In this document: positions 1-64,000 of the stretch, one piece after another | Position numbering within the stretch: the stretch's first letter is position 1 | How the letters are laid out: every line of letters starts with the position of its first letter | Assembly: GCA_045602215.1 (NCBI GenBank) | Contig: JAZSBE010000072.1 | Location: 1,390 to 65,389 of the forward strand | Origin: Eubacteriales bacterium | GTDB taxonomy: Bacteria; Bacillota; Clostridia; Oscillospirales; CAG-272 | Direction of reading: 5' to 3' | DNA length: 64,000 bases | Position numbers and translations under genes: made by a program | The notes under the pieces: generated by a model | Told to the model about the DNA's origin: nothing | The model's input: the letters and a program-made list of their open reading frames with translations, nothing else | Database searches by the model: none

Positions 1-239
1 TCCTCAAAAAGCTCTTCGGGGAGTTCTCCGTCAAGATTCATAAAATCGTCGTGGGTAAACCGAACGCCCAATTTCATTGACTTTCGAATGAGCTGTGACT
101 TTATTTTTTCATCGTCTATGTTAAGGCAAACGTCAACAACTTCCTCTCCGTTTCCAATATCCTCAAGCGATGAAATTCTTGTTTTCATCGTAGATTCCGA
201 CCAATCGGAGTATCGATCATAGAAATCATCCCACGTCAT
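1..239 (-). CDS. hypothetical protein, C-terminal part outside window
   Basis: Reverse-strand ATG at 239 opens frame MTWDDFYDRYSDWSESTMKTRISSLEDIGNGEEVV... that stays open to position 1. It is absent from the ORF track because it has no stop in the window. No family recognised. Confidence 0.4.
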   Translation of the reverse strand, partial: MTWDDFYDRYSDWSESTMKTRISSLEDIGNGEEVVDVCLNIDDEKIKSQLIRKSMKLGVRFTHDDFMNLDGELPEELFE

Positions 240-280
240 AAAAATCCCCCTTTCTAAAGCATTCTTGTACTACCGAATCA

Positions 281-766
281 TCACAAATGAGATAAAAACT
301 CATCCGCTTGTTCTCTGCTTCTCAAAATGACAATGTTTTTATCGTTGTATTTTTCGAGCCGTTCCATCACCTTTGGCTTTTGCTGCTCGTTGTACTTTTT
401 TATAAACTCGATGAATTCCTCGTCTTCCTCGGTTTCAATCCACGGCATATCGCTTCGCGGTTTTCCGCGTCGCTCATTGATTCCGTCAAGGCAAACCTCA
501 AGCGGATAGTCGAGAAAAATCACCGTATCGCACGCCGCCATTCGCAGCTCCATCGTCGAGCCGTAATTGCCGTCGATGATCCACTCGTCTTTTTCGAGTA
601 CGGCGGACAGGCGTTCAAGGAACACACTCTTTTCCACCGTGGTCTTGTCCGCATTCCAATACATCATATCGAGATGATACAGCGGAATGCCCGTCTTGTT
701 ATGCAACGCTCGCGAAAGTCTGCTTTTGCCACTTCCGGGACAGCCGATGACTATAATTCTTTGCAT
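281..766 (-). CDS. small P-loop NTPase, adenylate-kinase-like / topology-modulation (FlaR-like) family
   Basis: 161 aa. Walker A GCPGSGKS at residues 8-15 and a hydrophobic strand ending in D (WIIDGNY). Size is typical of stand-alone AK-like kinases. Confidence 0.75.
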   Translation of the reverse strand: MQRIIVIGCPGSGKSRLSRALHNKTGIPLYHLDMMYWNADKTTVEKSVFLERLSAVLEKDEWIIDGNYGSTMELRMAACDTVIFLDYPLEVCLDGINERRGKPRSDMPWIETEEDEEFIEFIKKYNEQQKPKVMERLEKYNDKNIVILRSREQADEFLSHL

Positions 767-776
767 TTTGAGGATT

Positions 777-1169
777 TTAGCACTCGATCACAACGGGCGC
801 GCCGCCGAAGGAACTGATGGTCGCCGTTGCATTCTGCATATAGAGCACCTGCGTGTTGCCGTCGTTCTCGTTGTACATACCGCGAAGGGGGGGATAGGCG
901 TCGAGCATAGATTTTCTCGCTTCAAAACGATCGTCCTCGACGAGCTCGCACGCTACGCGAATCCACGCGCCGTCCGTGAATGCGCAGATCTCCGCCTTGG
1001 GATTTGCCGCAAGCTGCTTCGAGGTGGGCTTGACCTTGCCCGTCTGCACGTAGAGCTTGCCCTCAAACTCGTTGATCGTGCCGAAGGGGCGCACTCTCGG
1101 CTGATCGCCCTCAACGGTTGCCAGATAATATACCTCTGCTTTTTTCAAAAAATCAAGTACTCTTTTCAT
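777..1169 (-). CDS. pyridoxamine 5'-phosphate oxidase-like FMN-binding split-barrel protein
   Basis: 130 aa. N-terminal YYLATVEGDQPRVRPFG pattern and length typical of the PNPOx-like family. 10-nt gap to the next gene. Confidence 0.65.
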   Translation of the reverse strand: MKRVLDFLKKAEVYYLATVEGDQPRVRPFGTINEFEGKLYVQTGKVKPTSKQLAANPKAEICAFTDGAWIRVACELVEDDRFEARKSMLDAYPPLRGMYNENDGNTQVLYMQNATATISSFGGAPVVIEC

Positions 1170-1204
1170 GTTGTTCTCCCTTTGGTTTCATTCCTAAAAT
1201 TCAA

Positions 1205-2002
1205 TCATTTCATCAAAAACGCATATACCCTTCTGTTAAAATCCTTTGCTTCTTCGTATGCGGCATGACCGTATTCGGGGTACATATAGATTTCGCAATT
1301 CATTTTTTCGGCGATTTCAAGGGAGCCTTCTCCCGTGGTGATCTGATCCTGCGCCCCGCCCAAGACGAGTACGGGACACCGAATTTCATGCAATCTGTCA
1401 TAGCAATCAAACTCCAAAATCGCCGATGCAAGCGTCGCAAATCTGTCAAAGTCACGAGGCTTGATCATTCTGACGAGAAGCGGCATCAACAGCTTGTATT
1501 TCTTCAAATATTGCTCTGTATACATCAAGGAGAAGGTTTCCCGATTGATGGTAACGGCATCCTTTTTTTTCGCGCAGTCTATCCAGCGACCTACGACCTT
1601 TTTGATGGTTTCGTTTGCTCTTGAGGACGTAACACCAAGAACCAATTTACGCACGCGGTCGGGATGTTCCAGCGTGAGCGCCAGCGCAATCATTCCGCCT
1701 TGGGACACGCCGAACACGTCTGCCGAATCCATATTCAGCGCATTCATCGCGTGGTAAAGATCCTCTGCCAAATCCCAGTTGGTCAGCCCGTTCGTGACAA
1801 CCGCTCTTCTATCAAAAAACCACACTCTGTAGTCCTTTGAAAAGAGCTTGTACATCAGCGCAAGAGATGCCCCCGCACCTTTCAGATCCCTTACATTCAA
1901 TCCTTGAATGATGATCAAATTCTTTTGCCCTTTTCCGAAAGAAAGATAGTTCAAGTCCCCGCTCGGTATCTTGACACTCCCCTCGACCAATCTCCAAAAC
2001 AT
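1205..2002 (-). CDS. alpha/beta hydrolase
   Basis: 265 aa. Nucleophile elbow GVSQGG (GxSxG), C-terminal EYGHAAY (catalytic His region), HG-like oxyanion region near the N-terminus. Confidence 0.8.
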   Translation of the reverse strand: MFWRLVEGSVKIPSGDLNYLSFGKGQKNLIIIQGLNVRDLKGAGASLALMYKLFSKDYRVWFFDRRAVVTNGLTNWDLAEDLYHAMNALNMDSADVFGVSQGGMIALALTLEHPDRVRKLVLGVTSSRANETIKKVVGRWIDCAKKKDAVTINRETFSLMYTEQYLKKYKLLMPLLVRMIKPRDFDRFATLASAILEFDCYDRLHEIRCPVLVLGGAQDQITTGEGSLEIAEKMNCEIYMYPEYGHAAYEEAKDFNRRVYAFLMK

Positions 2003-2060
2003 CTTGTATCCCTCGTCAAATTCTTATTTGTTCATTCCATCGACAGTTTCGCAGAGATTC

Positions 2061-2636
2061 TTAGTCCATCTCCTCAAGGTGAAAATCTTTCTGCAACATA
2101 AAATAACGCTTTCTCCCGCGCGATCTGCTATTAGAGAGAATCTCCTCTATTTGACGGGAATACACGATCTCCCTTTTCAGCATCTCAACAAATGTTGTAG
2201 CCTCTTTCTCAGAAGGAATGTAATCAACAAAACTGAAAAGGAAATCAAAGTTTGTTCCGTGTCGAAACAGTCTGCCCGGCAAAGGGTAGGTTTCTCTTGC
2301 CCCAAGCATAATACCGTATCTGACAAAAGGAATCACGTTTTTATGATACATCGCTTTATGGCTGTATGTAATGGCATCGTGCGTAGTCACCGTTCCAACC
2401 TTGGATTCAATAATAATACGCGGAATAATTTTCTTGTCTACCTTCTCATAAACAACCATATCGGTTTCAAAGGATGTTTCATCGAAGCCCTCAGCATCCA
2501 CTCCCCATTCTTCATCAAACGAAGAAATTTCAAATGCGTATGGAATCTTTTTTAACACATCAATATAAATGTTGTCTCCCAAGCCCTGTTTCTGTAATAG
2601 TTCGCAAATGCTCTTTGTCCAATCGTTTTCTTTCAT
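2061..2636 (-). CDS. hypothetical protein with PD-(D/E)XK nuclease-like motif
   Basis: 191 aa. ETDMVVYE ... PRIIIESKVG gives a D-x(17)-E-x-K arrangement on predicted beta strands after an N-terminal helix. No other family recognised. Confidence 0.5.
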   Translation of the reverse strand: MKENDWTKSICELLQKQGLGDNIYIDVLKKIPYAFEISSFDEEWGVDAEGFDETSFETDMVVYEKVDKKIIPRIIIESKVGTVTTHDAITYSHKAMYHKNVIPFVRYGIMLGARETYPLPGRLFRHGTNFDFLFSFVDYIPSEKEATTFVEMLKREIVYSRQIEEILSNSRSRGRKRYFMLQKDFHLEEMD

Positions 2637-2663
2637 ATTCTTACTCCAAAACTGAATTTTTCT

Positions 2664-3413
2664 TTACGGCTCATAATCCTTTATAATTTCCATCACATCG
2701 CGCTCATACACGTTGCTGCCGAGAACGTCGCCGTTTGGCTCAAACGACACACAACGCATGTCGCGCGGATCTTCCGCGTACGGATTTTCGGGATGCTCGT
2801 CCGTGAAATACTCCGTGAGGTATTTGAGCGCGTTTCCTTCGGGGAAAATCACGTTCCCCTCTCCCACGGGAATGTCCAAATCGGCAAAGCTGGCGAGAAT
2901 CTCTCTCGTTTTTCTGTTGTACGGATTGTCATGCGTCGTGCTCACAAGCCACGCCGGCGAGAGGCGAATCGGTATGCCGCACTTCTTTGCTTCTATCGCA
3001 AACAGCTTCACCACGTTAAGCGGAATCGTTTCCTGATGGAACGCATCCACCGACAATAGCAGATCATTCACGCCGCACGCAGCAAGTCGCTGTGCGACCT
3101 CGCGAATTTTCTCGGCGTTCTTTGAAAAATAGCCGTTGGTAATGACCTGCCGCTTGGGGATATTCAATTCCTTTGCGGTTATCATAATCGCATAGACCGC
3201 ATCCGTGTAAAAAAGCGGCTCACCACCGAACGTCATCACGGTTTTGATGTCGTACGCCGCCGCGATCTTCCGCACCGCATCGGCGGCAATCTGCGGATCG
3301 ATCCGCTCACCGCAAGAGGCGTGATCGCCCTCGGAACAGTGTTTGCACCGCCCCGTACAGGCATAGGTCACGACAAATTCGATTTTGTTCAGATTTTTGA
3401 GATATCGGTTCAT
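2664..3413 (-). CDS. radical SAM domain protein
   Basis: 249 aa. CTGRCKHC (CX3CX2C) at residues 19-26, followed by a GGEPL motif. Confidence 0.8.
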   Translation of the reverse strand: MNRYLKNLNKIEFVVTYACTGRCKHCSEGDHASCGERIDPQIAADAVRKIAAAYDIKTVMTFGGEPLFYTDAVYAIMITAKELNIPKRQVITNGYFSKNAEKIREVAQRLAACGVNDLLLSVDAFHQETIPLNVVKLFAIEAKKCGIPIRLSPAWLVSTTHDNPYNRKTREILASFADLDIPVGEGNVIFPEGNALKYLTEYFTDEHPENPYAEDPRDMRCVSFEPNGDVLGSNVYERDVMEIIKDYEP

Positions 3414-3444
3414 ATTTTACTTAACGCAAGCGCAATCGCACGGT

Positions 3445-4440
3445 TCAAAGCACGATTTTATCAATCGCCGCCAGCTCTTCTTCGGTGAAGGGGGCAGCAT
3501 TCATTGCGCCGAGATTGTCGAGGATCTGCAAGGGCTTCGATGCTCCGACAAGCACGCTCGTCACCTCTTCGCGGCGCAAAACCCAAGCGAGCGCCATTTG
3601 GGCCAAAGACTCGCCTCTCTCCTTTGCCAGCGCATTCAAGGCGCGAATCTGCTCCAGCTTTTCCTCGGTCAAGCTTGTTTCCTTGAGGAAAAATCCGCTC
3701 GTGCGGATACGGCTGTCGGCGGGGATTCCGTGGAGATAGCGATCGGTCAGAAGCCCCTGCTCCAGCGGGCTGAACACGATCACGCCCTTCTTCTCCTCCC
3801 TTGCCGCGTCCAAAAGGCCGTTCTCTTCTACCCTGCGGTCGAAAATCGAGTAACGGTTTTGGTTAATGACAAAGGGACAGCGCAAATCGCGAAGGATCGC
3901 CGCCGCGCGCGCCATAGTTTCGCCGTCATAGTTTGAAAGCCCTACGTAAAGCGCCTTTCCGCTCTTGACGGCGTGATCAAGTGCGCCCATAGTTTCCTCA
4001 AGGGGTGTGTTGGGGTCGGGGCGGTGATGGTAAAAGATATCCACGTAGTCTAGCCCCAAACGCTTAAGGCTTGCATCCAGACTTGCAAGCAGGTATTTTC
4101 TGCTGCCAAAATCACCGTACGGGCCCTCCCACATGGTATAGCCCGCCTTGGTGCTGACGATCATTTCATCACGGTATGCACGCAGATCGTCCCGGAGTAT
4201 TTTGCCGAAATTTGCTTCGGCACTTCCCCCAACGGGTCTGCCATAATTGTTGGCAATATCAAAATGCGTGATCCCGTTATCAAAAGCGGTAAAGCACATT
4301 TCTCTCATATTTTCGAAATTGTCATTCGCACCGAAATTGTGCCAAAGTCCGAGCGACACGGTAGGCAATTTCAGCCCGCTTTCTCCGCATTTGTTGTATT
4401 TCATATCGCTATATCTTGCTTTGGATGCCGTGTATGCCAT
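3445..4440 (-). CDS. aldo/keto reductase (YghZ/Tas-like)
   Basis: Motifs GLWHNFG, FDIANNYG, GLSNY. Start moved from the ORF-track 4473 to the ATG at 4440, which has AAGGAGAAGG 4 nt upstream. TTGAAA-17-TATAAT lies upstream. Confidence 0.85.
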   Translation of the reverse strand: MAYTASKARYSDMKYNKCGESGLKLPTVSLGLWHNFGANDNFENMREMCFTAFDNGITHFDIANNYGRPVGGSAEANFGKILRDDLRAYRDEMIVSTKAGYTMWEGPYGDFGSRKYLLASLDASLKRLGLDYVDIFYHHRPDPNTPLEETMGALDHAVKSGKALYVGLSNYDGETMARAAAILRDLRCPFVINQNRYSIFDRRVEENGLLDAAREEKKGVIVFSPLEQGLLTDRYLHGIPADSRIRTSGFFLKETSLTEEKLEQIRALNALAKERGESLAQMALAWVLRREEVTSVLVGASKPLQILDNLGAMNAAPFTEEELAAIDKIVL

Positions 4441-4562
4441 ACGCCTTCTCCTTTGTTTTCCCTTATTCAACAACTACATTATACCACATCTTCGAGCTTA
4501 TTTCAACCCAATGCAACTTACTTTTTCCCGATGAAATTTCGCCCCTTCCGCTCCAAGAAAAA

Positions 4563-4591
4563 AGCCTTGAAAACGTTGCGTTTTCAAGGCT
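4563..4591. terminator. bidirectional Rho-independent terminator
   Basis: Perfect 13-bp stem AGCCTTGAAAACG / CGTTTTCAAGGCT with a 3-nt loop, an A-run on the left and a T-run on the right. Sits 35 nt after the AcnX small-subunit stop. Confidence 0.75.
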
Positions 4592-4625
4592 TTTTGATTA
4601 AGCTTCAATATTTTTGGGGGATTTC

Positions 4626-5069
4626 TTACTCGACTTCAACGATACCGTCGGCCTTCACCGTGATCTTCATGCCATCCTTTACGTAGGCTAAAAACTCATC
4701 GCCAAGGGAATCCACGACGGGCATGGATACGCCGTCCACCCAAACGTCAGCCAATACTGCGCCTGCGGCGGCGAGGGAGTCGATATGATTGGCAAACAGC
4801 ATACAAGCGGGATTCTTCTCCATCGCGCACGCGCAATAAAGTACGAGGCCTCCCGTGGTCGAGCCGATGGTCTGCGGCAGGCAGAGCGCCTTACCGAGCA
4901 TGGACTTTCCGTAGAGCTCCTTGTTGCTCTGATCTCCGCATTTTACTTCCTTATCACCAAACTGCAACGCCATCTGGAAGGAGGCGAGCGTGTTGAAGCC
5001 CTCCTTGGTAACGACCGCCTCGGCAGTCACCTCACCGGGAGTTACAACTCTTCCTTTGAACTGTTTCAT
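4626..5069 (-). CDS. aconitase X swivel-domain protein (DUF126, AcnX small subunit)
   Basis: 147 aa. GKALCLPQTIGSTTGGLVL and ACMLFANHIDSLAAAGAVLA match the DUF126 pattern. 4-nt overlap with the upstream DUF521 gene. Confidence 0.8.
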   Translation of the reverse strand: MKQFKGRVVTPGEVTAEAVVTKEGFNTLASFQMALQFGDKEVKCGDQSNKELYGKSMLGKALCLPQTIGSTTGGLVLYCACAMEKNPACMLFANHIDSLAAAGAVLADVWVDGVSMPVVDSLGDEFLAYVKDGMKITVKADGIVEVE

Positions 5070-6343
5070 GAAATCTTACCTCCCGTAATGGTTTTGAGAA
5101 TTTCCGCATCGGTGTAGTATCTTGCGCTCGTATAAGTGCGGAGCTTATTGGAGGACGTGATCACGGGCATCTTCTTGCAAAGCGGATTGTTCATGTACAT
5201 CAAAGGACAGATATACGAGGTGATGACCCCCGTTGCCTTCAGTCTTGCCGCGTACTCGGTTTTCTCAAACGCCTCCAGAACGGCGGGAGCGGCGGTGAAT
5301 ACCGTCTTCATAACGATCTTCTTTTTGCCGTTTGCCTTCAGTTCGTTCTCGATCTTCACCGTCCAATCCTTGAGCTGCTCCAGCGACAGATGCGGGCAAC
5401 CGACAAAGCACAGCTTGGGCGTAGCATCGGGATTCTTCCAGATGACGGGATAGTTGTTCTTGACCCGTTCGAGCTCGGCGTCGTCAATGATATATTCCTT
5501 TGCGCCCTCGGCAATCAGGCTCTCACCAAGCTCCACCGCCCCGGGAGTAAGATTTGCAATATGGTAAAGACCGACCGCGCCGTTGGAGGCGGTAGCCGCG
5601 CCAAAATCCTTGAGATAAGCACAAGCCGCATCGTCAAGCTCGTTTCCAAGCCACGTGTCAAGTCCGACCACGTAAGGAACGTCCTCCATAACCTTCATAC
5701 CGATGGCAGAGCCGAGGAGCTGTGCCTCGGGCTTCTTGGTCGTCTGAATCTTGACCACCCAGGTCGCACGTCTGCCCTCGTCGGTAAGAAGTCCAAAATA
5801 AGGAACGTAGCCCACGATCGAGCCCATAATATCAATGATGCCCGAGTTACGGTTACATCTCGCGCCAAGCACCGAGTTGGCGTAAACGACCGCGCTCGAT
5901 TCCGCCCAGGAGAGCACGTCGCCCTTCTTCGGCTTGTTGCCAACCTCGTCCAGATAGCAGGTACAGGTAAAGGCGTTCTGATCCATCAGACCGAGCTTTT
6001 CGAGCTGTCCTTCATAGAAATCCTGCTTGGTGTACATAAACTTGTTGAACACAAGGTTCTGCAAAATGTTTGCAGGAACGTTCTTGTCGATCGGACGGGG
6101 GTCCACCGAGAACTTCTGCGCAGAAGAGACGCCGGCGTCAAGAAGCTGCTGCATCAGGTCATACACGGGAGACATGACCTTGAGTCCAAAGGAGGTGACG
6201 AGGTGATTGTAGGTTGACGTGATGGGGACGAGCTTTTCCGCCTCAAACGCGTCGCCGTACATGACGAGCGTTTTCATGACCTTTGCAAGCGTTTCGCCCT
6301 GCGCGCCGTCAAGGATCGCTTGCTGTTCTTTTGTAAGTATCAT
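5066..6343 (-). CDS. aconitase X catalytic-domain protein (DUF521, AcnX large subunit)
   Basis: 425 aa. N-terminus MILTKEQQAILDGAQGETLAKVMKTLVMYGDAF is typical of DUF521. Translationally coupled to the DUF126 gene. Confidence 0.8.
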   Translation of the reverse strand: MILTKEQQAILDGAQGETLAKVMKTLVMYGDAFEAEKLVPITSTYNHLVTSFGLKVMSPVYDLMQQLLDAGVSSAQKFSVDPRPIDKNVPANILQNLVFNKFMYTKQDFYEGQLEKLGLMDQNAFTCTCYLDEVGNKPKKGDVLSWAESSAVVYANSVLGARCNRNSGIIDIMGSIVGYVPYFGLLTDEGRRATWVVKIQTTKKPEAQLLGSAIGMKVMEDVPYVVGLDTWLGNELDDAACAYLKDFGAATASNGAVGLYHIANLTPGAVELGESLIAEGAKEYIIDDAELERVKNNYPVIWKNPDATPKLCFVGCPHLSLEQLKDWTVKIENELKANGKKKIVMKTVFTAAPAVLEAFEKTEYAARLKATGVITSYICPLMYMNNPLCKKMPVITSSNKLRTYTSARYYTDAEILKTITGGKIS

Positions 6344-6365
6344 AATTCTTTCTCCTATAAAATGA

Positions 6366-8435
6366 TCAAAGCTTCATTGCAACGTTCCACGCGCCCCAGA
6401 TGACGGTGCGGAGGTTTCCAACCTTTGCGGCATCACCGATGACGTGGATATGTCTGCTCTTGGGAGCGAGGGGGGCGGGATTGTATCCGACAGAGAGGAT
6501 CACCGAATCGGCATTGACCGCAAAGGTCTTTCCCTCCTTGTCTTTGAGCACCACGCCCTCACCGTTGATCTCGGAAAGCGAGGTCTCAAGATATACGGGG
6601 ACGTTGTTGGTCTTAAAGAAATCACGGAGATAACTGGTGTTTGCAAGACAGATTCCGGGAGTCGTGATCAGGTCGTCCTGCATTTCCACCACCACGGGCT
6701 TCTTGCCGTTGAGATACAAATCGTAAGCGATCTCACATCCGGTCAGTCCGCCGCCGATCACGACGACGTTCTCGCCTACCGTCTTGTTGCCAAGCAGATA
6801 ATCGACCGCCTCAACGGCACCTTCCGCGCCCTTCACGGGGATTCTCTTTGCCACGGCACCGGTCGCCACGATGACCTCGTCTGCGTCAAGCTCCTTGACG
6901 TCCTTGATCTCGGTATTCATCTTTACGACGATGGGATGCTTGGAAAGCTCGCGGATATACCAAGCGATGAGCGCGCGGTCCTTTTCCTTGAAGGAGGGGG
7001 CTGCTGCGGCAATAAACACACCGCCGAGCTTGTCGCTCCTTTCGTAGAGCGTGACCTCGTGTCCGCGCTTTGCGCAAACGATTGCGGCTTCCATACCGCC
7101 GATACCGCCGCCGATGACTGCGATCTTCTTCTTTTTCTTTGCAGGCTCGATGTAATACTTCTTGGACTGCATGGTCTCGGGATTGAGCGCGCAACGCGCA
7201 AGTCCCATCGTGTCGGTAAGATCCTGCGTATTGGCGTGTCCCTTGGAGGAGGAGAAGTTGAAGCAACCGCTGTGACAGCAGATGCAAGGCTTGATGTCCT
7301 CCAGTCTGTCCTCGATCAGCTTGGTCACCCATTCGGGGTCAGTCAGGAACTGACGCGCAACGCCAATGGCGTCGATTCTGCCCTCGGCAACTGCCTGCGC
7401 GCCGATCTCGGGATCCATTCTTCCTGCACATACCACAGGGATATCCACGAACTTCTTGATGTGCGCTACGTCGTCGAGATTGCAGTTTTCAGGCATATAC
7501 ATCGGCGGATGCGCCCAATACCAGGAGTCGTAGGTTCCGTTATCAGCGTTGAGCATATCGTATCCCGCGTCCTGCAGGTATTTTGCAGCCTTTTCGGATT
7601 CCTCCATATTTCTGCCCACCTCGGTATAGTCCTCGCCGGGCATCGCGCCCTCGCAGAAGCCCTTCATCTTGGATTCAACCGAGTAACGCAGAGAAACGGG
7701 GTAATCCTCGCCGCAGGTCTCCTTGATCGCCTTTACGACCTCTGCGGCAAAGCGGTAACGGTTTTCAAAGCTTCCGCCGTAATCGTCGGTACGCTTATTG
7801 AAGAACTCAATGGCAAATTGGTCAAGGAGATATCCTTCGTGAACGGCGTGAACCTCAACGCCGTCAACGCCCGCATCCTTACAAAGCTTTGCCGTCTTTG
7901 CAAACGCCTCGATGATCTCGTGGATCTGCTCGACCGTCATTTCGGGGCACTCGATGTCGTGCGCCCATCTCGACGGCTGGGGAGAAGGAGAGGCAAGCTC
8001 ATGGCTGGTATCAATGATCGGCTTTACGAGCGCTCTGGTAAACTTATTCTTGTGCAGGGGAGCGACGAGCTCGGTGATCGCCCAAGAGCGTCCCATACCT
8101 GCCGTCAGCTGAACAAAGAGCTTGGCTCCCGTCTTATGGATCTCGTCCATGAAGACCTTCAGCTCGCGGAACATCTTCGGATTTTGCCAGAGCCACTTGC
8201 CCCAGAAGGTATCACGCAGAGGCGCGATTCCGGGGATAATCAGTCCTACGTTGTTGTTTGCTCGCTCAAGGAACAGCTTTGCCGCCTCCTTGTCAAAGCC
8301 GCAGCCCGTAAGCTCAAACCAACCGAACAGCGACGTGCCGCCCATAGGGCACATGACGATCCTGTTTTTGATCTCCACGTTGCCGATCTTCCAAGGCGTA
8401 AACAACGCCTCGTATTTTTCATTCATCTGGTTCAT
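6366..8435 (-). CDS. OYE-like NADH:flavin oxidoreductase fused to FAD/NAD(P)-binding domain (2-enoate / 2,4-dienoyl-CoA reductase family)
   Basis: IVMCPMGG TIM-barrel start, Fe-S motif CICCHSGC...C, two Rossmann motifs VIGGGIGGMEAA and VIGGGLTGCE. Start moved to the ATG at 8435 (AGGAAG RBS) instead of 8492. Confidence 0.85.
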   Translation of the reverse strand: MNQMNEKYEALFTPWKIGNVEIKNRIVMCPMGGTSLFGWFELTGCGFDKEAAKLFLERANNNVGLIIPGIAPLRDTFWGKWLWQNPKMFRELKVFMDEIHKTGAKLFVQLTAGMGRSWAITELVAPLHKNKFTRALVKPIIDTSHELASPSPQPSRWAHDIECPEMTVEQIHEIIEAFAKTAKLCKDAGVDGVEVHAVHEGYLLDQFAIEFFNKRTDDYGGSFENRYRFAAEVVKAIKETCGEDYPVSLRYSVESKMKGFCEGAMPGEDYTEVGRNMEESEKAAKYLQDAGYDMLNADNGTYDSWYWAHPPMYMPENCNLDDVAHIKKFVDIPVVCAGRMDPEIGAQAVAEGRIDAIGVARQFLTDPEWVTKLIEDRLEDIKPCICCHSGCFNFSSSKGHANTQDLTDTMGLARCALNPETMQSKKYYIEPAKKKKKIAVIGGGIGGMEAAIVCAKRGHEVTLYERSDKLGGVFIAAAAPSFKEKDRALIAWYIRELSKHPIVVKMNTEIKDVKELDADEVIVATGAVAKRIPVKGAEGAVEAVDYLLGNKTVGENVVVIGGGLTGCEIAYDLYLNGKKPVVVEMQDDLITTPGICLANTSYLRDFFKTNNVPVYLETSLSEINGEGVVLKDKEGKTFAVNADSVILSVGYNPAPLAPKSRHIHVIGDAAKVGNLRTVIWGAWNVAMKL

Positions 8436-8495
8436 GAGAGTTCTTCCTTTCACGATTTTATATTTGTTTGAATGTATTTTCTTTTTATACAATGA

Positions 8496-8536
8496 CCCCC
8501 TTGATATGACATCTTGGCTTTACCACATCAAGGGGG
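8496..8536 (-). terminator. GC-rich hairpin downstream of lipoprotein gene (probable terminator)
   Basis: 10-bp stem CCCCCTTGAT / ATCAAGGGGG. A second small hairpin GTCCG..CGGAC lies at 8542-8558. The U-tract is weak. Confidence 0.45.
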
Positions 8537-8603
8537 CTATTGTCCGAGCTGAACGGACACATTCATCTGAAAACGTGGCATCCGCTCACGCCGCTTTGCT
8601 TTT

Positions 8604-9863
8604 TTATTCCACGTCAAACGACAGGCTGGTGGTGGCGTTGCTGTGATTGGTGAGGGTAAAGGCAACCGTCTCCCCTGCTCCTGCAAGCACGACCTCAACG
8701 CTTGTGCCCGAGTAATCCTCGCCGCCGACCGTGAGGGTCACCGACGTGTTGGAGAAGCTCACCGTCTTCCCTGCCTCGGCGGAGAATACGATCGTAGCAC
8801 CTGCCGACAGGGACAGATCAATAGAATCATCAATCACAGGCGCGGGATCTGCCTCGGTGCCTGCATAGCAGTTCACCTCAAATGCAATGACTGCCGCGTT
8901 CTCTCCGTCCGTGGAGGAAACCTCGATCACCACCTCATCTCCCTCGGAAACGAGCATATACGTGCCGGACGCACCGTCGGTAGAGGGGGTCACGGCATAG
9001 GTGTTCAGGTTGGAGAGCGAAATATTGTTTTTCTCGTTTGCAGAAGAAACCACGAGAATGCCGCTCTTTTCGGCTACGTACTTGTAATAAACCGCACCGT
9101 CTGCAGGAACAGACGCCTCGGCGGAATTGCCTTCCATATCATAGGGATTCTCCATAGAGCCCTTGGGGGAAACCATGCAAACGGAGAGCTCCAGTTGGGC
9201 GTCGGTGGTATTCTTGATCGAGAATCTCGTTATCTCGCCCACCTGAGGCGTGATCGGAACCACGACCTTGCCACCCTCTGCGGTGTACTCGGTGTCCTTA
9301 TAGGTGATCACAACGCCCTCGTTCTCGACGGTGAGGTATCTCATAGCCGCGCCGCGGTAGATGTAGTAGACCTCGCCCTTGGCGTCAAGCGTGAGGGCAG
9401 TGACGTCCTCCACGATGATGAAGGGCTTTGCGAGCGTACCGTTCGGGTTGTTGTCAACGACCGTCAGAAGGATGTCCGACGTATCCGCAGTGACATCAAC
9501 CGAAAACGTATCGGGGGCGCAACCCGAAGGCAGCGTCTCATAATCGTAGCTGATCATATACTTGCCCACAACCAGCTTCGCCGAAACCGTGCCGTCCGAG
9601 CCGCTGACAAGCTCATAGGTGTCCGAGCCGCACTTGAGCGTGAATTTCACACCCGAGAGACTGTTGCCGTTGTCAAGTTTGACAGAAAACGCGCACTGCT
9701 TCTCGACCTTGGGGGGCTCCTGAGGAGAGGTGTCCTCGGGGTTGTTGGCTGAATCGCTCGCCTCTGTGTCGGGAGTTTCCTCGTCCTTTTTCTTGTCACA
9801 GGAAACCAGGCTCACCGACAGGACAAGCATGAGCGCCATAAGAACAATCCATATCTTTTTCAT
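8604..9863 (-). CDS. secreted lipoprotein with Cna-B-like and PPC-like beta-sandwich modules
   Basis: Start at ATG 9863 (AAGGAGA RBS); the ORF-track TTG at 9923 was rejected. Signal peptide MKKIWIVLMALMLVLSVSLVSC with lipobox. Modules open with KPF/NPY and contain VYYIYR/VYYKYV. Confidence 0.75.
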   Translation of the reverse strand: MKKIWIVLMALMLVLSVSLVSCDKKKDEETPDTEASDSANNPEDTSPQEPPKVEKQCAFSVKLDNGNSLSGVKFTLKCGSDTYELVSGSDGTVSAKLVVGKYMISYDYETLPSGCAPDTFSVDVTADTSDILLTVVDNNPNGTLAKPFIIVEDVTALTLDAKGEVYYIYRGAAMRYLTVENEGVVITYKDTEYTAEGGKVVVPITPQVGEITRFSIKNTTDAQLELSVCMVSPKGSMENPYDMEGNSAEASVPADGAVYYKYVAEKSGILVVSSANEKNNISLSNLNTYAVTPSTDGASGTYMLVSEGDEVVIEVSSTDGENAAVIAFEVNCYAGTEADPAPVIDDSIDLSLSAGATIVFSAEAGKTVSFSNTSVTLTVGGEDYSGTSVEVVLAGAGETVAFTLTNHSNATTSLSFDVE

Positions 9864-9894
9864 GTGTATTCTCCTTGATGTATAATATATGTTT

Positions 9895-9923
9895 ATTATA
9901 TCACGAAAAGCACTTAATTTCAA
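9895..9923 (-). promoter_or_regulatory. sigma70-type promoter of the 419-aa lipoprotein gene
   Basis: Reverse strand reads TTGAAA-17 nt-TATAAT with a TG extended -10. Confidence 0.55.
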
Positions 9924-9968
9924 GGCATTTGTCTAAATTCGTCACAAGTTTTGCAAGGAAAGAGAAAT

Positions 9969-9993
9969 GGCGCTCCGCAATTTGCGGAGCGCC
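9969..9993 (-). terminator. Rho-independent terminator after the giant lipoprotein gene
   Basis: Perfect 11-bp stem GGCGCTCCGCA / TGCGGAGCGCC with a 3-nt loop, followed on the reverse strand by ATTTCTCTTTCC. Confidence 0.65.
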
Positions 9994-10049
9994 ACAAGTA
10001 TGTCGCGAATCTCAATCAGGATTGCAAGGTGCAACCCGAGGAGTTACGC

Positions 10050-13000
10050 TTATGCCTTTGTAAGAACGAGATTGATCGTATCCTCGGTTACGGTCATAAA
10101 GTCTTCAGAGCATACGTCAAAGCTGATCGTTTCACCTGCCGCGAGGGTGAAGGTGTAAGGAAGCTCACACCAGTCGCCCATGGTAATGTAAACGTCTGCA
10201 TTCGTCTCGCCATCCGCTGCGGAAAGGGTGTAGGTTCCCGCCTCGGTAGCTGTGAACGTAACGGTAGTTGCGTTCGCGTAATAATTGGTTACGGTAACGT
10301 CAACTGCATTCTCACCGAGAACGAGCACGTTCGCAGAGCCTGCGCCGCCGGGAGTACCGGTTGCCTCTACGGTTACGGTGAACGCAATCGTATCAGCTGC
10401 GTAATCGTAGGTTGCAACGGAGATATAGAGTGTTCCGCCCGCAGCAATCGTTACAACAGGATTGGGTGCGCCGGGGGTAGCCATCGAATCAAGAAGCATG
10501 AAGTTATAGGTGCCGTATGCTACATAGTAGTTCGAACCCTGGAAGCTGAGGGTCACCTGAACGTCAGATGCACCATCGTTGGTGTAAGCGTAGAAAACCT
10601 CGCCATTTGCTGCAACCTCAGCGGAGAACTCGCCGCTGCCTGCAATGATGTAGGGATCGGTTTTCAGACCCGAACCAACACTCGCCTCACCGCCCTCAGC
10701 GGTAAGGGAGAAGTTAATGGTGTCTGCATTTCCATCATAGGTTTCAATCGTGATATAGAGGGTAGCGCCTGCTGCAACCGTTACGGTAGCGGGGTTGGGC
10801 GCTCCGGGGCTAAGCTGCTTATCAAGAAGATTGAAACTATAGGTTCCGTAGTAAATCCAGAAGTTGCTGCCCTCAACTGCAAATGCGAAGGTCACGTCAG
10901 ATGCACCGGTGTTGGTGTAGGTGTAGTATACGATACCACCTGCAGGTACGATTGCATCGTAGTTGCCTGCGCCGCTGAGAACGATGGGATCAGCCATAGT
11001 GCCTGCAGCACCTTGATCGTCATCGTCATCGCCGCCCTCGATCTCCTCTACGAGATAGAACTCAACGGTAACCGGGGTGCCTGCAACTTCATCTTTCCAA
11101 CCGTAAAGGCGGAAATTAACCTCGCCTGCTTCAAGGGTGATCTCTGCAGGAAAATCGGTGTACTTGGTCCAGCTGTCAGATGCGGCATCATAGATCTGGA
11201 ACCAAGTGGAAGTATCCTTATCGGTAACGTTGACAATATACTTACCTGCCACTGCAGTAAAGGAATACTCTTCAGATTCTGCAAAGTTACCGGGAGTTGC
11301 AATCACCTGAGACTTGACAAGCTCGCCTGTGATTACGACGACCTTTTCTTCAAAGGCAAGGTTGAATGCAACCTCCGTCGCGCCGTCTTCCCAGCCTTCT
11401 ACCTTGATCATGTAGGTAACGCCTGCGGATACTGCGAATTCATCAGCGGAAACCCAATCCCAAACATTGCTGTCATATACGTAAACGGAAGCGCCCGTGC
11501 ACGTCAGGGTAATGGTGCCGCTTGCTGCAGGAGTATAAGCGAAGTATACCTCGTACGCGCCTGCAGGGATAGACTCGTTGTTATCTCCTACTTCTGCAGT
11601 GTAGGGATTATCATACGCACCGGGAGCATATTCCCAACCGGTCGTGAACGCGATCTCAGCCTCACCAAGAGTGAAGGACTGGATTGCAAGATAGAGAACG
11701 TCGCCGGGAGCAACCTCTACCTTGGTGGTCGCATCCATTACGTTTGCAAGGTTATCAAGGTCGGTGCCGTACTTCGCGTTTACTCTGTCGGCAAAGTTGA
11801 TGACGAAATATCCGCCATCGTAAATGTTAACCTTGTACCATACGTACTTGGTAACGTCATTGCCGCCGGGATATTGGCAAGTAAATTCTCCGTCCTGATA
11901 CATGCCGAACGGTCTTGCCTGATCACCCTCGTTTGCATATGCAGCGGTCGTGATCGAGTAGGTGAACTCATCACCTGCTGTAGCACCCCAAGGAGAGTAC
12001 AGATTAATGCTTACCGTCTCGCCTGCTCTTGCATAAATGTAGAACTTGCCGGCTGCGTAATCATTATAGGTGTCCAACTGATAGGTCGGATCGCACATCT
12101 GTCCGTCAACGCTGGAAATGATGATGGTGCAATCCTCGGTTACGGTGTAGGTGTAATATACGTCATGCTCACCCGTTTGCGTGATGGTGGTGGGCAGAGT
12201 CTCAATGACGATGGGATTTTCTGCAGTGCCTGCAGTATCGCCGCTTCCGCCTTCGTCGTCACCCTCATCGTCGCCGCCGGTGGAACCACCCAACGCGAGG
12301 GTGTAATCGGTTCCGTTATAAGCCGCAGCAGTGGGAACACCATTAGTCAGGGTTACCTTGCCTGCCAAGGGATTGAGAACGTTGTCATTCTCGTCGTAGA
12401 GAACCATTGCGCCGTCAACAATCGCGTACGTGTACGTTGCGGTCTGATCACCCATCATAGGATGGCTGTAGTTGAACGTAACAGTCGTAGCATCGATGAC
12501 TACGGTAAGAGGAGAGTTGCCCCAATCATCCGTACCGGTATAAGTACCCTGAATGGTCGTCGTGTCATCGCCGCCCTCTTCTCCACCGGAAGTGGATTCG
12601 CAGGTGATAGTCAACGGATTTGCGCCAACTCTACCAAAGTTCGACAGCATAGAGAAGGTAATCGTGTAGGTCTTGCCTGCCTCAAGCGTATAGGTGTAGT
12701 CGGCATTCCTTGTAACGGCATTGCCGTCTGCATCGGTAACTGCACCAATAAAGAGGTCTCCTGCAAACTTGTAATTGCCGCTTACGGTAACTGCAAAGGT
12801 CCTGGAAGCGGTATTTGCATCGTACTCAGCCTGCGTGATGATAACAGAGTTCGATCCAACGGTTACGGTACCGTTATCGGTTACCTCTCCGCCGTCGTCG
12901 TCGTCATCATCATCGATCTCAACGTCATGCTCTACAACGTTGTAGGAGAAGGTGTAAGCATCGCCCACAGTGGGAACCATAAAGTAGAAGCTATAGGTCT

Positions 13001-14735
13001 GACCTGCAGCGAGCGTCACGTTAAAGCTGCCACCCTCACGATCATTGTTAGGATCTACGTAGGGAGCTCCTGTCCAAGCATCGTAATCAGCCTTATCAAT
13101 TGCTCCGCATCCTGCGGGAACGAAGATGGTGTAGGTACCGGACACGGGAGCTACGAAATCGTACTGCTGACCGTCAAAGGTATTGTTGTCGGTACCGGTA
13201 ACCTCAAACTCGGTGGTGCCCCAAAGTGCATCGCTCTCAACCACAACGGTCACGCTCTTGGAGATGCTGCCGCTGGTCAGAGTGATCACGTAGGTACCTG
13301 CGCTCTGGAGATAGAACTGAAGCTGCTCTCCAACGAGAGACGCAGTCATACCGGTCTTGTCAACCGTAACGGTTACGCCATCCAGGAAGCTGATGAAAGC
13401 ACCCTCGTTGCATCCAACGTAGAATACGGGAATGTCGTCAACGTGAGCACCGAGATCAACCGTAACAGTGGTAGCCACGGTGGTGTGAGCCGCGTCTGCA
13501 TAGATGATCAGATCGGTGGGAACGTAAGAATCGGTAGCAGGCATGGTGATCGCAGTCTGCGTGCCCGCGGTCTGCGCTACGATGAAGGTGTATGTATCTG
13601 CCTTCGCAGTATCCTTCATGGTAATGGTCTTGGTTGCCTGATCGTAGGTGTAGTCGTGCTCTGCCACATCCTTGAGAGAATTGGTGTAGCAATCGCAAAC
13701 GATCTTGAGAGAGGTCAGTGCGTTTGCCTCGGAGTAAGAGAACTCAACCTCAACCTCGTAGTAGTTTGCGCCGTCATCCTCGCCCTCGGCGGTATCGGTG
13801 TTGATCACGAGAATGCTGTAGGAGAACTTCGCCGTTCTTGCAGTCTGGTCGATCGACTCGGTAAAATCGGAAACCTTGTTCAGAGAGCCTTCAGCGGGCT
13901 TTGCCAGCTCGTAGAGTGCGGTGAGGATGTCCTCAGCACCGTAGCCGTCAGCCAGCGTGGAAACTGCGTAGTAGTAGCCTGCAAGACCTTCTACGTCTGC
14001 GGTAACAGGCTCTGCCTTGGTGAGCGCGCCGTTGGTCTTTTCAATGCTGAGACCGATTGCGCCTTCGCCCTGCATCTTCTTCCAAACCTCGTTTGCCCAC
14101 GCGCCCTCAACTCTCTTGGTGTAGAGACCGTCGGTGTAGACGTTGTACTCTACGTCGTGAGCCATGGTAACGTCACTGGACAAGCCGCGGAAGATCGCGT
14201 CGTAATCAACGGTACCGCTCACGATCTTGTTTGCGTTTGCAACGATCGCGTTGAGAACGGTTGCCATGTTGGACGTGTCGATCACCGTGATCTGCTTGCC
14301 GCAGTCGTCACAGTAGCCGGTAGCGGGGTTCACGATGTGAACGTGCGCTTCGCATACGTCACACTTGTAGTTCTTGTCGTCGTCAGCATGAACGCCCTCG
14401 CTGCTCTTCTGATCAGCGTGTGCGCAGGTTGCTGCCTTCCAGTGCTTGGACTCGTCGGAAGACCAGTCTGCAGCATAGGTGTGCTCGTGTCCGATTTCGT
14501 ATCCACAAACATCGCACAAGCCGTCTTGGCCCGCGTCAACGTGCGCAGCAAGATCGCCCTTGACTTCGCCGTGTTCACAGGTTGCCCGATGCCAGTGATT
14601 GGTTGCATCGCTGGACCAAGCTTCGCTAAAGGTGTGCTCGCACTCATCGTTGTCCTTCTTCTTGCCGATTTCGCAAGAGGAGAACAGCATTGCAACGCTG
14701 AGAAGCAAGCAGAGGATTAAGATTCTCTTCTTCAT
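10050..14735 (-). CDS. giant (1561 aa) surface lipoprotein with repeated PPC-like modules and acidic linkers
   Basis: AAGGAGG RBS. Signal peptide MKKRILILCLLLSVAMLFSSC (lipobox). Two N-terminal His/Cys-rich motifs, at least 5 modules opening with [DN]P[IYF] and containing Y[YF]xY[TV], and poly-D/E linkers. The antisense 1589-aa ORF was rejected. Confidence 0.85.
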   Translation of the reverse strand: MKKRILILCLLLSVAMLFSSCEIGKKKDNDECEHTFSEAWSSDATNHWHRATCEHGEVKGDLAAHVDAGQDGLCDVCGYEIGHEHTYAADWSSDESKHWKAATCAHADQKSSEGVHADDDKNYKCDVCEAHVHIVNPATGYCDDCGKQITVIDTSNMATVLNAIVANANKIVSGTVDYDAIFRGLSSDVTMAHDVEYNVYTDGLYTKRVEGAWANEVWKKMQGEGAIGLSIEKTNGALTKAEPVTADVEGLAGYYYAVSTLADGYGAEDILTALYELAKPAEGSLNKVSDFTESIDQTARTAKFSYSILVINTDTAEGEDDGANYYEVEVEFSYSEANALTSLKIVCDCYTNSLKDVAEHDYTYDQATKTITMKDTAKADTYTFIVAQTAGTQTAITMPATDSYVPTDLIIYADAAHTTVATTVTVDLGAHVDDIPVFYVGCNEGAFISFLDGVTVTVDKTGMTASLVGEQLQFYLQSAGTYVITLTSGSISKSVTVVVESDALWGTTEFEVTGTDNNTFDGQQYDFVAPVSGTYTIFVPAGCGAIDKADYDAWTGAPYVDPNNDREGGSFNVTLAAGQTYSFYFMVPTVGDAYTFSYNVVEHDVEIDDDDDDDGGEVTDNGTVTVGSNSVIITQAEYDANTASRTFAVTVSGNYKFAGDLFIGAVTDADGNAVTRNADYTYTLEAGKTYTITFSMLSNFGRVGANPLTITCESTSGGEEGGDDTTTIQGTYTGTDDWGNSPLTVVIDATTVTFNYSHPMMGDQTATYTYAIVDGAMVLYDENDNVLNPLAGKVTLTNGVPTAAAYNGTDYTLALGGSTGGDDEGDDEGGSGDTAGTAENPIVIETLPTTITQTGEHDVYYTYTVTEDCTIIISSVDGQMCDPTYQLDTYNDYAAGKFYIYARAGETVSINLYSPWGATAGDEFTYSITTAAYANEGDQARPFGMYQDGEFTCQYPGGNDVTKYVWYKVNIYDGGYFVINFADRVNAKYGTDLDNLANVMDATTKVEVAPGDVLYLAIQSFTLGEAEIAFTTGWEYAPGAYDNPYTAEVGDNNESIPAGAYEVYFAYTPAASGTITLTCTGASVYVYDSNVWDWVSADEFAVSAGVTYMIKVEGWEDGATEVAFNLAFEEKVVVITGELVKSQVIATPGNFAESEEYSFTAVAGKYIVNVTDKDTSTWFQIYDAASDSWTKYTDFPAEITLEAGEVNFRLYGWKDEVAGTPVTVEFYLVEEIEGGDDDDDQGAAGTMADPIVLSGAGNYDAIVPAGGIVYYTYTNTGASDVTFAFAVEGSNFWIYYGTYSFNLLDKQLSPGAPNPATVTVAAGATLYITIETYDGNADTINFSLTAEGGEASVGSGLKTDPYIIAGSGEFSAEVAANGEVFYAYTNDGASDVQVTLSFQGSNYYVAYGTYNFMLLDSMATPGAPNPVVTIAAGGTLYISVATYDYAADTIAFTVTVEATGTPGGAGSANVLVLGENAVDVTVTNYYANATTVTFTATEAGTYTLSAADGETNADVYITMGDWCELPYTFTLAAGETISFDVCSEDFMTVTEDTINLVLTKA
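10332..11003 (-). repeat. tandem duplication of a ~112-aa module inside the giant lipoprotein gene
   Basis: GTMADPIVLSGAGNYDAIVPAGGIVYYTYTNTGASDV...GAPNPATVTVAAGATLYITIETYD versus GLKTDPYIIAGSGEFSAEVAANGEVFYAYTNDGASDV...GAPNPVVTIAAGGTLYISVATYD. Similarity is visible at DNA level as well. Confidence 0.7.
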
Positions 14736-14837
14736 AAGAAGACCTCCTTGAAAAAAATTTTGTCACATATCTCAAGCAAAACGCCCAAAACAGGAACAAT
14801 TTTTGGTATAGTTATGCAAAAGATAACTATATACCTT

Positions 14838-14865
14838 ATTATAGCACACATTCCGAGTTTTGCAA
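14838..14865 (-). promoter_or_regulatory. sigma70-type promoter of the giant lipoprotein gene
   Basis: Reverse strand reads TTGCAA-16 nt-TATAAT with a TG extended -10. An inverted repeat lies at the predicted +1 (14805-14835). Confidence 0.55.
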
Positions 14866-14978
14866 GACCTTTTCCTTTTTTCATTTTTTTTTGTAACTTT
14901 GAACAAAAAAATCACGCGTTTGAAAGCTCTTTTTAGAATTCGTTTTGTGTATTTTTATTTTTATTCGGTAAATTCGTA

Positions 14979-15014
14979 TAAAAAAACGGTCTTCCCTCTG
15001 ATCGGGAAGACCGT
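14979..15014 (-). terminator. Rho-independent terminator ending the MoxR/VWA operon
   Basis: 11-bp stem ACGGTCTTCCC / GGGAAGACCGT followed on the reverse strand by T7. Lies 12 nt after the stop at 15026. Confidence 0.8.
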
Positions 15015-15025
15015 TTTGTCATATT

Positions 15026-16564
15026 TTAAGCGTAATATCCGCAGGCAAACAGCCATTGAGAGTCCTCGTAGGCGTAGATTCCTCTCTGCTCTGCCCATCC
15101 GTCACCGTCTGCAAAATATCTGTGCTGAATGGCAAATTTCTGCAGAAAATCGGCAAGCTCTTCGGTCACGGGCGCAACGCCGTCGCTGTTACAAAGCGCG
15201 TTGTACCCTTCCTTACCAATCAAATCCTTCGGACAGTTATTGCAGTTGCTGTGGCAGTCCTCACAGTCCGTCTCGCAGGCACCGGTGTGCCCTGCCTTTC
15301 CCTTGCACTCGCACTCGGGGACGCAGTAGTAGTCACTCGCAACAAGAGCGGCATAGCCTTCGATAAAGTGCTTGTAATTTTGCGTACCGTCGCTTACCGT
15401 GAGCGCCTTGTTACCAAAGGATTCCATCTGGGTGAAAGGGGCGTCCACAAAACGGCAGGGCGCTGAAATATACGCGACCAGAATGGGGCCATAGCCGCCT
15501 GTAGAGGCGTATTTTTCTTCATCGTACACGTGATAAACGCCGTCTCCGCCGTCGGAGATCTTCCACAGCTTGTAGTTGTCTTCATCGAATACGTACGCGC
15601 CAGGCTTCTCGTTGCCGTCTTTGTCCTTGAACAAGGTCTCCGCGCCGACGATCGTACCACCCGCAAGATCCTGAAAGGCTGCAAAATCAAAGCTTGACAG
15701 ATCCGCCGTCACGGGCATCATCGTTTTCTTGATTCCGTGCAGGTCAAAGCCGCCGTTCCGCTTGATGGCAAAGGTCAGCGTGACAGGATAAACGCCACTC
15801 TTCGTCTCTGCCGTCACCGCAAAGGTAAAGGTCTGGGATCCGCCGCCGCTGATCATCTGATCAGCGATCTCTACGGTGTGTACGAAATTTCTCGTAAAGC
15901 TGCCAACCGCGCCCAAGCCTTCCACCGTGTAGGGAGAGTGCTTGTAGCTGGAGCTGCCGTAGTAGGCGACTGCGATGGGATTGACCTCGTCCTCTGCGAC
16001 GCTCGCCCAGCTCTCAACGGTGTAGGTGCCGTTGGTCTTGGGCGCAAACTCAAAGTACGCCATCTCTCCCGGTTCACCGATCGTCACCGAATAAAGACCG
16101 GTGGAGCTGATCTCGTAGCAACCGTAAAGATCGGTTCCCCTTCCCTTTACCAGATTCAAATCGTAAAGGTCGAGGTAGATGTTCCTCTGCAGATTGGTCG
16201 CCGTATAGCCGTTGGTATCGTAGGCATAGCCCGAGGGAACGGTCGAGAGGGTGATCTTGTAATCTCCGTCCAGTCCGTCAATCCTCGCAACCCCGTCCTC
16301 TCCGACAGGAGCTACAAAGATATCGTATCCGTCGCTCCAATAGACGTTGATGGCGATGGTGGGCTTGTAGATCTCCTCGTTGAGACGAAGCGTTACGGTA
16401 AAGTCGTTGGTGGGGTCGTCGTCGGTCTGTCCGCTCTGCACCTTGTCCTTGTCATCGCGTCCTCCGCCAAGGTCAAGGGCGTCCTTGTAGCTGCCGCAGG
16501 CAAAGAGGGTCAGGCAAAAGGACAGAATCAGCAGCATTGCCGTTATTTTTTTGAGCAAAGTCAC
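15026..16564 (-). CDS. lipoprotein with Cna-B-like/PPC-like modules and Cys-rich C-terminal segment
   Basis: GTG start overlaps the upstream TGA (GTGA at 16561-16564). Signal MTLLKKITAMLLILSFCLTLFAC (lipobox). CVPECECKGKAGHTGACETDCEDCHSNCNNCPKDL...C has 9 Cys in 45 residues (15179-15325). Confidence 0.75.
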   Translation of the reverse strand: MTLLKKITAMLLILSFCLTLFACGSYKDALDLGGGRDDKDKVQSGQTDDDPTNDFTVTLRLNEEIYKPTIAINVYWSDGYDIFVAPVGEDGVARIDGLDGDYKITLSTVPSGYAYDTNGYTATNLQRNIYLDLYDLNLVKGRGTDLYGCYEISSTGLYSVTIGEPGEMAYFEFAPKTNGTYTVESWASVAEDEVNPIAVAYYGSSSYKHSPYTVEGLGAVGSFTRNFVHTVEIADQMISGGGSQTFTFAVTAETKSGVYPVTLTFAIKRNGGFDLHGIKKTMMPVTADLSSFDFAAFQDLAGGTIVGAETLFKDKDGNEKPGAYVFDEDNYKLWKISDGGDGVYHVYDEEKYASTGGYGPILVAYISAPCRFVDAPFTQMESFGNKALTVSDGTQNYKHFIEGYAALVASDYYCVPECECKGKAGHTGACETDCEDCHSNCNNCPKDLIGKEGYNALCNSDGVAPVTEELADFLQKFAIQHRYFADGDGWAEQRGIYAYEDSQWLFACGYYA

Positions 16565-19248
16565 TTTTGTACGACCTCCTTTACCTTCTTTTTGAGGAAG
16601 AAGTTCTTAATATCCTTCCATCTTGTTTTTCTGATGAACACGTCTGCCACGAACAACGCCACCGCCGCAATCAGAAGCGGGATGCGCAGGCTGTACTCGT
16701 AAGTCGCCACGGTGTTCATGTCAAGCGTCATATCCACGTTTCCATCGGTATAAACGCCACCACGGTTACGCATGAAATCATGCACGTTTGTAATATCAAA
16801 GACCTCAAACGCATCGTATTCGGGATAGTACGACACGTCAAAATAGGTTTTTGACGTGAAGGAATGCGTGCCGTAGGAATAGGTGATCTCGATCTGATAC
16901 TGGCCGATCTCAGCGGTCTTGAAGGTCGTGAAATAGCGGTTCAGATCAAAGGTCAGATTCTTCTCGGTCACCTTGCCTGAGGGCGTGGTGATCCTGATCG
17001 CCGCTACGGCGCGGGGATTGAGGTGCGAGGGCAGGATCTCTACCGTCGAGTTGTCCCCTTGGTAGTCAATGACAACGTCATAGGGGTAGTCGATCCGCTC
17101 CTTGGGCGTATTGGTAACAAGCACGTTCTCAAAGAACTGTCTCGTCTCTGTGTTGCTCCATTCTTCCAGCCAATCGCCGCTGAGCTTACTGGTAAAGGTC
17201 GCAATGCGGCCGTTTCCGTGGTCTCGGTAAGCATACAACGGAACTTGAACCACCGTATCGTTGTTTTTCTGATAATCGACCGACAGAACCGTCGTAGCGT
17301 CTGCCTTTGCCTTGCTGTTCAGATATCCGCCGACGTCCGACAGAGAGAGGATCCCCGACAGAACGTCATCGCGGAAGGTAACGATATTGACGGCAGTCTG
17401 CTTCTCGATCACCGACTCGGTGAGCTCGTCCGCAATGGTGGCAAACACGAGATCCGAAACCTCCTCGGCACGGCTGAGCGAATAGTGAACGCCGCCGCCC
17501 GCCTGCGCGATCGCGGAAAGTCCCGACGAGGGGCTGATCACGCTGATGGCGGAAACGGTGATGCCGTCTGCGCGCATATTGCGCGCGATCTCCACCGCGT
17601 CCTCGTTTTCGTGGCTATAGGAAAGACCGTCACTGATGATCATAACCTGGCTTTCACCAAAGGAAAGATCCTTGATGTTGGAATATGCTTCCTTGAGCGC
17701 CGCGCCGATCAGCGTTCCCTGATAAGGCGTTTCCCGCTGAATTTCGCTGTAAAGCCACTGACGGTAGGTCGTTCCCGGCTCCACGTCATCAAAAGGCACG
17801 ATGTCGCCAAGCTTCATGGGCTTCCAGCCCTCCTCCACCAGCACCGTTCCCGCAAAGGGCACGTAGATGACGCTGTCGGTGTCAGACAGGAGCGACAACA
17901 GCTTGATCGCCGCATCCTTTGCAATGATCAGCTGGGAGGTATCGTTCATGCTTCGTGACACGTCCAGGACGATGGTGTAAAGCTTTTCGTCCTTGTTGGC
18001 GTTGCCAAAGCTGACGGGAAGCAGCTCCTCCAGCTTTTTGAACACCTCGTGGTCCTTGTTCTGCATCGAGAGGTCGCCGAGCGTGATCAGGCTCTTGCCA
18101 AATCTCGAAACGACGATGTCCACCGAATCCACGAACGCGCTGATGTTGTTGACCTCTCGCACGTCCACGTCCGAAAGGATGATCTCATCGTATTGAGAAA
18201 GCGCCTCAACGGTATAGGGAATGTCCTTGTTTCTGCCGTTAATCACGTAGGCGTCTATTTCGGTGCTGTCCTGATACAACGTCTTCATCATGTCAACGTC
18301 GGACTGCTTTCCCGTAACCAGCAGCACCCGTCTCATACCCGAAACGGTCTGCGTAAAGGTATAGGTATTGTTCTTGTCGGAAAAATCCTCGGACGCGCTG
18401 ATCTCTACCTTATAATCAAAGGTTCCCGACACGTCGGTGGGAAGCGCGAACTTGACGATGTTGATTCCCTGCTCCGCCACCGCAACGGTGGTGTCGAGCT
18501 TTTTGTACTCGGTCTCATTGCTGAGCTTGGAATAGAGATCAATGATGACGTCGCTCTGTGCGCTTGCCTCCAGCAAAAGCTTGAGCTCGGTCTCGTGTCC
18601 GAGATAGGTAGAGCTCGTGTATTCGGCGTCGGAGATCTGAACCTCCTTGTCAGCCGAGGAAAGATTGCTGTTGACGTAAATGGTGTCAAGCTTGATATCC
18701 AGAGACTTCATACGCTCGATCGCGGATATCGTGTCTCCGCCCGAAACGTTATCACAGCCGTCGGTAATCAGCACGATGCGTCTCAATTCACCCTCGCTGA
18801 AGATGGTCGAGGTATAGTCGAGTGCCGCGGCAATATCGGTGCCGCTCGCATCGACCGCTGCCTCCCTGACGCTCTTGATCTCTCCACCCGACGGGGTGAG
18901 GATCACGTTGTCTCTGCCAAAGCAGACGATGCCAAGCTTTGAATTTTGAGGTGCCGACTCGTAAATCTGCTGAATGTAGCCGTCGATCTCGTCAAAATTG
19001 CGGCTCATGGAGTCGGACACGTCCACCACAACGTAGATCTTGGTTCTCGTCATCACGGTGGTGTGCGTGGGATCAGCCGCTCCCAGCACCGCGCACACGA
19101 TGATCACCAGATGGATCACGAGAGACGCGATCCACCCTCGGCTTCTGTTGTCCTTGTTGATCGAGATGAAAAACGGGACGAGCAGTGCAATCACGAGGGG
19201 GATTGCCGCCAAAAGCCAATACGGATTATCGAAGCTGATATTTTTCAT
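16561..19248 (-). CDS. membrane-anchored protein with BatA-like N-terminus and two VWA domains
   Basis: 895 aa. Two N-terminal TM helices, MIDAS motifs VVVDVSDSMS and IVLDVSRSMN, one C-terminal TM helix. Confidence 0.8.
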   Translation of the reverse strand: MKNISFDNPYWLLAAIPLVIALLVPFFISINKDNRSRGWIASLVIHLVIIVCAVLGAADPTHTTVMTRTKIYVVVDVSDSMSRNFDEIDGYIQQIYESAPQNSKLGIVCFGRDNVILTPSGGEIKSVREAAVDASGTDIAAALDYTSTIFSEGELRRIVLITDGCDNVSGGDTISAIERMKSLDIKLDTIYVNSNLSSADKEVQISDAEYTSSTYLGHETELKLLLEASAQSDVIIDLYSKLSNETEYKKLDTTVAVAEQGINIVKFALPTDVSGTFDYKVEISASEDFSDKNNTYTFTQTVSGMRRVLLVTGKQSDVDMMKTLYQDSTEIDAYVINGRNKDIPYTVEALSQYDEIILSDVDVREVNNISAFVDSVDIVVSRFGKSLITLGDLSMQNKDHEVFKKLEELLPVSFGNANKDEKLYTIVLDVSRSMNDTSQLIIAKDAAIKLLSLLSDTDSVIYVPFAGTVLVEEGWKPMKLGDIVPFDDVEPGTTYRQWLYSEIQRETPYQGTLIGAALKEAYSNIKDLSFGESQVMIISDGLSYSHENEDAVEIARNMRADGITVSAISVISPSSGLSAIAQAGGGVHYSLSRAEEVSDLVFATIADELTESVIEKQTAVNIVTFRDDVLSGILSLSDVGGYLNSKAKADATTVLSVDYQKNNDTVVQVPLYAYRDHGNGRIATFTSKLSGDWLEEWSNTETRQFFENVLVTNTPKERIDYPYDVVIDYQGDNSTVEILPSHLNPRAVAAIRITTPSGKVTEKNLTFDLNRYFTTFKTAEIGQYQIEITYSYGTHSFTSKTYFDVSYYPEYDAFEVFDITNVHDFMRNRGGVYTDGNVDMTLDMNTVATYEYSLRIPLLIAAVALFVADVFIRKTRWKDIKNFFLKKKVKEVVQK

Positions 19249-21073
19249 AACAGTACACCATCCAATCCGCAGTAAATATAAGCGCGAGGCAAATGAGTAT
19301 CACGATCAAGGGATCGTACTCTCCGTCGCTTCTCTCGTATTGTTGCTCACCCGCAAGTGAGAAGCTCTCCTCTGTCTGCACAGGATTGCTTTCTCCCTCG
19401 GGCGCGTTTGCATATATGCTGTAGGAACGCTCCTCCCCCGAAACCAAAAGCTTCACGGTATAGCTTCCCACACGGTCAAGAGGCAGGATGGCGGGATCGC
19501 TGGAGCAATCAATGTAGATCTCCTCTCCATCGGGCGCGATCGCCTTGACGTTTTTGATGTTCCCCGTCAGATTGATCTCAACGTCCTCACCGCAAACGTA
19601 ATCCGCTCTCTCGATCACGTCGGGACATGAATACTCGAGGAGATTGCCGAGGAGCGCAATGAAATCGGTCGACAGGGAGAAGTCGGTCTTGTGAAGATCA
19701 AATCCGATCACCACCTCACGGTTTCCGAGCGCGTTCACGCCCGCAAAAATGAGGGGATTGGAATCATAGGAGAACAGCGTTGTAAATCTCGTGTACATGC
19801 CGCTGTATTTGACGTATTCCGAAATATAGATGTCATTTCCCGATACGCCCTGCAAAAGCTTCTGCGCCGCAGACGCCGTGGAATTGGATTTCACGATCTT
19901 GTCGGGCATATCCAGCGTCACAACACCTCTTGCGCCGAAGCCCGAATCGTTGACGTTGGCGCCGGAATTGATCAGCCAAACCGCGCTGTCGGGCAGTACC
20001 TCGGGCGTGAAGGAATGGAAGATGCAAAGACCGTAATTTCCCTCTCCCGTATAATCCTTGGGACGGACCGTGTCCACCTTCGCATCGGTCAACACGTCGA
20101 TCGCCGCCTGCAAGAAGAAGGGCGTATCGCTGACGATCAGCACGTTATAGGAGGTCTCGTTCTTCAAGTTGTAAGACACGTATTGATCATCCGCCGCATA
20201 GGAATCCTCACCTGTGAGTGCAATGCGGAAGGAATCGTAGCTCTGCGCGTTACAGCTGACCGCGATCGGATACCGCTCTCCCGCCTTGACGTCAAAGCCT
20301 TCTGTCTTGGCAGGTGTTGATGCGCCGTTGACGTAAAGCTCTACCTCCAGATGGGTATCGGCATCAAAGGAGACGATCTCGGCATTGACCGTCAAAACGC
20401 CACCCAGGAAGGTGCTTGACACGTTGAAAATGCCGCTGTTCCGATCCTTTTGTGAGGACACGTTCACAACCTCAACGTTTTGATGCGACTCCACCGTTTT
20501 GTCGGTAAACAGATAGACGGAAAAGGAAGGATTTTCGTCGAAATAGTCTTGCGCAGAGGCAAGCGCGTCCGCATGATCCGAGCTCTCGTCGGTCGCCTCA
20601 AGCTTCTCGAGCATATCGAGTGCCACGTCCTTGTCGCTGATGCGCTCGTACACCACCGCCGTGTCGCTCGCAGAGGAGATCAACGTAAACGCGCTTCCCA
20701 GCTTTGCGTCCTTGATGATCTCTGCAATCCCGTCCTTCGCGCGCTCGTATCTGCTCTCGCCGTCGCTCTCCATATTCATGCTCGCAGAGCCGTCGATCAC
20801 AAAGCAGTATTCTCCTGCCGAATCGGGAATGGTGATGATCGGTCTTGCGATCGCCAGAGATATGGAAACCACCGCAAGGATCTGCAGGATCAGACTGATC
20901 AGACCCGTCAGACCGCTCAGCGGGTTTCTTCTCTTGAAGAATTTCTCGCTCAACGTCCAGATATAGGTGGACGGAACGGTCTGCTCGTTATATTTGTTTT
21001 TGAGGATGTATATGAGGATGATGATCGGCACACCGATCAGTCCGCACAGACCCAAAGGATATAAAAATCTCAT
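19226..21073 (-). CDS. BatA-like membrane protein with VWA domain
   Basis: 615 aa. N-terminus MRFLYPLGLCGLIGVPIIILIYIL (aerotolerance-regulator N-terminal type), MIDAS FVIDGSASMN, one C-terminal TM helix. 23-nt overlap with the next gene. Confidence 0.75.
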   Translation of the reverse strand: MRFLYPLGLCGLIGVPIIILIYILKNKYNEQTVPSTYIWTLSEKFFKRRNPLSGLTGLISLILQILAVVSISLAIARPIITIPDSAGEYCFVIDGSASMNMESDGESRYERAKDGIAEIIKDAKLGSAFTLISSASDTAVVYERISDKDVALDMLEKLEATDESSDHADALASAQDYFDENPSFSVYLFTDKTVESHQNVEVVNVSSQKDRNSGIFNVSSTFLGGVLTVNAEIVSFDADTHLEVELYVNGASTPAKTEGFDVKAGERYPIAVSCNAQSYDSFRIALTGEDSYAADDQYVSYNLKNETSYNVLIVSDTPFFLQAAIDVLTDAKVDTVRPKDYTGEGNYGLCIFHSFTPEVLPDSAVWLINSGANVNDSGFGARGVVTLDMPDKIVKSNSTASAAQKLLQGVSGNDIYISEYVKYSGMYTRFTTLFSYDSNPLIFAGVNALGNREVVIGFDLHKTDFSLSTDFIALLGNLLEYSCPDVIERADYVCGEDVEINLTGNIKNVKAIAPDGEEIYIDCSSDPAILPLDRVGSYTVKLLVSGEERSYSIYANAPEGESNPVQTEESFSLAGEQQYERSDGEYDPLIVILICLALIFTADWMVYCYEKYQLR

Positions 21074-21957
21074 TTGGTCACCTCCATATCCGAGAGCTTG
21101 CCGAAAAAGACGTCGGCAGGCGACTCGTATGCCGGCACGAGCATATAGACCGCCCCGCGCGATTCGCAGAACAGTCTGATTCTGTCCGTGATGAATTTCA
21201 GCGCTTCCTTATATGCTTTTACCACGTCGTGGTCGATCTTCTTGCGGAAAAATTTATTGCCGTTCTCCGAGTCAAAGAGGTGCATCTTGCCTCGGATCTG
21301 GGGATTGAGCTCCTCGCGCGAGAGGACCTGGATGCAAATGACGTCCCGCTTCTGCTCGCAAAGTCGGTTGATCGCGTCCTCGTAGTTCTCATCCGTGAGA
21401 AAATCCGATATGATGATGGAAAACCCGTCGCCGCGCCCCACGTTGGAGGGCACGATGGCGCGACTGATGCACGCATCTCCCTCAAACTCGATCTCATTGA
21501 GGCGATTGACGCAGTTGAGGTAGGCATCCTTTCCCACCATTCCGGTTACCACATCGTCAATGCGGTCTCCGTGCATGGCGTAAATGGACACTCTGTCCAT
21601 CTCGCAAACCGAAAGATAGGCAAACGCCGCCGCAAGTCTGATCGCCTGCTCGGCCTTCTCGTCATCGGTTCCGTGACCCATAGATCGGCTCGCGTCTATG
21701 TAAATCTTGGTATGCATCTGCCGCTCGTCATAATACAGCTTTTCATAAAGCTTATCAAAGCGCGCATAGGCATTCCAGTCTATTTTCGTCACATCATCAC
21801 CCGGCACGTAATCACGATAATCGGCAAATTCGCAGGAGGATCCCAGATTTTTGCTTCGGCGGTTTCCACCAAGAGAACCTGCAATATTGTTTTTGAGGAT
21901 CGTTTGCAGAGATTCCAGCTCTCCCAAAAACGCCTCATCGATTACCATCTTTTTCAT
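21070..21957 (-). CDS. DUF58 domain protein (MoxR partner)
   Basis: YRDYVPGDDVTKIDWNAYAR motif followed by IYIDASRSM. ATGA overlap with the downstream gene. Confidence 0.8.
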   Translation of the reverse strand: MKKMVIDEAFLGELESLQTILKNNIAGSLGGNRRSKNLGSSCEFADYRDYVPGDDVTKIDWNAYARFDKLYEKLYYDERQMHTKIYIDASRSMGHGTDDEKAEQAIRLAAAFAYLSVCEMDRVSIYAMHGDRIDDVVTGMVGKDAYLNCVNRLNEIEFEGDACISRAIVPSNVGRGDGFSIIISDFLTDENYEDAINRLCEQKRDVICIQVLSREELNPQIRGKMHLFDSENGNKFFRKKIDHDVVKAYKEALKFITDRIRLFCESRGAVYMLVPAYESPADVFFGKLSDMEVTK

Positions 21958-22961
21958 TAGCGGCCCTTCTTAGTTCCTTTTACGATCATTTCGATGACGT
22001 CGTCCGTCTTCAGCTTGTCATTCACCGCGGTGTAGTTGATCTTGATTCTGTGACGGAGCACGGGATATGCGAGCGCGTCGATATCCTCGTATGCTACGTT
22101 GAAGCGTCCGCACATCAGCGCGCGAACCTTGGCTGCGGTAATCAGTGCCTGTGCCGCTCTGGGGGACGCGCCGTATTTGACGTACTTCTTGGCAATTCCG
22201 TTTGCGCCGTCCAACTCGGGATGCGTGCCCGAAACGATGCGAACCGCATAATCAAGAACCTCGTCGATGGCAAGAACGCTCGATGCAAGCGCTCTCATCT
22301 CGAGGATCTCCTCGCCGCTGATGACCGCCTCGGCGGTTTCCTGCATGGTGATCTGCGTCATTTTGACAATGTCGATCAACTCGTCATTTCCGGGGAAGGT
22401 CATGATCAGCTTGAACATAAATCTGTCCATCTGCGCCTCGGGAAGCGGATACGTACCGTCCTGCTCGATGGGGTTTTCGGTCGCAAGCACGAAGAAGGGC
22501 TCAGCGAGCGCATAGGAGGCCTTGCCGATCGTTACCTTGTGCTCCTGCATAACCTCAAGCATTGCCGCCTGCGTTTTGGGGGTTGCACGGTTGATCTCAT
22601 CCGCCAGAACGAGGTTTGCAAAGATCGGGCCCTTGCGGAAAACGGTCTTGAGCTTGCCCGCGTCGTCCTTTTCGATGATGTTCGTACCCGTGATATCCGA
22701 GGGCATCAGGTCGGGGGTGAACTGGATTCTCGAAAAAGGAAGGCTGAGAACTCGTCCCAGAGAACGAACCAGACGCGTCTTACCGACTCCGGGCACACCC
22801 TCAAGCAGAACGTTGCCCCCTGCAACGATGGCAATCACGATGCTGTCGATGATGTCCTTCTGACCTACGACGTCACGCGCCAGCTCATCCTTTACTCTCT
22901 TTATCTTTTCGCTGAAGTCAGCAACTCTTTCACTGATCTCTTTTTCCATCATTTCGCTCAT
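21957..22961 (-). CDS. MoxR-family AAA+ ATPase
   Basis: Walker A GVPGVGKT, Walker B LADEINR, ATPKTQAAMLEVMQE, 334 aa. Confidence 0.9.
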   Translation of the reverse strand: MSEMMEKEISERVADFSEKIKRVKDELARDVVGQKDIIDSIVIAIVAGGNVLLEGVPGVGKTRLVRSLGRVLSLPFSRIQFTPDLMPSDITGTNIIEKDDAGKLKTVFRKGPIFANLVLADEINRATPKTQAAMLEVMQEHKVTIGKASYALAEPFFVLATENPIEQDGTYPLPEAQMDRFMFKLIMTFPGNDELIDIVKMTQITMQETAEAVISGEEILEMRALASSVLAIDEVLDYAVRIVSGTHPELDGANGIAKKYVKYGASPRAAQALITAAKVRALMCGRFNVAYEDIDALAYPVLRHRIKINYTAVNDKLKTDDVIEMIVKGTKKGR

Positions 22962-22963
22962 GT

Positions 22964-24517
22964 TTATTTCTCCTCATCCTTAAATCCGCTGTAAAGCAGC
23001 GCAAAATATTTTTCTATGGCTTTCTTTTGTTCCTCGGTGTATCCGTACTTTTCATCACCGAGCTTTTCGATCATCAAGGTATTGTACCTTGCGTATAGCG
23101 TTCCGTATTCCACGTATTCTCCCGTGAGCGGATCGAGAACCAGATCGTCGCTTCCGTACTGGACGCCCTCGCCGATACCTCCGGAGGTCGGCTTGTTCTT
23201 ATCGTCCTCCTCATCAAGATCCTGATCGCCCTTGTTGATGTCCTCGCCGTTCTTCACGAAATCGGGACGTTCAAATTGGGGGATCGGAACGGAAAACAAC
23301 ATTCCAAGACGCGTCATGGTGTATTCACCCACGTTGGTGTTGATCTTCTGCGTGGAGATGGTGGTGTAAAATTCATCGGTCATTGCCGAAAGCGTGCCGT
23401 CGACCGCCGAGATCAGCGCGTCGCTGTCTGCACTCGCATGGCTCGTGGGGATCGAAGCAAGACCTGCCAGCTCTCCGTCACCGTTGACGAGCTTGTAGAC
23501 CGACGCATAAAGCGGATCGGTCGGCGCGATCTTGGACGCAACCAGCGCGGTATTCGTCTTTCTCGAAAGATTTTCAAGCGTCCAGCGAATGGTGTCGGCG
23601 GGATCGGCCGTCTCGTTCTCCTCATTCTCGGGGGTCGAGCGGGGCTCTTGCTCCTCCTCCGTACCGTCCGAGGCGAGTGATTGACGAAGGGCGTCGTATT
23701 TCTCGGCAAAATCTCCCCAATCGGGATCCTTCCAATGGCTGGTGTTGAGCGCCTTGGCTAGCAGCATGATATTGACGTCGTCGGTATTCCAAAGCTCGTT
23801 GAGGATCTCAGTCATAGAGGAAGAATCGTAAGTATTCCGCGTAATCTCGGTCAACGCCACGGCAAGAGCCGCCTGCATCTCGGGCTCGGTTTTTGCCTCC
23901 TTCAGCGTGGCAAGCAGCTCGGTAAGCGTGCTTGAGATCTTGCTTCTGTACGGCTCCTCCATCTGTGAGGAACCCACGTATCGGATCAGCTCCTCGATTC
24001 CTGCGATCTGCATCTTGGAGATCTCAAATGGGATCACCTCCTCGGGAGGGATGTAGGGCTCTTTTTCGGGGATCAGAATCCCAGCGGTCAGAGTGCCCGC
24101 TCCTATGAGCAGCGCGAGCGCGTAGATCCAAAGTTTCTTTGCCTTCAGCCTGCTTTTTTTGATTTCCGCCAGCGTGCTTTCGGCGTCCGCTCGCTGAAGT
24201 GCCTGCATCTCGCCCTCCTCGTCTCGGAAGGCAACCGCCGTCTGCACCTTTTCGCTGAGCATGAACTTCTCGTCGATCTCACGCGCAAGCCGTTTGTCGG
24301 ATTTCCAAAGCGCAAAAAACACGGTCAGGAAGGCAACGGCTGCAACACCCGCGCCGATGATTATGGACACCGTGGGAGAAAGCGCGACCCACTCGAGCTT
24401 GTCGAGGATCAACGCCCCTCCCGATGCAAGTGCGCCAAACGCCCCTCCTGCAAGGCACGCCTTCAGGCTCCGAAAGCCCCGAAGCCGCTTTTTGAATTTG
24501 TAAAAGTTTTTGTTCAT
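22964..24517 (-). CDS. membrane protein of unknown family, first gene of MoxR operon
   Basis: 517 aa. AAGGAG RBS. Three hydrophobic segments in the first 150 residues, then a long helical/acidic region. 2-nt gap to moxR. Confidence 0.65.
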   Translation of the reverse strand: MNKNFYKFKKRLRGFRSLKACLAGGAFGALASGGALILDKLEWVALSPTVSIIIGAGVAAVAFLTVFFALWKSDKRLAREIDEKFMLSEKVQTAVAFRDEEGEMQALQRADAESTLAEIKKSRLKAKKLWIYALALLIGAGTLTAGILIPEKEPYIPPEEVIPFEISKMQIAGIEELIRYVGSSQMEEPYRSKISSTLTELLATLKEAKTEPEMQAALAVALTEITRNTYDSSSMTEILNELWNTDDVNIMLLAKALNTSHWKDPDWGDFAEKYDALRQSLASDGTEEEQEPRSTPENEENETADPADTIRWTLENLSRKTNTALVASKIAPTDPLYASVYKLVNGDGELAGLASIPTSHASADSDALISAVDGTLSAMTDEFYTTISTQKINTNVGEYTMTRLGMLFSVPIPQFERPDFVKNGEDINKGDQDLDEEDDKNKPTSGGIGEGVQYGSDDLVLDPLTGEYVEYGTLYARYNTLMIEKLGDEKYGYTEEQKKAIEKYFALLYSGFKDEEK

Positions 24518-24550
24518 TTCTACTCCTTGAACAACAAAAAATACATAATT

Positions 24551-24580
24551 ATTATATCATATAAACACGTTCCGTGTCAA
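24551..24580 (-). promoter_or_regulatory. sigma70-type promoter of the MoxR/VWA operon
   Basis: Reverse strand reads TTGACA-18 nt-TATAAT preceded by TG (extended -10). Confidence 0.55.
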
Positions 24581-24684
24581 TGCCTTTCGCGCTTATCTTT
24601 GCAAATTCCCTGCAAATCGAACGAAATCGGACGTTTTATCTTCCTTGCCCCTTGATTTCCGCCGAAAAATTCTCCTCTCATAAA

Positions 24685-24722
24685 AGAACAGTCGCCAAGC
24701 ATACCTGCTCGGCGACTGTTCT
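24685..24722 (-). terminator. Rho-independent terminator after the yjbR-like gene
   Basis: 12-bp stem AGAACAGTCGCC / GGCGACTGTTCT directly after the stop at 24723, followed on the reverse strand by TTTTAT. Confidence 0.65.
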
Positions 24723-25112
24723 TTATCTATTTTGACCGTTTCGCGCACTTCCCTTTTTCGTTCTCCCCGTCGCCTCAAAGCTGACGCCCGCAAGAAAGCG
24801 AACGACCTCCCTCGGCGCGTCGGGCAGGAGCACCGAGATCCAATGCAGCTTGTTCATGTGATAGGCGGGATAGACGCCGTCCGAGGCGCCAAAAGATCCA
24901 AACATCTCGGTCGGGAGCTTAAGATTGACCACGTCGATCACCTCGTCGCTGTCAATACCAAACTTTCGCCTTGATACACGCATCACGATGGCGTACCACT
25001 TGCGGCTGTCCGCGTGTCTGAACACCGCCGTTTCAAAATCCAAGTCAAACGGATAGTCGGGGGAGGTTCCGTTTGTATCAAGGCAATACGCAAAAAATTC
25101 CTCTCTCGTCAT
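24723..25112 (-). CDS. MmcQ/YjbR family DNA-binding protein
   Basis: MTREEFFAYCL...PDYPFD...VFRHADSRKWYAIV...LKLP pattern. Start moved to the ATG at 25112 (AGAGAGGA RBS, ATGA overlap with the SDR stop). Confidence 0.75.
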   Translation of the reverse strand: MTREEFFAYCLDTNGTSPDYPFDLDFETAVFRHADSRKWYAIVMRVSRRKFGIDSDEVIDVVNLKLPTEMFGSFGASDGVYPAYHMNKLHWISVLLPDAPREVVRFLAGVSFEATGRTKKGSARNGQNR

Positions 25113-25936
25113 ACGTCCTCTCTGGTTTCGTCGATTTTCTTGTTCTTCAGCACCTGCTTGATTGCCCGGCACTGCAAGCCCTTTGGCAAGGCGTTGAGCA
25201 AGAGGAGCAAGGGGTTGCGGTTGATGTGGTATGCAAAGCGCGGATGGCGTTTTTTGAGGATACGCGCAACCTTATCCGCGATTTTGGAAGGCTCCACGCT
25301 CCTTGCCTCCACGCGGTTGACGATCGCCTTGAAGCGAGCGGCGTTACAGGAATAGTGCGTGGTCTTCTCACAGAATCGGTCGAGCGCATCGGTGGAAGCA
25401 CCCAGCATCCCCGTTGAAACAGCCCCCGCGCGGAGAACGCTGACCTCGATGCCGAGAAGCTGAAGCTCCATACGCAAGGAATAGGCGTACTTGTCGAGCG
25501 CGCCCTTGGTAACGGCGTAGATACCCGTGAACGGAAGCGGATCGAGGGGCGCGAGCTCGCTGGTGGTGATCACGATCCGAGAGCCCTTCCTCAAAAGGGG
25601 CAGAAAGATCTTGTTCACCAGAAAAACACCGCCGAGGTTGATCTCAAAAATGCGCTCAAAATCGGCATTGTCGATCTCGACCAGCGAATCGAGCAGATAG
25701 ATCCCCGCGAAATGGATGACGGCGACCAGCTCATCGGTCTCGCGGCAAACCACCTCAAACGCGCGTCTGACGCTCTCCTCGCTCGTGATGTCCGCCTCGA
25801 TGGGCAGGATTCCCTCCTCCACGTCTCCGACCTTCCTGTCCAGCGCAAAGACGCGAAATCCCCGATCGCGCAAGGTCTGTGCCGTGGCTCTGCCCATGCC
25901 GCCGTACGCGCCCGTAATCAAAATTGACGGTCTCAT
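25109..25936 (-). CDS. SDR-family oxidoreductase
   Basis: ITGAYGGMGRA (TGxxxGxG) and YAVTK (YxxxK). TTGACT-17-TATAAT lies upstream. Confidence 0.85.
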   Translation of the reverse strand: MRPSILITGAYGGMGRATAQTLRDRGFRVFALDRKVGDVEEGILPIEADITSEESVRRAFEVVCRETDELVAVIHFAGIYLLDSLVEIDNADFERIFEINLGGVFLVNKIFLPLLRKGSRIVITTSELAPLDPLPFTGIYAVTKGALDKYAYSLRMELQLLGIEVSVLRAGAVSTGMLGASTDALDRFCEKTTHYSCNAARFKAIVNRVEARSVEPSKIADKVARILKKRHPRFAYHINRNPLLLLLNALPKGLQCRAIKQVLKNKKIDETREDV

Positions 25937-26020
25937 GTTATCCCATCCTTTTCCTTTTTTACTGCTTACTTTAACACCATTATATCAAAAAAGACGAAAA
26001 AAGTCAACATCCTCCGCCCG

Positions 26021-26063
26021 ACAAAAATCAGAGGCGGGAGCCGCGTCTGCGGCTGCCGCCTCT
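26021..26063 (-). terminator. Rho-independent terminator after the Ig-repeat lipoprotein gene
   Basis: Stem AGAGGCGG...CCGCCTCT with a nested GCCGC..GCGGC stem, followed on the reverse strand by GATTTTTG. Confidence 0.7.
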
Positions 26064-26114
26064 TTTGTTCTTCTGTTTATAAGCCCAAGGACTTACAAAC
26101 CGAATTTCGTTGAT

Positions 26115-29100
26115 TTAGTATGCGTGTGCTGCGGTAACCAAGGGCGCTGCGGGAGGCGTGGGCTCGCCGGGAAGTGTTCCCTCGTTGTAGCCAAGCACAA
26201 TACCAAGATTATACCAGTAAAGAGCAAGATAATCACCCTTGTAGATGTTACCGTTACCTAATTGATCGGTAAAGGTTTCAAGATCAGAGTAACCTACGCC
26301 GCCTTCGCTGGAAACAAAGATGGGAGGAGGCACAGGAAGTCCTGCGGTCTGAGCCTTAATAAGATCCACATAGGGATTACCGTAAGTGGTATTCATCGTT
26401 GTGGCTCCAATACCCGGCAGCATGACAGGTACATTCGTGTGGTCGTCCATATCCAACGCGGTCGTTCCGCCAATGACAAGTTTTCCGTCAATGTCGGCAG
26501 GCGTACCCGTGCTAACACCGGGGATGTAGTCTGCATCCATATTGATCATGATCATATTCATGAAGCCATTGGCGTTTTCACCAAGCAGTGTCTTAAAGGA
26601 AGAACCACTCGGGAGACAATCATTCACTCCGGCAATCATTCCCGCCTGACTGTCGATACCGTGAGAGGTGAACCATGCCTCGGTACCTACGACGTAGGAG
26701 AATACCGTCGAGTTCGCATCGATGTTCACAATGTTCTTCGACTGGCTGTTGGCAGGGTCGGAGGTATTAGCATTCATACAGAGGATCGCAGGACCGCCCG
26801 CCTTACCTACGAAGGAATTGTTGATGTTGATCGTAGTGGGCACGTGGTTCGCGTGAAGCTCGGTCGCATTCTCGTCATCAATATCGTTCCTGGTCCAGGT
26901 GTTGATGTGAGACTGCCATGCGTCATAGAATTTGGTGTAGTTGAGGTTCACGGTCTGGCAATCATACTCCGGCATCGCCGTGATGTAGTAACGGGTTGCA
27001 TTGACCGCGTTGAGATTGTAGGTCGCCTTCGCGGTCTTGAACGCATAGACACCGAGCATATGACGCTGCGATTCTATCAGATCCTCAACCGAAACAGACT
27101 CGTCGTTGTCGTTCATGCCGAGTGCATAGAAGTTGTAAACGTAGTCTGTGTGGTTGAAGTTCGGCTCGTACCACAGGTTCTCAGCAACGTTGAATCGGAA
27201 GATCTCGGAAGAGGATAATCCGTTGTCGTCATTCGCCAATTTTCCACCGACAAGCTGTGTTCCCTGGGGTGCAACGATGGGAATGTTGTAGGTGTTGATG
27301 GTGAAGTAGTTGCCGTAGAAATTGAAGGTGCCGGCAGACGTCATTTCGTGGTAATAGATGGACTGATGGTCCCAGATATAGGTATTACCGTTTACACCGG
27401 TGCAGAAGTACTCCGCAGGCAGGTCGGTTTTCTGAATGGTGAAGTTGTTGTGGAGAACCACGCCGTTGAGGGTTGCGGGACGTGTGATGCCATTGTTCTG
27501 AAGGAAGGTGTTTACAACCGTGAGCTGGTTATAGCCCGAGTTACCAAGATCCTTGGACACGTTGGTGATCACGTTGAGCTCCTTGGCGTCGTGGATGTTG
27601 TATGCGTCCACAACGGTAACCTCAAGGGTCTTTGTAAAGGTTTCAATCTTGCTGTCAGGAATGTTATCGGGACGGGTCTTGATCACGAAGGTCTTGCCCT
27701 CGGCAGCCTTGGTGAACTGGAAGGTGTGGTTTTCCTCGTCAATGGTAACGTATTCCGAGCCAACGGGAGTACCGTTCAGAAGCACCTCGGATTTGCTCGT
27801 ATAGCCCACGTACTTTTCAACAGGCAGATAGGTCGTGGGATCAAGCAGTTTCAGGTTGAGCGTGTACTTGAAGGGATTGTTGCTTCCTACAACGTAGCCG
27901 TAGCCACTGTCAAGGAAGTTGTTCTGGTAGGTGTTTTGCTTCCAGTTTGCAAGCTGGTCGGGATCAGAAACACCTCCCACAACGTAGTTGAAGTCCTCGG
28001 CAACGATCGTAACCTTAACGGCTGCAGACGTCACGCCTTGGAAGGTAGCCGTGATTTCGCCCTCATAAACACTGTTTTTATCGAAGTCTGCGCCATTGAC
28101 CACGACGCCGTCCTTCACAGCTCTCTCAATAAACTCGCCGTTGGAGAGGGTGAGGTCAACGCGGAGGTTGCTGACGTCGAACTTGCCAAGGGTGGTGTGC
28201 GCTTCAAAGGAACCGGTGTCGATTGCAACCGATACAACGGTCACGACCTCGATCTCGAAGGTGCTCGAGAACGTACCGTCCGCACAGGTGTAGGTTGCGG
28301 TAACCGTCTTCTTGCCTGCGGTGGTGGTGTCAACCGCGGAAAGAGTCAGACCGGTAACAGTTCTGGGAAGATTGTTGGAGAGGGTCGCGGTAGCCGAAAT
28401 CTCTCCTGCGTTATAGGTCTCACCGAGCAATACCCAAGTCGCATAACCGCTGTTGACCTTGATGGAGGTCACAACAGGGGGAGTGCTGGAAAGGATAACG
28501 GTAGCACTGAACTCACCGTAGGTGATCACCCAGTTGCGGTTGCCTGCAGAGTGAGGCGGGAAGTTGTTCGCAACAAGCTTGGAATCGTTGCTCGCAATGA
28601 GGTGTCTGTCACCGTTATTGTAGCAAAGATAAACCTTGAGACCGGAAATGTCGGGATTGTAACCCTCTGCAACGGTCGTGTCAACCGACTCGGGATCAAC
28701 CTCGATGCCTACGGGCAGGATCTCCATAACGGTCACCGTAAACTCAAGCGTGAGCGACTCGTAAGCAACCTTCAGGGTCTGCTCGCCAACCTTCTTGGGA
28801 TCGATCTCGGTGAGGAACTTCAGATCCTTCGCCTCAACGATCTTGGTCGAATTGTCGGAATAGGTAGCCGTGATGGTAAGCGCGGACGTGTCGTAGACGT
28901 CGTTCTTGTAGATGGAGCTCTTCAGTCCGCTGCGGTAAGCCAGAGACGTCAGAGTGGGTGCGACGGGAGTGGTGTCTCCGGGCTTGGGTGCGCTCGGCAC
29001 CTTGACCTCAAGAGAAGCGGTGATGCTGAGCCCGTCATAGGTAATGGTGTACTCCACCTTTTGGGGCTTGGATGTGTCAACTGCAGAAATCTCAACGTCA

Positions 29101-29315
29101 TCGACGCCAAGCTCTACGGTAGACAGGTCATTGTAGGTTGCAAGAAGCTTGATCTGGGAGAAATCGGGGGTCTCACCAACCAGAACCTCGGTGGGCGCGC
29201 CGCCGGTGATCGCCAGACTCTCAATTTGTTTGCCAAATTGGAAGCCGTCACAAGCCGTCAATGACAAAATAATCGTAAGAAGTAGGACAATTGGAAGTAA
29301 AATTCTTTTTTTCAT
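26115..29315 (-). CDS. 1066-aa lipoprotein with N-terminal Big_3-like Ig repeats and large C-terminal (beta-helix-like?) domain
   Basis: Signal MKKRILLPIVLLLTIILSLTAC (lipobox). Five to six ~80-aa repeats ending in patterns such as GEQTLKVAYESLTLEFTVTV. The C-terminal ~550 aa is N/T/G-rich with no family recognised. Confidence 0.8.
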   Translation of the reverse strand: MKKRILLPIVLLLTIILSLTACDGFQFGKQIESLAITGGAPTEVLVGETPDFSQIKLLATYNDLSTVELGVDDVEISAVDTSKPQKVEYTITYDGLSITASLEVKVPSAPKPGDTTPVAPTLTSLAYRSGLKSSIYKNDVYDTSALTITATYSDNSTKIVEAKDLKFLTEIDPKKVGEQTLKVAYESLTLEFTVTVMEILPVGIEVDPESVDTTVAEGYNPDISGLKVYLCYNNGDRHLIASNDSKLVANNFPPHSAGNRNWVITYGEFSATVILSSTPPVVTSIKVNSGYATWVLLGETYNAGEISATATLSNNLPRTVTGLTLSAVDTTTAGKKTVTATYTCADGTFSSTFEIEVVTVVSVAIDTGSFEAHTTLGKFDVSNLRVDLTLSNGEFIERAVKDGVVVNGADFDKNSVYEGEITATFQGVTSAAVKVTIVAEDFNYVVGGVSDPDQLANWKQNTYQNNFLDSGYGYVVGSNNPFKYTLNLKLLDPTTYLPVEKYVGYTSKSEVLLNGTPVGSEYVTIDEENHTFQFTKAAEGKTFVIKTRPDNIPDSKIETFTKTLEVTVVDAYNIHDAKELNVITNVSKDLGNSGYNQLTVVNTFLQNNGITRPATLNGVVLHNNFTIQKTDLPAEYFCTGVNGNTYIWDHQSIYYHEMTSAGTFNFYGNYFTINTYNIPIVAPQGTQLVGGKLANDDNGLSSSEIFRFNVAENLWYEPNFNHTDYVYNFYALGMNDNDESVSVEDLIESQRHMLGVYAFKTAKATYNLNAVNATRYYITAMPEYDCQTVNLNYTKFYDAWQSHINTWTRNDIDDENATELHANHVPTTININNSFVGKAGGPAILCMNANTSDPANSQSKNIVNIDANSTVFSYVVGTEAWFTSHGIDSQAGMIAGVNDCLPSGSSFKTLLGENANGFMNMIMINMDADYIPGVSTGTPADIDGKLVIGGTTALDMDDHTNVPVMLPGIGATTMNTTYGNPYVDLIKAQTAGLPVPPPIFVSSEGGVGYSDLETFTDQLGNGNIYKGDYLALYWYNLGIVLGYNEGTLPGEPTPPAAPLVTAAHAY

Positions 29316-29390
29316 TTTTTTGGCCTCTTTTCTTTATTTATTGCATAATTGCAAACAATGTTGTTGGGGAGTCATTTTGCGTATGCAAAA

Positions 29391-29819
29391 TCACTCGTAC
29401 TCTGACGTATCGATCGCCCAGATCATAATCTTTTGGGAAATCGTGGGGTTTTCAGCCGAAACGATGTACACGGGGAAAACGCGCGTTCCCTCGCCCGTGA
29501 TGGTGATGAGACCATTCTCATCGACCGTTGCAAAGGTGTTATCCTTTTCAAGGACGTAGTTGATCTTTGCATTGGTGGCATTCGCGGGCTTCACCTCACA
29601 GTAGAGCTGAACCGTTCTCGTGCCGTCCTCCTTGAACTCGTTGAGAAAGTGGATCGAATCCTCTCCCTGGATCAGCTTGATCTCGTGATCGGCGGTGACC
29701 GTGATGCTCTCTACGTATACGTTGTCGATGTACGTCTTGGGATTCAGACCTAAGAAGGACACCAGAGCGATCGCCGCTACGTATATCAGAGCAATCACAA
29801 TGACGACTGCTTTTTTCAT
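29391..29819 (-). CDS. membrane-anchored Big_2-like Ig-domain protein
   Basis: 142 aa. N-terminal TM helix. VKPANATNAKINYVLEKDNTFATVDENGLITITGEG matches the Big_2 pattern. Confidence 0.65.
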   Translation of the reverse strand: MKKAVVIVIALIYVAAIALVSFLGLNPKTYIDNVYVESITVTADHEIKLIQGEDSIHFLNEFKEDGTRTVQLYCEVKPANATNAKINYVLEKDNTFATVDENGLITITGEGTRVFPVYIVSAENPTISQKIMIWAIDTSEYE

Positions 29820-29822
29820 CTT

Positions 29823-31493
29823 TTATTTCTCCTTATAGTAGAGCTTTACGTTCTGGTAGAACGTAAAGAACTTGATTGCAAAAGCGGCGATTCCCACCAG
29901 CATGAGCTTGAGATACAGATTGTAGGGCTCGTGCATCTGCAGGATCAGGAATACCATAAATGCCGTTGCGAACGAGAGGATAAACGCCAGAGCGGTCGCC
30001 TTTGCCTCGTTGGGGTTGGACTCGGTCGATCCCATCGTCGCGTAAACCTCGTTCTGCGGGTTCATGATGTCAAACTCGGCACACAAAAGATGATGCGCGA
30101 GGTAGATGAACCAGATGCCGCCCAGGAGATAGAAGAGATCCACCCCGGTAAGGCCGCAGGTGTCCTTCATCACAACGCAGGTCAGAACCAGGGACAGGGT
30201 CACGAAGAGGGTGTTGGGCACGAGCTTGGCGAGGAGCAGTCCAAAGGGATTGGTAGGCTGCGTCTTGATCAGGTAGCTGGAGCGACCTTCCTTTGAGAAG
30301 ATGCTGGCAGCGTAGGTATTGGAGTTGAGCGCAATCAGCATGATAATCAGCACGTTTGCGGTGGATACCATGATTTTACCGATCGCCCGAAGACTCATTG
30401 CCGCGAAAATCCTATTCAGAAGGAATATGAGAATCGGGATGGCAAACAGCATCGCCACGTTGGAATACAGTCTGTCAGAGGACTTGATCGCCACGAGCAT
30501 TTCGTTGGCGAATGCTGCAGTCCTTTTGTTGTGTACTCTGTTCTTTCTGGGCTTCACGTTCTTTTTGAGGAACTCAAAGGGCTTGGACGCCATGGAGTAG
30601 AAGAGCGGACGCGCGATCAGAGCTGCCAGTCCTGCAAACACTGCGACAAAACCGAGAAGAACCAGCAAGCGCAGCAGGTTTGCTCCAAGCGAGAAGGATA
30701 TGAAGTCCGCGCTTCCCAGAAGCACGAGCGTCATATTGAACACGGGGTTCAACGTCTGCGCCTTTACGTCCGAATAAGCATAACTGTCAACGAATCGTCT
30801 GATTTGCCTTCTGATGAACGTCGCCTGATCTCTGAGGTCGATGTTTGTGGGGATAAGGTTGATCGCGTAGAACACGCCCATGATTGCCGCGACGACCAGG
30901 ATGACGAGCACGATCTTCTGCAGAAGTGCGCGCTGGTTGAAGAGGTTGGCGAGCCACATGCCGGGGATGGAAAGCAGAGCTGCCACCGCAACCGTAAGCA
31001 TGGAAACGAAAATGATACAGAATACCATCCAAATGTAGTAATGAACCGCGAAGCCGTGCGTAAAGAAGTAGGCTACGAACACCGGAACGATGAAGGAAAA
31101 GTTACGGATCAGTTCAAATACGTAGAAAATGATGATCTTAGATAAGAAGATCTGGTTTGGTGTACAAGGGAGGGTCAAAAGGACCGCGTTGTCTCTTGAA
31201 TAATAGAGAGATTTGGTAAGACCGATAGTGCAGGACAGAAGCGAAAAGCCGGTCATCACCAAGAATGCAATTGAGATTGCCGACGGAGGCACGTATCCGG
31301 CGTATCCGAACAGACTGAACATCTTCGCCACCGTGATAAACGCACCGCAAAGCAGGGTAACCATTGCAAACTTGAGAATCGCAACGAACACGGACAACAG
31401 AAGGTTAAAGGACTTGCTGCCGTGTTTTTCCGTACGCTTGGAGGCGAGCTTTTCTTTCAGCTGCATCTTGACAAGTGTAATCAGATTATCCAT
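29823..31493 (-). CDS. polytopic membrane protein, putative ABC exporter permease partner
   Basis: 556 aa with 12 or more hydrophobic segments. GAGGTGGAG RBS. Lies 22 nt after the ABC ATPase fusion gene. Layout resembles the 'putative ABC exporter' family (from memory, not verified). Confidence 0.6.
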   Translation of the reverse strand: MDNLITLVKMQLKEKLASKRTEKHGSKSFNLLLSVFVAILKFAMVTLLCGAFITVAKMFSLFGYAGYVPPSAISIAFLVMTGFSLLSCTIGLTKSLYYSRDNAVLLTLPCTPNQIFLSKIIIFYVFELIRNFSFIVPVFVAYFFTHGFAVHYYIWMVFCIIFVSMLTVAVAALLSIPGMWLANLFNQRALLQKIVLVILVVAAIMGVFYAINLIPTNIDLRDQATFIRRQIRRFVDSYAYSDVKAQTLNPVFNMTLVLLGSADFISFSLGANLLRLLVLLGFVAVFAGLAALIARPLFYSMASKPFEFLKKNVKPRKNRVHNKRTAAFANEMLVAIKSSDRLYSNVAMLFAIPILIFLLNRIFAAMSLRAIGKIMVSTANVLIIMLIALNSNTYAASIFSKEGRSSYLIKTQPTNPFGLLLAKLVPNTLFVTLSLVLTCVVMKDTCGLTGVDLFYLLGGIWFIYLAHHLLCAEFDIMNPQNEVYATMGSTESNPNEAKATALAFILSFATAFMVFLILQMHEPYNLYLKLMLVGIAAFAIKFFTFYQNVKLYYKEK

Positions 31494-31514
31494 TTGCTAA
31501 CTCCACCTCACGCA

Positions 31515-33809
31515 TCAGACTGTCGTCTCCGCAGCGGAGATCGGCGTTTTCGATTCCTCCTCGCGTCGGAGGCTGATGTCCACGTAGTCGGGGTCCTCGT
31601 TTTCGATAATGCTGAGATAGAAGTGCTCGAGGTCGATGCCTCTTTCCTCAAGCTCCTTGAGGGTGATGCAAGCGCGGAGCTTACCCTTCTTGATAATCGC
31701 GATCTTATCGCAGATCTTTTCCACGACGTCGATGATGTGCGAGGAGAAGAACACGATGTTGCCCTTGGCAGCGTGCGCCTTCATGCACTCCTTCACCTCG
31801 TGAATGGAGTTGGGGTCAAGACCTGTCAGCGGCTCGTCAAGGATCCAGACCTTGGGATTGTGCACGAGTGCCGCCATGATCGCGATCTTCTGCTTCATAC
31901 CGTGAGAGTAGGTCTTCATCTGGTTGTCAAAGGAGCCTGTGAGCTGGAAGGACTCCACGTAGCCCTCAATGCGCTCGTCGCGGTCCTTTTGACTGACCGA
32001 GTAAAGGTCTGCAATATAGTTGATGTATTCTCTTCCCGTGAGGTTTTCGTAAAGCGCGTAGTGGTCGGGAACGAATCCGAGATTGTGCTTTGCCTGAATA
32101 GACTGTCTGTCGACGTCATAGCCGCAAACCTCGATATTACCCTCGGTGATCGTCTGGATTCCAACGACACTCTTGATGATCGTGGATTTACCCGCACCGT
32201 TGGGACCGAGGAAGCCGAACACCTCGCCGCCCTTGACCTCAAAGGAGACGTCGTTTACAGAGTAATGCTGGTTTCTTCCGTACTTTTTCTTGAAGTGCTT
32301 CAGCACGAGGCTGGGAGAATTGTCTCCCGTGATGGGCTCGTTGATATTTCTTCCGCCGAGGAATTCCGTAAGCTCTTTTTTCATTCTCTTATAATCCCTT
32401 TCTTTTAATCTTCTGTCTTCCGCGCTATCCCAGGACTTGAACAGTATCGCGTACAGGAACCACATTCCCACGGATGCGACTACGTATACGAGGAAGAACA
32501 GGGACTGATAGATCGGATAAAATTCCATCGTGACTTCACCGATGGTAACGGGCCAAATGAAATCACGCGTTCTCTCTGCCCATTTACCAAGCTTATCAAC
32601 GATAAAATCACTGTTGAGGAAGAAGAAGTCCGTTTCATGACCGATACCCGTGAAATAACCGTTGGCGAAGATCATCGCGAAGAAGTAGCCGCAGAAGGCG
32701 ATCTGTGAGTACACCCACTGCTTGAACTTCGGTCTTTCAAAGATCTTCAGCGCCACCAGAAGAAGGGGCATAAAGAATGCGGGATAGTGATTGATCCAGA
32801 AATGCACCGACTCGTTGGACAGTGGCGAGTTGGAGAAGTTCGGCATGATCATTGCCAGGAAGGCACCCAGCACGTTGATGAACAGCGTGAAGTTGAAGAG
32901 CTTTTTCATTCCGAAGATCAAACAGATGGGAATGATAAACTGCGCCGTATTGCAAAGGTGAAGCGGCCAGGACCAAGGCGTCGTTGCATCCGCCAAGGTA
33001 TATTGTCTCATGTACGTCCACATCAGACCCAGCGACATGAAGATCATAACGAAGCGCTTGACGTCCTGAGGCTTATTCTTGATCGCCTGGAAGATCAGGA
33101 AAGGAACGAGGATCGCAAAATAAAGAACGATTCTGTGCAGATAGTTGAAATCGTCGATCGTCGTAACGCCCGGGATCTCACCAAAGATCGCATAGGGGAT
33201 GTAGGTGGGGATGATGGTCAGGAGCGCAAAGGGGAGCGCCAGGAGCAGGCTTCCCGCTTCCTTCCACGTGGGAAAGGGGAATTTCCCTTCCTCTATAAAT
33301 CTTGCCATCACAAGTCCGAGACCGAGACCGATCTCCACGCAAAGGAGCGGAAGTCTGAGGTCAAAGCTCGTAAACACGTCCGTACCGATGATACCTGCCG
33401 CATACGTGTCGAAGAAAACGATATCCAGAATCAGCACGGGAAGTGCGAAGAAGTTGGTCAGATGTCTTAGGGTCTTATACTCGAAGAACTGGTCGAGCAC
33501 GATCGCGAGCAGAGCCGTAAAGGTAAACCAAGTTAAAAACAAGGAAATGATCGTGCTTACGACGTCAGCCCCAAAAGGCGAAAACATATTGATACCCTGA
33601 AGGAAATGGTAGTTTCCATCACTGGCAATCATTCCTCGGTTCGCCTCGGTTTCGTACATATATCTGACGAACGCAGCCGTCGCCAGAACAAGCGCGAAAA
33701 ATTTCCTTGAAAGAGAAGAACTGTATTTTTTTAACCTAACGAAAATGGCAAGGCCGATAAAGACTGTTATCAGGCCAAAAATTAGCAAAAGACTGGTGGA
33801 TTGATTCAT
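31515..33809 (-). CDS. fusion protein: polytopic YwaF/TMEM164-like membrane domain + ABC transporter ATP-binding domain
   Basis: Start at ATG 33809 (AAAGAGG RBS); the TTG at 33848 was rejected. N-terminal ~480 aa is multi-TM with WSWPLHLC and HFWINH motifs. The C-terminus has Walker A GPNGAGKST, signature YSHGMKQK and Walker B ILDEPLTGLD. Confidence 0.8.
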   Translation of the reverse strand: MNQSTSLLLIFGLITVFIGLAIFVRLKKYSSSLSRKFFALVLATAAFVRYMYETEANRGMIASDGNYHFLQGINMFSPFGADVVSTIISLFLTWFTFTALLAIVLDQFFEYKTLRHLTNFFALPVLILDIVFFDTYAAGIIGTDVFTSFDLRLPLLCVEIGLGLGLVMARFIEEGKFPFPTWKEAGSLLLALPFALLTIIPTYIPYAIFGEIPGVTTIDDFNYLHRIVLYFAILVPFLIFQAIKNKPQDVKRFVMIFMSLGLMWTYMRQYTLADATTPWSWPLHLCNTAQFIIPICLIFGMKKLFNFTLFINVLGAFLAMIMPNFSNSPLSNESVHFWINHYPAFFMPLLLVALKIFERPKFKQWVYSQIAFCGYFFAMIFANGYFTGIGHETDFFFLNSDFIVDKLGKWAERTRDFIWPVTIGEVTMEFYPIYQSLFFLVYVVASVGMWFLYAILFKSWDSAEDRRLKERDYKRMKKELTEFLGGRNINEPITGDNSPSLVLKHFKKKYGRNQHYSVNDVSFEVKGGEVFGFLGPNGAGKSTIIKSVVGIQTITEGNIEVCGYDVDRQSIQAKHNLGFVPDHYALYENLTGREYINYIADLYSVSQKDRDERIEGYVESFQLTGSFDNQMKTYSHGMKQKIAIMAALVHNPKVWILDEPLTGLDPNSIHEVKECMKAHAAKGNIVFFSSHIIDVVEKICDKIAIIKKGKLRACITLKELEERGIDLEHFYLSIIENEDPDYVDISLRREEESKTPISAAETTV

Positions 33810-33897
33810 AAAATAAAACCTCTTTATCCATTCTAATATGCCGGACAAACAAGAACTGTGAAAGTGAGCTTTTCAAGGCTCACTTGCATCCTCGATT

Positions 33898-33925
33898 ATT
33901 ATACTACAAAATTACGAAAAGTCAA
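33898..33925 (-). promoter_or_regulatory. sigma70-type promoter of the ABC-fusion operon
   Basis: Reverse strand reads TTGACT-16 nt-TATAAT. The leader contains hairpin AAGTGAGC..GCTCACTT. Confidence 0.5.
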
Positions 33926-34115
33926 TATTTTTCGACAACCTTTGCCCTAATCGCCAAAAAGCGTTTGGGGATCCCATTTGTTTTTTGGTTGTTTTGACCA
34001 CGATTTTTCCAATATATGGATTGCGCCTTGCCAAGTTTTACATATATTCTCATTGACTGAAACAACAACCTATTTATTATATAAATCACGGTTTTCACCG
34101 TCCGGTGAAAAAGGC

Positions 34116-34145
34116 GAAGAAGAAGAAGAAGAAGAAGAAGAAGAA
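34116..34145. repeat. (GAA)10 trinucleotide microsatellite, intergenic
   Basis: Ten perfect GAA units counted directly. Flanked by inverted repeat TTTTCACCG/CGGTGAAAA (34092-34111) and a terminator hairpin (34157-34192). Confidence 0.95.
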
Positions 34146-34156
34146 AACGCATCAAA

Positions 34157-34192
34157 AAACACCTCCCGCGAGCCGAGTTGCGAAAGGTGTTT
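34157..34192 (-). terminator. Rho-independent terminator after the ywaF-like gene
   Basis: Stem AAACACCT / AGGTGTTT followed on the reverse strand by TTTTTTGATG. Lies 15 nt after the stop at 34207. Confidence 0.55.
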
Positions 34193-34206
34193 TGAGAGCA
34201 AATTAT

Positions 34207-34947
34207 TTACTTTAGTTTTTTGGGAAAGCATAGCCGAAGCAGCTTGCTCACAACCGTGTAAAGCGCGATGTACACGAAGGCGGAAAACGTTCCTCCGACG
34301 GTAACGGTCAGAACCGTAAAAACGGTGTAGTTCAGCTGTCCCCACTCGAGACGGAGCGCCTCCAGAGCAGGGATCACGCTTTGGAGAAAATTACAGTAAT
34401 TCACATCCCATTTATAGGCAAGAGGAAGTGCCACGGCGATATACACCACACCGATCCCACCCATCAGGAAGGCGTCGCGCGGCCGAGGACGGCACAGGCG
34501 CATCGCCACAGCGAGCAGAAAATAGAGTAATATTAAATGATGGAAAAGAAATCCGTGCGTTTCCCTGAAATTCTGACCGACAAGCCCGATATCCCCCATG
34601 ATCCCACAGGGATAGACGTACGTTGCCACCGAGACCATAAAGGACATACACACCGCAACGGGACGGAAGACCCGCGACATACGCGTCCCAAAAAGCTCGG
34701 CCAAGGGAATCACCACATAAAACAGACTGCAGTAATGAAAAGGCAGCAGGTAATAATCAAACTCTCCGAGCAAATTCCATTTCTGCTTGACAACCTCGAT
34801 AGAAAGCAACGTCAAAGCAACAACCGCGCAGGGAATGGCGCGCACCCGTTCGGAGTTTTTGCGAAACAGAAGCGCAAGAATCGCCACAAAAACGATCATT
34901 GCCAAAAGCACTCGAGGCAACACTTGTTTATCAATTTCAGAATACAC
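34207..34947 (-). CDS. YwaF/TIGR02206-like (TMEM164 family) integral membrane protein
   Basis: LPFHYCSL and FHHLILL motifs parallel WPLHLC/HFWINH in the fusion gene. Start placed at GTG 34947 (GAAAGGAG 5 nt upstream). The ORF-track ATG at 34986 lacks an RBS and sits ~20 nt from the predicted +1. Confidence 0.65.
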   Translation of the reverse strand: MYSEIDKQVLPRVLLAMIVFVAILALLFRKNSERVRAIPCAVVALTLLSIEVVKQKWNLLGEFDYYLLPFHYCSLFYVVIPLAELFGTRMSRVFRPVAVCMSFMVSVATYVYPCGIMGDIGLVGQNFRETHGFLFHHLILLYFLLAVAMRLCRPRPRDAFLMGGIGVVYIAVALPLAYKWDVNYCNFLQSVIPALEALRLEWGQLNYTVFTVLTVTVGGTFSAFVYIALYTVVSKLLRLCFPKKLK

Positions 34948-35004
34948 GGCGACTCCTTTCTCCCCTTCGCGGGCGGTTCTCATCAAGGCAAAAGCAATAC
35001 GACT

Positions 35005-35033
35005 ATTATACCACTCCTCTTCCCTTTTGTCAA
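35005..35033 (-). promoter_or_regulatory. sigma70-type promoter of the ywaF-like gene
   Basis: Reverse strand reads TTGACA-17 nt-TATAAT (perfect consensus). Confidence 0.6.
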
Positions 35034-35121
35034 ATGTTTTTCCGAAAAGGGTTTTCCGTTTTCGACAAAAAACGACACCGCCACCTCTTGGGCAAGGTAG
35101 CGGTGCTGCGGCAGATTCCTT

Positions 35122-35685
35122 TCAGGGAAGGGGTTCCCCTTCGGCGTCAAACAGCGGCAGAGGCTCCAGATACAGAATGTCCTCGCGGCCGCGGGCGTCT
35201 CCCTCGGCAAGGATCGCCATCTTTCCAACGATGTTTCCCCCCGCGTGCAGGACGAGCTCCTCGATCGCGCGCAGAGAATCTCCCGTGCTGATGACGTCGT
35301 CCACGATCAGAACGCGCTTTCCTCTCATCCATTCGGCATCCGCACCGTCAAGATAGAGCGTCTGCTTTTTGGCGGTCGTGATCGAATTGACGTCGCAGGA
35401 AAAGACGTCACTCATATAGAGCTTTTGCATCTTTCTTGCAACCACGTACTTGTTTTTCCCCTCCTGACGCGCCATCTCGTAGACCAGAGGAATCCCCTTG
35501 CTCTCGGACGTGATAATGACGTCGTGATCGGGCGCAATCTTGAGAAGCTCCCGCGCGCAGGCGCAGGTAAGCTCCACGTCTCCGAAAATGACGAACGCGC
35601 CAATGTAAAGAGTTTCGTTCAACGGGCAAAGGGGCAATTCCCTCTCAAGTCCCGCCAGCTTCATAGTATAGGATGTTTTTTTCAT
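35122..35685 (-). CDS. purine-type phosphoribosyltransferase (Apt/Xpt-like)
   Basis: PRPP-binding motif VLIVDDVISTGDS. Start moved to the ATG at 35685 (GGAGGAAAACGA-ATG). Divergent from a purine permease gene. Confidence 0.8.
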   Translation of the reverse strand: MKKTSYTMKLAGLERELPLCPLNETLYIGAFVIFGDVELTCACARELLKIAPDHDVIITSESKGIPLVYEMARQEGKNKYVVARKMQKLYMSDVFSCDVNSITTAKKQTLYLDGADAEWMRGKRVLIVDDVISTGDSLRAIEELVLHAGGNIVGKMAILAEGDARGREDILYLEPLPLFDAEGEPLP

Positions 35686-35781
35686 TCGTTTTCCTCCGTA
35701 TCGTGATGAGGTACTTCCACGTCTATTATACGCCAAAGAGGTCGATCTGTCAAGGATTATGAAAAAACAGAGCGGAATCTG

Positions 35782-35810
35782 TTGACTTTTGCAAAAAATT
35801 CATGTATAAT
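35782..35810 (+). promoter_or_regulatory. sigma70-type promoter of the NCS2 permease gene
   Basis: TTGACT (35782-35787), 17 nt, TATAAT (35805-35810). The 5' UTR is short, so there is no room for a riboswitch. Confidence 0.6.
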
Positions 35811-35846
35811 CAATTTGTCCCTAAAAAAACAATGGAGGAAAAATTG

Positions 35847-37304
35847 ATGGACAAGTTTTTCAAAATTACCGAGCGAGGCTCGAACTACCGCAAGGAAATC
35901 GTGGGCGGTCTGACCACCTTCTTTGCAATGGCGTACATCATCTTTGTAAACCCCGCGCAGGTTGCGGCTGAGGGCGCAAACGGCTGGCTGGCAGCACTTG
36001 GCGCAGATTCCGCAGCACTCGGCATGATCTGGAACTCGGTTTTCGTGGCGTCGGTTCTCGTCGCCTTCCTGGGAACCTTCCTGTATGCCGTCTACGCAAA
36101 GCTTCCCTACGCACAGGCGTGCGGCATGGGTCTGAACTCCTTCTTCTGCACGTGCTTCATTTCGGGCGCGTACTTTGCAGGCGTTGACCTCATCGGCGGC
36201 TACCACTCGGGTATGATCCTCGTCTTCATCTCGGGTATCGTATTTCTGCTCCTTTCGGTTACGGGCGCAAGACAGTACATTGCAAAGGCAATGCCCGACT
36301 GCCTGAAGAAGTCCATTCCCGCGGGAATCGGTCTGTTCATCGCCTTCATCGGCTTTAAGAACGCAGGCATCATTACCGCAAACCAGTACACCTTCGTTCA
36401 GTTCGTGGACATCAACGGCGCGTTTGGCGTTGAGGGCGTTTCCACGCTCGACGCATGGCGCACCATCGCTCCCGCGATCGTTGCATTCCTCGGATTCATC
36501 ATCATTTCGGTTCTCACCAAGAAGAATGTCAAGGGCGCAGTCCTGATCGGTATTTTCAGCTCTGCCGTTCTCTACTACCTCGCCACCTGGCAGGTTCCCC
36601 AGCTCGACTTCTCCTCGATCGGTCAGTCCTTCAAGGATTTCGGCGAGATCGGCATCACGGGTCTGTTCGATGCAGAGGCTTGGAAGCTTGCATTCAACGG
36701 CGCGCACATCGGCGGTGTCTTCTCCGCGATCGTTCTGATCATCTCCTTCTGCATCGTGGATATGTTTGACACGGTGGGCACGCTTTACGGAACGGCTACC
36801 GAGGCAGGTATGCTGGACGAAAACGGCGACCCCATTGATATGGACAAGGCAATGGCGTGTGACTCGGTCGGCACCGTTGCAGGTTCCGTTCTCGGAACCT
36901 CCACCTGCACCACCTTCGTGGAGAGCGCATCGGGCGTTGCAGCGGGCGCAAGAACGGGTCTTGCAAGCCTCGTAACCTCCCTCTGCTTCCTCGCGTGCCT
37001 CTTCCTCACTCCCCTTGCAAGCATCGTTCCCTCCTGCGCAACCGCACCCGCGCTGATCTTCGTGGGCGTATTGATGCTCAAGAACTTTGCAAACGTGGAT
37101 ATGACCGATATGAGAAGCTCCGTACCCGCGTTCCTGACGCTGATCATGATGCCCCTGACCTACTCCATCTCCAACGGAATCGGTATCGGATGCATCGCGT
37201 ACGTGCTCATCACCCTTCTCACCGGTAAGTACACCAAGAAGGATATCGTTGCAACCGTGATCGCGCTCTTGTTCGTAGCAAAGTTCGCGTTCATCACCAT
37301 GTAA
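35847..37304 (+). CDS. NCS2-family purine (adenine/guanine/hypoxanthine) permease, AzgA/PbuG-like
   Basis: MDKFFKITERGSNYRKEIVGGLTTFFAMAYIIFVNP is the characteristic N-terminus. GGAGGAAAAATTG-ATG start at 35847. Confidence 0.85.
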   Translation: MDKFFKITERGSNYRKEIVGGLTTFFAMAYIIFVNPAQVAAEGANGWLAALGADSAALGMIWNSVFVASVLVAFLGTFLYAVYAKLPYAQACGMGLNSFFCTCFISGAYFAGVDLIGGYHSGMILVFISGIVFLLLSVTGARQYIAKAMPDCLKKSIPAGIGLFIAFIGFKNAGIITANQYTFVQFVDINGAFGVEGVSTLDAWRTIAPAIVAFLGFIIISVLTKKNVKGAVLIGIFSSAVLYYLATWQVPQLDFSSIGQSFKDFGEIGITGLFDAEAWKLAFNGAHIGGVFSAIVLIISFCIVDMFDTVGTLYGTATEAGMLDENGDPIDMDKAMACDSVGTVAGSVLGTSTCTTFVESASGVAAGARTGLASLVTSLCFLACLFLTPLASIVPSCATAPALIFVGVLMLKNFANVDMTDMRSSVPAFLTLIMMPLTYSISNGIGIGCIAYVLITLLTGKYTKKDIVATVIALLFVAKFAFITM

Positions 37305-37382
37305 TTGATAAACACATAAACCAAAGGGGCAGCCAGGTCCGGTGGCCCTTCCCTCCCGTTTTTTACTACACGTCCTGAAGAT

Positions 37383-37925
37383 TCACTTCACCATTCCGTA
37401 GCCGCCTGCATAGCGATTGACGTCGTCCACCACGACGAAAACGTTGTTTTCACAGATCGCGCGGATCTGCTTGAGCACGGGAACCGAGTCTCGCCTGGGG
37501 AGAACGATAAAGATCATATTCATGTGACTCTTTGAGCCCTGTCCCTCAAAAACCGTATATCCACGCTCCTGTTCCTTGAGGTACGCGGTGATTTTTTCGG
37601 TGTTTTCATCATTTGCGATGAGCTGAAGGCTGGACGTTCCAAGCGCAATCTTCCCCTCCAGCGTGGAGCCGAGATAGAGACCCGTGGCGTAACCCAAGCA
37701 ATAGAATGCAAGGAGGAAGAGATTGTCTCCAAGCGTTCCGATGATGGTGGAGATCACAAGTCCCCAGATGGTGCATTCGAGAAGTCCCAGCCCCGCCGCC
37801 TTGAGGCGTTGCCCCTTGACCATCATGCAAGTCTTGAGAGACTGAATGGTGATCTCGATGATCTTTGCAGCACAAACGATGAAGCAGACCGCAACGGGTG
37901 GAATGGACGCTAAAAATTCTGACAT
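37383..37925 (-). CDS. UPF0316 family membrane protein (YebE-like, DUF2179 C-terminal domain)
   Basis: 180 aa. Three TM helices followed by GYTVFEGQGSKS...IVLPRRD, colinear with B. subtilis YebE as I recall it. Confidence 0.75.
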   Translation of the reverse strand: MSEFLASIPPVAVCFIVCAAKIIEITIQSLKTCMMVKGQRLKAAGLGLLECTIWGLVISTIIGTLGDNLFLLAFYCLGYATGLYLGSTLEGKIALGTSSLQLIANDENTEKITAYLKEQERGYTVFEGQGSKSHMNMIFIVLPRRDSVPVLKQIRAICENNVFVVVDDVNRYAGGYGMVK

Positions 37926-38065
37926 GATTTGATCTCCTTTTTCACTGTTTTACCCCATTGTACCACAGAAAAGCAAGAAAAACAAGATGAATCTGTAAAC
38001 AATTCTTTGCATAGTCCCCCTCTCTCCCGAATATACTATTCCATATACGTTTTATGGGGGAATTT

Positions 38066-38590
38066 ATGAAACGATCGATCGGACTGTGGCAGCTTATGGG
38101 CTTTGCCGTGACCTCTCTTTGCGGCACGCTCCTGCATTTTCTGTACGAATGGCTTGGGGAGGCGGCGTGGATCGCGCCCTTCTCGGGAGTGAACGAATCG
38201 ACGTGGGAGCACATGAAGCTGCTCTTCTGGCCGATGTTTCTCTTTGCTGTCGCACAGAATTTTTTCTTCCGCGACCGTGAGGACTTTTGGTGCGTCAAGC
38301 TCCGTGGGACCCTTTTGGGCCTTGCCCTCATCCCCGTCATCTTCTACACCTACAACGGCGTGATCGGAAAATCTCCCGACTGGATCAACATCGTCATCTT
38401 TTTCGTCTCCGCCGCCGTCGCGTATGCCTACGAAACGCGGAAATTCCATGATGAGGACGTTCCCTGTCGATCCTCAAAATGGGCGTTGGGCGCGCTCGTC
38501 GTGATCGCCCTGCTCTTTGTCGTTTTCACATTTGTCACACCCCGTATCGGTATTTTCCGCGATCCCTTGACGGGCGCGTTCGGCAGATAA
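38066..38590 (+). CDS. small multi-pass membrane protein (DUF6512-like)
   Basis: About 174 aa with 5 hydrophobic segments and a WEHMKLLFWP motif. Start at ATG 38066 (GGGGGA upstream) is preferred over 38054. Confidence 0.6.
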   Translation: MKRSIGLWQLMGFAVTSLCGTLLHFLYEWLGEAAWIAPFSGVNESTWEHMKLLFWPMFLFAVAQNFFFRDREDFWCVKLRGTLLGLALIPVIFYTYNGVIGKSPDWINIVIFFVSAAVAYAYETRKFHDEDVPCRSSKWALGALVVIALLFVVFTFVTPRIGIFRDPLTGAFGR

Positions 38591-38595
38591 ACAAA

Positions 38596-38632
38596 AGAGG
38601 TTTCGTTTTTTTGCGAAACCTCTTTACTTTTT
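38596..38632 (+). terminator. Rho-independent terminator
   Basis: 10-bp stem AGAGGTTTCG / CGAAACCTCT followed by a T-rich tail (TTACTTTTT). Confidence 0.6.
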
Positions 38633-38765
38633 CTCTGTTCCGTGATATAATGATCTCAATCAAATCGTGGTCACCGGAGGCAGAGCACCGTAGTGCTCAA
38701 TTTGCCGGATTAGGTGTCCGAGTGAGCTCGGGTTATTGTGTCTGCAATAGCCCGAGCTGTTTTTA
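38623..38765 (+). promoter_or_regulatory. promoter plus ~110-nt structured leader with intrinsic terminator upstream of GNAT gene (unclassified attenuator or riboswitch candidate)
   Basis: TTTACT-17-TATAAT (38623-38651). Hairpin GAGCAC-CGTA-GTGCTC. CCGAG-TGAG-CTCGG competes with terminator stem AGCTCGGG (38725-38732) / CCCGAGCT (38751-38758), which is followed by a T-run. Confidence 0.5.
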
Positions 38766-38778
38766 TTGGAGGTTTCAT

Positions 38779-39330
38779 ATGAAAAACACAACGGTTGAAC
38801 TCATCCCCCTCTCGTCCGATGACCGCGAGCAGTTTATTCTCGACAACCAATGGGCGTTCAAGCACGGCGCGATGATGGAGTTCGGAGAGCGCGACGATCA
38901 CCTCGACGGCGACGGCGAGATCATTTCCCGCAAGACCATCGAGCGCAGTATTGACGATCCAAGAAACGAGACCTACCGCATCGTCGCGGATGGCAGGCGC
39001 GTGGGGGGCGTGATCCTCAAAATCGACAAGGAAACGCATCACAACGAGCTGGAGATCCTCTTTGTTGACCCAAATGAACACGGCAGGGGCGTCGGCTACG
39101 GCGCGTGGCAGGCGGTGGAAGCGCTCCACCCCGAAACGGTGGTCTGGGAGACCTGCACGCCCTATTTTGAAAAGCGCAATATCCACTTCTACGTGAACAA
39201 ATGCGGCTTTCAGATCGATCAATTCTGGTGCGAATATTTTCAACCCGATCACAAAATGCCCGACGAAGAAAACCTCGATCCCGACAAAGGCCCCGACGAG
39301 ATGTTCCGATTCGTCAAGGTCATGAAATAA
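38779..39330 (+). CDS. GNAT-family N-acetyltransferase
   Basis: Start at ATG 38779 (GGAGG RBS); the ORF-track start at 38479 reads through terminators. LEILFVDPNEHGRGVGYGAWQAVE matches the acetyl-CoA binding Q/RxxGxG/A motif. Confidence 0.8.
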   Translation: MKNTTVELIPLSSDDREQFILDNQWAFKHGAMMEFGERDDHLDGDGEIISRKTIERSIDDPRNETYRIVADGRRVGGVILKIDKETHHNELEILFVDPNEHGRGVGYGAWQAVEALHPETVVWETCTPYFEKRNIHFYVNKCGFQIDQFWCEYFQPDHKMPDEENLDPDKGPDEMFRFVKVMK

Positions 39331-39371
39331 AAAAAACGCCGATGGAGTTCAAATTCCATCGGCGGTTTTTC
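39331..39371. terminator. bidirectional Rho-independent terminator
   Basis: 10-bp stem CGCCGATGGA / TCCATCGGCG flanked by A7 and T5, between convergent genes. Confidence 0.7.
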
Positions 39372-39409
39372 ACTTCATGGGCTTCGTCTCAAGCCTTTTC
39401 TCGCCTATT

Positions 39410-40234
39410 TCACATCGTCTTACGGTAGTGATCGATGTTCTGATCCTCGTTGTAGGTAGGATCTCCGGGATGAATGCCGTTCATCTCCTGCATGATGCGG
39501 TAGGCTCTGGCGCGAAGCTCCTCGGTCGCTGCGCGAGGAGGCAAGGAGGGATCGGCGTAGATGGGCTCGGCAATATGCAGATCCACGAACGGCCCCTTGC
39601 CGAAAAGCTTTCTGATCCCACGGCGCGGGCGGAAGGACATGGAGATGGGGATCAGCGGCTTCTGATACTTCACTGCGTAGGAAAAGACCGCGGGCTTGAG
39701 GGGACGGATATCGGGATAAAAGTACCACAGAGAGCCCTCGGGGAAGACGTGCAGCCACCGACCGCTCTTCACCACCTCGTCCATTCCCTTCTTGAAGGAG
39801 ATCATGGCGTGAATATCCCCCTCGGGAATGGGCATTCCTCCCAAAATCCGCATAAAGGGCTGGAATCCGCTCTCAAAATTCGGCTTCCACGCAGGAAAAT
39901 AGCTGATGTGGGGACGGATCGCCTTGAGCACACAAAGATAGTCCCACATAAAGACGTGGTTGGAGACGGTGATCGCGCCGTTTTTCAGCTCTTTTTTATG
40001 CTTTTTCAGATTCTTCCGCCCGTAGATCCGCAGTCCGTGCGTCAGGTGCGTCAGGGGAAAGACGATCAAGTGAAGCACGCACGCCACCAGCGCGCGCTTG
40101 ATGCGAAACCAAAAGCCGTGGGGCATATAATCGTAATTCTCATCCAGCTCCAGCGTGCGCGTGCGCTTGAGCTCCAGCATGTGCGCGTCGCTCCGCTCGG
40201 GATAGGTATAGTCCAGTTGATGTCTGTAATACAT
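39410..40234 (-). CDS. lysophospholipid (1-acyl-sn-glycerol-3-phosphate) acyltransferase family protein
   Basis: H(X)4D motif NHVFMWD and FPEGS motif. Start at ATG 40234 (AGAGGA RBS) instead of TTG 40264. Confidence 0.8.
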   Translation of the reverse strand: MYYRHQLDYTYPERSDAHMLELKRTRTLELDENYDYMPHGFWFRIKRALVACVLHLIVFPLTHLTHGLRIYGRKNLKKHKKELKNGAITVSNHVFMWDYLCVLKAIRPHISYFPAWKPNFESGFQPFMRILGGMPIPEGDIHAMISFKKGMDEVVKSGRWLHVFPEGSLWYFYPDIRPLKPAVFSYAVKYQKPLIPISMSFRPRRGIRKLFGKGPFVDLHIAEPIYADPSLPPRAATEELRARAYRIMQEMNGIHPGDPTYNEDQNIDHYRKTM

Positions 40235-40461
40235 GGCAGTCCGTCCTCTTTTCTTTTTCTTCAAACCGTTGGCATCAAACGATGCTTTTCTTTATTATAG
40301 CACAAAATAAAAGTTTTTTCAACATAAATCCTGCAAGAATTAAAATCCGGACAAACTCTGTATACCAATACTTGACTTTTTGTGAAAACTATAGTATAAT
40401 AATCGTGTATGCGAATCATTCGTTTTTTACGTATTTCAAACGCAAAACAAGGAGATGCACT

Positions 40462-42762
40462 ATGAGCACTTATGGCAAGTTTGTTGCTGAAAAAGAGTTT
40501 CAGATCACCACCCCCACGCCTCCCCGTCCCCAACTGAATTACATCTGGAACTCCCGCGTGTTGTCGGGAGTCAATCAGAACGGCGGCGGCGTTGGCGCTT
40601 ACGGTCAGAGAGCGATGGCCTACATCGATCCCGACGGAAAGGGCCGCTGTACGGTGATCCGCGACGGAAACAGATATTTCTACGTCAAAAACCGAGCGAC
40701 CGGAACGGTCTTCAACCCCGGTCAGTACCCCGTAAACACCCCCGTTGAGAACTACTACTGCACGCACGGTCTCGGATACAGCGAGATCCATGGCGAGTGT
40801 GAGGGCATCGGCGCTACCGCGCGGATGTTCGTCAACGATACCGACCCCTGCGAGATCTGGAAGGTCACCCTCTCCAACAACACCGACAAAACGGCGTCCG
40901 TCTCGCTCTATTCCTTCGCGGATTTTGAGCTGGTAGGATACCAGAGATACAGTGACTACAACTCCTACGTACACGCGGAATACGACGAGGAATCGAACCT
41001 GCTCATGTGCTTCAACAAGGCAATGGAGCGTCCCCACGAGTGGTTCAACGGCTTCCTCGCCTCCAGCATCAAGCCCACCGCCTTCGAGACCTCCCGCCGC
41101 GGATTCCTCGGCACCTACGGCTCGGTCAACGCGCCCGTCGCGATCCACGCAGAAAAGCTTGCAAACAACTTTGCAGCCTGCGAGCAGATGTGCGGTGCGA
41201 TGCAGCACGATTTTGACCTTGCGGCAGGCGAGAGCGTCTCTGTTTATATCCTCATCGGTGACGCCGACGAGCTGTCCACGGCAAAAGCCATCTGCGACAA
41301 GATCCTTGCAGGCAATAAGATCGAAGAGGATTTTGCGGCGCTCCTTTCTCTCAAGCAGAACACCTCCTCCAGCATCTACGTCAAGACCCCCAACGAGAAG
41401 ATCAACTGTCTGACCAACTACTGGCTCAAGCAGCAGGTTCAGCTCTGCGCCGAGGTCGGACGCGACACCGGAAAGGGCTTCCGCGACCAGCTTCAGGACG
41501 CGTGGGCGGTTGCATCCTTCAACCCCGCGCTTGCCAAGGAAAAGATCCTGGAGACTCTGACCTATATGTACTCCGACGGTCGGTGCGTGCGCGGCTGGCT
41601 CCCGCTTGACCATCACATCTACTCCGACGGCCCCACGTGGGTGACCCCCACCGTCAACGCCTACATCAAGGAAACGGGAGACGTGGACTTCCTCAACCAC
41701 CCCGTGAAGTATCTTGACGAGGGTGAGGACACCGTCTGGGGACACATTCTCACTGCGATGAGATTTGCATCGGACGATATCGGAGAGCACGGGCTCGTCC
41801 ACTCCCGCGACGGTGACTGGAACGACTCCCTCAACATGACGGGACTTCTCGGCAAGGGCGAGTCTGTCTGGACCTCCATCGCGCTCTGCTACGCCTTGAC
41901 CAATGCGGCGGAGATCGCGGAGCGTCTGATCGGGGACAACGAGATCCGAGACGAGATGCTTGCAAGACGCGAGAAGATGAAGGCAGCGATCAACGAAAAC
42001 GCATGGGACGGCGAATGGTATCTCGCGGCGATCAACGACTATAACGAAAAGGTAGGAAGCCACGAGGAGACCGAGGGTAGCATCTACCTCAACTCCCAGA
42101 CCTGGTCGATCCTCGCGCAGGTCGCAGAGGGAGAGAGAGCCAAGGCGTGCATCGCGTCGGTCGACAAGTATCTTGACAGCGACTACGGGCCTCTCACGCT
42201 CTACCCCACCTATACCAAGTTCAATAGCCGCATCGGACGTCTGACCAGCTTCATTCCCGGCATCTGGGAAAACGGCACCCCCTATTGCCACGGCGGCACC
42301 TTCAAGGTGGTTGCAGACTGTCTGCTCGGACGCGGTGATAAGGCTTACGAGACCATTCTCAAGATCATGCCCGACAGCGAGACCAACCCCTCCGATCACT
42401 CGGGATGCGAGCCCTACGCCCTGACCAATATGTACTTTGGTCCCGACAATCCCCGCAAGGGCGAGACGCTCTTTGCATGGGTGACGGGAACGGCGGGCTG
42501 GATGTTCCGCGCTGTCGTTCAGTATATGCTGGGCTTCCACCCCGATTACAACGGATTTGTACTCAATCCCTGCATTCCCTCCTCTTGGGGAGAGGTGACG
42601 CTGACGCGTAAGTTCAGAGGAGATACGTACGAGATCACCATCAAAAATGACAACCATAGCCAGTCGGGTGTCGCCTGCGTTACACTTGACGGCAAGGAGG
42701 TCGGTCAAAAGATCGAGCTTGTCGGAGACGGCTTGACGCATCAGATCGTGATTACGATGTAA
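40462..42762 (+). CDS. GH94-family glycoside phosphorylase (cellobiose/chitobiose phosphorylase-like)
   Basis: 766 aa from ATG 40462 (AAGGAG RBS). Motifs GFRDQLQD, RDGDWNDSLN, WENGTPYCHG are typical of GH94. The 844-aa antisense ORF was rejected. Confidence 0.85.
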   Translation: MSTYGKFVAEKEFQITTPTPPRPQLNYIWNSRVLSGVNQNGGGVGAYGQRAMAYIDPDGKGRCTVIRDGNRYFYVKNRATGTVFNPGQYPVNTPVENYYCTHGLGYSEIHGECEGIGATARMFVNDTDPCEIWKVTLSNNTDKTASVSLYSFADFELVGYQRYSDYNSYVHAEYDEESNLLMCFNKAMERPHEWFNGFLASSIKPTAFETSRRGFLGTYGSVNAPVAIHAEKLANNFAACEQMCGAMQHDFDLAAGESVSVYILIGDADELSTAKAICDKILAGNKIEEDFAALLSLKQNTSSSIYVKTPNEKINCLTNYWLKQQVQLCAEVGRDTGKGFRDQLQDAWAVASFNPALAKEKILETLTYMYSDGRCVRGWLPLDHHIYSDGPTWVTPTVNAYIKETGDVDFLNHPVKYLDEGEDTVWGHILTAMRFASDDIGEHGLVHSRDGDWNDSLNMTGLLGKGESVWTSIALCYALTNAAEIAERLIGDNEIRDEMLARREKMKAAINENAWDGEWYLAAINDYNEKVGSHEETEGSIYLNSQTWSILAQVAEGERAKACIASVDKYLDSDYGPLTLYPTYTKFNSRIGRLTSFIPGIWENGTPYCHGGTFKVVADCLLGRGDKAYETILKIMPDSETNPSDHSGCEPYALTNMYFGPDNPRKGETLFAWVTGTAGWMFRAVVQYMLGFHPDYNGFVLNPCIPSSWGEVTLTRKFRGDTYEITIKNDNHSQSGVACVTLDGKEVGQKIELVGDGLTHQIVITM

Positions 42763-42782
42763 TCCGTCAGACCATATAAGGA

Positions 42783-42830
42783 ATCCCCCTCTCATTTAAG
42801 CAATCTGCTCATTGAGAGGGGGATTTTTTT
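42783..42830. terminator. Rho-independent terminator between convergent genes
   Basis: 12-bp stem ATCCCCCTCTCA / TGAGAGGGGGAT followed by T7. Confidence 0.75.
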
Positions 42831-42897
42831 GAGAATTTATTAAAGCAAAAGAAACGCCGCATGGAAAATTTCATCGAGGCGAGTGCGCTTAACGAAA

Positions 42898-43824
42898 TTA
42901 TTTCTTATTCTTTTCCTTGGCGCGCTTATCGTTGATGATCTGCATGTGCTCGGCGGTGATCAGCTCCACGCCGTTTTCCTTCGCCCAAGCAACGCAGCCC
43001 TTAAGCACGACCGACAGGAACACTCTCGGAACGCCGAGAATGGTCGTAAGCGCGTCATCGGTGAATTTGACCTTGTCGTCCACGCGGTCGGCGGCATATC
43101 TCACCGATTCAAGAGACGCCTGTCTCACCTGCAATAGCTCGGCTCTCATTCTGGTCTTTCTGTGGAACCAGAAGTTCTTGCTGTCGCGGTAGCCGTAGTC
43201 GACGGGAAGGGAGGGAAAATCCTTTGCGCGGACGCCGTTGATGATGGCGTCGCTGTATTTCTTCTTCATCAGGATCTTATCCACGCGAAGAATAAAGTGC
43301 GCGCCGAATTTGCTCGTAATACCGTTAAAATCGTGATACGGGCCCTCGTAGCCGTTCAGCTCACCCGCCTCGTCACGGTCCGCGCCGTCGAGTTCGCGCA
43401 TCCAGGTGCACTCGATTGCCTCGATCGCATCGGTGAGCACCATGGGTCTCGCTTCCCCGCTCTCCTCCTCGATCAGACTCTTTTCCAGCTTGAACTTACA
43501 CTTGGGCATCTTCTCACTGGGCTTGTCGCCGGGCCAGGAAAGCTTGACCGCCTCCTTGAAGGTCTCGGGCCTGTCGTCAATGAAATTGAGGGTGCACTTG
43601 CCGTTGCGAAGGATATTCTGCGCGGTGTTGGAGGAATTTCGGCAACACAGAAGCATCGCGTAATAGTCCTTGCCCGCTACATAGTAGGGCTGCACGAGAG
43701 AATACGGACCGAGGTTGGTGGTTCCGTCCTCACACAGGGTGCTGATGATGACCGTGGGCATGGGAAAATACAGGGACGTCTGATAAAAATTATCGACGAT
43801 ACGAAGATTTTCAAAGCTGCTCAT
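42898..43824 (-). CDS. flavin reductase-like (FMN-binding split barrel) domain protein
   Basis: 308 aa. PMPTVIISTLCEDGTTNLGPYSL resembles the Flavin_Reduct core. The C-terminal ~100 aa is unassigned. TTGAAA-17-TATAAT lies upstream. Confidence 0.55.
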   Translation of the reverse strand: MSSFENLRIVDNFYQTSLYFPMPTVIISTLCEDGTTNLGPYSLVQPYYVAGKDYYAMLLCCRNSSNTAQNILRNGKCTLNFIDDRPETFKEAVKLSWPGDKPSEKMPKCKFKLEKSLIEEESGEARPMVLTDAIEAIECTWMRELDGADRDEAGELNGYEGPYHDFNGITSKFGAHFILRVDKILMKKKYSDAIINGVRAKDFPSLPVDYGYRDSKNFWFHRKTRMRAELLQVRQASLESVRYAADRVDDKVKFTDDALTTILGVPRVFLSVVLKGCVAWAKENGVELITAEHMQIINDKRAKEKNKK

Positions 43825-43974
43825 CTGAATTCTCCTTTACAAAACAAAGAAATGATATCTGAATCATTATAACACATAAATGGATACTTTTCAACCGTTA
43901 TCTGAAAAAGGCAATGATTTTTTAAGGAATTTTCCGCCCCCATTCAATTTTTTGAAAAAATTTGCAAAAAAACA

Positions 43975-44003
43975 TTGACAATTTCCCTTTCGGGTAGTAT
44001 AAT
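43975..44003 (+). promoter_or_regulatory. sigma70-type promoter of the T-box leader
   Basis: TTGACA (43975-43980), 17 nt, TATAAT (43998-44003); perfect consensus. Confidence 0.65.
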
Positions 44004-44029
44004 GTGTGTAACATTTGAATATCACAAAA

Positions 44030-44292
44030 AACGACGTTGACGAAGACGGTCGGAATGTGGAGTCTGCAGAGAGTTGGCGGTTGCTGCGAGCCAATGACGA
44101 AACGTTTCAATGACCTATCACTTCTGAGTCGAAGGACCGAACGCTTTTTTTTGCAAGTAGACTCCTTCCGTAATGCTGCGTAAAGGCAAAGGGCTTGTCA
44201 GAGTCCGGAAAGTGGCGAAACGACCGTTTCGCAATTTGAGTGGTACCGCGGGTGTAATGCTCGTCTCAAGTTTTTGAGACGGGTTTTTTGTT
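44030..44292 (+). promoter_or_regulatory. T-box riboswitch leader (specifier most consistent with AUC, Ile)
   Basis: K-turn CGAC-GUU-GA-CGAAG (44032-44045) pairs with CUUCU-GA-GUCG (44121-44131). AG bulge AGAGAG (44068-44073), distal loop GGTTGCTGCGA, AAGTAG Stem II start. T-box AATTTGAGTGGTACCGCGG (44233-44251). Terminator CGTCTC/GAGACG followed by T-run (44262-44290). Confidence 0.85.
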
Positions 44293-44346
44293 TTATTCAA
44301 TGCCGTAATACCGCCCGATGGGGCAACGGAAACGAAAGGAGCAAAA

Positions 44347-46650
44347 ATGGATTTTAATTTGAAAGAAGTTGCCGATAGAATCAAGGAGCTTCGGGAAGCC
44401 AAGGGCTTTACGCAGGCAGAGCTTGCAAAGCTGACGGGTGTGTCCGAGGAGGACTATCGGATTTTGGAGATGGGCGAGACGGACTTTACCTTCACGTTCA
44501 TCTATAAGTGCGCCAAGGCGTGCGGCGTTGAGGTGGTAGATCTGCTTGAGGGTACCAGCTCGACTCTGACCTCCTTCTCCATCACGCGTCGGGGTGAGGG
44601 ACTCAAGATCGTCAAGAAAAACGGTTTTGTCTACAACAACCTCGCGCCCAAGTTCAAGGATAAGCTTGCCGAGCCCTTCCTCGTCAGCTTCCCCTATATC
44701 CCCGAGGAGCAGAACGCGCCCCTCAAGCTCAGCTCTCACAACGGTCAGGAGTTTGACGTCATCGTCAAGGGAGCTCTGAAGGTTCAGGTGGGCGACCACG
44801 TGGATATCCTCAATGAGGGCGACTCCATCTTCTATAACAGTCTCATTCCCCACGGCATGATCGCGGTCAGCGAGGGCGGATGCGAGTTCCACGCAGTGGT
44901 GCTCAATCCCCAGAACGGCGAGGTCACCGAGGAATATCCCGAAACGCCTTACGTTGTCGCCAAGGCGCCCGTAGTCGAAAAGAGCGCCGAAACGGTTGCA
45001 GACAAGTTCGTGACCTCCTCCTACGACGAGCACGGCGTCTTCAACGGCATCACATTCAAGAATGACGATCAGTTCAACTTCGCGTTCGACTGCGTTGACG
45101 CGATCGCTGACAAGGATCCAGACAAGCTCGCGATGATGTGGGTGGCAAACGATAAGACCGACCGCCGCTTCACCTTCCGCGATATGAAGCGCTATTCGGC
45201 AAAGACCGCAAACTATTTTGAATCGCTCGGCATCAAGAAGGGCGACACCGTTATGCTGGTGCTCAAGCGTCACTACCAGTTCTGGTTCTGTATGCTTGCG
45301 CTCCACAAGATCGGCGCGATCGCAATTCCCGCGACCAATCAGCTCGTCGAGCACGACTTTGCATACCGCTACAAGGCGGCAAAGGTCAAGGCGATCGTTT
45401 GCACCGCCGACGGAGACGTCTCTCTCGAGGCAGAAAAGGCTGCCGCCGAGTACCCCGAAATGGTCAAGATCCTTGTGGGCGGCAAGAAGGACGGCTGGAA
45501 GGACTTCAACGTAGAAATGGAGCGCTTCAGCACCCATTACTACCGCAACGAGAATACCCCCTGCGGCAATGACCCCATGCTCATGCTCTTTACCTCGGGC
45601 ACGACGGGTTACCCCCGCATCGCAACCCATTCCTACAAATATGCTCTGGGTCACTACCCCACGGCAAAGCATTGGCACAACGTCAACCCCGACGGCCTGC
45701 ACTTCACCATCTCGGATACGGGCTGGGGTAAGGCTCTCTGGGGCAAGCTCTACGGTCAGTGGCTGTGCGAGGCAGGTGTCTTCACCTACGACTTCGACCG
45801 ATTCCACTCCGAGGATATTCTTCCCCTCTTCAAGAAGTACAACATCACCACCTTCTGCGCTCCCCCCACCATGTATCGCTTCTTTATCAAGGAGGACCTC
45901 TCCAAGTACGATCTTTCCTCGATCCAGTACGCGACCACGGCAGGAGAAGCGCTCAATCCCGAGGTGTTCAACCAGTTCAAGAAGGCAACGGGACTTACCA
46001 TCATGGAAGGCTTCGGACAGACCGAGACCACCCTGTCGGTTGCAAACTTCGTGGGCTCTACACCCAGAATCGGCTCGATGGGTAAGCCCAGTCCGCTCTA
46101 TGACGTGGTGATCCTTGATCCCGACGGAAACGAGTGCAAGACGGGTGACACGGGTGAAATCTGCATCCGCACCAAGGACAACGTTCCCTGCGGCCTCTTC
46201 ATCGGCTACTATCTTGATGAAGAAAAGACCAACGACGTGTGGCACGACGGCTACTACCACACGGGCGACCAGGCGACCATGGACGAGGACGGATACCTCT
46301 GGTACGTGGGTCGAATCGACGACGTCATCAAATCCTCGGGTTACCGTATCGGCCCGTTTGAGATCGAGAGCGTGATCATGGAGCTTCCCTACGTGCTGCA
46401 ATGCGCCATCACCCCCGTTCCCGACGAGGTGCGCGGACAGATCGTCAAGGCGACCATCGTGCTCACCAAGGGCACCGTCGGCACCGACGCCCTCAAGAAG
46501 GAGATCCAAGAATACGTCAAGACGCACACCGCGCCCTACAAGTACCCCCGAATCGTGGAGTTCGTTGACGAGCTTCCCAAGACCATCAGCGGCAAGGTCA
46601 GACGTGTGGAGATCCGCAAGAAGGATCTCGAAAAAGCAAACGAGAAATAA
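44347..46650 (+). CDS. fusion protein: XRE-type HTH + cupin domain + AMP-forming (medium-chain type) acyl-CoA synthetase
   Basis: HTH FTQAELAKLTGVSEEDYRILEMGE. Cupin GQEFDVIVKGALKVQVGD...IPHGM. Ligase motifs FTSGTTGYPR, YHTGD, GRIDDVIKSSGYRIGPFEIE, PKTISGKVRR. AAAGGAG RBS. The antisense 744-aa ORF was rejected. Confidence 0.85.
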   Translation: MDFNLKEVADRIKELREAKGFTQAELAKLTGVSEEDYRILEMGETDFTFTFIYKCAKACGVEVVDLLEGTSSTLTSFSITRRGEGLKIVKKNGFVYNNLAPKFKDKLAEPFLVSFPYIPEEQNAPLKLSSHNGQEFDVIVKGALKVQVGDHVDILNEGDSIFYNSLIPHGMIAVSEGGCEFHAVVLNPQNGEVTEEYPETPYVVAKAPVVEKSAETVADKFVTSSYDEHGVFNGITFKNDDQFNFAFDCVDAIADKDPDKLAMMWVANDKTDRRFTFRDMKRYSAKTANYFESLGIKKGDTVMLVLKRHYQFWFCMLALHKIGAIAIPATNQLVEHDFAYRYKAAKVKAIVCTADGDVSLEAEKAAAEYPEMVKILVGGKKDGWKDFNVEMERFSTHYYRNENTPCGNDPMLMLFTSGTTGYPRIATHSYKYALGHYPTAKHWHNVNPDGLHFTISDTGWGKALWGKLYGQWLCEAGVFTYDFDRFHSEDILPLFKKYNITTFCAPPTMYRFFIKEDLSKYDLSSIQYATTAGEALNPEVFNQFKKATGLTIMEGFGQTETTLSVANFVGSTPRIGSMGKPSPLYDVVILDPDGNECKTGDTGEICIRTKDNVPCGLFIGYYLDEEKTNDVWHDGYYHTGDQATMDEDGYLWYVGRIDDVIKSSGYRIGPFEIESVIMELPYVLQCAITPVPDEVRGQIVKATIVLTKGTVGTDALKKEIQEYVKTHTAPYKYPRIVEFVDELPKTISGKVRRVEIRKKDLEKANEK

Positions 46651-46656
46651 AAATAA

Positions 46657-46688
46657 GAGGCAAGGATCTAGGTCCTTGCCTCATTTTC
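46657..46688. terminator. bidirectional terminator shared by the convergent ligase and symporter genes
   Basis: 10-bp stem GAGGCAAGGA / TCCTTGCCTC, A-rich on the left and ATTTTCTT on the right. Confidence 0.7.
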
Positions 46689-48239
46689 TTATTCTTCGTC
46701 ATAGCAGGAGAAGATCTCCTCTACTCGCTCGGTATCCTTCTGCTTGGTAAGCGCGCTGACAACGGGTACCACGATCAGGGAGACCGCCATAGCGGCAACG
46801 CCCATCTCGGGCGACTTTGCAGCCGCTGCGGAGAAGCCCGAAGTCAGAGAAATGACCAGCGTGGGAATGCCAACGGTCAGAAGTCCTGCAAGCATCCCTG
46901 CATACGCGCCGATCTTGGTGATCTTCTTGGAGAAAAGTCCCCAGATATATGGGCCGATGAAGCAGCCCGAAACCACACCCCAGGAGAAGGACATCACACT
47001 GACGATGATCGGGATATTGCGCGTTGCGAAGAAGAAGGAGCATCCCACGAACGCAAGGCACAAGAGTCTTGTCAGGAGCATCTGTGTCTCCGACTTCACA
47101 CTCTTTTTTCTGACAGCGGGAATAAGATCCACCGCCACCGCCGACGCGGAGGTCAAAACGACCGAAACCAGCGTGGACATGGACGCGGACAGAAGCAACA
47201 CGATCATGACTGCCAGAAGAACCGTTCCAAAGACGTTTGCACCCAGCACCTCCATGAGCACCGAGGGAATGATCGCGTCAATGCCGCCCTCGGGAAGCTT
47301 GCCGCCCAAAATCAGCCTTGACGTGCAACCGATCAGGTATGCGCCACAGCCAATGATCACGCAGAAAATGGTGGAGATCACCGTTCCGCGCTTGATGGAA
47401 TCGGTATCCTTAATGGCGTAGAACTTTCCGATCATCTGCGGAAGTCCCCACGTACCGAAGCTGGTCAGCAGGATGTTAAAGCAGAGGAACTTGAAGGAAG
47501 ATCCGCCGAAAATACTGGTCAATTGTGCCCCCGTGGTGGGATTGGGGTCATCGGGGAGAGACTCAAACGCCTTGAGATTTTGGATCAAGCCCCCAAGACC
47601 GCCCACGCGATCGTGACCGAGCACAACGACCACCAGGCAAACCACGCCCGCGATCATCACGATTCCCTGAATGAGATTGGTGTATGCGGTTGCGATGTAT
47701 CCGCCGATCACGAGGTAGATCGCGGTCAGGCAGGCGATCAAAAGCATCCAAACCCAAGTCTCCACACCCGGGAAGATCACCTGAAAGAGAGATCCCAGTC
47801 CCTTATAGACCGCCGCGGAGTACGGCACGAGGAAGATGAAGATGATGATCGCCGAGAGGACCTTCATGCCCTTCGCGCCATACCGTTTTTCAAAATAATC
47901 GGGCATGGTCTTGGCATTCAGCCGCCCCGTCATCTTTCTGGTGCGGTTGGCAAGCAGGATCCAAGAGAGCAAGCAACCGAGGACGGCGTTGCCGACGCCG
48001 ATCCAGATACTGCCCAGACCGATGTTCCAGCCGTGCTGTCCCGCGTAGCCGACGAACACCACCGCCGAGAAATAGGTCGTTCCGTAAGCGAACGCCGTCA
48101 TCCACGCGCCAATGTTTCTACCTCCGATCAGAAAGCCGTCCAGCGTTTTGGATTTTCCGTAGCTGATGCAACCTGCGAATGCCATTGCGATGCCGTAAAG
48201 GCAAAGCGCTACGATGGTGTAAAGTTGTGGAGCTGTCAT
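46689..48239 (-). CDS. sodium:solute symporter (SSS) family transporter
   Basis: 516 aa, about 13 TM helices. N-terminal GFLIGGRNIGAWMTAFAYGTTYFSAVVFVGYAG is typical of the SSS family (PutP/PanF/ActP relatives). AAAGGAGG RBS. Confidence 0.85.
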   Translation of the reverse strand: MTAPQLYTIVALCLYGIAMAFAGCISYGKSKTLDGFLIGGRNIGAWMTAFAYGTTYFSAVVFVGYAGQHGWNIGLGSIWIGVGNAVLGCLLSWILLANRTRKMTGRLNAKTMPDYFEKRYGAKGMKVLSAIIIFIFLVPYSAAVYKGLGSLFQVIFPGVETWVWMLLIACLTAIYLVIGGYIATAYTNLIQGIVMIAGVVCLVVVVLGHDRVGGLGGLIQNLKAFESLPDDPNPTTGAQLTSIFGGSSFKFLCFNILLTSFGTWGLPQMIGKFYAIKDTDSIKRGTVISTIFCVIIGCGAYLIGCTSRLILGGKLPEGGIDAIIPSVLMEVLGANVFGTVLLAVMIVLLLSASMSTLVSVVLTSASAVAVDLIPAVRKKSVKSETQMLLTRLLCLAFVGCSFFFATRNIPIIVSVMSFSWGVVSGCFIGPYIWGLFSKKITKIGAYAGMLAGLLTVGIPTLVISLTSGFSAAAAKSPEMGVAAMAVSLIVVPVVSALTKQKDTERVEEIFSCYDEE

Positions 48240-48280
48240 GTTTTTTTCCTCCTTTGGTTTTTGGAATGACAGAGAAACCT

Positions 48281-48570
48281 CAGAGAGGAAAAAAACACGC
48301 CCTCTGCATTCCGTTCAGAATACAGAGGACGAGAAATTCCCGCGGTACCACCTCAATTTACCGACGTCTCGCGACTTCGGCCTTTCAGAGTGTCTATCAA
48401 CACCCCCGTTCTGTAACGGGAACACCCGTTGCGGCCTACTGAAAAAAGCTTCGTTCGGCGCACTGCTCGCAGGATGTATTCCGCTCGGGCTCTCCGTTGT
48501 CTTGCACCAACCGACAACTCTCTGTAGGAAAATTCCAAGCCTACTCTTTCCTGCTCAAACGCATTTGATA
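48281..48570 (-). promoter_or_regulatory. T-box riboswitch leader, specifier UAC (Tyr)
   Basis: Reverse strand shows K-turn TGC-GUUU-GA-GCAGGA / UCCUGC-GA-GCA, AAGAGUAG, AG bulge AGAGAG, distal loop GGUUGGUGCAA, and specifier loop GGAA-UAC-A (UAC = forward 48476-48478). Also F-box-like CCGUUA, T-box AAUUGAGGUGGUACCGCGGG, and terminator CGTCCTCTG/CAGAGGGCG followed by a U-run. Confidence 0.85.
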
Positions 48571-48575
48571 CTGGT

Positions 48576-48604
48576 ATTATAGCACCATCGAGGCGTATTG
48601 TCAA
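48576..48604 (-). promoter_or_regulatory. sigma70-type promoter of the Tyr T-box leader
   Basis: Reverse strand reads TTGACA-17 nt-TATAAT (perfect consensus). Confidence 0.65.
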
Positions 48605-48632
48605 GCATTTTTTTACATTTTGCGCCTATAAA

Positions 48633-49559
48633 CTATTGCGCGGTCTTCAGATACTCCTCAGAAAGATGCGCCGCCACCGCGCCGTCTCCCACCGCCGTGA
48701 CCACCTGTCGGAGAATCTTGGTCCGCACGTCTCCCACGGCAAACACACCCTCAAGGTTGGTCTTGGTCGTTTCGTCCGCAATCACGTACCCTTGCGCGTC
48801 CAGATCCACCTGCCCTGCAAACAATTCGGTGGCGGGAAGGCGGCCCACGCTGACAAACAGTCCGTCCAAGGGGAGCGACTGCCGCTCACCGCTTTGCGTA
48901 TTTTGCAGCACAATGCCCGTCAGCTTGCCTTCGGACACACTCCATTCGGCAACGGTGTTGTTCCATAAGAACTCGACGTTTTCCGCCGCCATCAGCGGCT
49001 TTTCATAGATCGCGGTCGCGCGAAGGCGATCCCTGCGGTGAATGAGATACACCTTTTTTGCAAGTCCCGAGAGATACAAGGCGTCCGACACAGCGGAGTT
49101 CCCTCCTCCCACGACGGCAACGACCTTATCCTTGTAGAATCGTCCATCGCAGTGCGCGCAATAGTGCAAGCCGCGCCCGACAAAGTTCTCCTCTCCCGCA
49201 AGTCCCAAGGGTCTCGGATTTGCTCCCGTCGCAATCACGACCGTCTTCGCCAGACGTTCCCCGTCGGAGGTCAGAATCCGCTTGATCCTGCCCTTCAGAT
49301 CTACCTGCAAGACCTCCGTATATTCGGTCTTCGCGCCAAACCGCTCCGCCCCCGCTTGCATCCTCATACCCAGCGTAAAGCCGTCCACCCCCTCGTCATA
49401 ACCGGGGTAGTTATCGATCACGTCGGTCAGAGCCATCTGCCCGCCCACCGACATTCGCTCGAGAACCAAGGTATCCAGCCCTGCACGGCAGGCATAGAGC
49501 GCCGCCGTGTATCCCGCAGGCCCTCCGCCAATCACGATCATATCGTAAACTCGATCCAT
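48633..49559 (-). CDS. trxB: thioredoxin-disulfide reductase
   Basis: 308 aa. VIGGGPAGYTAALYA FAD motif, redox-active CAHCDG, GGGNSA NADPH motif. AAGGAGGTGG RBS. Confidence 0.9.
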   Translation of the reverse strand: MDRVYDMIVIGGGPAGYTAALYACRAGLDTLVLERMSVGGQMALTDVIDNYPGYDEGVDGFTLGMRMQAGAERFGAKTEYTEVLQVDLKGRIKRILTSDGERLAKTVVIATGANPRPLGLAGEENFVGRGLHYCAHCDGRFYKDKVVAVVGGGNSAVSDALYLSGLAKKVYLIHRRDRLRATAIYEKPLMAAENVEFLWNNTVAEWSVSEGKLTGIVLQNTQSGERQSLPLDGLFVSVGRLPATELFAGQVDLDAQGYVIADETTKTNLEGVFAVGDVRTKILRQVVTAVGDGAVAAHLSEEYLKTAQ

Positions 49560-49652
49560 CAGAGTCCACCTCCTTTTTTTATAATATTACCACTTTTCCA
49601 AAGAAATTTCCGTGATTCGGTCACGGTCATAGAAAGATTTCAAGAGAAAAGA

Positions 49653-49700
49653 GAAATGACCCTTGATCACGGTTGTAAGCCCACGATCAAGGGTCATTTC
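49653..49700 (-). terminator. strong hairpin with U-tract upstream of trxB (terminator/attenuator)
   Basis: Perfect 16-bp inverted repeat GAAATGACCCTTGATC / GATCAAGGGTCATTTC with a 16-nt loop, followed on the reverse strand by TCTTTTCTCTT. Confidence 0.55.
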
Positions 49701-49940
49701 TGTTCACTCTTAATATCTAACTTCATTTGGTCAACCTCTCTTTCTGCAAGTTCCTTCTGATCATACACAAAGACTTTTTTCAAAAACGCTCACACTCTGA
49801 ATTTTCTTAAGCTCCCAAACGGAGGATTTTCACACAATATACGTCTCACGCACACAACTTAGAACACCCGCACTCGTCTTTGCGTACAATCTGTACTCAG
49901 TGTTTCATTGGACCGTACCTCCTTGTCCTTTTGCACCTTT

Positions 49941-49969
49941 AGTATAGCACATTTTTTTCGCCTTTGCAA
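49941..49969 (-). promoter_or_regulatory. orphan sigma70-type promoter pointing toward trxB
   Basis: Reverse strand reads TTGCAA-17 nt-TATACT with a TG extended -10. There is no annotated gene between it and the 49653-49700 hairpin. Confidence 0.45.
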
Positions 49970-50043
49970 TCGGCAATTTGTTAGAAATATCTAATATTTT
50001 TTTGTATGAAAAATAGAAATTGATAATATTGACCAATTTTGTA

Positions 50044-50072
50044 TTTACAAAAGGAAAAAATTGTGATATAAT
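50044..50072 (+). promoter_or_regulatory. sigma70-type promoter of the glycine-rich protein gene
   Basis: TTTACA-17 nt-TATAAT with upstream TG. Leaves a ~120-nt 5' UTR. Confidence 0.5.
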
Positions 50073-50197
50073 AAATTTATGTGGTGACAAAACGGCGGTG
50101 AAAAAGATTCATTTCATTTTCTCATTGGAATCAGATTCCCGTCACCAAGCCATACTAAAATAAAATTAAAGTATTCATTGAAAGTGAGGATATCGGT

Positions 50198-51190
50198 ATG
50201 CCAGGACCGGGCGGCGGCAGTAACGGCGGTGGCGGATCCCGAGGCGGCTTTGGAGGCGGAAGCTACGGCGGAGGCTCCAGAGGTGGCTTTGGAGGAGGCT
50301 TTGGCGGCGGACATCACGGCGGATTCGGAGGTCCCCATCGTCCCCCACGCAGAGGACATTATTTTGGCGGACCTTTTTGGGGCGGCTATTGGGGCCCCAG
50401 AAGATATTATTACGGAGGTGGCGGCTGTCTCGGCGGGCTTCTCGGGCTGATCTTTGTGCCCGTGATCCTGATCCTGATGGCGGCAGTGATGCTTTTTGCC
50501 ACCGTTGGAACGGCGTTCACAGACGTTACCAGTGGCGGAAGCGTGAAGTATGACGAGAACACCTTCCAGGACTATGCGGACGCGCAGTATCGCGCGGAAT
50601 TTGGCAATTCCACCGCATACGAGGACAATCTTCTCCTCGTGGTACTGGTGGATGAGGACTATTACGATTACCATTATATCGCGTGGGTGGGCGATCACAT
50701 TCAGACTGACATCAACAAGCTGTTTGGAAACGAGCGCACCGAGTTTGGCAGAGCGATGGAGGCAAACGTCAACGTCAACTCCTATAAATACTCGCTCGAC
50801 TCCAATCTCGCCCAGGTCGTGGAGCAGATGACCGCGGTCATTGAACAGAAGAATCTGGAGAGCTCCTTCAAATGTAAAGAAGAGCATATCCAGGTCAATT
50901 CGCACGTGACCAATAAAACCGATCTCGACGTCACCGAGGAAACGGTTAACCTCGCCCTCACGGAATTTACCGAGACCACGGGAATCCCGATCGTTTTGGT
51001 GGTGGATGACGCCGAGGACGTGTTTGGAAAAACGATTGATTCCGGCTCGATCGTCATTGTCCTTCTTTCGGTTGCGATGATTGGCTTTGCAATCTATCTG
51101 ATCGTAAAATCCGTCCGTCAAAAGAGAGAGGACGGAGATGGGGGCGGTGGATACCGTGATTCCCGATCCGATCGCTCCGGCGGTTGGTAA
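50198..51190 (+). CDS. membrane protein with Gly/Arg/Phe-rich low-complexity termini and a TPM-like central domain
   Basis: 330 aa. Residues 1-75 are GGSRGGFGGGSYGGG-type repeats. Two TM helices flank a ~200-aa domain (DNLLLVVLVDED..YIAWVGD). The C-terminal tail is GDGGGGYRDSRSDRSGGW. GTGAGGA RBS. Confidence 0.65.
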   Translation: MPGPGGGSNGGGGSRGGFGGGSYGGGSRGGFGGGFGGGHHGGFGGPHRPPRRGHYFGGPFWGGYWGPRRYYYGGGGCLGGLLGLIFVPVILILMAAVMLFATVGTAFTDVTSGGSVKYDENTFQDYADAQYRAEFGNSTAYEDNLLLVVLVDEDYYDYHYIAWVGDHIQTDINKLFGNERTEFGRAMEANVNVNSYKYSLDSNLAQVVEQMTAVIEQKNLESSFKCKEEHIQVNSHVTNKTDLDVTEETVNLALTEFTETTGIPIVLVVDDAEDVFGKTIDSGSIVIVLLSVAMIGFAIYLIVKSVRQKREDGDGGGGYRDSRSDRSGGW

Positions 51191-51205
51191 CCGATAAGAT
51201 TACGG

Positions 51206-51225
51206 CCACTCCGCGCGCGGAGTGG
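51206..51225 (+). terminator. palindromic GC-rich hairpin after the glycine-rich protein gene (probable terminator)
   Basis: CCACTCCGCG/CGCGGAGTGG perfect palindrome followed by a weak T-tract. Confidence 0.45.
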
Positions 51226-51334
51226 GCGTTCGTTTGTCATTTGAAGAATTTGTTTTTCCAAAAGGATTGAAAACCGTCTCTCTTTGTGATACAATATTTC
51301 ATGTAATGTTTTTTCTGCAAAGGACAGTATCATC

Positions 51335-52288
51335 ATGATATTTCTAAAAATTCTGTCGGGGGTCGCCCTGACGCTGTTGCCTCTCGTTTTGATCGGCGCC
51401 TACGTCTGCTATCGCATGGTGTTCTATTCCTCGCCAAAGAGGAGCGCGGTCAAAAAGCAGGACTATCCCCTGCCCGAGGGAGAGGCCTACGAGCCCTTTC
51501 ACCCACAGATTACCGAATGGATCAAGGAAATGCGTGCGCTTCCCTCCAGAGAGGTGTCTGTCACCTCGTTCGACGGGCTGACGCTCCGCGGACGCTACTA
51601 TGAATTTTCACCCGACAATCCGATCGAGTTAATGTTCCACGGCTACCGCAGCTGGGGAGAGCGGGATCTGAGCGGCGGTGTGGCGAGATGCAAACGCCTT
51701 GGTCACAACGCGCTGGTGGTGGATCAGCGCGGCAGCAACAAAAGCGACGGACACGTGATCTCCTTCGGCGTTCTTGAAAGCCGAGACTGTCCCGTTTGGG
51801 TAGATTACATCCTCAAAGAGATCAACCCCAACGCCAAGATCATTTTAACGGGCATCTCCATGGGCGCCGCCACCGTGATGATCGCATCTGCCGTGGAAAT
51901 GCCCGATAACGTGGTGGCAACGCTTGCAGACTGTGGATATACGTCGGCAAAGGAGATCATTCAAAAGGTCATGAGAGATCAGAAATACCCCGTGAGGCTT
52001 CTCTACCCCCTCGTCAAGCTTGGCGCGAGGCTGTACGGAAAATTTGACCTTGAGGAGACCAGTCCCATCGAATCGGTCAGCCGCAGCCGCCTGCCCATCC
52101 TCTTTTTCCACGGTGAGGCAGACGATTTTGTTCCGCACGAGATGAGCCTGCAAAACTACGAGGCCTGCACGTCAAAAAAGAGAATGGTGAGTGTGCCGAA
52201 CGCCGCGCACGGGCTTTGTTTTCCCATTGATCAGGAGGCATATCTCGCTGAAATGCGTGATTTTTTCGATCCGATCCTGAATCCATGA
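51335..52288 (+). CDS. membrane-anchored alpha/beta hydrolase
   Basis: 317 aa. N-terminal TM helix, nucleophile elbow GISMGAAT, FHGEADDFVP and AAHGL catalytic-triad regions. TTGAAA-17-TACAAT lies upstream. Confidence 0.8.
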   Translation: MIFLKILSGVALTLLPLVLIGAYVCYRMVFYSSPKRSAVKKQDYPLPEGEAYEPFHPQITEWIKEMRALPSREVSVTSFDGLTLRGRYYEFSPDNPIELMFHGYRSWGERDLSGGVARCKRLGHNALVVDQRGSNKSDGHVISFGVLESRDCPVWVDYILKEINPNAKIILTGISMGAATVMIASAVEMPDNVVATLADCGYTSAKEIIQKVMRDQKYPVRLLYPLVKLGARLYGKFDLEETSPIESVSRSRLPILFFHGEADDFVPHEMSLQNYEACTSKKRMVSVPNAAHGLCFPIDQEAYLAEMRDFFDPILNP

Positions 52289-52381
52289 AGCCGTTTTCAC
52301 CATGATTTTTTCAGCAAAATCAAAATTGCCGCAGTTCCATTTCTGCGGCAATTTTCTTTCAAAAAAAGTTGAAAAAAAGTA

Positions 52382-52410
52382 TTGACAAACGAAAAAGGAT
52401 ATGATATAAT
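52382..52410 (+). promoter_or_regulatory. sigma70-type promoter of the tRNA operon
   Basis: TTGACA (52382-52387), 17 nt, TATAAT (52405-52410). Confidence 0.65.
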
Positions 52411-52447
52411 ATGCAAGTACCTGTTGGAGAGACCATCTCTCGGAGAT

Positions 52448-52521
<74 letters not shown>

Positions 52522-52579
52522 TAACATTGTTGCTTCCCGTCTTGAAAGACGGGAAGCAAACTAATGTTTCATCTCTGAT

Positions 52580-52656
<77 letters not shown>

Positions 52657-52668
52657 GAAATTGAATAT

Positions 52669-52746
52669 GGTGGGATTGGCGCAGTTGGTTAGCGCGTCAG
52701 GTTGTGGCCCTGAAGGCCGTGGGTTCGAATCCCATATCTCACCCCA
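52669..52746 (+). tRNA. tRNA-His (anticodon GUG) with extra 5' G(-1), CCA encoded
   Basis: G-1 followed by acceptor GTGGGAT/ATCTCAC, anticodon stem TCAGG/CCTGA with loop TTGTGGC (GTG at 52704-52706), T-loop GGTTCGAATCC. Confidence 0.9.
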
Positions 52747-52752
52747 GAAAAA

Positions 52753-52789
52753 AGATGCCGTGAAGCAATGCTTCACGTCATCTTTTTTC
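52753..52789 (+). terminator. Rho-independent terminator of the tRNA operon
   Basis: 14-bp stem AGATGCCGTGAAGC / GCTTCACGTCATCT (one mismatch) followed by T6. Confidence 0.75.
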
Positions 52790-52808
52790 TCGCGCGACGT
52801 CATGATTG

Positions 52809-53104
52809 AACCCACGAATTTGTCAGAGCAAGCTCTGACAAATTCCAAGAACGTGCGCTACCGCCGTACCTCGGCATCCCGCCGCACCATCGCGCACGTT
52901 TGGGTTCAGAATCCCATATCATTCACTTCAACCCACGAATTTGTCAGAGCAAGCTCTGACAAATTCCAAGAACGTGCGCTACCGCCGCACTTCGGCGTCC
53001 CGCCACATCATCGCGCACGTTTGGGTTCAAAATCCCATATCATTCACTTCAACCCACGAATTTGTCAGGGCAAGCTCTGACAAATTCCAAGAACGTGCGC
53101 TACC
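52809..53104. repeat. 2.45 tandem copies of a 121-bp unit with internal hairpins and a tRNA-His 3'-end-like segment
   Basis: Units start at 52809, 52930 and 53051 (partial). Each has a 14-bp palindrome GAATTTGTCAGAGC/GCTCTGACAAATTC and a 9-bp inverted repeat AACGTGCGC...GCGCACGTT. TGGGTTCAGAATCCCATATCATTCAC resembles the tRNA-His end GTGGGTTCGAATCCCATATCTCAC. Confidence 0.9.
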
Positions 53105-53110
53105 ATCATA

Positions 53111-54871
53111 TTACTGATAGTACTTCCTCAAAATCTCCATCGCCCTCTCCACGTTCCCTTCAAACGCCGCATCACTGACGTCGTAGTAACCGTCAAAAGA
53201 GTCTGTTGTGCTGTTTGCAGTCTTGTAGAACTCGGAGCCGTCGGGGTTCTTCATTCCCATTGCAACGAAGGAGGAAGCAGGAACCTCCCCTCCCTGTGCC
53301 ACGTCGTTTACGATATAGTTGCGGTCGAGAAGCAGACCGATCGCCTGACGGATCTCCTGCTGAGCAAGCTCTGCCTCAACACCGGTGAGGTTACTGTCTT
53401 TGGGCAGGATTCTTGCATTGACGTTCCAGCTGATATAATAGGTGCCGATCCGACCGTCCGCCCGAAACTCGGCAGGATACGCAGCCTTCAGCGTAGCGAT
53501 CTCTGCGGTCGGAACGCTATCAATGAGCTGCCATGCGCCATTCTTGAAGTTGGTGAGCATGGTGTTCTCATTGTCAGACAGATGGCAGTTGATGGTCTGC
53601 ATGGTAACCGTGTCGTGGTATTTTGGATTCTTCGCAAGAACGATATTGCTATCATGCTCCCAGGCGGAAATGGTGTACGGGCCGTTTCCAACAAAGGAGC
53701 TTGCCTCGGTCGCCCAGTTCGCGTTTGCTACAGTCGCGGCGTGTACGGGGAAATAGGTTGGGAATGCAAGCAGCTCGTTCCAGTATGGTGCATCATTTGC
53801 AATGGTAACGGTGATCGTTCTCGCCTCGTCATTGGCAACGGCAGCCAGTCTGGCTCCCTCAACACCCTTTGCAACGTCCTCGTAACCAACGATAAGCTCA
53901 AACATATAGCCGTAGTCAGCACCGAGAGATGCAGATGCGGCACGATTCCAGGAATAGACGAAATCGGACGCCTTCAGCGTCTCGCCGTTGCTCCACTTCA
54001 GCCCCTCCTTCAGGGTATAGGTGTAGGTGACGGTTCCGTCCGCGTTTTTCACCCCCGCGGGAAGATCCTTTGCACAGTCGGGCGCGATGATCAGCTTACC
54101 CTCGGCATCCTGATCCCATTTTGCAAGACCCGAGAAGAGATGCGCGATCATCGTAGCACCGTCCACCGCGCTATTAAGCGCAGGATCAAGGCTGTCAGGC
54201 TCGGAGCCGATGCAGATATCCAAGGTGTTCCTCCCTTGGACGGTGGCATTCATAAAGTACTTGTACCCCAAGGGATTGGAGTAGAACCCTTGAACCGAAT
54301 CATCCACCATATAAAGGTCGGTGTAGTAGTACAAAGGGGTGATGCATCCGGTTGCCATCAGCATATCCTCGGCAAGGTGCATCATCGCATAACGGTTCTC
54401 GTTGTTGGTTTCCGCCTTGATCTTGGCGATCAGCACATCATAGGTCTCCGCCCACGTCCCATTGGTTACGACCACGTCACCATAGCCGTAGTGGGTCAGA
54501 TCAAGGTTGTACATCTTCAAATTTGCGTGATCTCCCTTGCCAAGCTGAACGTCATTGTTCCCCGAGTAACTGGTCCACATATCCAAAAAACAGATGGGAT
54601 CGCTGTAATCCGCAATCCAGCCGTTCCGCGCGATGGTGTAGTCCCCCTGCTTACGGGTGTCAAGAAAGGTGTTCCACTCCTGGTTTTCCAGTCTCACAGT
54701 GATGCCGTGCGCTGCAAGCGCGGACTGGACGTATTCAGCGATCGCCTTGTGCGCGTCGCTGGTATTATAGATATAGGTCATCGTCGGAAACTTGCTCTCT
54801 GCCCTCTTCTTGCAAGAAGCAAGACCGAGCAGCATCGTCAAAACAAGAACCATTGCCAAAAGCTTTTTCAT
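53111..54871 (-). CDS. peptide/nickel ABC transporter substrate-binding lipoprotein (family 5, OppA-like), apparently circularly permuted
   Basis: Start at ATG 54871. Signal MKKLLAMVLVLTMLLGLASC. The mature N-terminus carries the canonical C-terminal block (YNTSDAHKAIA...LENQEWNTFLDTRKQGDYTIARNGWIADYSDP). The canonical N-terminal block (TLDICIGSEPDSLDPA...LKWSNGETLKASDFVYSW) follows from about residue 210. Confidence 0.85.
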   Translation of the reverse strand: MKKLLAMVLVLTMLLGLASCKKRAESKFPTMTYIYNTSDAHKAIAEYVQSALAAHGITVRLENQEWNTFLDTRKQGDYTIARNGWIADYSDPICFLDMWTSYSGNNDVQLGKGDHANLKMYNLDLTHYGYGDVVVTNGTWAETYDVLIAKIKAETNNENRYAMMHLAEDMLMATGCITPLYYYTDLYMVDDSVQGFYSNPLGYKYFMNATVQGRNTLDICIGSEPDSLDPALNSAVDGATMIAHLFSGLAKWDQDAEGKLIIAPDCAKDLPAGVKNADGTVTYTYTLKEGLKWSNGETLKASDFVYSWNRAASASLGADYGYMFELIVGYEDVAKGVEGARLAAVANDEARTITVTIANDAPYWNELLAFPTYFPVHAATVANANWATEASSFVGNGPYTISAWEHDSNIVLAKNPKYHDTVTMQTINCHLSDNENTMLTNFKNGAWQLIDSVPTAEIATLKAAYPAEFRADGRIGTYYISWNVNARILPKDSNLTGVEAELAQQEIRQAIGLLLDRNYIVNDVAQGGEVPASSFVAMGMKNPDGSEFYKTANSTTDSFDGYYDVSDAAFEGNVERAMEILRKYYQ

Positions 54872-54952
54872 GGTAAATGCATTCCTTTCGGTTGCTTTAT
54901 TTTTCAATTCCCAGCCCTTTCCGCTCACCCCGCAAAGCAATTCCGCGTCGCA

Positions 54953-55975
54953 TTAGTTGATTCTTGACGTGTAGTGGCAGGCGACGAAATGTCCCTTGGT
55001 AACCTCCTTCAATTCAGGAGGATCGTCGGCGCAACGCTCGGTCGCATAGGGGCAACGCGTGCGGAAGGGGCAGCAGGAGGGCGTGTTGAGCGGACTGGGA
55101 ATATCTCCGCCCAAGGCAATTCTCCGATTGGCGCGCGCAATCTTTGGATCGGGGATCGGGACCGCAGAAATCAACGCCTTGGAGTAGGGATGAAGCGGGT
55201 GATGGTAGATCTCGTCCGCATCGGCAAGCTCAACGATCTTGCCAAGATACATAACCGCGATACGGTCACTGATGTGACGGACGACCAAAAGATCGTGCGC
55301 GATGAACAGATAGGCGAGTCCAAGCTTCTCTTGCAGATCACCGAACATATTGATGACCTGCGCCTGAATGGACACGTCCAGAGCCGAAACAGGCTCGTCA
55401 CAAACGATAAAATCGGGAGAGATCGCAAGTGCTCTTGCAATTCCGATTCTCTGACGCTGACCGCCCGAAAACTCATGTGCATAACGGGACGCGTGCTCGC
55501 TGTTAAGCCCCACGTCGTTCATGAGCTGCAGAATTTTCTCTCGGCGTTCCTTTTGACTCGCATAAAGCTTATGGATATCCAAGGGCTCGCCGATGATATC
55601 CGAAACCGTCATACGGGGGTTGAGGGAGGAGTACGGGTCCTGAAAGACCATCGTCGCCTTCTTGCGGAACGCACGGACGTCAGCCTTGGTCACGATCTCC
55701 TTGCCGCGGTAGAGGATCTGACCGCCCGTGGGCTTGTAGAGATGCAGGAGCGTGCGTCCAACCGTGGTCTTTCCGCACCCCGACTCTCCGACAAGTCCCA
55801 GCGTCTCCCCCTTGCCCACGGAGAAGGAAACGCCGTCAACCGCCTTGAGGGGCTTGTTTTTGAAAGCATTGATACTGACGTTAAAATATTGCTTGAGATC
55901 CTTGACCTCAATCAAGGGGGCATTTTCCTCTGCGCGCTCGGATGACCGTACTTCCTTGTTTTCTGCCTCACGCAT
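54953..55975 (-). CDS. peptide ABC transporter ATP-binding protein (OppF-like)
   Basis: Walker A GESGCGKTT, signature FSGGQRQR, Walker B IVCDEPVSALD. Start at ATG 55975, overlapping the upstream gene by 8 nt. Confidence 0.85.
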   Translation of the reverse strand: MREAENKEVRSSERAEENAPLIEVKDLKQYFNVSINAFKNKPLKAVDGVSFSVGKGETLGLVGESGCGKTTVGRTLLHLYKPTGGQILYRGKEIVTKADVRAFRKKATMVFQDPYSSLNPRMTVSDIIGEPLDIHKLYASQKERREKILQLMNDVGLNSEHASRYAHEFSGGQRQRIGIARALAISPDFIVCDEPVSALDVSIQAQVINMFGDLQEKLGLAYLFIAHDLLVVRHISDRIAVMYLGKIVELADADEIYHHPLHPYSKALISAVPIPDPKIARANRRIALGGDIPSPLNTPSCCPFRTRCPYATERCADDPPELKEVTKGHFVACHYTSRIN

Positions 55976-56987
55976 CGGTATCCCCGCCCTTCCTAGGCTT
56001 GATGGAGCCGTCCTCAATTCCCTTCTTCACGTTCATCCAACAGCTTGCGCGATGCCACTCACCAATCTCCATGGACTGCGCGCACCTGCGAAGGCAGATC
56101 TTCATTGCTGCGTCGCATCTGGGGGCGAAGGGACAACCTGACGGCAAGTTCAACAAATCGATTGGCGTGCCCGAAATAGGGCGCAGAGGAGATCCGTCGC
56201 CCGTCACCGAGGGAACGGAACGGAGCAATCCTTTGGTGTATTCGTGACGGGGATTGTAGAAGATCTCCTCCGCCGTTCCCTGCTCGCAGATGGATCCCGC
56301 GTACATCACGATCACCTCGTCACACATTTGCGCGACAACGCCGAGATCGTGCGTGATCATGATGATCGCCATGCCCAGCTCCTTCTGCAGGGAGCTCATC
56401 AGCTCCAGAATCTGCGCCTGAATGGTCACGTCAAGCGCCGTGGTAGGCTCGTCGGCAATGAGAATATCCGGTTCGCATGCCAACGCCATCGCGATTACGA
56501 TGCGCTGACGCATCCCGCCCGAAAACTCAAAGGGGTACTGCTTCATACGCCGCTCTGGCTCGTTGATGTTGACGAGGCGTAGCATCTCGATCGCGCGCTC
56601 CTTTGCCTCCTGCCGATTTCTCGGCGTGTGAAGCATAATCGCCTCCATCAGCTGATGACCGATGGTGTAGGTGGGGTTGAGGGAGGTCATCGGATCCTGA
56701 AAAATGATCGAGATCCTGTTTCCTCTGATGCCCTTCATTGTTTTTTCGCTTGCCCCCACCAGCTCCTGTCCGTCAAGCTTGATGGAGGAGCCCTCCTTGA
56801 TCCTTGCACTGGATGCAAGGATCTGCATGATCGAATATGCGGTCACCGACTTCCCCGAGCCGGATTCCCCCACGATCCCCAAAACCTTTCCTCTTTCGAG
56901 GTCGAAGGAAACGCCGTTTACCGCGTGGACCTCTCCTGCATCCGTGAAAAAGGAGACGTGCAAATTTCTGACCTCAAGTAATGCCAT
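55968..56987 (-). CDS. peptide ABC transporter ATP-binding protein (OppD-like)
   Basis: Walker A GESGSGKSV, signature FSGGMRQR, Walker B LIADEPTTALD, C-terminal Cys-containing oligopeptide-type extension. Confidence 0.9.
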   Translation of the reverse strand: MALLEVRNLHVSFFTDAGEVHAVNGVSFDLERGKVLGIVGESGSGKSVTAYSIMQILASSARIKEGSSIKLDGQELVGASEKTMKGIRGNRISIIFQDPMTSLNPTYTIGHQLMEAIMLHTPRNRQEAKERAIEMLRLVNINEPERRMKQYPFEFSGGMRQRIVIAMALACEPDILIADEPTTALDVTIQAQILELMSSLQKELGMAIIMITHDLGVVAQMCDEVIVMYAGSICEQGTAEEIFYNPRHEYTKGLLRSVPSVTGDGSPLRPISGTPIDLLNLPSGCPFAPRCDAAMKICLRRCAQSMEIGEWHRASCWMNVKKGIEDGSIKPRKGGDTDA

Positions 56988-57005
56988 CGCTCTGCTCTTC
57001 CTTTC

Positions 57006-58064
57006 TTAACGATTGAGTTTGGGATCAAACGCATCGCGCAGTCCGTCTCCGAACAGATTCAGAGAAAGCACGATGAGAGAGATCACCACTGCGGGGACCA
57101 CCAAACGGTAGGGGTAGGTGTAGATCCCGTTCAATGCATCCGACGCAAGAGAGCCCAGAGACGGGGTCGGCGCATTGACGCCAAGTCCAAGGAAGGAAAG
57201 ATAGCTCTCGGTAAAGATCGCGCCGGGGATCTGAAGCGCGGTCGAAATAATGATCACACTGATGCAGTTGGGAACCAAGTGCTTCCGAATGATCCAGCCG
57301 CTCCCGGCACCCGACGCACGCGCGGAAAGCACGTATTCCTGCTCACGCAGGGAGAGGATCTGTCCGCGGATCAAGCGGGCCATGGAAACCCAGTAAAGAA
57401 GCGCGAATACGATAAACAGGCTGATGATGTTACTGCCGATCCTGTCGAGTGCCGTGCCGTCAAGGGCGTCACCGATCACCAGCTTCAGCACCGATGCCAA
57501 AAGGATGACCATCAGCATATCCGGCAAGGAGTAGATGATATCCACGACACGCATGATGACAAGGTCAACCGCGCCGCCGCAATATCCCGCGACAGATCCG
57601 ATCAGCATGCCAACCGCCAGAACGATAATGCTTGCAAACAGACCGACCGCGAGAGAAACGCGCATCCCGTACACCACGCGGATCAGATAGTCTCTGCCGT
57701 GCGCGTCCGTTCCGAAAATATGCGGAAACACCTTCTCGCCGTTTTCGATGCGAATCATTTCGGTCTTGCCGTATTCAAAGGGGCGAAGATTGTTATAGGA
57801 GGCGTCCATTCTTCCGTACTTGCCCATTCCCAGCATCTCGTCATAGCCGTAGGGCCAGAACAGGGGCAGGAAAATACACGTCAGCGTCAGGATCACGATC
57901 ACGAAGAAGCTGACGGTCGCAACCTTGTTTCCAAGAAGTCGCTTCACACCGTCTTTGAAGAAGGTGGTCGAGGGGCGCATCTCTAGCATGTATTCCTTCT
58001 CCGCCTCGGTTGCAGGAAGAAACGCGTCCGCGTCAAGATGCATTTCTTGCGTTTTTTCACTCAC
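57006..58064 (-). CDS. peptide ABC transporter permease (OppC-like)
   Basis: 352 aa. BPD_transp_1-type core with an EAA-like loop (ARASGAGSGWIIRKHLVPN). Extended N-terminus typical of OppC. Confidence 0.85.
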   Translation of the reverse strand: MSEKTQEMHLDADAFLPATEAEKEYMLEMRPSTTFFKDGVKRLLGNKVATVSFFVIVILTLTCIFLPLFWPYGYDEMLGMGKYGRMDASYNNLRPFEYGKTEMIRIENGEKVFPHIFGTDAHGRDYLIRVVYGMRVSLAVGLFASIIVLAVGMLIGSVAGYCGGAVDLVIMRVVDIIYSLPDMLMVILLASVLKLVIGDALDGTALDRIGSNIISLFIVFALLYWVSMARLIRGQILSLREQEYVLSARASGAGSGWIIRKHLVPNCISVIIISTALQIPGAIFTESYLSFLGLGVNAPTPSLGSLASDALNGIYTYPYRLVVPAVVISLIVLSLNLFGDGLRDAFDPKLNR

Positions 58065-58078
58065 GTACGGTTCCTCCT

Positions 58079-59008
58079 TTATTCCAAATGGATTCTCGGG
58101 TCAACCACCTTGTACAGGATGTCGCCGACCAGATTCATCACGACGATCAAAAGAGCCAGAATGATGGTCGTTCCCATCACCAAGGGGTAGTCTCGGTTGG
58201 TAATGCTGTTCACAAAGGAGCGTCCGATGCCCGGAACGGCAAAGATCTGCTCCACCACCAGAGATCCGGTAACGATATACGCCAGCATAGGTCCAAAATA
58301 GGTGATCACGGGGATCAGCGCATTTTTGAGCGCATGACCAAAGATGATGCTGACAGAGGACACCCCCTTTGCCTTGGCGGTACGAATGTAATCCTGCCCC
58401 AACACGTCCAGCATCGAGGAGCGTGTCAGGCGGGTAATATACGCCATCGGATAAAGCGACAAGGTGATAACGGGCAGCACGAGTCCCGCCGCCGTTTCAC
58501 CGTTTGCGGGCACCCATTGCAGCTGACCTGCGATCACGAGCAGCAAGAGCGAGCCCATAATAAAAGATGGCATAGATACGAACGCCGTGGTGACAACCAT
58601 GATCGCGCGATCTGCAAGCCTGTTACGGCGGAGGGCCGCCAGCGCGCCGAGAACCACGCCAAACACCAGCGCAATGCCTGCGGCGCACAGTCCCAGCTTT
58701 CCCGACGTCTTCATTCCGTCGGCAATGATCCCGATCACGGTCATTCCCTCTTTTTTGATCGAGGGGCCGAAGTCAAATTTAGTCACGATATCCTTCAGAT
58801 AGGTTCCGTATTGCTCCATCAGAGGCTTGTCCAGTCCGTACTTTGCCTCAAGCGTCGCCTTCGCCTGCTCGGTCATGGCTTTTTCCCCGAGAAAAGGGCC
58901 GCCAGGAACTGCATGCATCACAAAGAAGGTCACCGTGATCACGACCCAGACGGTCAACGTCGCAAGCAGGATTCGCTTTGCGATATAGAGCATCGTTTTT
59001 GAATCCAT
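58079..59008 (-). CDS. peptide ABC transporter permease (OppB-like)
   Basis: 309 aa. YIAKRILLATLTVWVVITVTFFVMH N-terminus and TAKAKGVSSVSIIFGHALKNA EAA loop. GGGAGGGA RBS. Confidence 0.85.
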   Translation of the reverse strand: MDSKTMLYIAKRILLATLTVWVVITVTFFVMHAVPGGPFLGEKAMTEQAKATLEAKYGLDKPLMEQYGTYLKDIVTKFDFGPSIKKEGMTVIGIIADGMKTSGKLGLCAAGIALVFGVVLGALAALRRNRLADRAIMVVTTAFVSMPSFIMGSLLLLVIAGQLQWVPANGETAAGLVLPVITLSLYPMAYITRLTRSSMLDVLGQDYIRTAKAKGVSSVSIIFGHALKNALIPVITYFGPMLAYIVTGSLVVEQIFAVPGIGRSFVNSITNRDYPLVMGTTIILALLIVVMNLVGDILYKVVDPRIHLE

Positions 59009-59174
59009 GTGTCATCCCTCCCTTGATTCATTCATGCAAAGGCAATTCGGGGCGAGCCTGAACCGCCGAATATTCGTCACATTATCAATATAACCTTTAT
59101 CCGAAATTTTAATCAGACGATGCCGTTTTCGCGCATCCTTTTTTTGTTTTTTGGGTCATATTTTGCTGTTTGAC

Positions 59175-59207
59175 ACAAAAAAGCACCGAGGAAAACATCC
59201 TCGGTGC
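59175..59207 (-). terminator. Rho-independent terminator after groEL
   Basis: 9-bp stem GCACCGAGG / CCTCGGTGC flanked by A7 (T7 on the reverse strand) and T5. Confidence 0.75.
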
Positions 59208-59226
59208 TTTTTATCAAGCGATTCAA

Positions 59227-60858
<1,632 letters not shown>

Positions 60859-60876
60859 TCAAAATCCTCCTACGTA

Positions 60877-61164
60877 TTAGTCAACGATCGCCAGAATATC
60901 GCTCTGCTTTACGATGGTATATTCTACGCCGTCCATCTTTACTTCAGTACCGCTGTACTTGCCGCAAATCACCTTGTCGCCAACCTTGACGTCCATGGGA
61001 ATGAGCTTTCCGTCATCGGTGTACGCGCCGGGGCCAACTGCCACAACCTCTGCTACCTGAGGCTTTTCCTGTGCAGACGCAGTCAGAAAAATACCCGTCT
61101 TGGTCTTTTCCTCGGCCTCTACAAGCTTTACAACCACTCTGTCAGCCAACGGTTTGATGTTCAT
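60877..61164 (-). CDS. groES: co-chaperonin GroES (Hsp10)
   Basis: 95 aa. [13 protein letters not shown]...TKTGIFL mobile-loop region. Lies 21 nt upstream of groEL. Confidence 0.95.
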
Positions 61165-61214
61165 ATCTAATTCCTCCTCATATCTCAGATCGAATCTGCG
61201 TCAAATCTGTCTTG

Positions 61215-61241
61215 TTAGCACTTGAATGTTTTGAGTGCTAA
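61215..61241 (-). promoter_or_regulatory. CIRCE operator (HrcA binding site) upstream of groES
   Basis: TTAGCACTT-N9-GAGTGCTAA, one mismatch to the consensus TTAGCACTC-N9-GAGTGCTAA. Lies 50 nt upstream of the groES start. Confidence 0.85.
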
Positions 61242-61449
61242 CTCATGCTATTATTTTATCCTTCTTTTGGAAAAAATCAAGAGCTTGGCGGCAAAGTTCA
61301 CAGTCTTTTAACAATATATATCTTTTTCAACATTTTCGCCGTAAAAAAAGGGGGGATCGAGCCGTCCGTGTCATAGTTTTTTTGACGCGCGCATACCCTA
61401 TGGTATCCCTCTGACAAGTTCGGAGGAGCATCGGAAAGGAGGTAATACG

Positions 61450-62832
61450 ATGGACGCAATTCGTTGGATTCTGACAGGCGGCTTGATTCCCTTCTGTCTG
61501 CTTCTTTGCGGAGGTTTTTTTCTGATCTATCTCCGCATACGCCCCTTCCGCCACCCCAAAAAAATGATGGACGCCCTCAAAAAATCCCCCACGGAGGGGG
61601 TCTCTCCCTTCCGCGCCGTCACCTTGGCACTTGCAGGAACACTTGGAGTGGGCAACATCGTGGGAGTGGCAAGTGCTTTGCTCATCGGGGGCGCGGGGGC
61701 GATTTTTTGGATGTGGATCTCGGCAGGGCTTGCCATGATCCTCAAATACGCCGAGATCCTGCTTGCAGTCAAGCACCGACGGGTGAGACGGGACGGGAGC
61801 TGCTACGGCGGTGCGGTCTATTACATCAGGTCGTATTTTGAAGGCGTCAGGCACGCCAAGGTCGGGCGTGTGCTTGCCATCGCGTTCTCCACCCTGATGA
61901 TTCTGGACGCCCTGTGCATGGGTTGCATGATTCAGGTCAACGCCATCGCATCCTCCCTTGACGGCGTCCTCGGTGTCTCCCCTACCCTCTGTGGTTTGCT
62001 TTTACTCCTTCTCACCTTCCCCGTGATCCTACGAGGCTCCAAGGGGATCTCCGCGCTCACCGAATACCTCGTTCCCATGATGTCTCTTGGCTACCTGATC
62101 CTATCCCTCGCCGTTCTTTGGCTTTGCCGTGATGCCCTTCTTCCAACCCTTTCCCGCATCGTGTTCGAGGCATTCTCCCCTATGGGCGCGGCAGGCGGCA
62201 TCTGGGGCTTTCTCACCTCTCGCGCCCTGCGCGTGGGAACCATGCGCGGCATCCTCTCCAACGAGGCGGGCTGCGGCACAGCCCCCACCGCCCACGCGTC
62301 CGCCGCGACAGACGCCCCTGCCGCGCAGGGGGTATGGGGGATCTTTGAGGTGTTTGTGGATACCATCGTGCTTTGCACCGTGACAGCCCTTGTGATTCTC
62401 CTTGCCTTCCCCGACCTCCATGACTTCGGTCTTTCACCCACGCTCATGACCGTCAACGCCTATTCCTCTGTTTTGGGCGGCTGGGCGGGCTATTTTCTGT
62501 GCGCCGCCATCTTCTGCTTTGGCTATGCGACCGTCATCTGCTGGGCGGGGTACGGAGCGGAGAGCGTGCGCGCCATCTCCAAAAAGAAGCGCTACCTCGC
62601 CCTCTATTTTCTCCTGTTTGGCGTCTGTCTTTTGCTTGGCGTCAGGAGTGCGCCGAGCTACGTGTGGGACGTTGCGGATTTTTCCATCGCATCGCTGACC
62701 GCCATCAACCTTGCCGTGTTGCTCCTTATGCGACGTGAAATCAAGCAAGAAACAGACCTTTTCTTTGCAAGAAAGCGACACGTCCCCCGCGCAAAGGGAA
62801 AAGCAACCTTGACAAACCGCGCCAACCCGTGA
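61450..62832 (+). CDS. alanine/glycine:cation symporter (AGCS family)
   Basis: 460 aa. SPFRAVTLALAGTLGVGNIVGVASAL and GGAGAIFWMW are characteristic of AGCS. AAAGGAGGT RBS. Confidence 0.85.
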   Translation: MDAIRWILTGGLIPFCLLLCGGFFLIYLRIRPFRHPKKMMDALKKSPTEGVSPFRAVTLALAGTLGVGNIVGVASALLIGGAGAIFWMWISAGLAMILKYAEILLAVKHRRVRRDGSCYGGAVYYIRSYFEGVRHAKVGRVLAIAFSTLMILDALCMGCMIQVNAIASSLDGVLGVSPTLCGLLLLLLTFPVILRGSKGISALTEYLVPMMSLGYLILSLAVLWLCRDALLPTLSRIVFEAFSPMGAAGGIWGFLTSRALRVGTMRGILSNEAGCGTAPTAHASAATDAPAAQGVWGIFEVFVDTIVLCTVTALVILLAFPDLHDFGLSPTLMTVNAYSSVLGGWAGYFLCAAIFCFGYATVICWAGYGAESVRAISKKKRYLALYFLLFGVCLLLGVRSAPSYVWDVADFSIASLTAINLAVLLLMRREIKQETDLFFARKRHVPRAKGKATLTNRANP

Positions 62833-62869
62833 TATAATAACAGTATCTTCTATCCGTTTTGGAGGTATT

Positions 62870-63415
62870 ATGGGACTGTTTTCATTTATCAAGGAGCTCT
62901 TCTCCGCGCAGAAATACATCTTTTCGGCAATGGCTGAGATGGATCGCAAAAACAACGCATACGCCAAGCTCACCACCGAGGAGCTCGGAGGTCTGACTGA
63001 TGACGAGCTGATCTCCGCCGTCCTCTACCGCACCGATAAGAAAATCGAGGAGATCCTCGGCAAAAAGAAAAAAGGCACGCCTGCCGAATGGGCAGAGCAC
63101 CTCACGGGCGCGCAACGCACCGTTTATATCCTCTCATACTTTGAATCGGATATGCAAACAGGAGGACTGGAATCCTTCCTTGGGCAAAACGGCGATCTGG
63201 CAGCGGCAGTATCCGAATGTTTGGGAGAGATCGGGGCCAACGAGCACCGCTCCCTTTATGACGAATTTCTTTTGAGCCGCGGCTATCGCATGAGCTATTC
63301 CGAGCGTCTGGAATATCAGGACGAGCTGCGTACATTCAACGAACGTTACCTTGCCCTTCCCCCTATGGAGCAGTTCTTTTCGACCTATCTCAGAGGAAAT
63401 CTTGAGCAATTCTGA
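62870..63415 (+). CDS. DUF4375 (DMP19-like) domain protein
   Basis: 181 aa. YILSYFESDMQTGGLESFLGQNG resembles the DUF4375 core Y.E..NGGF.QFF. GGAGGT RBS. TTGACA-18-TATAAT lies inside the end of the upstream gene. Confidence 0.6.
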   Translation: MGLFSFIKELFSAQKYIFSAMAEMDRKNNAYAKLTTEELGGLTDDELISAVLYRTDKKIEEILGKKKKGTPAEWAEHLTGAQRTVYILSYFESDMQTGGLESFLGQNGDLAAAVSECLGEIGANEHRSLYDEFLLSRGYRMSYSERLEYQDELRTFNERYLALPPMEQFFSTYLRGNLEQF

Positions 63416-63420
63416 ATATC

Positions 63421-63456
63421 AAAGAACGGAACGCGATCGCGTTCCGTTCTTTTTTC
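63421..63456. terminator. bidirectional Rho-independent terminator
   Basis: 13-bp palindromic stem AGAACGGAACGCG / CGCGTTCCGTTCT followed by T6. Overlaps the stop of the convergent gene. Confidence 0.7.
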
Positions 63457-64000
63457 AATGAAACCGTCTTTCCCCATTCGCCCAACTATGGATCCCCTCC
63501 GAGAGACATTGCGCGTAGGTCCGGATCTCGGTCTCAAAGAGAAATTCCTTTTGGCGGAAGGGCAAGCCCATGACAAGGATCATGCTGGGGCAAACCGTTC
63601 GCCGAAGCAGTAGAAAAGAGGGAGACGCGCGCACGCCCTGCGAATCCAATCGGCTCCCATCTTCGATCGCATCCAGTACCGACTGCGCCAAACACCACGC
63701 CGCCGTATCCCGTCTGAATACCATCGCGTTTGCCGTTCCCACGCAGGGGAGCTCTGCCGCGCGCACGCAGATGCGAAGGACCGCGTCGGCATGCCATTTC
63801 TTCGCAATGGACGCGCAGACCGCAGGCCGTCCCGCTCCCACGTGATCCGAAAGCTCGGGGACGTCCCCCGAAAACAGAACCGTATAGCCGAGCGACTTCA
63901 GCTCCCCCTTCAAGGTCTTACCGATCAAGTAGGCGTGGCTTGGCGGCGCGTCTCGGCGTCTGCCCGCGCAATCCCTGCGCCCGTTCATACCGGAATCAAT
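63455..64000 (-). CDS. Amidase_3 (N-acetylmuramoyl-L-alanine amidase)-like protein with degenerate metal ligands, N-terminus outside window
   Basis: The frame stays open beyond the internal ATG at 63988 to the window edge (..IDSGMNGRRDCAG..). Colinear with CwlD-type amidases (..ADAVLRICVRA.., ..LLLRRTVCPSMILVMGL..), but the GHGG His and SIHxNA His positions are replaced. Confidence 0.5.
   Translation of the reverse strand: MDSGMNGRRDCAGRRRDAPPSHAYLIGKTLKGELKSLGYTVLFSGDVPELSDHVGAGRPAVCASIAKKWHADAVLRICVRAAELPCVGTANAMVFRRDTAAWCLAQSVLDAIEDGSRLDSQGVRASPSFLLLRRTVCPSMILVMGLPFRQKEFLFETEIRTYAQCLSEGIHSWANGERRFH

Follow-up and report, generated by a model that had tools for sequence, protein, structure and literature searches.

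In about 40 species, the six genes described here have been inherited together as one block. We propose, giving this reading an even chance of being correct, that they are transcribed as a single unit and encode a 'Bat-like' complex of MoxR, DUF58 and VWA proteins that spans the membrane. This version of the complex would be confined to a clade of uncultured gut Clostridia and functionally tied to an array of lipoproteins by a mechanism that we infer below.

Organization of the operon

All coordinates are positions within the window, i.e. the whole stretch of 64,000 nt of DNA that was analyzed, and the operon is located on the minus strand. Six tightly packed minus-strand ORFs (g1-g6) span positions 15026-24517. 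These ORFs and the adjoining transcription signals are:

24682-24720, minus strand: terminator of the upstream gene (hairpin and T-run, read directly from the sequence)
24551-24580, minus strand: operon promoter (TTGACA, 18-nt spacer, TG-extended TATAAT)
22964-24517, minus strand: g1, protein of 517 aa
21957-22961, minus strand: g2, MoxR-type AAA+ ATPase
21070-21957, minus strand: g3, DUF58 protein
19226-21073, minus strand: g4, membrane protein with BatA and VWA domains
16561-19248, minus strand: g5, double-VWA membrane protein of 895 aa
15026-16564, minus strand: g6, lipoprotein of 512 aa
~14979-15017, minus strand: operon terminator (14-pair hairpin, T runs on both strands)

From g1 to g6, the junctions consist of a 2-nt gap, a 1-nt overlap, an ATGA, a 23-nt overlap and, between g5 and g6, a GTGA overlap. 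Shine-Dalgarno-like sequences are present 5' of g1, g2, g4 and g6, and weaker ones precede g3 and g5. The leader between promoter and g1 ATG is short (about 25-30 nt) and contains no Rfam element. An initial annotation of this DNA had given the six ORFs with exact coordinates and had described all five junctions correctly; its TTGACA-18-TGnTATAAT promoter is present and is the sole 12/12 match in the scanned positions 8000-26500, and the terminator it had placed at the end of the operon is a strong hairpin. On the other side, the terminator at 24682-24720 adjoins the stop codon of the upstream ORF (24723-25172) and insulates the operon from this gene. Judged from the ORFs, their junctions, the single perfect promoter and the flanking terminators, g1-g6 probably form one transcription unit.

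Conservation of the gene block

Co-occurrence was assessed outward from g1 and from g6 rather than from the MoxR core. The initial annotation had named a loss of conservation of the flanking genes g1 and g6 with this core as a refuting result. Instead, g1-g2-g3-g4-g5-g6 are collinear in 39/39 Clostridia species loci with enough sequence, at identities down to 24% for g1 and 25% for g6, and look-ups seeded on g6 led to the same six-gene block. With the same order in 39 species, the arrangement is far beyond chance. Overlaps at the junctions are conserved as well; that of 23 nt between g4 and g5, for instance, is kept in L001, L003 and L052-L055. The upstream neighbours vary between the 39 loci. 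The host organisms are about 40 species of uncultured gut Clostridia. One Bacilli locus contains g1 and is devoid of g6.

Proteins encoded by the operon

In Pfam, g2 matches AAA_3 (1e-60) as well as AAA_lid_2 and g3 matches DUF58 (PF01882, 1.2e-28), which corroborates the MoxR and DUF58 core recognized initially. The Walker A (GVPGVGKT) and Walker B (LADEINR) motifs of g2 are essentially invariant in 46 sequences (one position 98%), and its identity among loci is 67-93%. Since topology analysis revealed no TM segment in g3, this protein is predicted to be cytoplasmic and thus, like g2, to reside inside the membrane.

g4 contains a BatA-N double-TM domain, an ecto VWA domain (MIDAS motif DGSAS, residues 94-98), an unannotated ectodomain of ~400 aa and, at its C-terminal end, a TM segment followed by the tail CYExYQLR. 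Its cytoplasm-facing parts are better conserved (0.82-0.96) than the ectodomain (0.58-0.63). g5 has three TM segments, a first VWA domain (DVSDS, residues 76-80) and a second one (DVSRS, residues 429-433), which is nested inside a GATase1-like domain and splits it, together with an ecto region rich in beta structure and a cytoplasmic tail rich in K. The GATase1-like match (PF07090) is sub-threshold but collinear in 9/10 diverse homologues, with profile positions 34-80 corresponding to about residues 320-370 and positions 150-245 to about residues 600-710. That g4 and g5 are two TM-anchored BatA-like proteins with VWA domains, as annotated before, is supported by Pfam matches to BatA (9e-11) and VWA_2 (2e-13) in g4, both also found in 10/10 homologues, and to VWA_2 twice in g5. 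All motifs quoted at that time (GVPGVGKT, LADEINR, DGSASM, DVSDSM, DVSRSM) are present. The count of three MIDAS motifs holds for g4 and g5 but has to be extended by a fourth, conserved one in the DUF58 protein itself (DASRS, residues 88-92 of g3; D88, S90 and S92 conserved to 98-100%). All four DxSxS motifs of g3, g4 and g5 are conserved at 95% or more.

From hydropathy and the positive-inside charge bias only, the VWA domains of g4 and g5 are predicted to be located outside the membrane. Experiments on the BatA-like protein BB0173 gave a matching topology, with the VWFA domain facing the periplasm (PMC5700661). The predicted location, a point absent from the initial annotation, constrains any mechanism.

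g1 begins with a K/R-rich tail, TM 20-38, TM 52-70, a conserved cytoplasmic loop of 60 aa and TM 131-149. An acidic all-helical ectodomain, predicted by hydropathy and charge bias to be outside the membrane, and the conserved C-terminal module SxDxVLDPxTGxYVxYG follow. The loop and the C-terminal motif are the most conserved regions; both are kept in the Bacilli variant, in which acidic low-complexity sequence takes the place of the middle part. No match to g1 was found in Pfam, NCBIfam, PADLOC or PDB, nor did a Foldseek comparison of its AF2 model (pLDDT 86.7, all helical) with the PDB detect anything. g1 had been considered an addition to the module without a recognized family. The latter is correct, but with 1,913 clusters at 50% identity and its presence in the Bacilli locus lacking g6 it is not a local oddity, and we regard it as an integral subunit of a Firmicutes form of the module rather than as an addition to it.

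g6 has a lipobox (LFAC, Cys23) and is predicted to be outside the membrane. It combines a sandwich of the prealbumin type with a collagen-binding/PPC-like jelly roll and a C-terminal domain in which 8 Cys are invariant (C370, C414, C418, C420, C430, C437, C441 and C508). It has no match in Pfam or NCBIfam. With its AF2 model (pLDDT 88.2), Foldseek retrieved PDB entries for the N-terminal half only (DUF3823 4fxt, BcpA, ColH CBD 3jqw and the CPE C-terminal domain; E 1e-5 to 4e-4). g1 and g6 each belong to a sizeable unannotated family; neither matches a characterized one, in line with their having been left unassigned.

The neighbouring lipoprotein genes

Downstream of the operon, two further lipoproteins are encoded:

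10050-14735, minus strand: g7, lipoprotein of 1561 aa (promoter 14865-14838, terminator 9995-9967)
8604-9923, minus strand: g8, lipoprotein with a prealbumin-like (SpaA) domain (own promoter 9923-9895)

Residues 1-591 of g7 belong to a family of Cys/His-motif N-modules and residues ~629-1508 to a repeat family that is encoded by a separate gene in other genomes; a duplicated motif, H..W..HW..C...H.D....G.CD.C, is conserved in the g7 family. The SpaA match of g8 is sub-threshold (1.8e-4). The earlier designation of both as 'mega' lipoproteins suits g7 but not g8, which measures just 439 aa from a TTG start or 419 aa from the more likely ATG start at 9863. Likewise, the beta-sandwich modules said to be common to g6 and both downstream proteins are borne out for g8 only. 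The g6 HMM matches g8 at E 1.3e-4, and hhalign aligns the two over 174 columns (probability 89.5%, E 2e-6), their N-terminal regions being homologous, whereas g6 and g7 gave a BLASTP E of 0.39 and hhalign alignments that were weak or confined to the signal peptide. Homologues of g8 with 31-34% identity are encoded downstream of the operon in L053 and L055 (E 1.6e-48 and 3e-39).

A large lipoprotein gene follows g6 in about 32-34 of 37 loci, and three or four distant loci (L039, L040 and L042) lack this neighbour. Where 10 kb downstream are visible, relatives of g7 and g8 form an array of 3-5 lipoprotein genes, whose number and kind differ between species.

Possible function of the complex

The initial annotation had suggested that the MoxR/VWA machine might mature or insert these surface lipoproteins, or hold them. 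In the mechanism that we propose, MoxR as a hexameric AAA+ ATPase and DUF58 as a VWA adaptor with a MIDAS motif would act in the cytoplasm, as in NorQ/NorD. Their targets would be cytoplasm-facing pieces of three membrane proteins, among them the BatA loop and the C-terminal tail of g4, its best conserved parts, and, in g1, the conserved loop of 60 aa. On the outside of the membrane, g4 and g5 would display three MIDAS-bearing VWA domains, which may bind acidic partners; candidate ligands are the invariant SxDxVLDP motif ending the acidic ectodomain of g1, as well as g6 and the lipoproteins encoded next to the operon. Through remodelling driven by ATP from the inside, an external scaffold would then be assembled or reset, and this scaffold would organize the lipoprotein array on the cell surface or hold it there. 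Direct contact of MoxR and DUF58 with the ecto VWA domains is not possible, and the model therefore needs signal transmission through the TM helices, which is not known from any Bat-like system. The conserved cytoplasm-facing parts of g4 and the loop and C-terminal motif of g1 would argue for coupling across the membrane, and the conserved neighbourhood and the homologous N-terminal region of g6 and g8 for a link to the array.

Alternatively, the operon might encode a generic Bat-like module for envelope integrity or stress, with g1 and g6 as lineage-specific structural subunits and the lipoprotein array as a neighbouring 'surface island' without mechanistic dependence on the MoxR machine. This explanation, which we consider possible but rather unlikely, is in accordance with the match of the four core genes to the widespread MoxR/DUF58/BatA/VWA set and with the envelope or aerotolerance phenotypes that PMC5700661 cites for two relatives, the Bat operon of B. 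fragilis and RL3499-RL3502. It would also account for the variation of the downstream lipoproteins, for the three distant loci devoid of this neighbour, and for the promoters and terminators that g7 and g8 have of their own, the promoters implying that both genes may be regulated separately. However, the lipoprotein neighbour is otherwise kept although the upstream side changes freely, and g6, itself a lipoprotein with a g8-homologous N-terminal region, is packed inside the operon via the GTGA overlap.

The Cys residues could point to a chaperone for metal-centre maturation, in which MoxR/VWA loads or remodels a metal site in the g6 Cys cluster or the Cys/His repeats of the g7 family, as NorQ/NorD, CoxD/E/F and Mg-chelatase do. 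Six to seven of the invariant Cys of g6 lie within about 30 residues, the duplicated g7 motif is conserved, and insertion of cofactors is the best understood activity of MoxR/VWA pairs (PMC9976466, PMC13036017). But with a cytoplasmic ATPase, and with g6 and g7 being lipoproteins that are exported unfolded, any ATP-driven insertion would have to work from the other side of the membrane. Moreover, metal transporter or cofactor-synthesis genes are absent from the block in the loci examined, the Bacilli variant retains the machine without g6, and the Cys cluster might just as well form a disulfide knot, which makes this role improbable. A role in phage defence or conflict, as in ternary MoxR-VWA systems (PMC7159879), is already disfavoured and hardly credible: the bpMoxR profile PF20030 does match g2 (3.6e-15), but AAA_3 fits far better, a beta-propeller or effector domain is absent, PADLOC yielded weak generic AAA matches for g2 and nothing for the other five proteins, and the block is stable, apparently vertical, of high identity in about 40 species and outside a variable island.

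Comparison with known systems

The Bat operon of Bacteroides fragilis (with MoxR and DUF58 upstream), Borrelia BB0170-BB0176 and the Leptospira bat genes likewise combine MoxR, DUF58, a BatA-N double-TM protein with VWA and a second TM VWA protein in one cluster, and Borrelia BB0173 shares the three-TM layout with VWA between TM2 and TM3 (PMC5700661). Equivalents of BatC (TPR), BatD and BatE (SH3) were not found here by Pfam in g1 and g6. Conversely, the three-TM acidic helical g1, the Cys-rich lipoprotein g6 and the conserved lipoprotein-array neighbour set the present operon apart, its second VWA protein, with two VWA domains and a GATase1-like domain, is much larger than the Bat counterpart, and its host is a monoderm Firmicute, unlike the Bat-operon hosts compared.

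Likened by description only, RL3499-RL3502 of Rhizobium leguminosarum have the same four-gene core of MoxR, DUF58 and membrane proteins. Membrane components of this family possess an N-terminal double-TM domain and a GATase1-like (PF07090-type) domain; the latter is split by a nested VWA in our operon. For g1 and g6 no counterpart is known there. RL3499-RL3502 have been called a 'broadly conserved operon', and their phenotypes concern the cell envelope and morphology (Vanderlinde et al. 2011, as cited in PMC5700661).

In the Bifidobacterium PFNA cluster (pkb2, fn3, aaa-atp, duf58, tgm), a MoxR of the MRP subfamily and DUF58 are also found in fixed gene order with a surface protein, and MoxR-assisted folding was proposed for this large secreted FN3 protein (PMC8430577), the same idea as that put forward in the initial annotation. 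The partners there are a transglutaminase-like membrane protein and a Ser/Thr kinase instead of TM VWA proteins, and the surface protein is an FN3 protein instead of lipoproteins; g1 and g6 have no detectable similarity to annotated families, including FN3, kinase and transglutaminase.

Finally, NorQ/NorD, CbbQ/CbbO and RavA/ViaA pair a MoxR AAA+ ring with a MIDAS-bearing VWA partner, a pairing into which g2 and g3 fit. In NorQ/NorD, the AAA+ ring is the docking site of the VWA domain, whose MIDAS engages an acidic residue of the client, and the client is remodelled by ATP hydrolysis (PMC9976466). The clients of these three systems are known enzymes, all on the cytoplasmic side, whereas the operon described here encodes three further VWA domains that are predicted to be outside the membrane.

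Organization of the operon

The six minus-strand reading frames proposed in the initial annotation were recovered with exactly the same coordinates, and every peptide motif quoted for them was found in the translations. The genes, here termed g1 to g6 in the order of transcription, and their signals are as follows:

24682-24720, terminator of the gene upstream of the operon
24580-24551, minus strand, operon promoter TTGACA-18-TG-TATAAT, the sole 12/12 promoter match within 8000-26500
22964-24517, minus strand, g1, membrane protein of 517 aa
21957-22961, minus strand, g2, MoxR protein of 334 aa
21070-21957, minus strand, g3, DUF58 protein of 295 aa
19226-21073, minus strand, g4, BatA-N plus VWA_2 protein of 615 aa
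16561-19248, minus strand, g5, protein of 895 aa with two VWA domains
15026-16564, minus strand, g6, lipoprotein of 512 aa with a GTG start
about 14979-15017, operon terminator, a 14-pair hairpin with T runs

A 2-nt gap separates g1 from g2; thereafter each gene overlaps the next, by 1 nt (g2/g3), at ATGA (g3/g4), by 23 nt (g4/g5) and at GTGA (g5/g6). Upstream of g1, g2, g4 and g6 there are Shine-Dalgarno-like sequences, and weaker ones precede g3 and g5. No Rfam element, riboswitch or leader RNA was detected in the operon region.

The core proteins g2 to g5

Judged from its primary structure, g2 is a MoxR AAA+ ATPase of the MRP/AAA_3 type in which both Walker motifs, A and B, are intact. It matches PF07726 (AAA_3) at 1e-60 and PF17863 (AAA_lid_2) at 2e-17, and the motifs GVPGVGKT and LADEINR are kept at 98-100% in 46 sequences. 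The g3 product matches DUF58 (PF01882) at 1.2e-28, its gene sharing the 1-nt overlap with the MoxR gene, and carries a DxSxS motif of its own (DASRS, residues 88-92), which was absent from the list of motifs compiled initially. In g4 a BatA-N domain (PF07584, 9e-11) is combined with a VWA_2 domain (PF13519, 2e-13), a pair that is present in all ten diverse homologues analyzed. Three TM segments and two VWA_2 matches with conserved MIDAS motifs were found in g5, in which the BatA-N profile gave no match. All four MIDAS motifs are kept in at least 95% of more than 40 sequences.

Furthermore, g5 gives a signal for the GATase1_like profile PF07090 of 14-26 bits, which is below the cut-off of 27 and is collinear in nine of ten diverse homologues. 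In g5, about residues 320-370 align with the N-terminal portion of the profile and about 600-710 with its C-terminal portion, on either side of the second VWA domain. This split, seen in the window as well as in the nine homologues, suggests that the second VWA domain of g5 is nested inside a GATase1-like domain.

Two unannotated partner families

The first and the last protein of the operon define two sizeable unannotated families with confident predicted structures. For g1, no match was obtained in Pfam, NCBIfam, PADLOC or, by sequence, the PDB. A comparison of 98 family members with Pfam gave weak sub-threshold matches alone, mostly to transmembrane-type families. We considered a possible relationship of g1 to low-complexity membrane proteins of the DUF4175/TIGR02302 type, which occur in MoxR operons of Proteobacteria; DUF4175/TIGR02302 gave no HMMER match to g1 at E <= 0.01 and is missing from the list of 25 families obtained at E <= 1. 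An exhaustive HMM search returned 1,913 clusters at 50% identity with E <= 1e-3, and 561 of these clusters with E <= 1e-30. The AF2 model of g1 (pLDDT 86.7) is all helical with two disordered acidic linkers, and a Foldseek search of the PDB with this model returned nothing (best E 0.17). Sequence-profile searches of the PDB with the g1 and g6 families yielded noise alone.

Some g1 homologues of about 700 aa (P0116, P0087 and P0256) carry N-terminal extensions of about 190-240 aa, which differ widely in kind and consist of Pro/Glu-rich low-complexity sequence or of added TM helices. An informative fused domain in these variants was considered and rejected, as the extensions are heterogeneous and have no Pfam match. 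Such extensions may reflect wrongly called start codons or be genuine additions on the cytoplasmic side.

The g6 product is a lipoprotein with the lipobox LFAC and has at least 476 relatives, and no sequence match was found in Pfam, NCBIfam or the PDB. Its AF2 model has a pLDDT of 88.2. In a Foldseek search against the PDB, the N-terminal half resembles generic sandwiches of the prealbumin-like and collagen-binding/PPC-like types, with E values from 1e-5 to 4e-4, and no fold match was found for the Cys-rich C-terminal half.

According to the initial annotation, g6 shares beta-sandwich modules with both lipoprotein genes located downstream of the operon, g7 (1561 aa, 10050-14735, minus strand) and g8 (439 aa, 8604-9923, minus strand). 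This holds for g8 but not for g7. BLASTP comparisons of g6 with g7 and with g8 were not significant. In a profile-profile comparison, 174 columns of the g6 family profile align with that of the g8 family at a probability of 89.5% (E 2e-6), and an HMM search with g6 matches g8 at E 1.3e-4, so that the relation of g6 to g8 is recovered by profile methods only. With the g7 families, in contrast, the g6 profile gave no alignment past the signal peptide.

Conservation of the block across genomes

A scan seeded on g1 with one genome per species yielded 47 loci, all from uncultured Clostridia MAGs of animal guts save one labelled Bacilli. The genes g1 to g6 are collinear on one strand in 39 of 39 loci with enough sequence (tblastn), seven loci being truncated at contig ends, and the gene overlaps are likewise conserved between loci. 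Thus, the two flanking genes do accompany the MoxR core in these loci, and an outcome that the initial annotation had named as refuting its reading did not occur. The same block was returned by four look-ups seeded on g6. Identity across the loci falls from 83% to 24% for g1 and from 71% to 25% for g6, and is 67-93% for MoxR. The genes upstream of the block vary by locus and include an IMS polymerase, a mur/ftsW cluster, MatE and others, which marks g1 as the left border of the block.

In the locus labelled Bacilli (L051), g1 to g5 are present and g6 is absent; the g1-g5 block occupies positions 9020-17000 of this low-GC MAG. Its g1 keeps only the TM/cytoplasmic-loop part and the C-terminal motif, the helical ectodomain being replaced by low-complexity sequence of about 300 aa that is extremely acidic.

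The downstream lipoprotein array

In about 32-34 of 37 loci, the gene next to g6 in the downstream direction, on the same strand, codes for a large lipoprotein. Where 10 kb downstream are visible (four loci), it belongs to an array of 3-5 genes, and lipoboxes were found in all 15 examples examined. The array includes one or two members of a family of about 540-630 aa, which is homologous to residues 1-591 of g7 and has a duplicated Cys/His motif, as well as a protein of 970-1411 aa, which aligns to the repeat part of g7 (about 629-1508) in two of the four loci (L052 and L054). A relative of g8 is present at two of the four loci. The proteins aligning to about residues 629-1508 of g7, 1229 aa long in L052 and 1402 aa in L054, are separate lipoproteins encoded beside the genes for the 540-630-aa family. 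Compared with the loci L052, L054 and L055, the g7 of the window therefore looks as if two genes that are separate elsewhere had been fused.

Residues 30-135 or so of g7 (about 14330-14650, minus strand) contain the duplicated pattern H..S..W..HW..ATC...H.D....G.CD.C, conserved in 34 neighbours. The same module is also N-terminal in other proteins with DUF6273, FGE-sulfatase or other domains, and may be an unannotated, mobile metal-binding module. At one locus (L053:16722-21569) the array includes a lipoprotein with the starch-binding domain CBM26 and is itself followed by a GH31 glycosidase, which hints that at least some of the lipoprotein arrays serve glycan capture.

Other features of the window

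Upstream of the operon lies the gene for a 1066-aa lipoprotein with Big_3 domains (26115-29315, minus strand), which has its own near-consensus promoter (26007-25979). Long stop-free plus-strand reading frames run antisense to real genes at 9951-14720 (1589 aa), 6444-8471 (675 aa) and 27348-29264 (638 aa). The genome has a GC content of about 52% and the translations of these frames look like junk; they probably arise as a by-product of codon usage, TTA, CTA and TCA being rare in the sense frame. Two T-box leaders and three clustered tRNA genes (Gly-TCC, Arg-TCT, His-GTG) are located at 44028-44271 (plus), 48322-48568 (minus) and 52448-52746 (plus), consistent with a Firmicutes origin.

Topology and possible mechanism

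Membrane topology was predicted from hydropathy and the positive-inside rule. For g1, an N-in orientation is predicted, with a TM hairpin, a K/R-rich cytoplasmic loop of 60 aa, a third TM segment and an acidic domain of 368 aa outside. The g4 and g5 proteins are predicted to be N-out, with a cytoplasmic loop rich in K/R, a very large and acidic ectodomain containing the VWA domains, a third TM segment and a cytoplasmic tail that is basic. This predicted BatA-like layout of outer N-terminus, ecto VWA and C-terminal TM segment, which agrees with hydropathy and with the positive-inside counts, is also that determined experimentally for the BatA-like protein BB0173 (PMC5700661). No export signal was found in g2 or g3. 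In g4, conservation is highest, at 0.82-0.96, in the elements predicted to face the cytoplasm, versus 0.58-0.63 for the ectodomain; in g1 it peaks in the cytoplasmic loop and in a C-terminal SxDxVLDPxTGxYVxYG module.

The operon comes from uncultured organisms, and it is from comparison of sequences that we infer a function. In a described system a MoxR ring binds a VWA partner, which in turn uses its MIDAS to hold on to an acidic residue in the client (PMC9976466). Here, MoxR and DUF58 would act upon the cytoplasmic loops and tails of g1, g4 and perhaps g5, and through this action three VWA domains outside the membrane would be assembled into a scaffold, or the scaffold reset. The scaffold in turn could bind the acidic ectodomain of g1, g6 and the neighbouring lipoproteins.

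Other readings have to be weighed against such a scaffold. The block might be a generic envelope module to which the adjoining lipoprotein island is unrelated; in favour of this, g7 and g8 are each served by a separate promoter and terminator, and against it, a lipoprotein gene follows g6 at most of the loci. Alternatively, it could be a chaperone that matures Cys/His centres in g6 and g7; eight Cys are invariant in the C-terminal half of g6, and the Cys/His motif of g7 recurs in the arrays. A conflict or defence system is disfavoured, since AAA_3 far outscores bpMoxR on g2 and the beta-propeller is absent; PADLOC gave no model for it and weak AAA matches alone.

The lipoprotein-binding scaffold could be taken one step further, to an ATP-powered, integrin-like "inside-out" adhesion switch of the Gram-positive cell, a reading that we put forward as a long shot. 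In the cytoplasm, the MoxR-DUF58 pair would exert a pull on g1 and g4 through their conserved cytoplasmic loops and tails, and pulling would alter how tightly the external MIDAS sites bind an acidic LDP/LDV-like motif carried by g1 and by the lipoproteins. In this way giant surface lipoproteins might be assembled into a coat, kept there or let go by the cell. Were this true, the widespread Bat-like MoxR/DUF58/VWA modules would for the first time have a defined set of clients and a mechanism.

Comparison with known systems

MoxR/DUF58/VWA or "Bat-like" gene clusters occur in many phyla and are associated with envelope, stress or virulence phenotypes. To our knowledge, no client or mechanism is known for any of them. 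The block described here belongs with the MoxR/DUF58/BatA/VWA clusters, and all the core features that define these were found in it. Profiles from Pfam and NCBIfam for TPR (BatC), BatD and SH3 (BatE) gave no match in g1-g6, g7 or g8, and with these components absent the block represents a Bat-like core rather than a full Bacteroides Bat operon (batA-E).

The operon is informative as it is compact, tightly packed and found in a single-membrane host. Locked to two partner proteins and a lipoprotein array, the block offers concrete, testable candidate clients and contact sites. The nearest conceptual parallel is the PFNA cluster of Bifidobacterium, in which a MoxR/DUF58 pair is tied to a surface protein (PMC8430577). 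New in the present block are the two unannotated partner families of g1 and g6, the suggested nested-VWA architecture of g5 and the conserved link of a MoxR/VWA block to a lipoprotein array in a monoderm.

Follow-up and report, generated by a model that had tools for sequence, protein, structure and literature searches.

The window (the whole stretch of DNA that was analysed, 64,000 nucleotides) holds four ORFs, all on the minus strand, that form a single operon in the order g1-g2-g3-g4 from promoter to terminator:

33898-33925, minus strand: sigma-70-type promoter, TTGACT-16-TATAAT, 11 of 12 consensus matches
31515-33809 (from an ATG) or to 33848 (from a TTG), minus strand: g1, fusion protein, 764 or 777 aa
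29823-31493, minus strand: g2, permease, 556 aa
29391-29819, minus strand: g3, bitopic protein, 142 aa
26115-29315, minus strand: g4, putative lipoprotein, 1066 aa
~26021-26063, minus strand: intrinsic terminator recognised by its hairpin and fold, G+C-rich hairpin AGAGGCGGCAGCCGC...GCGGCTCCCGCCTCT followed by a T-run

The g1/g2, g2/g3 and g3/g4 gaps are 21, 3 and 75 nt, respectively. The stop and start codons of g1/g2 and g2/g3 overlap in many related loci, which suggests translational coupling. The fold surrounding the terminator has a z value of -4.95. The start of g1 is likely to be the ATG at 33809, which is preceded by AAAGAGG and yields a protein of 764 aa, the length of a 98%-identical database protein (P0001). 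Residue numbers for g1 are nevertheless those of the 777-aa frame (TTG at 33848). Four genes with this promoter and a terminator at 26021-26063 had been proposed in a preliminary description of the locus, and the ORFs, the promoter match and the hairpin bear this out; its length of 765 aa for g1 was off by one.

The g1 protein consists of a 6-TM module, a 7-TM TMEM164/YwaF domain and an ABC-2-class ATPase, in that order:

33144-33809, minus strand: N-terminal 6-TM module, aa 14-235, from the AlphaFold2 helices
32439-33143, minus strand: TMEM164/YwaF-type 7-TM domain, aa 236-470, from PF14808
32952-32954, minus strand: codon of C299
32787-32789, minus strand: codon of H354
32313-32438, minus strand: cytoplasmic helical linker rich in Lys, Arg and Glu, aa 471-512, from AlphaFold2
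31518-32312, minus strand: ABC ATPase domain, aa 513-777, from its motifs and PF00005

The AlphaFold2 monomer model of g1 has 13 TM helices, against the ~14 hydrophobic segments counted earlier. All the motifs quoted for g1 at that stage (WSWPLHLC, HFWINH, GPNGAGKST, YSHGMKQK and ILDEPLTGLD) are present. The 6-TM module gave no match in a Pfam search, and hhalign detected no similarity between it and the YwaF part; its external SPFG loop is conserved, with a mean pairwise identity of 40% for the module. In the linker region, AlphaFold2 predicts a long helix from residues 445 to 497, and the pairwise identity of the linker is 65%.

The fusion is genuine. An assembly or frameshift artefact, the risk identified at the outset, is excluded because proteins of the fused form (~750 aa) make up over 120 database clusters and occur in 35 GTDB genomes, and because natural split versions exist, in which g1 is replaced by adjacent genes for the membrane part and the ATPase. 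In one such case (L043/L044), the membrane and nucleotide-binding domain (NBD) genes overlap by 8 nt. Two unfused relatives (L045/L046 and L047) have no neighbouring ATPase gene. In the databases, the g1 family is labelled 'ABC-2 type transport system ATP-binding protein'.

The proposed kinship of g1 with YwaF/TMEM164 was put to a profile search and held. The full protein matches PF14808 (TMEM164) with 80.4 bits (cut-off 25; E=1.7e-22), and the isolated membrane domain with 83 bits (E=2.8e-23). Residues 236-470 are modelled as seven helices with a pLDDT of ~90; a Foldseek search of the g1 model against the PDB returned a list filled by NBD matches. Across 80 homologues, PLHLC (aa 295-299), G328 and NH (aa 353-354) are invariant. 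Fragment scans place C299 of g1 at HMM position 76 of PF14808, together with C123 of human TMEM164 and C86 of a stand-alone YwaF paralogue encoded elsewhere in the window; MAFFT alone put this Cys register off by three residues. H354 aligns with human H181 and G328 with human G155, on which hhalign and MAFFT agree. The human sequence used here agrees with all 18 of the 18 residue numbers checked against the literature, at an offset of one residue.

TMEM164 acts as a CoA-independent transacylase and forms an acyl-Cys123 intermediate, with His181 as the base (PMC12830759; bioRxiv 10.1101/2022.07.06.498872). In this family, the nucleophile, which may be Cys, Ser or Thr, sits on core TM2 and the invariant His on core TM4. 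The residues that correspond to this Cys and His are thus retained in g1, as inferred from sequence alone. The enzyme activity itself is also an inference, argued from the invariance of the Cys, the His and Gly328. Glu106 and His124, the metal ligands of the human enzyme, are replaced in g1 by T278 and N300 according to the alignment, and a different His, the invariant H297, precedes C299 by two residues. The chemistry may therefore differ from that of the human enzyme. This metal site was described as a feature of the human enzyme and was not stated to define the family (bioRxiv 10.1101/2022.07.06.498872). We found no experimental study of bacterial YwaF proteins in the searchable literature.

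C299 is predicted by the model to lie at the outer end of a helix, with the site, C299 and H354, facing the outer leaflet, which is also the location of lipoprotein anchors. This orientation follows from the 13-TM model, the cytoplasmic location of the NBD and the charge bias of the loops, in which the density of Lys plus Arg is ~0.29 per residue for predicted inner loops vs ~0.05 for outer loops. The topology rests only on the monomer model and the positive-inside rule.

The ATPase domain of g1 matches PF00005 (ABC_tran) with E=6.6e-28. Its GPNGAGKS, YSHG, WILDEP, TGLD and SSH motifs are present and invariant, with an intact catalytic Glu; YSHG is a variant of the LSGG signature. The Q-loop glutamine is absent, its place being taken by GFVPD-H with an invariant Asp595. 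Acidic Q-loop residues occur in some BcrA/DrrA-type ATPases. The best family matches are GldA/DrrA, at ~208 bits and under the equivalog cut-offs. By sequence profile, the closest PDB matches are the phospholipid transporters ABCA1/3/4/7, with NosF, TagH and LptB also listed. The domain is thus of the ABC-2/DrrA/ABCA class, with 83% pairwise identity, and not of the FtsE/MacB class, as FtsE comes far down the match list. That the ABC part has an export role is possible but not established, export being only inferred.

The g2 protein matches PF16949 (ABC_tran_2) with 35.9 bits (cut-off 25.7), and its orthologues match both PF16949 and PF09847 (12TM_1). PF16949 permeases are an uncharacterized family. 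Hydropathy indicates ~12 TM segments. No PDB relative of g2 was found, and a Pfam search gave no FtsX match; it is thus not an FtsX/MacB-type permease. Its gene invariably follows g1 immediately or, in the split versions, the NBD gene. The g3 protein starts with a highly conserved TM helix (aa 1-26) and carries a Big_2 Ig domain on the outside. The latter scores 21.7 bits in the copy of the window, just below the cut-off of 22.8, and is detected in 17 of 30 orthologues (best 1.7e-8). The TM helix of the g3 orthologues shares 72% identity vs 36% for the ectodomain.

Three parts can be distinguished in g4:

29250-29315, minus strand: signal peptide with an L-T-A-C lipobox (Cys22), identified in the sequence
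28002-29228, minus strand: stalk of five Big_3-like Ig repeats, aa 30-438, from Pfam Big_3
26118-27965, minus strand: head, aa 451-1066, modelled by AlphaFold2 as an Ig/cadherin-like domain followed by a putative beta-helix

The lipobox Cys was seen in g4 orthologues and in all six distant homologues examined. The status of g4 as a lipoprotein, like its lipidation, is inferred from these sequence features only. The residues just after the lipobox Cys are not conserved among the orthologues, and thus they give no hint of a recognition tag. The Ig repeats span aa 30-105, 120-200, 203-273, 280-360 and 359-438, and their number ranges from 1 to 19 in the orthologues. The C-terminal 616 residues had no sequence match in Pfam or the PDB. 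The AlphaFold2 model of the head has a pLDDT of 88.8 and a pTM of 0.90. According to this model, the portion that follows the Ig/cadherin-like domain is likely a right-handed beta-helix, but the supporting fold matches are weak (best E=6.5e-3 in the PDB and 2.7e-4 in a viral library, with low TM-scores). Invariant polar residues of the head are H172, D181, D199, H353, K388 and E429.

The g1 fusion was found only in uncultured gut or rumen Clostridia. Wherever a locus is long enough to judge, the four genes are linked (~35 GTDB loci), and the linkage persists in divergent systems with 26-37% identity in g1. An HMM of the g4 head recovers the distant partners with E-values from 4e-30 to 8e-63. 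Together with a g3 HMM, it finds partners in all distant loci, each g4 partner having a lipobox. The association thus survives where the gene order differs, where g1 is split and where identity has dropped to ~26%. Chance co-location is an insufficient explanation, because g3 and the g4 head are found in every complete locus. Besides the cassette, no flanking gene is conserved in the ~35 loci; in particular, no conserved glycosyltransferase, polymerase or lipid-synthesis gene lies beside it.

A stand-alone relative of the g1 membrane domain is encoded nearby:

34207-34986: stand-alone YwaF paralogue, PF14808 match with E=4e-12 and 46.5 bits

This gene was considered as a further member of the cassette and rejected, being linked in only one of the ~35 loci.

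Most of the other claims of the preliminary description also withstood these analyses. A g2 protein with 12 or more TM segments was upheld, as was g3 as a TM-anchored Big_2 protein, with the proviso of its sub-threshold score, and the conserved neighbourhood that had been called for was found. The 5-6 Big_3-like repeats reported for g4 were refined to exactly five, and its unassigned C-terminal domain of ~550 aa to an Ig-like domain with a probable beta-helix head. The motif and family likeness of the upstream paralogue held, although this gene did not prove to be a conserved neighbour. The proposed device for lipid or lipoprotein remodelling is supported but remains an inference; it gains strength from the obligate lipoprotein partner, from a site predicted to face outward and from the lack of conserved neighbours other than the cassette genes.

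In our main reading, the cassette encodes an ATP-coupled machine for editing the acyl chains of a lipid in the outer leaflet, with the g4 anchor as the likeliest target. This reading is inferred, and our confidence in it is below even. Two copies of g1 would form an ATPase dimer docked on one ~12-TM g2 protein, each copy contributing one YwaF/TMEM164-type domain. The g3 protein would dock via its constrained TM helix and display its Ig domain near the membrane surface. The g4 protein would be held in the outer leaflet by a diacylglyceryl-Cys anchor, with the Ig stalk of variable length lifting the beta-helix head off the cell. This g1-g2-g3 complex and its stoichiometry are inferences, without a model of the complex. 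The YwaF domain would take an acyl chain from an ester lipid to form an acyl-Cys299 thioester and pass it to an acceptor or to water. We propose this chemistry because the Cys nucleophile and the His base are kept, on the outer-leaflet side. Such acyl transfer could run outside the cell, since it needs neither CoA nor ATP. ATP hydrolysis by the ABC-2-type module would serve to extract, flip or position the lipid substrate. The change to the g4 anchor might be N- or O-acylation, transacylation, or deacylation for release, and g3 may be an adaptor that recognizes the membrane-proximal Ig domain of g4. We favour the g4 lipid anchor because the lipoprotein is the only specific partner in the cassette. 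An alternative substrate would be a phospholipid serving as acyl donor. The identity of the substrate is wholly inferred, and g4 may be merely co-expressed.

Two further points run against the main reading. Lipoproteins of monoderm bacteria need no ABC transporter for their export, which leaves the motor without an evident role except where the lipid must be extracted or positioned. The unfused relatives without an adjacent ATPase gene are the second.

Three other explanations were considered. In the first, which remains possible, the ABC-2 module would export or flip a generic molecule of the envelope (for example a phospholipid, a glycolipid of the lipoteichoic-acid type or a wall polymer), and the YwaF domain would acylate or deacylate it outside the cell; the g4 head would bind or trim the product, like the beta-helix lyases or epimerases of exopolysaccharide systems. 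In its favour, lipids and lipid-linked polymers are the cargo of ABC-2/type V relatives, with ABCA1/3/4/7, TagH and LptB among the NBD matches. Ester lipids are also the substrates of proteins related to the YwaF domain, a beta-helix is a typical fold for proteins that act on polysaccharides, and the active site is predicted to face outward. Nevertheless, unlike for known polymer exporters, no polymer- or lipid-synthesis gene is conserved in the ~35 loci, the ABCA likeness of the NBD is generic to the ABC-2 class and the beta-helix assignment is weak.

The second explanation, mechanotransmission or regulation, appears unlikely. It supposes that nothing is transported and that an ATP-driven change of shape, relayed via g2 and g3, would switch or load the g4 head, which would itself be an enzyme for a polymer of the cell wall or the diet, on the models of FtsEX-PcsB/CwlO/EnvC and NosDFY-NosL. 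An obligate lipoprotein partner with a probable beta-helix head, a constrained g3 TM helix suited to a transmission element, the lack of linked substrate-synthesis genes, an NBD of the same class as NosF and invariant polar head residues compatible with an active site all speak for it. However, it leaves unexplained the catalytically intact YwaF domain fused to or beside the ATPase throughout the family. Moreover, with 1-19 Ig domains between head and membrane, direct mechanical coupling is improbable where the stalk is long, and neither g2 nor the NBD belongs to the classes expected, FtsX/MacB for the permease and FtsE/MacB for the ATPase. Lastly, an ordinary ABC-2 efflux or resistance pump, with the YwaF part as a structural appendage and g3 and g4 as unrelated operon passengers, would agree with the generic database annotation and cannot be directly excluded as long as PF16949 is uncharacterized, but it is very unlikely given the invariant Cys, His and Gly328 in 80 homologues and the fact that no complete locus has the YwaF/ABC genes without g3 and the g4 head.

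To place the main reading among known systems, we compared the cassette with characterized proteins. Human TMEM164 belongs to the AIG1/TMEM164/GPC1/YwaF/YpjA superfamily (PF14808; ATGY). It resembles g1 in its PF14808 match, its 7-TM domain, the Cys at HMM position 76 and the conserved His and pocket Gly; it also forms a dimer, and by inference this would suit an ATPase dimer built from two g1 copies. The differences are the additional 6-TM module and ABC ATPase of g1, the replaced metal ligands and an active site predicted at the bacterial outer leaflet. Profile searches from g1 do not reach human TMEM164 by sequence. Stand-alone YwaF proteins of the TIGR02206 type, including the paralogue of the window, are of the same family and share the P-x-H-x-C and His motifs of g1, but they are ~250 aa long without N-terminal module or ATPase. 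When the g1 membrane domain was searched exhaustively with phmmer, nearly all matches were ~480 or ~750 aa long and spanned both membrane modules. As plain 250-aa YwaF proteins are nearly excluded, g1 represents a separate subfamily.

The cassette shares its NBD class, a separate polytopic permease and intact ATPase motifs with DrrAB, the ABCA exporters, TagGH and Wzm/Wzt. It differs from these ABC-2/type V systems in that a single ~12-TM protein of PF16949/PF09847, for which no relative has been solved, serves as permease, that the NBD is attached to a membrane domain of enzyme type and has a Q-loop Asp and a YSHG signature, and that it has obligate bitopic and lipoprotein partners. The type VII systems FtsEX, MacB and LolCDE are marked by a 4-TM permease (FtsX/MacB type) that bears a large external domain and by an NBD of the FtsE/MacB/LolD class. 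These features are absent, as g2 has ~12 TM segments and no FtsX match and the top matches of the NBD are of the ABC-2 class. NosDFY-NosL reportedly combines an ABC-2-class ATPase and permease with an extracytoplasmic protein of right-handed beta-helix fold and a lipoprotein, and uses ATP for conformational work and not for bulk transport (Mueller et al., Nature 2022). In g4, by contrast, putative beta-helix and lipoprotein are one polypeptide on an Ig stalk; the cassette has no copper context, Nos has no YwaF domain, and Pfam and NCBIfam searches of the cassette proteins gave no NosD, NosY or NosL family matches.

PCAT bacteriocin exporters consist of a C39 peptidase fused to an ABC protein, with the cognate substrate encoded in the same operon. 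The likeness lies in a catalytic domain fused to an ABC protein, with processing coupled to the ATP cycle. PCATs are nevertheless type IV exporters with an N-terminal, cytoplasmic, soluble peptidase, whereas g1 has a putative membrane acyl-enzyme domain with a predicted external site and belongs to another class of transporter. Lnt N-acylates lipoproteins via a Cys acyl-thioester, with a phospholipid donor, at the outer face of the membrane. By analogy, the proposed task of the cassette would resemble the acyl modification of lipoproteins by Lnt, Lit and LnsAB. None of the four cassette proteins matched the CN_hydrolase/Lnt, Lit or LnsAB families in Pfam or NCBIfam, and to our knowledge neither Lnt nor Lit nor LnsAB is coupled to ATP or reserved for one lipoprotein encoded alongside. 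The impression that the architecture is undescribed held, no description being found in the searchable literature. The combination of a YwaF enzyme domain, an ABC motor and a dedicated lipoprotein is thus likely new, and the cassette provides the first functional context in which a role of bacterial YwaF proteins can be tested.

The genes g1 to g4 are co-directional, separated by intergenic gaps of 21, 3 and 75 nt. The features of this operon are the following.

33925-33898, minus strand: operon promoter, TTGACT-16-TATAAT
31515-33848, minus strand: g1, ORF from an upstream TTG, 777 aa, coding for the fusion of a 6-TM module, a TMEM164/YwaF domain and an ABC ATPase (NBD)
29823-31493, minus strand: g2, ORF coding for the permease
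29391-29819, minus strand: g3, ORF coding for the bitopic Ig protein
26115-29315, minus strand: g4, ORF coding for the large lipoprotein
~26063-26021: terminator, a G+C-rich hairpin followed by a T-run, z = -4.95

The true start of g1 is likely the ATG at 33809, which has an AAAGAGG ribosome-binding site ahead of it and gives a protein of 764 aa, as long as P0001, a database protein 98% identical to g1. Residue numbers of g1 nevertheless follow the 777-aa frame from the upstream TTG. The 5' untranslated leader of g1 contains a perfect 8-bp hairpin, AAGTGAGC ... GCTCACTT (33862-33885, minus strand), between the promoter and the ribosome-binding site. Rfam yielded no match to a riboswitch or leader RNA in the operon region, leader hairpin included. 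We also considered a mobile cassette and rejected it, as plasmid and phage comparisons gave no match.

By the available sequence tests, g1 belongs to the TMEM164/YwaF family and to the ABC-2 ATPase class. Pfam detects TMEM164 (PF14808) at aa 240-423, with 80 bits against a cut-off of 25, and ABC_tran (PF00005) at aa 531-674 (E=6.6e-28), and NCBIfam assigns the NBD to the ABC-2/DrrA/GldA class. In sequence-profile comparisons, the solved structures nearest to the NBD are those of ABCA3, ABCA4 and ABCA1; bacterial ABC-2 ATPases, NosF and LptB come next. Its motifs GPNGAGKS, WILDEP with the catalytic Glu672, TGLD and SSH are intact and invariant. The NBD (window 31518-32312) also has two unusual features, each found in 80/80 homologues: the ABC signature reads YSHG, not LSGG, and the Q-loop Gln is replaced by an invariant Asp-His (GFVPDH).

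The AlphaFold2 model of g1 draws on 80 homologues; its pLDDT averages 82.8 and is around 90 or higher across the membrane part. In this model, 13 TM helices precede the NBD, and a long helix (aa 445-497) exits the membrane as a charged cytoplasmic linker. Residues 1 to ~235 form a six-helix module without a Pfam match; that this module is a degenerate YwaF duplicate was rejected (hhalign probability 0.3%). When the g1 membrane domain, the stand-alone YwaF paralogue, g2 and the g4 head were searched against the PDB by sequence and profile, nothing useful emerged, and only the NBD matched solved structures in the PDB sequence searches. The hit list of a fold search with the full g1 model was taken up by NBD matches, and thus the YwaF fold was not probed.

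Human TMEM164 is a CoA-independent transacylase that works via an acyl-Cys123 thioester with His181 as the base; substrate access needs Gly155, while a metal ion is bound with the help of Glu106 and His124 (PMC12830759). The hallmark of the superfamily is a variable Cys/Ser/Thr nucleophile on core TM2 with an invariant His on core TM4. YwaF/TIGR02206 proteins occur in bacteria and archaea, and the bacterial ones are uncharacterised (bioRxiv 10.1101/2022.07.06.498872). In the 80 g1 homologues, P295-L-H297-L-C299, G328, W351, N353 and H354 are invariant. They were compared with what we take to be the human TMEM164 sequence, which was checked against the structure paper and not database-retrieved; 18/18 published residue identities matched, with a one-residue offset. 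Both hhalign and MAFFT align G328, F350 and H354 with human G155, Y177 and H181, respectively. The MAFFT register, in which the Cys is 3 residues off, was superseded by a coordinate test whereby fragments starting exactly at the motif were scanned against the Pfam HMM. Human C123, g1 C299 and C86 of the paralogue all fall at position 76 of PF14808. The alignments show that the YwaF domain of g1 retains the nucleophile and the base; enzyme activity is inferred from sequence. The human metal ligands are absent, with T278 and N300 at those positions. Since the catalytic pair is kept and the metal ligands are lost, the chemistry of g1 is probably related to that of TMEM164 yet not identical, again as inferred from its sequence.

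The predicted inner loops contain ~0.29 K+R per residue versus ~0.05 for the outer loops, which are net acidic. From this bias, together with the 13 TM helices and the cytoplasmic NBD, C299 is predicted to sit where its helix ends on the extracytoplasmic side, and H354 in the outer-leaflet half of its own helix; both positions are inferred from the model. The side faced by the active site of TMEM164 is not stated in the TMEM164 structure paper.

The g2 protein belongs to PF16949 by the available sequence tests (35.9 bits against a Pfam cut-off of 25.7). It has ~12 hydrophobic segments and no solved relative that we could find in the PDB. Internal duplication of g2 was not significant, with only a suggestive motif pair. 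Two conserved amphipathic stretches (aa 1-20 and ~296-312) might be NBD-docking elements, and if so, two g1 copies per g2 would be inferred. Big_2 is just under the Pfam threshold in the window copy of g3 and is matched by 17/30 orthologues. The TM helix of g3 is 72% identical across orthologues, versus 36% for the ectodomain; such conservation is unusual for a simple anchor and thus may point to specific intramembrane contacts.

The sequence of g4 is that of a lipoprotein with Big_3 repeats (Pfam); its lipidation is inferred. The window copy has 5 Ig repeats in the stalk and complete orthologues have from 1 to 19, and thus stalk length varies freely while the head is constant. A database look-up of the exact protein gave no record. 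Sequence comparisons of the head with Pfam and the PDB gave no match, and no more than 37 homologues, every one the same type of protein, came out of a word-based search. Its AlphaFold2 model (pLDDT 88.8, pTM 0.90) is mostly beta. Foldseek comparisons with the PDB gave weak matches to GH28 polygalacturonases, GH49 enzymes and adenovirus LH3, and to Ig/cadherin domains for the first ~120 aa; those with viral models gave weak matches to pectin-lyase-fold, tailspike and depolymerase proteins. With moderate confidence, the head is predicted to be an Ig-like domain followed by a divergent right-handed beta-helix. Its invariant polar residues H172, D181, D199, H353, K388 and E429 might form a catalytic site or a specific binding site; by inference, either fits.

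The preliminary description had named three refuters: that the membrane domain lacks a significant YwaF/TMEM164 profile match, that the fusion is an artefact and that relatives show no conserved linkage. None was borne out, the profile match being significant (PF14808, E=1.7e-22). The PF14808+PF00005 architecture recurs in >120 clusters defined at 90% identity, with proteins of ~750 aa at >=57% identity, and full-length g1 copies are present in 35 GTDB species-level genomes. These genomes are all MAGs, assigned to Oscillospiraceae, Eubacteriales or Clostridia; where a record name states the source, it is an animal gut or a faecal sample. The cluster names of the family name no cultured host. 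Wherever a GTDB locus is long enough to tell, g1 is directly followed by g2, g3 and a gene of the g4 type, and 4-nt stop/start overlaps are frequent at the g1/g2 and g2/g3 junctions. Additional cassette members (regulators, Lgt/Lsp, glycosyltransferases) were rejected, as no flanking gene occurs in more than three GTDB loci.

An exhaustive phmmer search over 1.84 billion representatives with the g1 membrane domain defined a small family, with 225 members at E<=1e-3. Of the 150 that were listed, about half are ~720-1060 aa long (fused) and about half ~440-530 aa (unfused). Plain YwaF proteins of 250 aa lay essentially beyond the reach of this search. Distant and split loci are listed below.

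Distant and split loci of relatives carrying g1-type genes. Coordinates in brackets mark natural splits of g1; E values are those of the g4-head HMM.
L049, fused, 27% identity: fusion, PF16949/12TM_1 permease, 153 aa, large protein cut at contig end
L050, fused, 1062 aa: fusion, 557 aa, 204 aa, 689 aa (E=8e-63)
L053, fused, 26% identity: fusion, 574 aa, 145 aa, 858 aa (E=2.5e-42) and a second one of 722 aa (E=8e-41)
L051, fused, 820 aa: 819-aa lipoprotein (E=4e-30) upstream, then fusion, 576 aa, 168 aa
L043/L044 (L043 4301-7261; L044 1275-4235), unfused, 476 aa: membrane gene, separate 295-aa NBD gene, g2
L052 (9001-15485), unfused, 478 aa: membrane gene, 255-aa NBD, 554-aa permease, 135 aa, 664 aa (E=6e-39)
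L048 (1013-2692), unfused, 26% identity: membrane gene, then directly NBD gene (cut)
L045/L046 and L047, unfused: no adjacent ATPase gene

Where g1 is split (L043, L044, L052), the gene for a membrane protein of ~476-478 aa precedes a separate ATPase gene of 255-295 aa, after which come g2, g3 and the lipoprotein gene. The ATPase gene of L043/L044 is 78% identical to the g1 NBD and overlaps the membrane gene by 8 nt. The g4-head HMM finds the large partner, with a lipobox, in every complete distant locus, and the g3 HMM finds the small genes of L051-L053 (E=2e-11 to 3e-31). The large protein of L049 is a lipoprotein cut before the head, and its stalk differs, with Flg_new, MBG and PKD repeats. 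Based on fusion and fission by lineage, an order permuted once and strict co-inheritance, g1 to g4 likely constitute one functional system, for which the genomic evidence is strong.

Several of these loci have features of their own. In L051 (6534-13696), gene order is permuted, the head-domain lipoprotein lying upstream of the fusion gene. L053 (12638-17712) has tandem head-domain lipoproteins after a single ABC/YwaF set, and thus one machine may serve more than one lipoprotein. The fused homologue of L050 carries an extra N-terminal extension of ~340 aa (9001-10020), of low complexity and Gly/Ser/Thr/Glu-rich, in which SQTVGCEASGYIKEDTE occurs twice as an internal repeat. In L045 (3288-5905), what comes after the 480-aa unfused member is not an ATPase gene but transposase fragments (rve), then an HTH gene and one that is ECF-sigma-like; this might represent a disrupted locus or an independent use of the membrane protein.

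The region upstream of the operon comprises the following features.

34207-34986, minus strand: YwaF paralogue, 259 aa, PF14808 E=4e-12
35005-35033, minus strand: paralogue promoter, perfect TTGACA-17-TATAAT with TG extension
35122-35736, minus strand: phosphoribosyltransferase-like gene, read from translation only
35802-37304, plus strand: polytopic membrane protein of 500 aa with the look of a nucleobase permease, read from translation only

The paralogue shares the P-x-H-x-C and His motifs with g1. The adjacency reported in the preliminary description is real, but the linkage is conserved in one related locus only (L031, 66% identity). With one linked case in ~35 loci and a promoter of its own, the paralogue was rejected as a system member. 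The spacer between the paralogue and the operon promoter has around ten CTT/TTC triplets (~34115-34146), read on the plus strand as poly-Glu in a spurious ORF; the tract might be prone to slippage. Back-to-back near-perfect promoters, with 12/12 and 11/12 matches, occupy 35725-35810 and drive the last two genes listed. Judged from their translations alone, these two genes probably form a pair for purine salvage that has no connection with the operon. A short way downstream, past the neighbours of the operon, 22964-24517 (minus strand) codes for a protein of 517 aa that has hydrophobic segments at its N terminus and a long acidic stretch; it is not conserved near the cassette in relatives. Elsewhere in the window are two T-box leaders and three clustered tRNA genes (44028-44271, plus; 48322-48568, minus; 52448-52743, plus), in keeping with a Firmicutes chromosome.

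What is shown is which parts the cassette has, that they are conserved and co-inherited, that the catalytic residues are retained and that the ATPase is intact; any mechanism is inferred, without experimental data. We favour editing of the g4 lipoprotein anchor, with the balance still tipped slightly against it, because the cassette is self-contained, its sole specific partner is a lipoprotein and the anchor lies in the leaflet of the predicted active site. Two copies of g1 would form a membrane complex with g2 and g3, an arrangement for which there is no multimer model. The acyl-enzyme site of the YwaF domain would face outward, and ATP would drive delivery or extraction of an outer-leaflet lipid substrate. 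The g4 anchor would then be acylated, transacylated or deacylated, the latter leading to release. A bolder reading, which we consider unlikely, is an ATP-powered editor dedicated to the anchor of one cognate giant surface lipoprotein. The ABC-2 motor would feed an outer-leaflet acyl-Cys enzyme of the YwaF type that adds, moves or removes an acyl chain, setting how firmly the lipoprotein is held, or freeing it.

Among the alternatives, export and acylation of a generic lipid or envelope polymer, then bound or trimmed by the head, remains possible; that no synthesis genes are linked to the cassette weakens it. Mechanotransmission to the g4 head in the manner of FtsEX or NosDFY is unlikely, as it leaves both the conserved enzyme domain and the long stalks unexplained. 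At odds with both the invariant catalytic residues and the co-inheritance, an ordinary pump whose neighbours are unrelated is very improbable.

If true, the bolder reading would represent a fourth, non-homologous bacterial route of lipoprotein acyl modification beside Lnt, Lit and LnsAB, and the first assigned function for bacterial YwaF proteins. Through fusion, fission and strict co-inheritance, a YwaF subfamily is locked to an ABC motor and a single lipoprotein. This genomic tie gives YwaF a concrete hypothesis, with C299, H354 and E672 as the residues in question. For the PF16949 family and the ~600-aa head domain, both of them uncharacterised, there is now a defined system to which they belong. 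Confirmation would mean that external acyl-enzyme lipid chemistry is coupled to cytoplasmic ATP hydrolysis, and could reveal new tailoring or shedding of large surface proteins by monoderm gut bacteria. The acylation state of lipoproteins controls their recognition by host TLR2, and thus the cassette could matter for the host interaction of abundant uncultured gut Oscillospirales.

Public annotations of the family are generic, and we found no paper in the searchable literature on the YwaF-ABC fusion, the g4 head domain or the PF16949 permease family. The cassette is likely an ABC-2 system with a fused acyl-enzyme domain, its acyl chemistry being inferred, and a dedicated lipoprotein, a combination for which we found no precedent. 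The available tests place it outside the FtsEX/MacB/Lol and Lnt/Lit/LnsAB families and outside the NosDFY system. By analogy, its concept resembles PCATs, which are enzyme-fused ABC proteins, and Lnt-type chemistry, with an acyl-Cys intermediate, a phospholipid donor and an outer-face location.

What the first reader, a model, noticed from the sequence alone, without database searches (positions are those of the whole stretch)
43975..46650. T-box riboswitch (probably Ile, AUC) controlling an HTH-cupin::acyl-CoA synthetase fusion instead of an aaRS, biosynthesis or transport gene
Seen in sequence: a consensus promoter is followed by a complete T-box leader.
- Stem I has a canonical K-turn: 5' CGAC-GUU-GA-CGAAG with 3' CUUCU-GA-GUCG.
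- It also has AG bulge AGAGAG, distal loop GGUUGCUGCGA, and a Stem II start AAGUAG.
- The T-box sequence is AAUUUGAGUGGUACCGCGG, followed by a terminator with a U-run.
The nucleotides abutting the lower helix strand CUUC read ..CCUAUCA. By the rule 'codon followed by a purine next to the helix', the specifier is AUC-A (44117-44120), meaning Ile. UAU is the alternative register.
The antiterminator bulge reads UGGU, so the cognate tRNA should have A73. That fits Ile or Tyr and excludes Gly (U73).
The regulated ORF is one 767-aa protein. It combines an XRE-type HTH, a cupin and a complete AMP-forming acyl-CoA ligase of the medium-chain type (FTSGTTGYPR, YHTGD, GRIDDVIKSSGYRIGPFEIE, PKTISGKVRR).
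Established knowledge: T-box regulons consist of aaRS, amino-acid biosynthesis and transporter genes. Inference: the ligase may activate a short branched-chain acid such as 2-methylbutyrate. That could feed reductive-carboxylation synthesis of isoleucine, a route long known in rumen and gut anaerobes. The medium-chain ligase family includes an archaeal member reported to prefer 2-methylbutyrate. The fused HTH-cupin suggests a second, ligand-dependent regulatory layer.
Basis: partly seen in the sequence, partly recalled or inferred. Interest (0 to 1): 0.7.

Follow-up and report, generated by a model that had tools for sequence, protein, structure and literature searches.

The report
Isoleucine T-box controlling a branched-acid CoA ligase
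A real isoleucine-sensing T-box RNA switch controls a fused enzyme that most likely activates 2-methylbutyrate so the cell can rebuild isoleucine from this gut fermentation acid, which points to the long-unassigned first gene of a pathway known from rumen bacteria since the 1960s.

Summary
A 12/12 sigma-70 promoter, a full-length T-box leader (Rfam RF00230, 97.6 bits, E 3e-20), a terminator and a 767-aa HTH_3–Cupin_2–AMP-binding ORF sit at the stated coordinates.

The specifier is AUC (Ile, 44117-44119). It is invariant in 77 orthologous leaders, while the preceding base varies U/C, which rules out the UAU/Tyr register.

- The fusion family splits into two paralog clades. One always carries AUC (Ile) T-boxes and the other GUC/GUA (Val) T-boxes, often in tandem.
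- One active-site residue tracks the codon perfectly: Gly with Ile (119/119) and Ala with Val (20/20).
- The ligase domain is closest to the 2-methylbutyrate-preferring M. acetivorans Macs (PDB 3ETC).
- In at least 14 relatives the T-box–ligase unit lies in a co-directional cluster that carries IlvE, VorB and/or the oxidoreductase beta subunit.

The best reading is Ile-starvation-induced 2-methylbutyrate:CoA ligase feeding reductive carboxylation to isoleucine.

The T-box itself is atypical, with a tiny 2×5-nt specifier loop and no S-turn. The role of the HTH-cupin module is unresolved. I found no description of this system in the searchable literature.

The parts
43975..44003 (+). sigma-70-type promoter TTGACA-17 nt-TATAAT
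   Evidence: 12/12 consensus match. -35/-10 hexamers are conserved upstream of orthologous leaders while the spacer varies.
44013..44025 (+). Conserved leader 5' motif AUUUGAAUAUCAC (TTGAATA core at 44015-44021) between the -10 element and Stem I. Role unknown.
   Evidence: Nearly invariant in L002-L081 orthologs although the flanking promoter spacer is variable. Complementary to TATTCAA at 44294-44300 just after the terminator; both motifs are present in 54/74 orthologous leaders.
44028..44271 (+). T-box leader, Rfam RF00230, full length
   Evidence: cmscan 97.6 bits (gathering score 93), E 3.1e-20, model 1-219. Leader conserved upstream of all 80 species-level orthologs at 69-94% identity.
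44032..44131 (+). Stem I: K-turn (CGAC-GUU-GA / GA-GUCG), lower helix GAAG/CUUC, upper helix GGUC/GACC, AG bulge 44068-44073, distal loop 44079-44089
   Evidence: Sequence. Covariation on 70 sequences: lower helix 100% paired, upper helix 4/4 pairs with compensatory changes, distal helix 5/5.
44117..44119 (+). Specifier codon AUC (Ile), followed by A44120. It lies in a small asymmetric internal loop (5' AC 44046-44047 / 3' UAUCA 44116-44120) without an S-turn.
   Evidence: cmscan alignment. ATC invariant in 77/77 orthologs with the preceding base T/C. 126/127 non-redundant family Stem I sequences have a helix of at least 3 bp starting within 0-3 nt of the codon; the 2-nt/1-nt layout seen here occurs in 93 of them.
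44233..44251 (+). T-box sequence AAUUUGAGUGGUACCGCGG. Antiterminator 44237-44268 with 7-nt bulge UGGUACC (44241-44247). UGGU pairs with tRNA 3' NCCA, N = A73.
   Evidence: AATTTGAGTGGTACCGCGG recurs, with few substitutions, across Ile- and Val-type leaders.
44259..44290 (+). Intrinsic terminator (11-bp stem, 4-nt loop) plus U-run. Its 5' arm overlaps the antiterminator 3' arm.
   Evidence: MFE -16.7 kcal/mol against -6.8 kcal/mol for the antiterminator.
44294..44300 (+). Conserved post-terminator motif UAUUCAA, complementary to the 5' leader UUGAAUA
   Evidence: Invariant rather than covarying, so RNA pairing and a protein site cannot be told apart.
44347..46650 (+). 767-aa fusion protein: XRE-type HTH + cupin + Macs/MbcS-type AMP-forming acyl-CoA ligase. 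RBS GAAAGGAG at 44334-44341.
   Evidence: Pfam, NCBIfam, PDB 3ETC 674 bits. 451 GTDB species genomes encode a relative.
44380..44541 (+). HTH_3 domain (residues 12-65)
   Evidence: Pfam PF01381, 38.1 bits against cut-off 23. PDB hits 1Y9Q and 434 repressor.
44731..44898 (+). Cupin_2 domain (residues 129-184) with invariant H131/E135/H169
   Evidence: Pfam PF07883, 34.6 bits against cut-off 27.2. Invariant columns. Triad motif present in 168/171 fusions. HppE hits.
45103..46596 (+). AMP-binding (residues 253-622) and AMP-binding_C (672-750) ligase domains
   Evidence: MacsMa residues Trp259, Gly459-Tyr460-Lys461, Arg490, Lys519, Tyr525 and Tyr527 are conserved, apart from Lys461, which aligns to Arg (alignment, residues from PMC10455477).
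45727..45729 (+). Codon of Gly461 in DTGW-G-KALWGK: predicted specificity switch (Gly = Ile/2-methylbutyrate type; Ala = Val/isobutyrate type)
   Evidence: The only ligase-domain position with 100%/100% separation of the two clades. AUC with Gly 119/119; GUC/GUA with Ala 20/20.
46657..46682 (.). Bidirectional terminator hairpin shared with the convergent SSF transporter gene
   Evidence: reported on both strands.

Best explanation
This is a transcription-attenuating T-box riboswitch specific for tRNA-Ile (specifier AUC). It controls a monocistronic gene for a Macs/MbcS-type AMP-forming acyl-CoA ligase fused to an N-terminal HTH-cupin module.

Proposed mechanism.
1. When tRNA-Ile is charged, the terminator at 44259-44290 forms and transcription stops.
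2. When Ile is scarce, uncharged tRNA-Ile pairs its GAU anticodon with AUC in Stem I, and its free NCCA end pairs with UGGU in the antiterminator bulge. The antiterminator is stabilised and RNA polymerase reads into the gene.
3. The enzyme then converts environmental 2-methylbutyrate (abundant in rumen and hindgut) plus ATP and CoA into 2-methylbutyryl-CoA.
4. A 2-oxoisovalerate-type ferredoxin oxidoreductase (VOR) reductively carboxylates this to 2-oxo-3-methylvalerate.
5. IlvE transaminates that to isoleucine.

What is shown and what is inferred.
- Shown here: the T-box anatomy, the Ile specifier, its conservation, the paralog/codon/active-site correlation, and the VOR-IlvE gene neighbourhood in relatives.
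- Inferred: tRNA-dependent read-through, the substrate, and the direction of flux.
For: T-box and specifier.
- Rfam hit above the gathering score; promoter and terminator.
- AUC is invariant in 77 orthologs while the -1 base varies.
- The helices flanking the specifier covary.

Function.
- The ligase domain's best solved relative is MacsMa (3ETC), E 1e-201. Its preferred substrate is 2-methylbutyrate (PMC10455477), and its functional residues are conserved here.
- The best NCBIfam model is MbcS, a 2-methylbutyrate/isobutyrate ligase that handles isovalerate poorly (PMC10026030).
- Across 171 non-identical fusions, the called T-boxes carry only AUC or GUC/GUA (one leader, L136, is ambiguous).
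- The NJ tree splits cleanly into an Ile-codon clade and a Val-codon clade.
- Tandem arrays occur, for example L094: AUC T-box–fusion, GUC T-box–fusion, CUC T-box–LeuA-like.
- Gly461 with Ile and Ala with Val, without exception. That is a one-methyl change in the enzyme matching the one-methylene difference between 2-methylbutyrate and isobutyrate. MacsMa has Gly.
- In at least 14 loci the T-box–fusion unit is followed co-directionally by some or all of: IlvE (NF009897, 476 bits against cut-off 307), a P-loop protein, VorB (NF005507, 548.7 bits against cut-off 399) and an OFOR beta subunit. L086 has an aminotransferase directly downstream.
- The source organisms are ruminant-gut Oscillospirales MAGs. 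Isoleucine and valine synthesis from 2-methylbutyrate and isobutyrate is documented in that setting (Allison and co-workers, cited in PMC7356843).
Against: - No VOR or IlvE gene lies within this 64-kb window or within ±6 kb of the 80 close orthologs. For this organism the partner enzymes are therefore assumed, not seen.
- The protein scores below the NCBIfam MbcS equivalog cut-off (453 against 850).
- The specifier loop lacks the S-turn found in canonical T-boxes and in the Leu, Phe and Tyr T-boxes of the same genomes, and no experiment shows that this variant binds tRNA.
- The base after the codon is C in about 17% of family members rather than the usual purine.
- About 24 of the 171 non-identical family members have no detectable T-box.
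- The Gly/Ala–codon association reflects two clades, so it is effectively one evolutionary event.
- The HTH-cupin module is not explained by this model.
Confidence: 0.75

Rival explanations
1. The ligase makes 2-methylbutyryl-CoA as a primer for anteiso branched-chain fatty acids, the MbcS role in S. aureus. The Ile T-box induces it because, when Ile is scarce, the usual Ile-derived primer supply fails.
For: - The best NCBIfam model is MbcS.
- MbcS salvages exactly 2-methylbutyrate and isobutyrate for FabH priming (PMC10026030).
- The close orthologs have no VOR or IlvE neighbour.
Against: - In at least 14 relatives the ligase lies in a co-directional cluster with IlvE and/or VorB and an OFOR beta subunit, not with fab genes.
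- L086 has an aminotransferase directly downstream.
- A separate Val-specific T-box on the isobutyrate-type paralog fits amino-acid supply better than lipid priming.
- The two roles are not mutually exclusive, because the acyl-CoA product could serve both.
Confidence: 0.12
2. The protein is primarily a transcription factor. The HTH binds DNA, and the cupin and/or the ligase domain serves as the sensor, as in BirA, where the adenylate acts as corepressor. The T-box simply sets the level of this regulator.
For: - HTH_3 and Cupin_2 are above Pfam cut-offs and conserved down to about 50% identity.
- The best PDB hit for the N-terminal module is the HTH-cupin regulator 1Y9Q.
- A conserved TTGAATA / TATTCAA inverted pair flanks the leader in 54/74 orthologs.
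Against: - All catalytic and CoA-binding residues of MacsMa are retained, and the enzyme-specific Gly/Ala switch tracks the T-box codon. This argues for a working enzyme.
- The N-terminal module has no Ile-versus-Val discriminating positions except K54R and K106R.
- It equally resembles HppE, whose HTH-like domain does not bind DNA.
- No palindromic operator is shared with the family members that lack a T-box.
Confidence: 0.06
3. The T-box senses a different tRNA (Tyr through UAU, or Ser through UCA/UCC/UCG), and the ligase acts on an unrelated acid such as 4-hydroxyphenylacetate. This would match the neighbouring Tyr-T-box transporter.
For: - The convergent neighbour at 48568-46689 is under a Tyr (UAC) T-box.
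- UAU is present in this one sequence.
- The base after AUC varies A/C/G, as a third codon position would.
Against: - The base before AUC is C in about a third of leaders (CAU is His), so UAU is not conserved.
- The lower helix begins one base after AUC in all 70 aligned sequences (100% paired), which leaves no purine after a UCN register.
- The sister clade has GUC/GUA at the same columns.
- The SSF/Tyr T-box neighbour occurs only in the window and its closest relative L002.
- Aromatic acids have their own Phe-T-box PaaK-type ligase in these genomes.
Confidence: 0.02

Closest known systems
Canonical transcriptional T-box leaders (Rfam RF00230; e.g. B. subtilis tyrS, ileS, glyQS)
   Same: - K-turn at the base of Stem I.
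- AG bulge and distal loop platform.
- Specifier codon next to the lower helix.
- Stem II with AAGUAG, and Stem III.
- 14-nt T-box sequence with a UGGN bulge.
- Mutually exclusive antiterminator and terminator.
- Scores above the Rfam gathering threshold.
   Different: - The specifier loop is a 2×5-nt internal loop with no AGUA/GAA S-turn. A covarying 4-bp helix starts one base before the codon.
- The Leu, Phe and Tyr T-boxes in the same genomes keep the S-turn and score 101.8-132 bits, against 65-100 bits for this class.
- The regulated gene is an acyl-CoA ligase, not an aaRS, a classical biosynthetic gene or a transporter.
Methanosarcina acetivorans medium-chain acyl-CoA synthetase MacsMa (PDB 3ETC)
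   Same: - 674 bits, E 1e-201, over the whole ligase domain.
- Trp259, Gly459/Tyr460/Lys461, Arg490, Lys519, Tyr525/Tyr527 and the Gly that replaces Acs Trp414 are conserved, apart from Lys461, which aligns to Arg (PMC10455477).
- Gly at the 461-equivalent position, as in the Ile clade.
- MacsMa prefers 2-methylbutyrate.
   Different: - MacsMa is archaeal and stand-alone (native length about 557 aa by the tag offset inferred), with no HTH-cupin domain and no T-box.
- Its physiological role is unknown.
Staphylococcus aureus MbcS (methylbutyryl-CoA synthetase)
   Same: - Best NCBIfam model.
- Activates 2-methylbutyrate and isobutyrate but handles isovalerate poorly (PMC10026030). This mirrors a family with only Ile and Val clades, while the Leu T-boxes sit on a different ligase.
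   Different: - The score of 453 is below the equivalog cut-off of 850, so this is not an MbcS equivalog.
- MbcS feeds fatty-acid priming, is not fused to an HTH-cupin, and is not reported to be T-box controlled.
Reductive carboxylation of branched-chain volatile fatty acids to Ile/Val/Leu in rumen anaerobes (Allison and co-workers), using VOR-type 2-oxoacid:ferredoxin oxidoreductases
   Same: - Ecology: ruminant gut MAGs.
- Substrates implied by the Ile and Val codons.
- VorB, an OFOR beta subunit and IlvE encoded next to the ligase in relatives.
   Different: - In the sources I could read, the pathway is described from labelling experiments, not genes (PMC7356843).
- I found no gene assignment for the acid-activation step and no link to T-box control in the searchable literature.
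HTH-cupin proteins: 1Y9Q-type XRE/cupin regulators, HppE, and (by function only) bifunctional enzyme-repressors such as BirA
   Same: - N-terminal XRE-type HTH followed by a cupin with a 2-His-1-Glu motif.
- Fused to an adenylate-forming enzyme, as in BirA.
   Different: - No evidence here of DNA binding or of an operator.
- HppE shows that this two-domain fold can be purely enzymatic.
- BirA is unrelated in sequence.

Membership tests
T-box leader (RF00230) | Covariance-model score at or above the curated gathering score | tested here: met
   97.6 bits against 93, E 3.1e-20, full model. Some orthologs and paralogs fall below the gathering score (65-87 bits).
T-box leader (RF00230) | Stem I with basal K-turn, AG bulge and distal loop | tested here: met
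   Sequence. GA and AGAGA columns invariant. Basal, lower and distal helices covary.
T-box leader (RF00230) | Specifier loop with S-turn (AGUA/GAA) presenting a codon followed by a purine | tested here: not met
   A codon (AUC) followed by A is present in the window. The S-turn is absent: cmscan deletes the AGUA positions, and a covarying helix abuts the codon, leaving a 2×5-nt loop. The following base is C in 21/127 family members.
T-box leader (RF00230) | Conserved T-box sequence forming an antiterminator with a UGGN bulge, competing with a terminator | tested here: met
   AAUUUGAGUGGUACCGCGG; 7-nt bulge; overlapping terminator at -16.7 against -6.8 kcal/mol.
T-box leader (RF00230) | Read-through dependent on uncharged cognate tRNA | not testable with these tools
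   Needs in-vitro transcription or in-vivo reporters. No tRNA-Ile gene lies in the window.
Macs/MbcS-type short/medium branched-chain acyl-CoA synthetases | AMP-binding N and C domains with the MacsMa catalytic, CoA-binding and acyl-pocket residues | tested here: met
   Pfam. 3ETC alignment with Trp259, Gly459-Tyr460-Lys461, Arg490, Lys519, Tyr525 and Tyr527 conserved (Lys461 aligns to Arg), and Gly at the Acs Trp414 position (PMC10455477).
Macs/MbcS-type short/medium branched-chain acyl-CoA synthetases | NCBIfam MbcS equivalog cut-off | tested here: not met
   453 bits against cut-off 850. This is a relative, not an equivalog.
Macs/MbcS-type short/medium branched-chain acyl-CoA synthetases | Preference for 2-methylbutyrate | not testable with these tools
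   Inferred from the Ile T-box, the Gly461 against Ala pattern and homology.
BCVFA reductive-carboxylation pathway (ligase + VOR + IlvE) | Ligase encoded with VOR subunits and a branched-chain aminotransferase | tested here: inconclusive
   Met in at least 14 distant relatives, e.g. L087, L090, L122, L125, L126, L131. Not met in this window or in ±6 kb of the 80 close orthologs. The rest of the genome is unavailable.
XRE-HTH/cupin transcription regulators | HTH_3 and Cupin_2 domains above curated cut-offs | tested here: met
   38.1 against 23 and 34.6 against 27.2 bits. 1Y9Q hit at E 8e-6.
XRE-HTH/cupin transcription regulators | Sequence-specific DNA binding to an operator | not testable with these tools
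   Only a conserved TTGAATA...TATTCAA pair flanking the leader was found. No shared palindrome was found in family members that lack a T-box.

The most novel reading that the evidence does not exclude
The locus may be a two-input AND gate built from an RNA switch and a bifunctional enzyme-regulator.
- The S-turn-less T-box reports isoleucine demand (uncharged tRNA-Ile).
- The HTH-cupin-ligase fusion autoregulates at the DNA or RNA level through the conserved TTGAATA/TATTCAA elements that bracket the leader, reporting availability of 2-methylbutyrate or its adenylate, in the manner of BirA.
- The costly ATP-consuming salvage enzyme would then be made only when the amino acid is needed and the precursor acid is present.

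Together with the Val paralog, the Leu-T-box TIM-barrel::ligase and the Phe-T-box PaaK-type ligase, this would define a T-box-governed 'acid-to-amino-acid salvage regulon' in gut Oscillospirales.
Probability: 0.25. Interest if true: 0.85.

Novelty: new variant of a known kind. Interest (0 to 1): 0.74.

Why it matters
- **Gene candidates for an old pathway.** Rumen and gut anaerobes have been known since the 1960s to build Ile, Val, Leu and Phe by reductive carboxylation of fermentation acids. I found no gene assignment for the acid-activating step in the searchable literature. The T-box codons here act as natural labels: Ile and Val T-boxes sit on two Macs-type paralogs, a Leu T-box on a different ligase, and a Phe T-box on a PaaK-type ligase. 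This gives concrete gene candidates for the whole salvage scheme in a large, mostly uncultured group; 451 GTDB species genomes encode a relative of the fusion.
- **A testable specificity code.** Gly461 against Ala predicts 2-methylbutyrate against isobutyrate.
- **A wider T-box regulon.** It would now include carboxylate-activating enzymes.
- **A new T-box form.** It shows a widespread T-box variant that lacks the S-turn thought to present the codon. That bears on models of tRNA decoding by Stem I.
- **Practical relevance.** Branched-chain volatile fatty acid supplements are studied as feed additives.

Tried and rejected
- **UAU (Tyr) register.** Rejected. The first U is C in many orthologs.
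- **UCN (Ser) register.** Rejected. The lower helix starts one base after AUC in every sequence. One leader (L136, GUCAA) stays ambiguous between GUC and UCA.
- **Functional link to the adjacent Tyr-T-box SSF transporter.** Rejected as a conserved pairing. It is seen only in the window and in L002.
- **VOR, IOR or IlvE in the window.** None found among 28 ORFs scanned.
- **Exact-protein contig look-up for the window protein.** Not on record.
- **The search for related loci with a 9-sequence alignment.** It was rerun with 3 sequences.
- **Literature.** No paper held both 'phenylacetate-CoA ligase' and 'T-box'; the searches on T-box with acyl-CoA synthetase/specifier or 2-methylbutyrate, and on BCVFA with ferredoxin oxidoreductase and carboxylation, returned papers but nothing relevant. 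Wels 2008 does not mention CoA ligases. Vitreschak 2008, Shah 2009 and Meng 2010 are not held in the library, so prior mention in those papers or in T-box databases cannot be excluded.
- **Operator for the HTH.** No palindrome is shared between promoters with and without a T-box. The TTGAATA/TATTCAA pair is invariant rather than covarying, so RNA pairing and protein binding cannot be separated.
- **The ~222-aa ORF as an OFOR gamma subunit.** Not supported. It gives only weak MinD/ParA/NUBPL-type P-loop hits.
- **T-boxes upstream of the T-box-less subclades (L118, L123, L129, L141, L143).** None found with a permissive Rfam scan.
- **Mapping Gly461 to Acs Val310.** This rests on my memory of the Acs literature plus motif alignment. 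It was not verified here.

Full report
**1. What is at the coordinates.**
- The region 43975-46650 holds a perfect sigma-70 promoter, TTGACA-17-TATAAT, at 43975-44003.
- Twenty-four bases downstream lies a complete T-box leader. Rfam RF00230 matches 44028-44271 over the full model at 97.6 bits (gathering score 93, E 3.1e-20).
- The antiterminator (44237-44268, -6.8 kcal/mol, 7-nt UGGUACC bulge) shares its 3' arm with an 11-bp terminator followed by a U-run (44259-44290, -16.7 kcal/mol). This is the classical arrangement, in which the weaker antiterminator needs tRNA to win.
- After a GAAAGGAG ribosome-binding site, the ORF 44347-46650 encodes 767 aa: HTH_3 (12-65), Cupin_2 (129-184), AMP-binding (253-622) and AMP-binding_C (672-750). 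All are above Pfam cut-offs.
- A bidirectional hairpin at 46657-46682 ends the gene. The unit is monocistronic.

**2. Which amino acid.**
- The cmscan alignment puts GACCuAUCA directly before the CUUC strand of the lower helix, that is AUC followed by A.
- To test the register I fetched the gene from other genomes. A scan of one genome per GTDB species found 451 genomes encoding a relative. The best 80 (87-97% protein identity) are all uncultured Eubacteriales, Acutalibacteraceae or Oscillospiraceae MAGs, largely from ruminant guts.
- The window's leader finds a homologous leader upstream of the gene in all 80, at 69-94% identity.
- In a MAFFT alignment of 77 leaders the region reads GACC[U/C]AUC[A/C/G]CUUC. 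AUC never changes, while the base before it is U or C. UAU (Tyr) therefore becomes CAU in many species and is not the specifier.
- The UGGU bulge (pairing with A73) is invariant. It fits tRNA-Ile but does not discriminate.

**3. An atypical specifier loop.**
- The Rfam alignment deletes the AGUA positions on the 5' side.
- Directly above the codon, GGUC (44048-44051) pairs with GACC (44112-44115).
- On 70 diverse Stem I sequences of this family, this upper helix has compensatory changes at all 4 pairs. The lower helix is 100% paired. Overall, 91.2% of cells pair against 74.9% in column shuffles, with 15 of 17 pairs changed on both sides and 0 of 500 shuffles as high. Sliding the partner by ±1-3 columns gives only 25-49% pairing.
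- In 126 of 127 non-redundant Stem I sequences, a helix of at least 3 bp starts within 0-4 nt on the 5' side and 0-3 nt before the codon. The dominant form is 5' AC / 3' Y-codon-N.
- The loop is therefore a 2×5-nt internal loop with no S-turn.
- The Tyr, Leu and Phe T-boxes in the same window and loci have the canonical AGUA...GAA-codon-purine loop, and they score higher (101.8-132 bits against 65-100 bits).
- I therefore file this as a T-box by overall architecture, but one defining feature was tested and not met.

**4. What the enzyme is.**
- The ligase domain's best solved relative by far is PDB 3ETC (674 bits, E 1e-201; the next is 377 bits). This is the Methanosarcina acetivorans medium-chain acyl-CoA synthetase, whose preferred substrate is 2-methylbutyrate (PMC10455477).
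- The 3ETC chain numbering can be converted to native numbering using Gly459-Tyr460-Lys461 (offset 23). On that basis the residues shown in that paper to matter are conserved in the window protein: Trp259, Gly459/Tyr460/Lys461, Arg490, Lys519 and Tyr525/Tyr527 (Lys461 aligns to Arg). The Gly that replaces the acetate-restricting Trp414 of Acs is also present (W465, G557 and so on).
- The best NCBIfam model is S. aureus MbcS, but at 453 bits against a cut-off of 850. MbcS activates 2-methylbutyrate and isobutyrate, and isovalerate only poorly (PMC10026030).

**5. The decisive comparative evidence.**
- A profile-free search of 1.8 billion cluster representatives showed three full-length fusion clusters, at 86%, 55% and 41% identity.
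- The 55% homolog P0122 sits in tandem with another fusion, and each has its own T-box. One reads ..CCuAUCA|CUUC (Ile) and the other GAG-GUC-G|CUCC (Val).
- A metagenome scan with P0122 returned 80 further diverse loci (48-64% identity).
- I called specifiers by anchoring on the K-turn and lower helix, with manual checks. Every callable T-box upstream of a fusion carries AUC, GUC or GUA; one (L136) is ambiguous between GUC and UCA.
- Arrays such as L094 read: AUC T-box–fusion, GUC T-box–fusion, CUC T-box–LeuA-like gene.
- A neighbour-joining tree of 98 non-redundant fusions splits cleanly. One clade has only GUC/GUA T-boxes (plus second-in-operon genes). The other has only AUC T-boxes (plus some subclades without a T-box). 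The window protein lies in the Ile clade.
- I searched for positions that are at least 85% conserved in each clade but different between them. Only four exist in the whole protein, and only one is 100%/100%: window Gly461 against Ala, in the motif DTGW-[G/A]-KALWGK. This lies four residues before the Trp259 equivalent. The second ligase-domain site is Thr559 against Ser, two residues after the Gly at the Acs Trp414 position.
- Over all 171 non-identical fusions, AUC goes with Gly in 119/119 and GUC/GUA with Ala in 20/20.
- MacsMa, the 2-methylbutyrate enzyme, has Gly.
- One extra methyl group in the protein matches one carbon fewer in the presumed substrate (isobutyrate against 2-methylbutyrate).
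- From memory, this position aligns with Val310 of the Acs acetate pocket. I could not verify that here.
- The association is phylogenetically a single split, so it counts as one well-preserved event, not 139 independent ones.

**6. Pathway context.**
- I clustered all flanking ORFs of the 166 loci to find recurrent neighbours.
- In at least 14 of the diverse loci the T-box–fusion unit is followed, co-directionally and in several loci with short gaps, by some or all of the following:
  - a class IV aminotransferase (NCBIfam branched-chain amino acid aminotransferase, 476 bits against cut-off 307);
  - a ~222-aa P-loop protein;
  - a POR_N/PFOR_II protein (VorB, 548.7 bits against cut-off 399);
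  - a TPP-binding beta subunit.
- Examples: in L087 the fusion is followed by IlvE, the P-loop protein, VorB and the beta subunit. L122 spans 372-5529.
- L086 has T-box(AUC)–fusion–fusion–aminotransferase.
- These gene sets cover the three steps needed to turn a branched acid into its amino acid: activation, reductive carboxylation and transamination.
- An AMP-forming ligase makes sense only in the synthetic direction, and induction by uncharged tRNA makes sense only for supply.
- Synthesis of Ile from 2-methylbutyrate and of Val from isobutyrate by rumen anaerobes is established physiology (Robinson & Allison 1969; Allison & Peel 1971; cited in PMC7356843).
- In this window, and in the ±6 kb flanks of its 80 close orthologs, no VOR or IlvE gene is present. 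For this organism the partner enzymes are inferred.

**7. How it most likely works.**
- Shown: the promoter, an Ile-specific T-box with a terminator/antiterminator switch, and a Macs-type ligase of the 'Gly461' type.
- Inferred: under Ile limitation, uncharged tRNA-Ile(GAU) docks on AUC and on the AG-bulge/distal-loop platform, and its free CCA end stabilises the antiterminator. The gene is then transcribed.
- Inferred: the enzyme makes 2-methylbutyryl-CoA from scavenged 2-methylbutyrate. VOR carboxylates it with reduced ferredoxin, and IlvE yields isoleucine.
- I put this at 0.75.
- The main rival (0.12) is an MbcS-like role supplying anteiso fatty-acid primers. The product could serve both ends, but the IlvE/VOR operons and the separate Val T-box favour amino-acid supply.

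**8. The HTH-cupin module.**
- It is conserved across the family. His131, Glu135 and His169 are invariant, and the triad motif is present in 168/171 fusions.
- By sequence it resembles both an HTH-cupin regulator of unknown function (1Y9Q) and the enzyme HppE. In HppE, as I recall, the same 2-His-1-Glu triad binds iron and the HTH-like domain does not bind DNA.
- It has no positions that separate the Ile clade from the Val clade except two conservative Lys/Arg sites. It is therefore unlikely to read the side chain of the acid or the amino acid.
- In the window's clade, a nearly invariant UUGAAUA lies just after the -10 element and a complementary UAUUCAA lies just after the terminator. Both are present in 54/74 leaders. 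They do not covary and are absent from distant relatives, so I cannot say whether they form an RNA helix enclosing the leader or are protein sites.

**9. Comparison with what is known, and novelty.**
- The RNA is a T-box, a known kind, with a non-canonical specifier loop.
- The enzyme is a Macs/MbcS-type ligase, also a known kind, with a new fusion.
- The pathway is known from physiology.
- New, as far as I could search: the T-box control of carboxylate-CoA ligases, the Ile/Val paralog pair with a one-residue code, and the resulting gene assignment for the activation step.
- Wels et al. 2008 list 62% aaRS, 18% biosynthesis, 12% transport and 8% other, and do not mention CoA ligases. Full-text searches combining T-box with acyl-CoA synthetase, 2-methylbutyrate or phenylacetate-CoA ligase gave nothing relevant.
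- Several key papers and the T-box databases could not be consulted. An earlier passing mention therefore cannot be excluded.
- I rate this a new variant of a known kind, with interest 0.74.

Noticed in passing
window 48604-46689 (- strand): A second, canonical T-box (48568-48322, 128.9 bits) has its own 12/12 promoter (48604-48576) and specifier GAA-UAC-A (Tyr). It drives a 516-aa sodium:solute symporter (48239-46689) convergent with the ligase gene. The transporter is below every NCBIfam equivalog cut-off (closest PutP/PanF). Its substrate could be tyrosine or an aromatic acid. The arrangement is shared only with the closest relative, L002.
   Followed up: partly
L026:1424-5600, L040, L042, L006, L007, L016 and others; L001:18263-14072 (-); L094:7575: A Leu T-box (GAA-CUC, 124.6-132 bits) precedes a short LeuA-like protein (about 462 aa, HMGL-like + LeuA_dimer, below LeuA cut-offs) followed by an AP_endonuc_2 (TIM-barrel)::AMP-binding fusion of about 820 aa. 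In at least 17 close orthologous loci this operon lies directly upstream of, and co-directional with, the Ile-T-box fusion. It is a candidate Leu/isovalerate branch of the same salvage logic.
   Followed up: partly
L018:5965-4332 (-), L040:8418-10061, L042:11572-13224, L013, L065, L072: Phe T-boxes (GAA-UUC) precede a 435-aa PaaK-type ligase (AMP-binding + AMP-binding_C_2). This suggests T-box-controlled phenylacetate activation for phenylalanine synthesis. No paper held both 'phenylacetate-CoA ligase' and 'T-box'.
   Followed up: partly
L087:3605-4258, L090:5322-5987, L122:2786-3481, L125:7257-7928 and 7 more loci: A conserved ~222-aa protein sits upstream of VorB (directly, or with one intervening ORF) in the 11 loci that carry it, after the fusion or IlvE. 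It gives only weak MinD/ParA/NUBPL-type P-loop hits and no NCBIfam hit. It may be an Fe-S maturation or accessory factor for the oxidoreductase.
   Followed up: partly
L010:4019-5590, L001:12401-13813 and 14 other close orthologous loci: A ~480-aa protein with an ACT (amino-acid-binding) domain, and a weak metallo-beta-lactamase/RNase J-like region, recurs next to the Ile-T-box fusion gene (directly downstream in L001) in 16 of the close orthologs. It is not present at that position in the window.
   Followed up: no
window 44015-44021 and 44294-44300: UUGAAUA at the 5' end of the leader and UAUUCAA immediately after the terminator U-run are complementary. Both are conserved in 54/74 orthologous leaders and extend to 9-11 bp in some. 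This could be a helix closing the read-through leader or a pair of protein sites. There is no covariation to decide between them.
   Followed up: partly
window 44731-44898 (residues 129-184): The cupin has invariant His131, Glu135 and His169, a 2-His-1-carboxylate arrangement like that of HppE. This suggests a bound metal and possibly catalysis or sensing rather than mere scaffolding.
   Followed up: partly
L137:~3440-3670, L138, L139, L156, L162; L109:2377-2611: Some Ile-clade fusions have leaders with a recognisable Stem I and AUC specifier but a degenerate T-box core (e.g. AGAGUGGUUAAGUAAGG). L109 has UGGUUCC in place of UGGUACC. These may be decaying or mechanistically altered T-boxes.
   Followed up: no
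L149, L150, L155, L161, L163 (Ala), L160 (Leu), L086:4493-6769 (Glu): Fusions without a T-box in other subclades carry Ala, Leu or Glu at the Gly461 position. This hints at further substrate specificities in the family.
   Followed up: no
window 52448-52746: tRNA cluster Gly(UCC)-Arg(UCU)-His(GUG). There is no tRNA-Ile in the window.
   Followed up: no
window 40261-42795 (-), 50198-51190 (+), 39377-40300 (+): Long ORFs near the locus have no Pfam hits, including an 844-aa ORF two genes upstream of the T-box promoter on the opposite strand. Several are shadowed by equally long ORFs on the other strand, so the gene calls there are uncertain.
   Followed up: no
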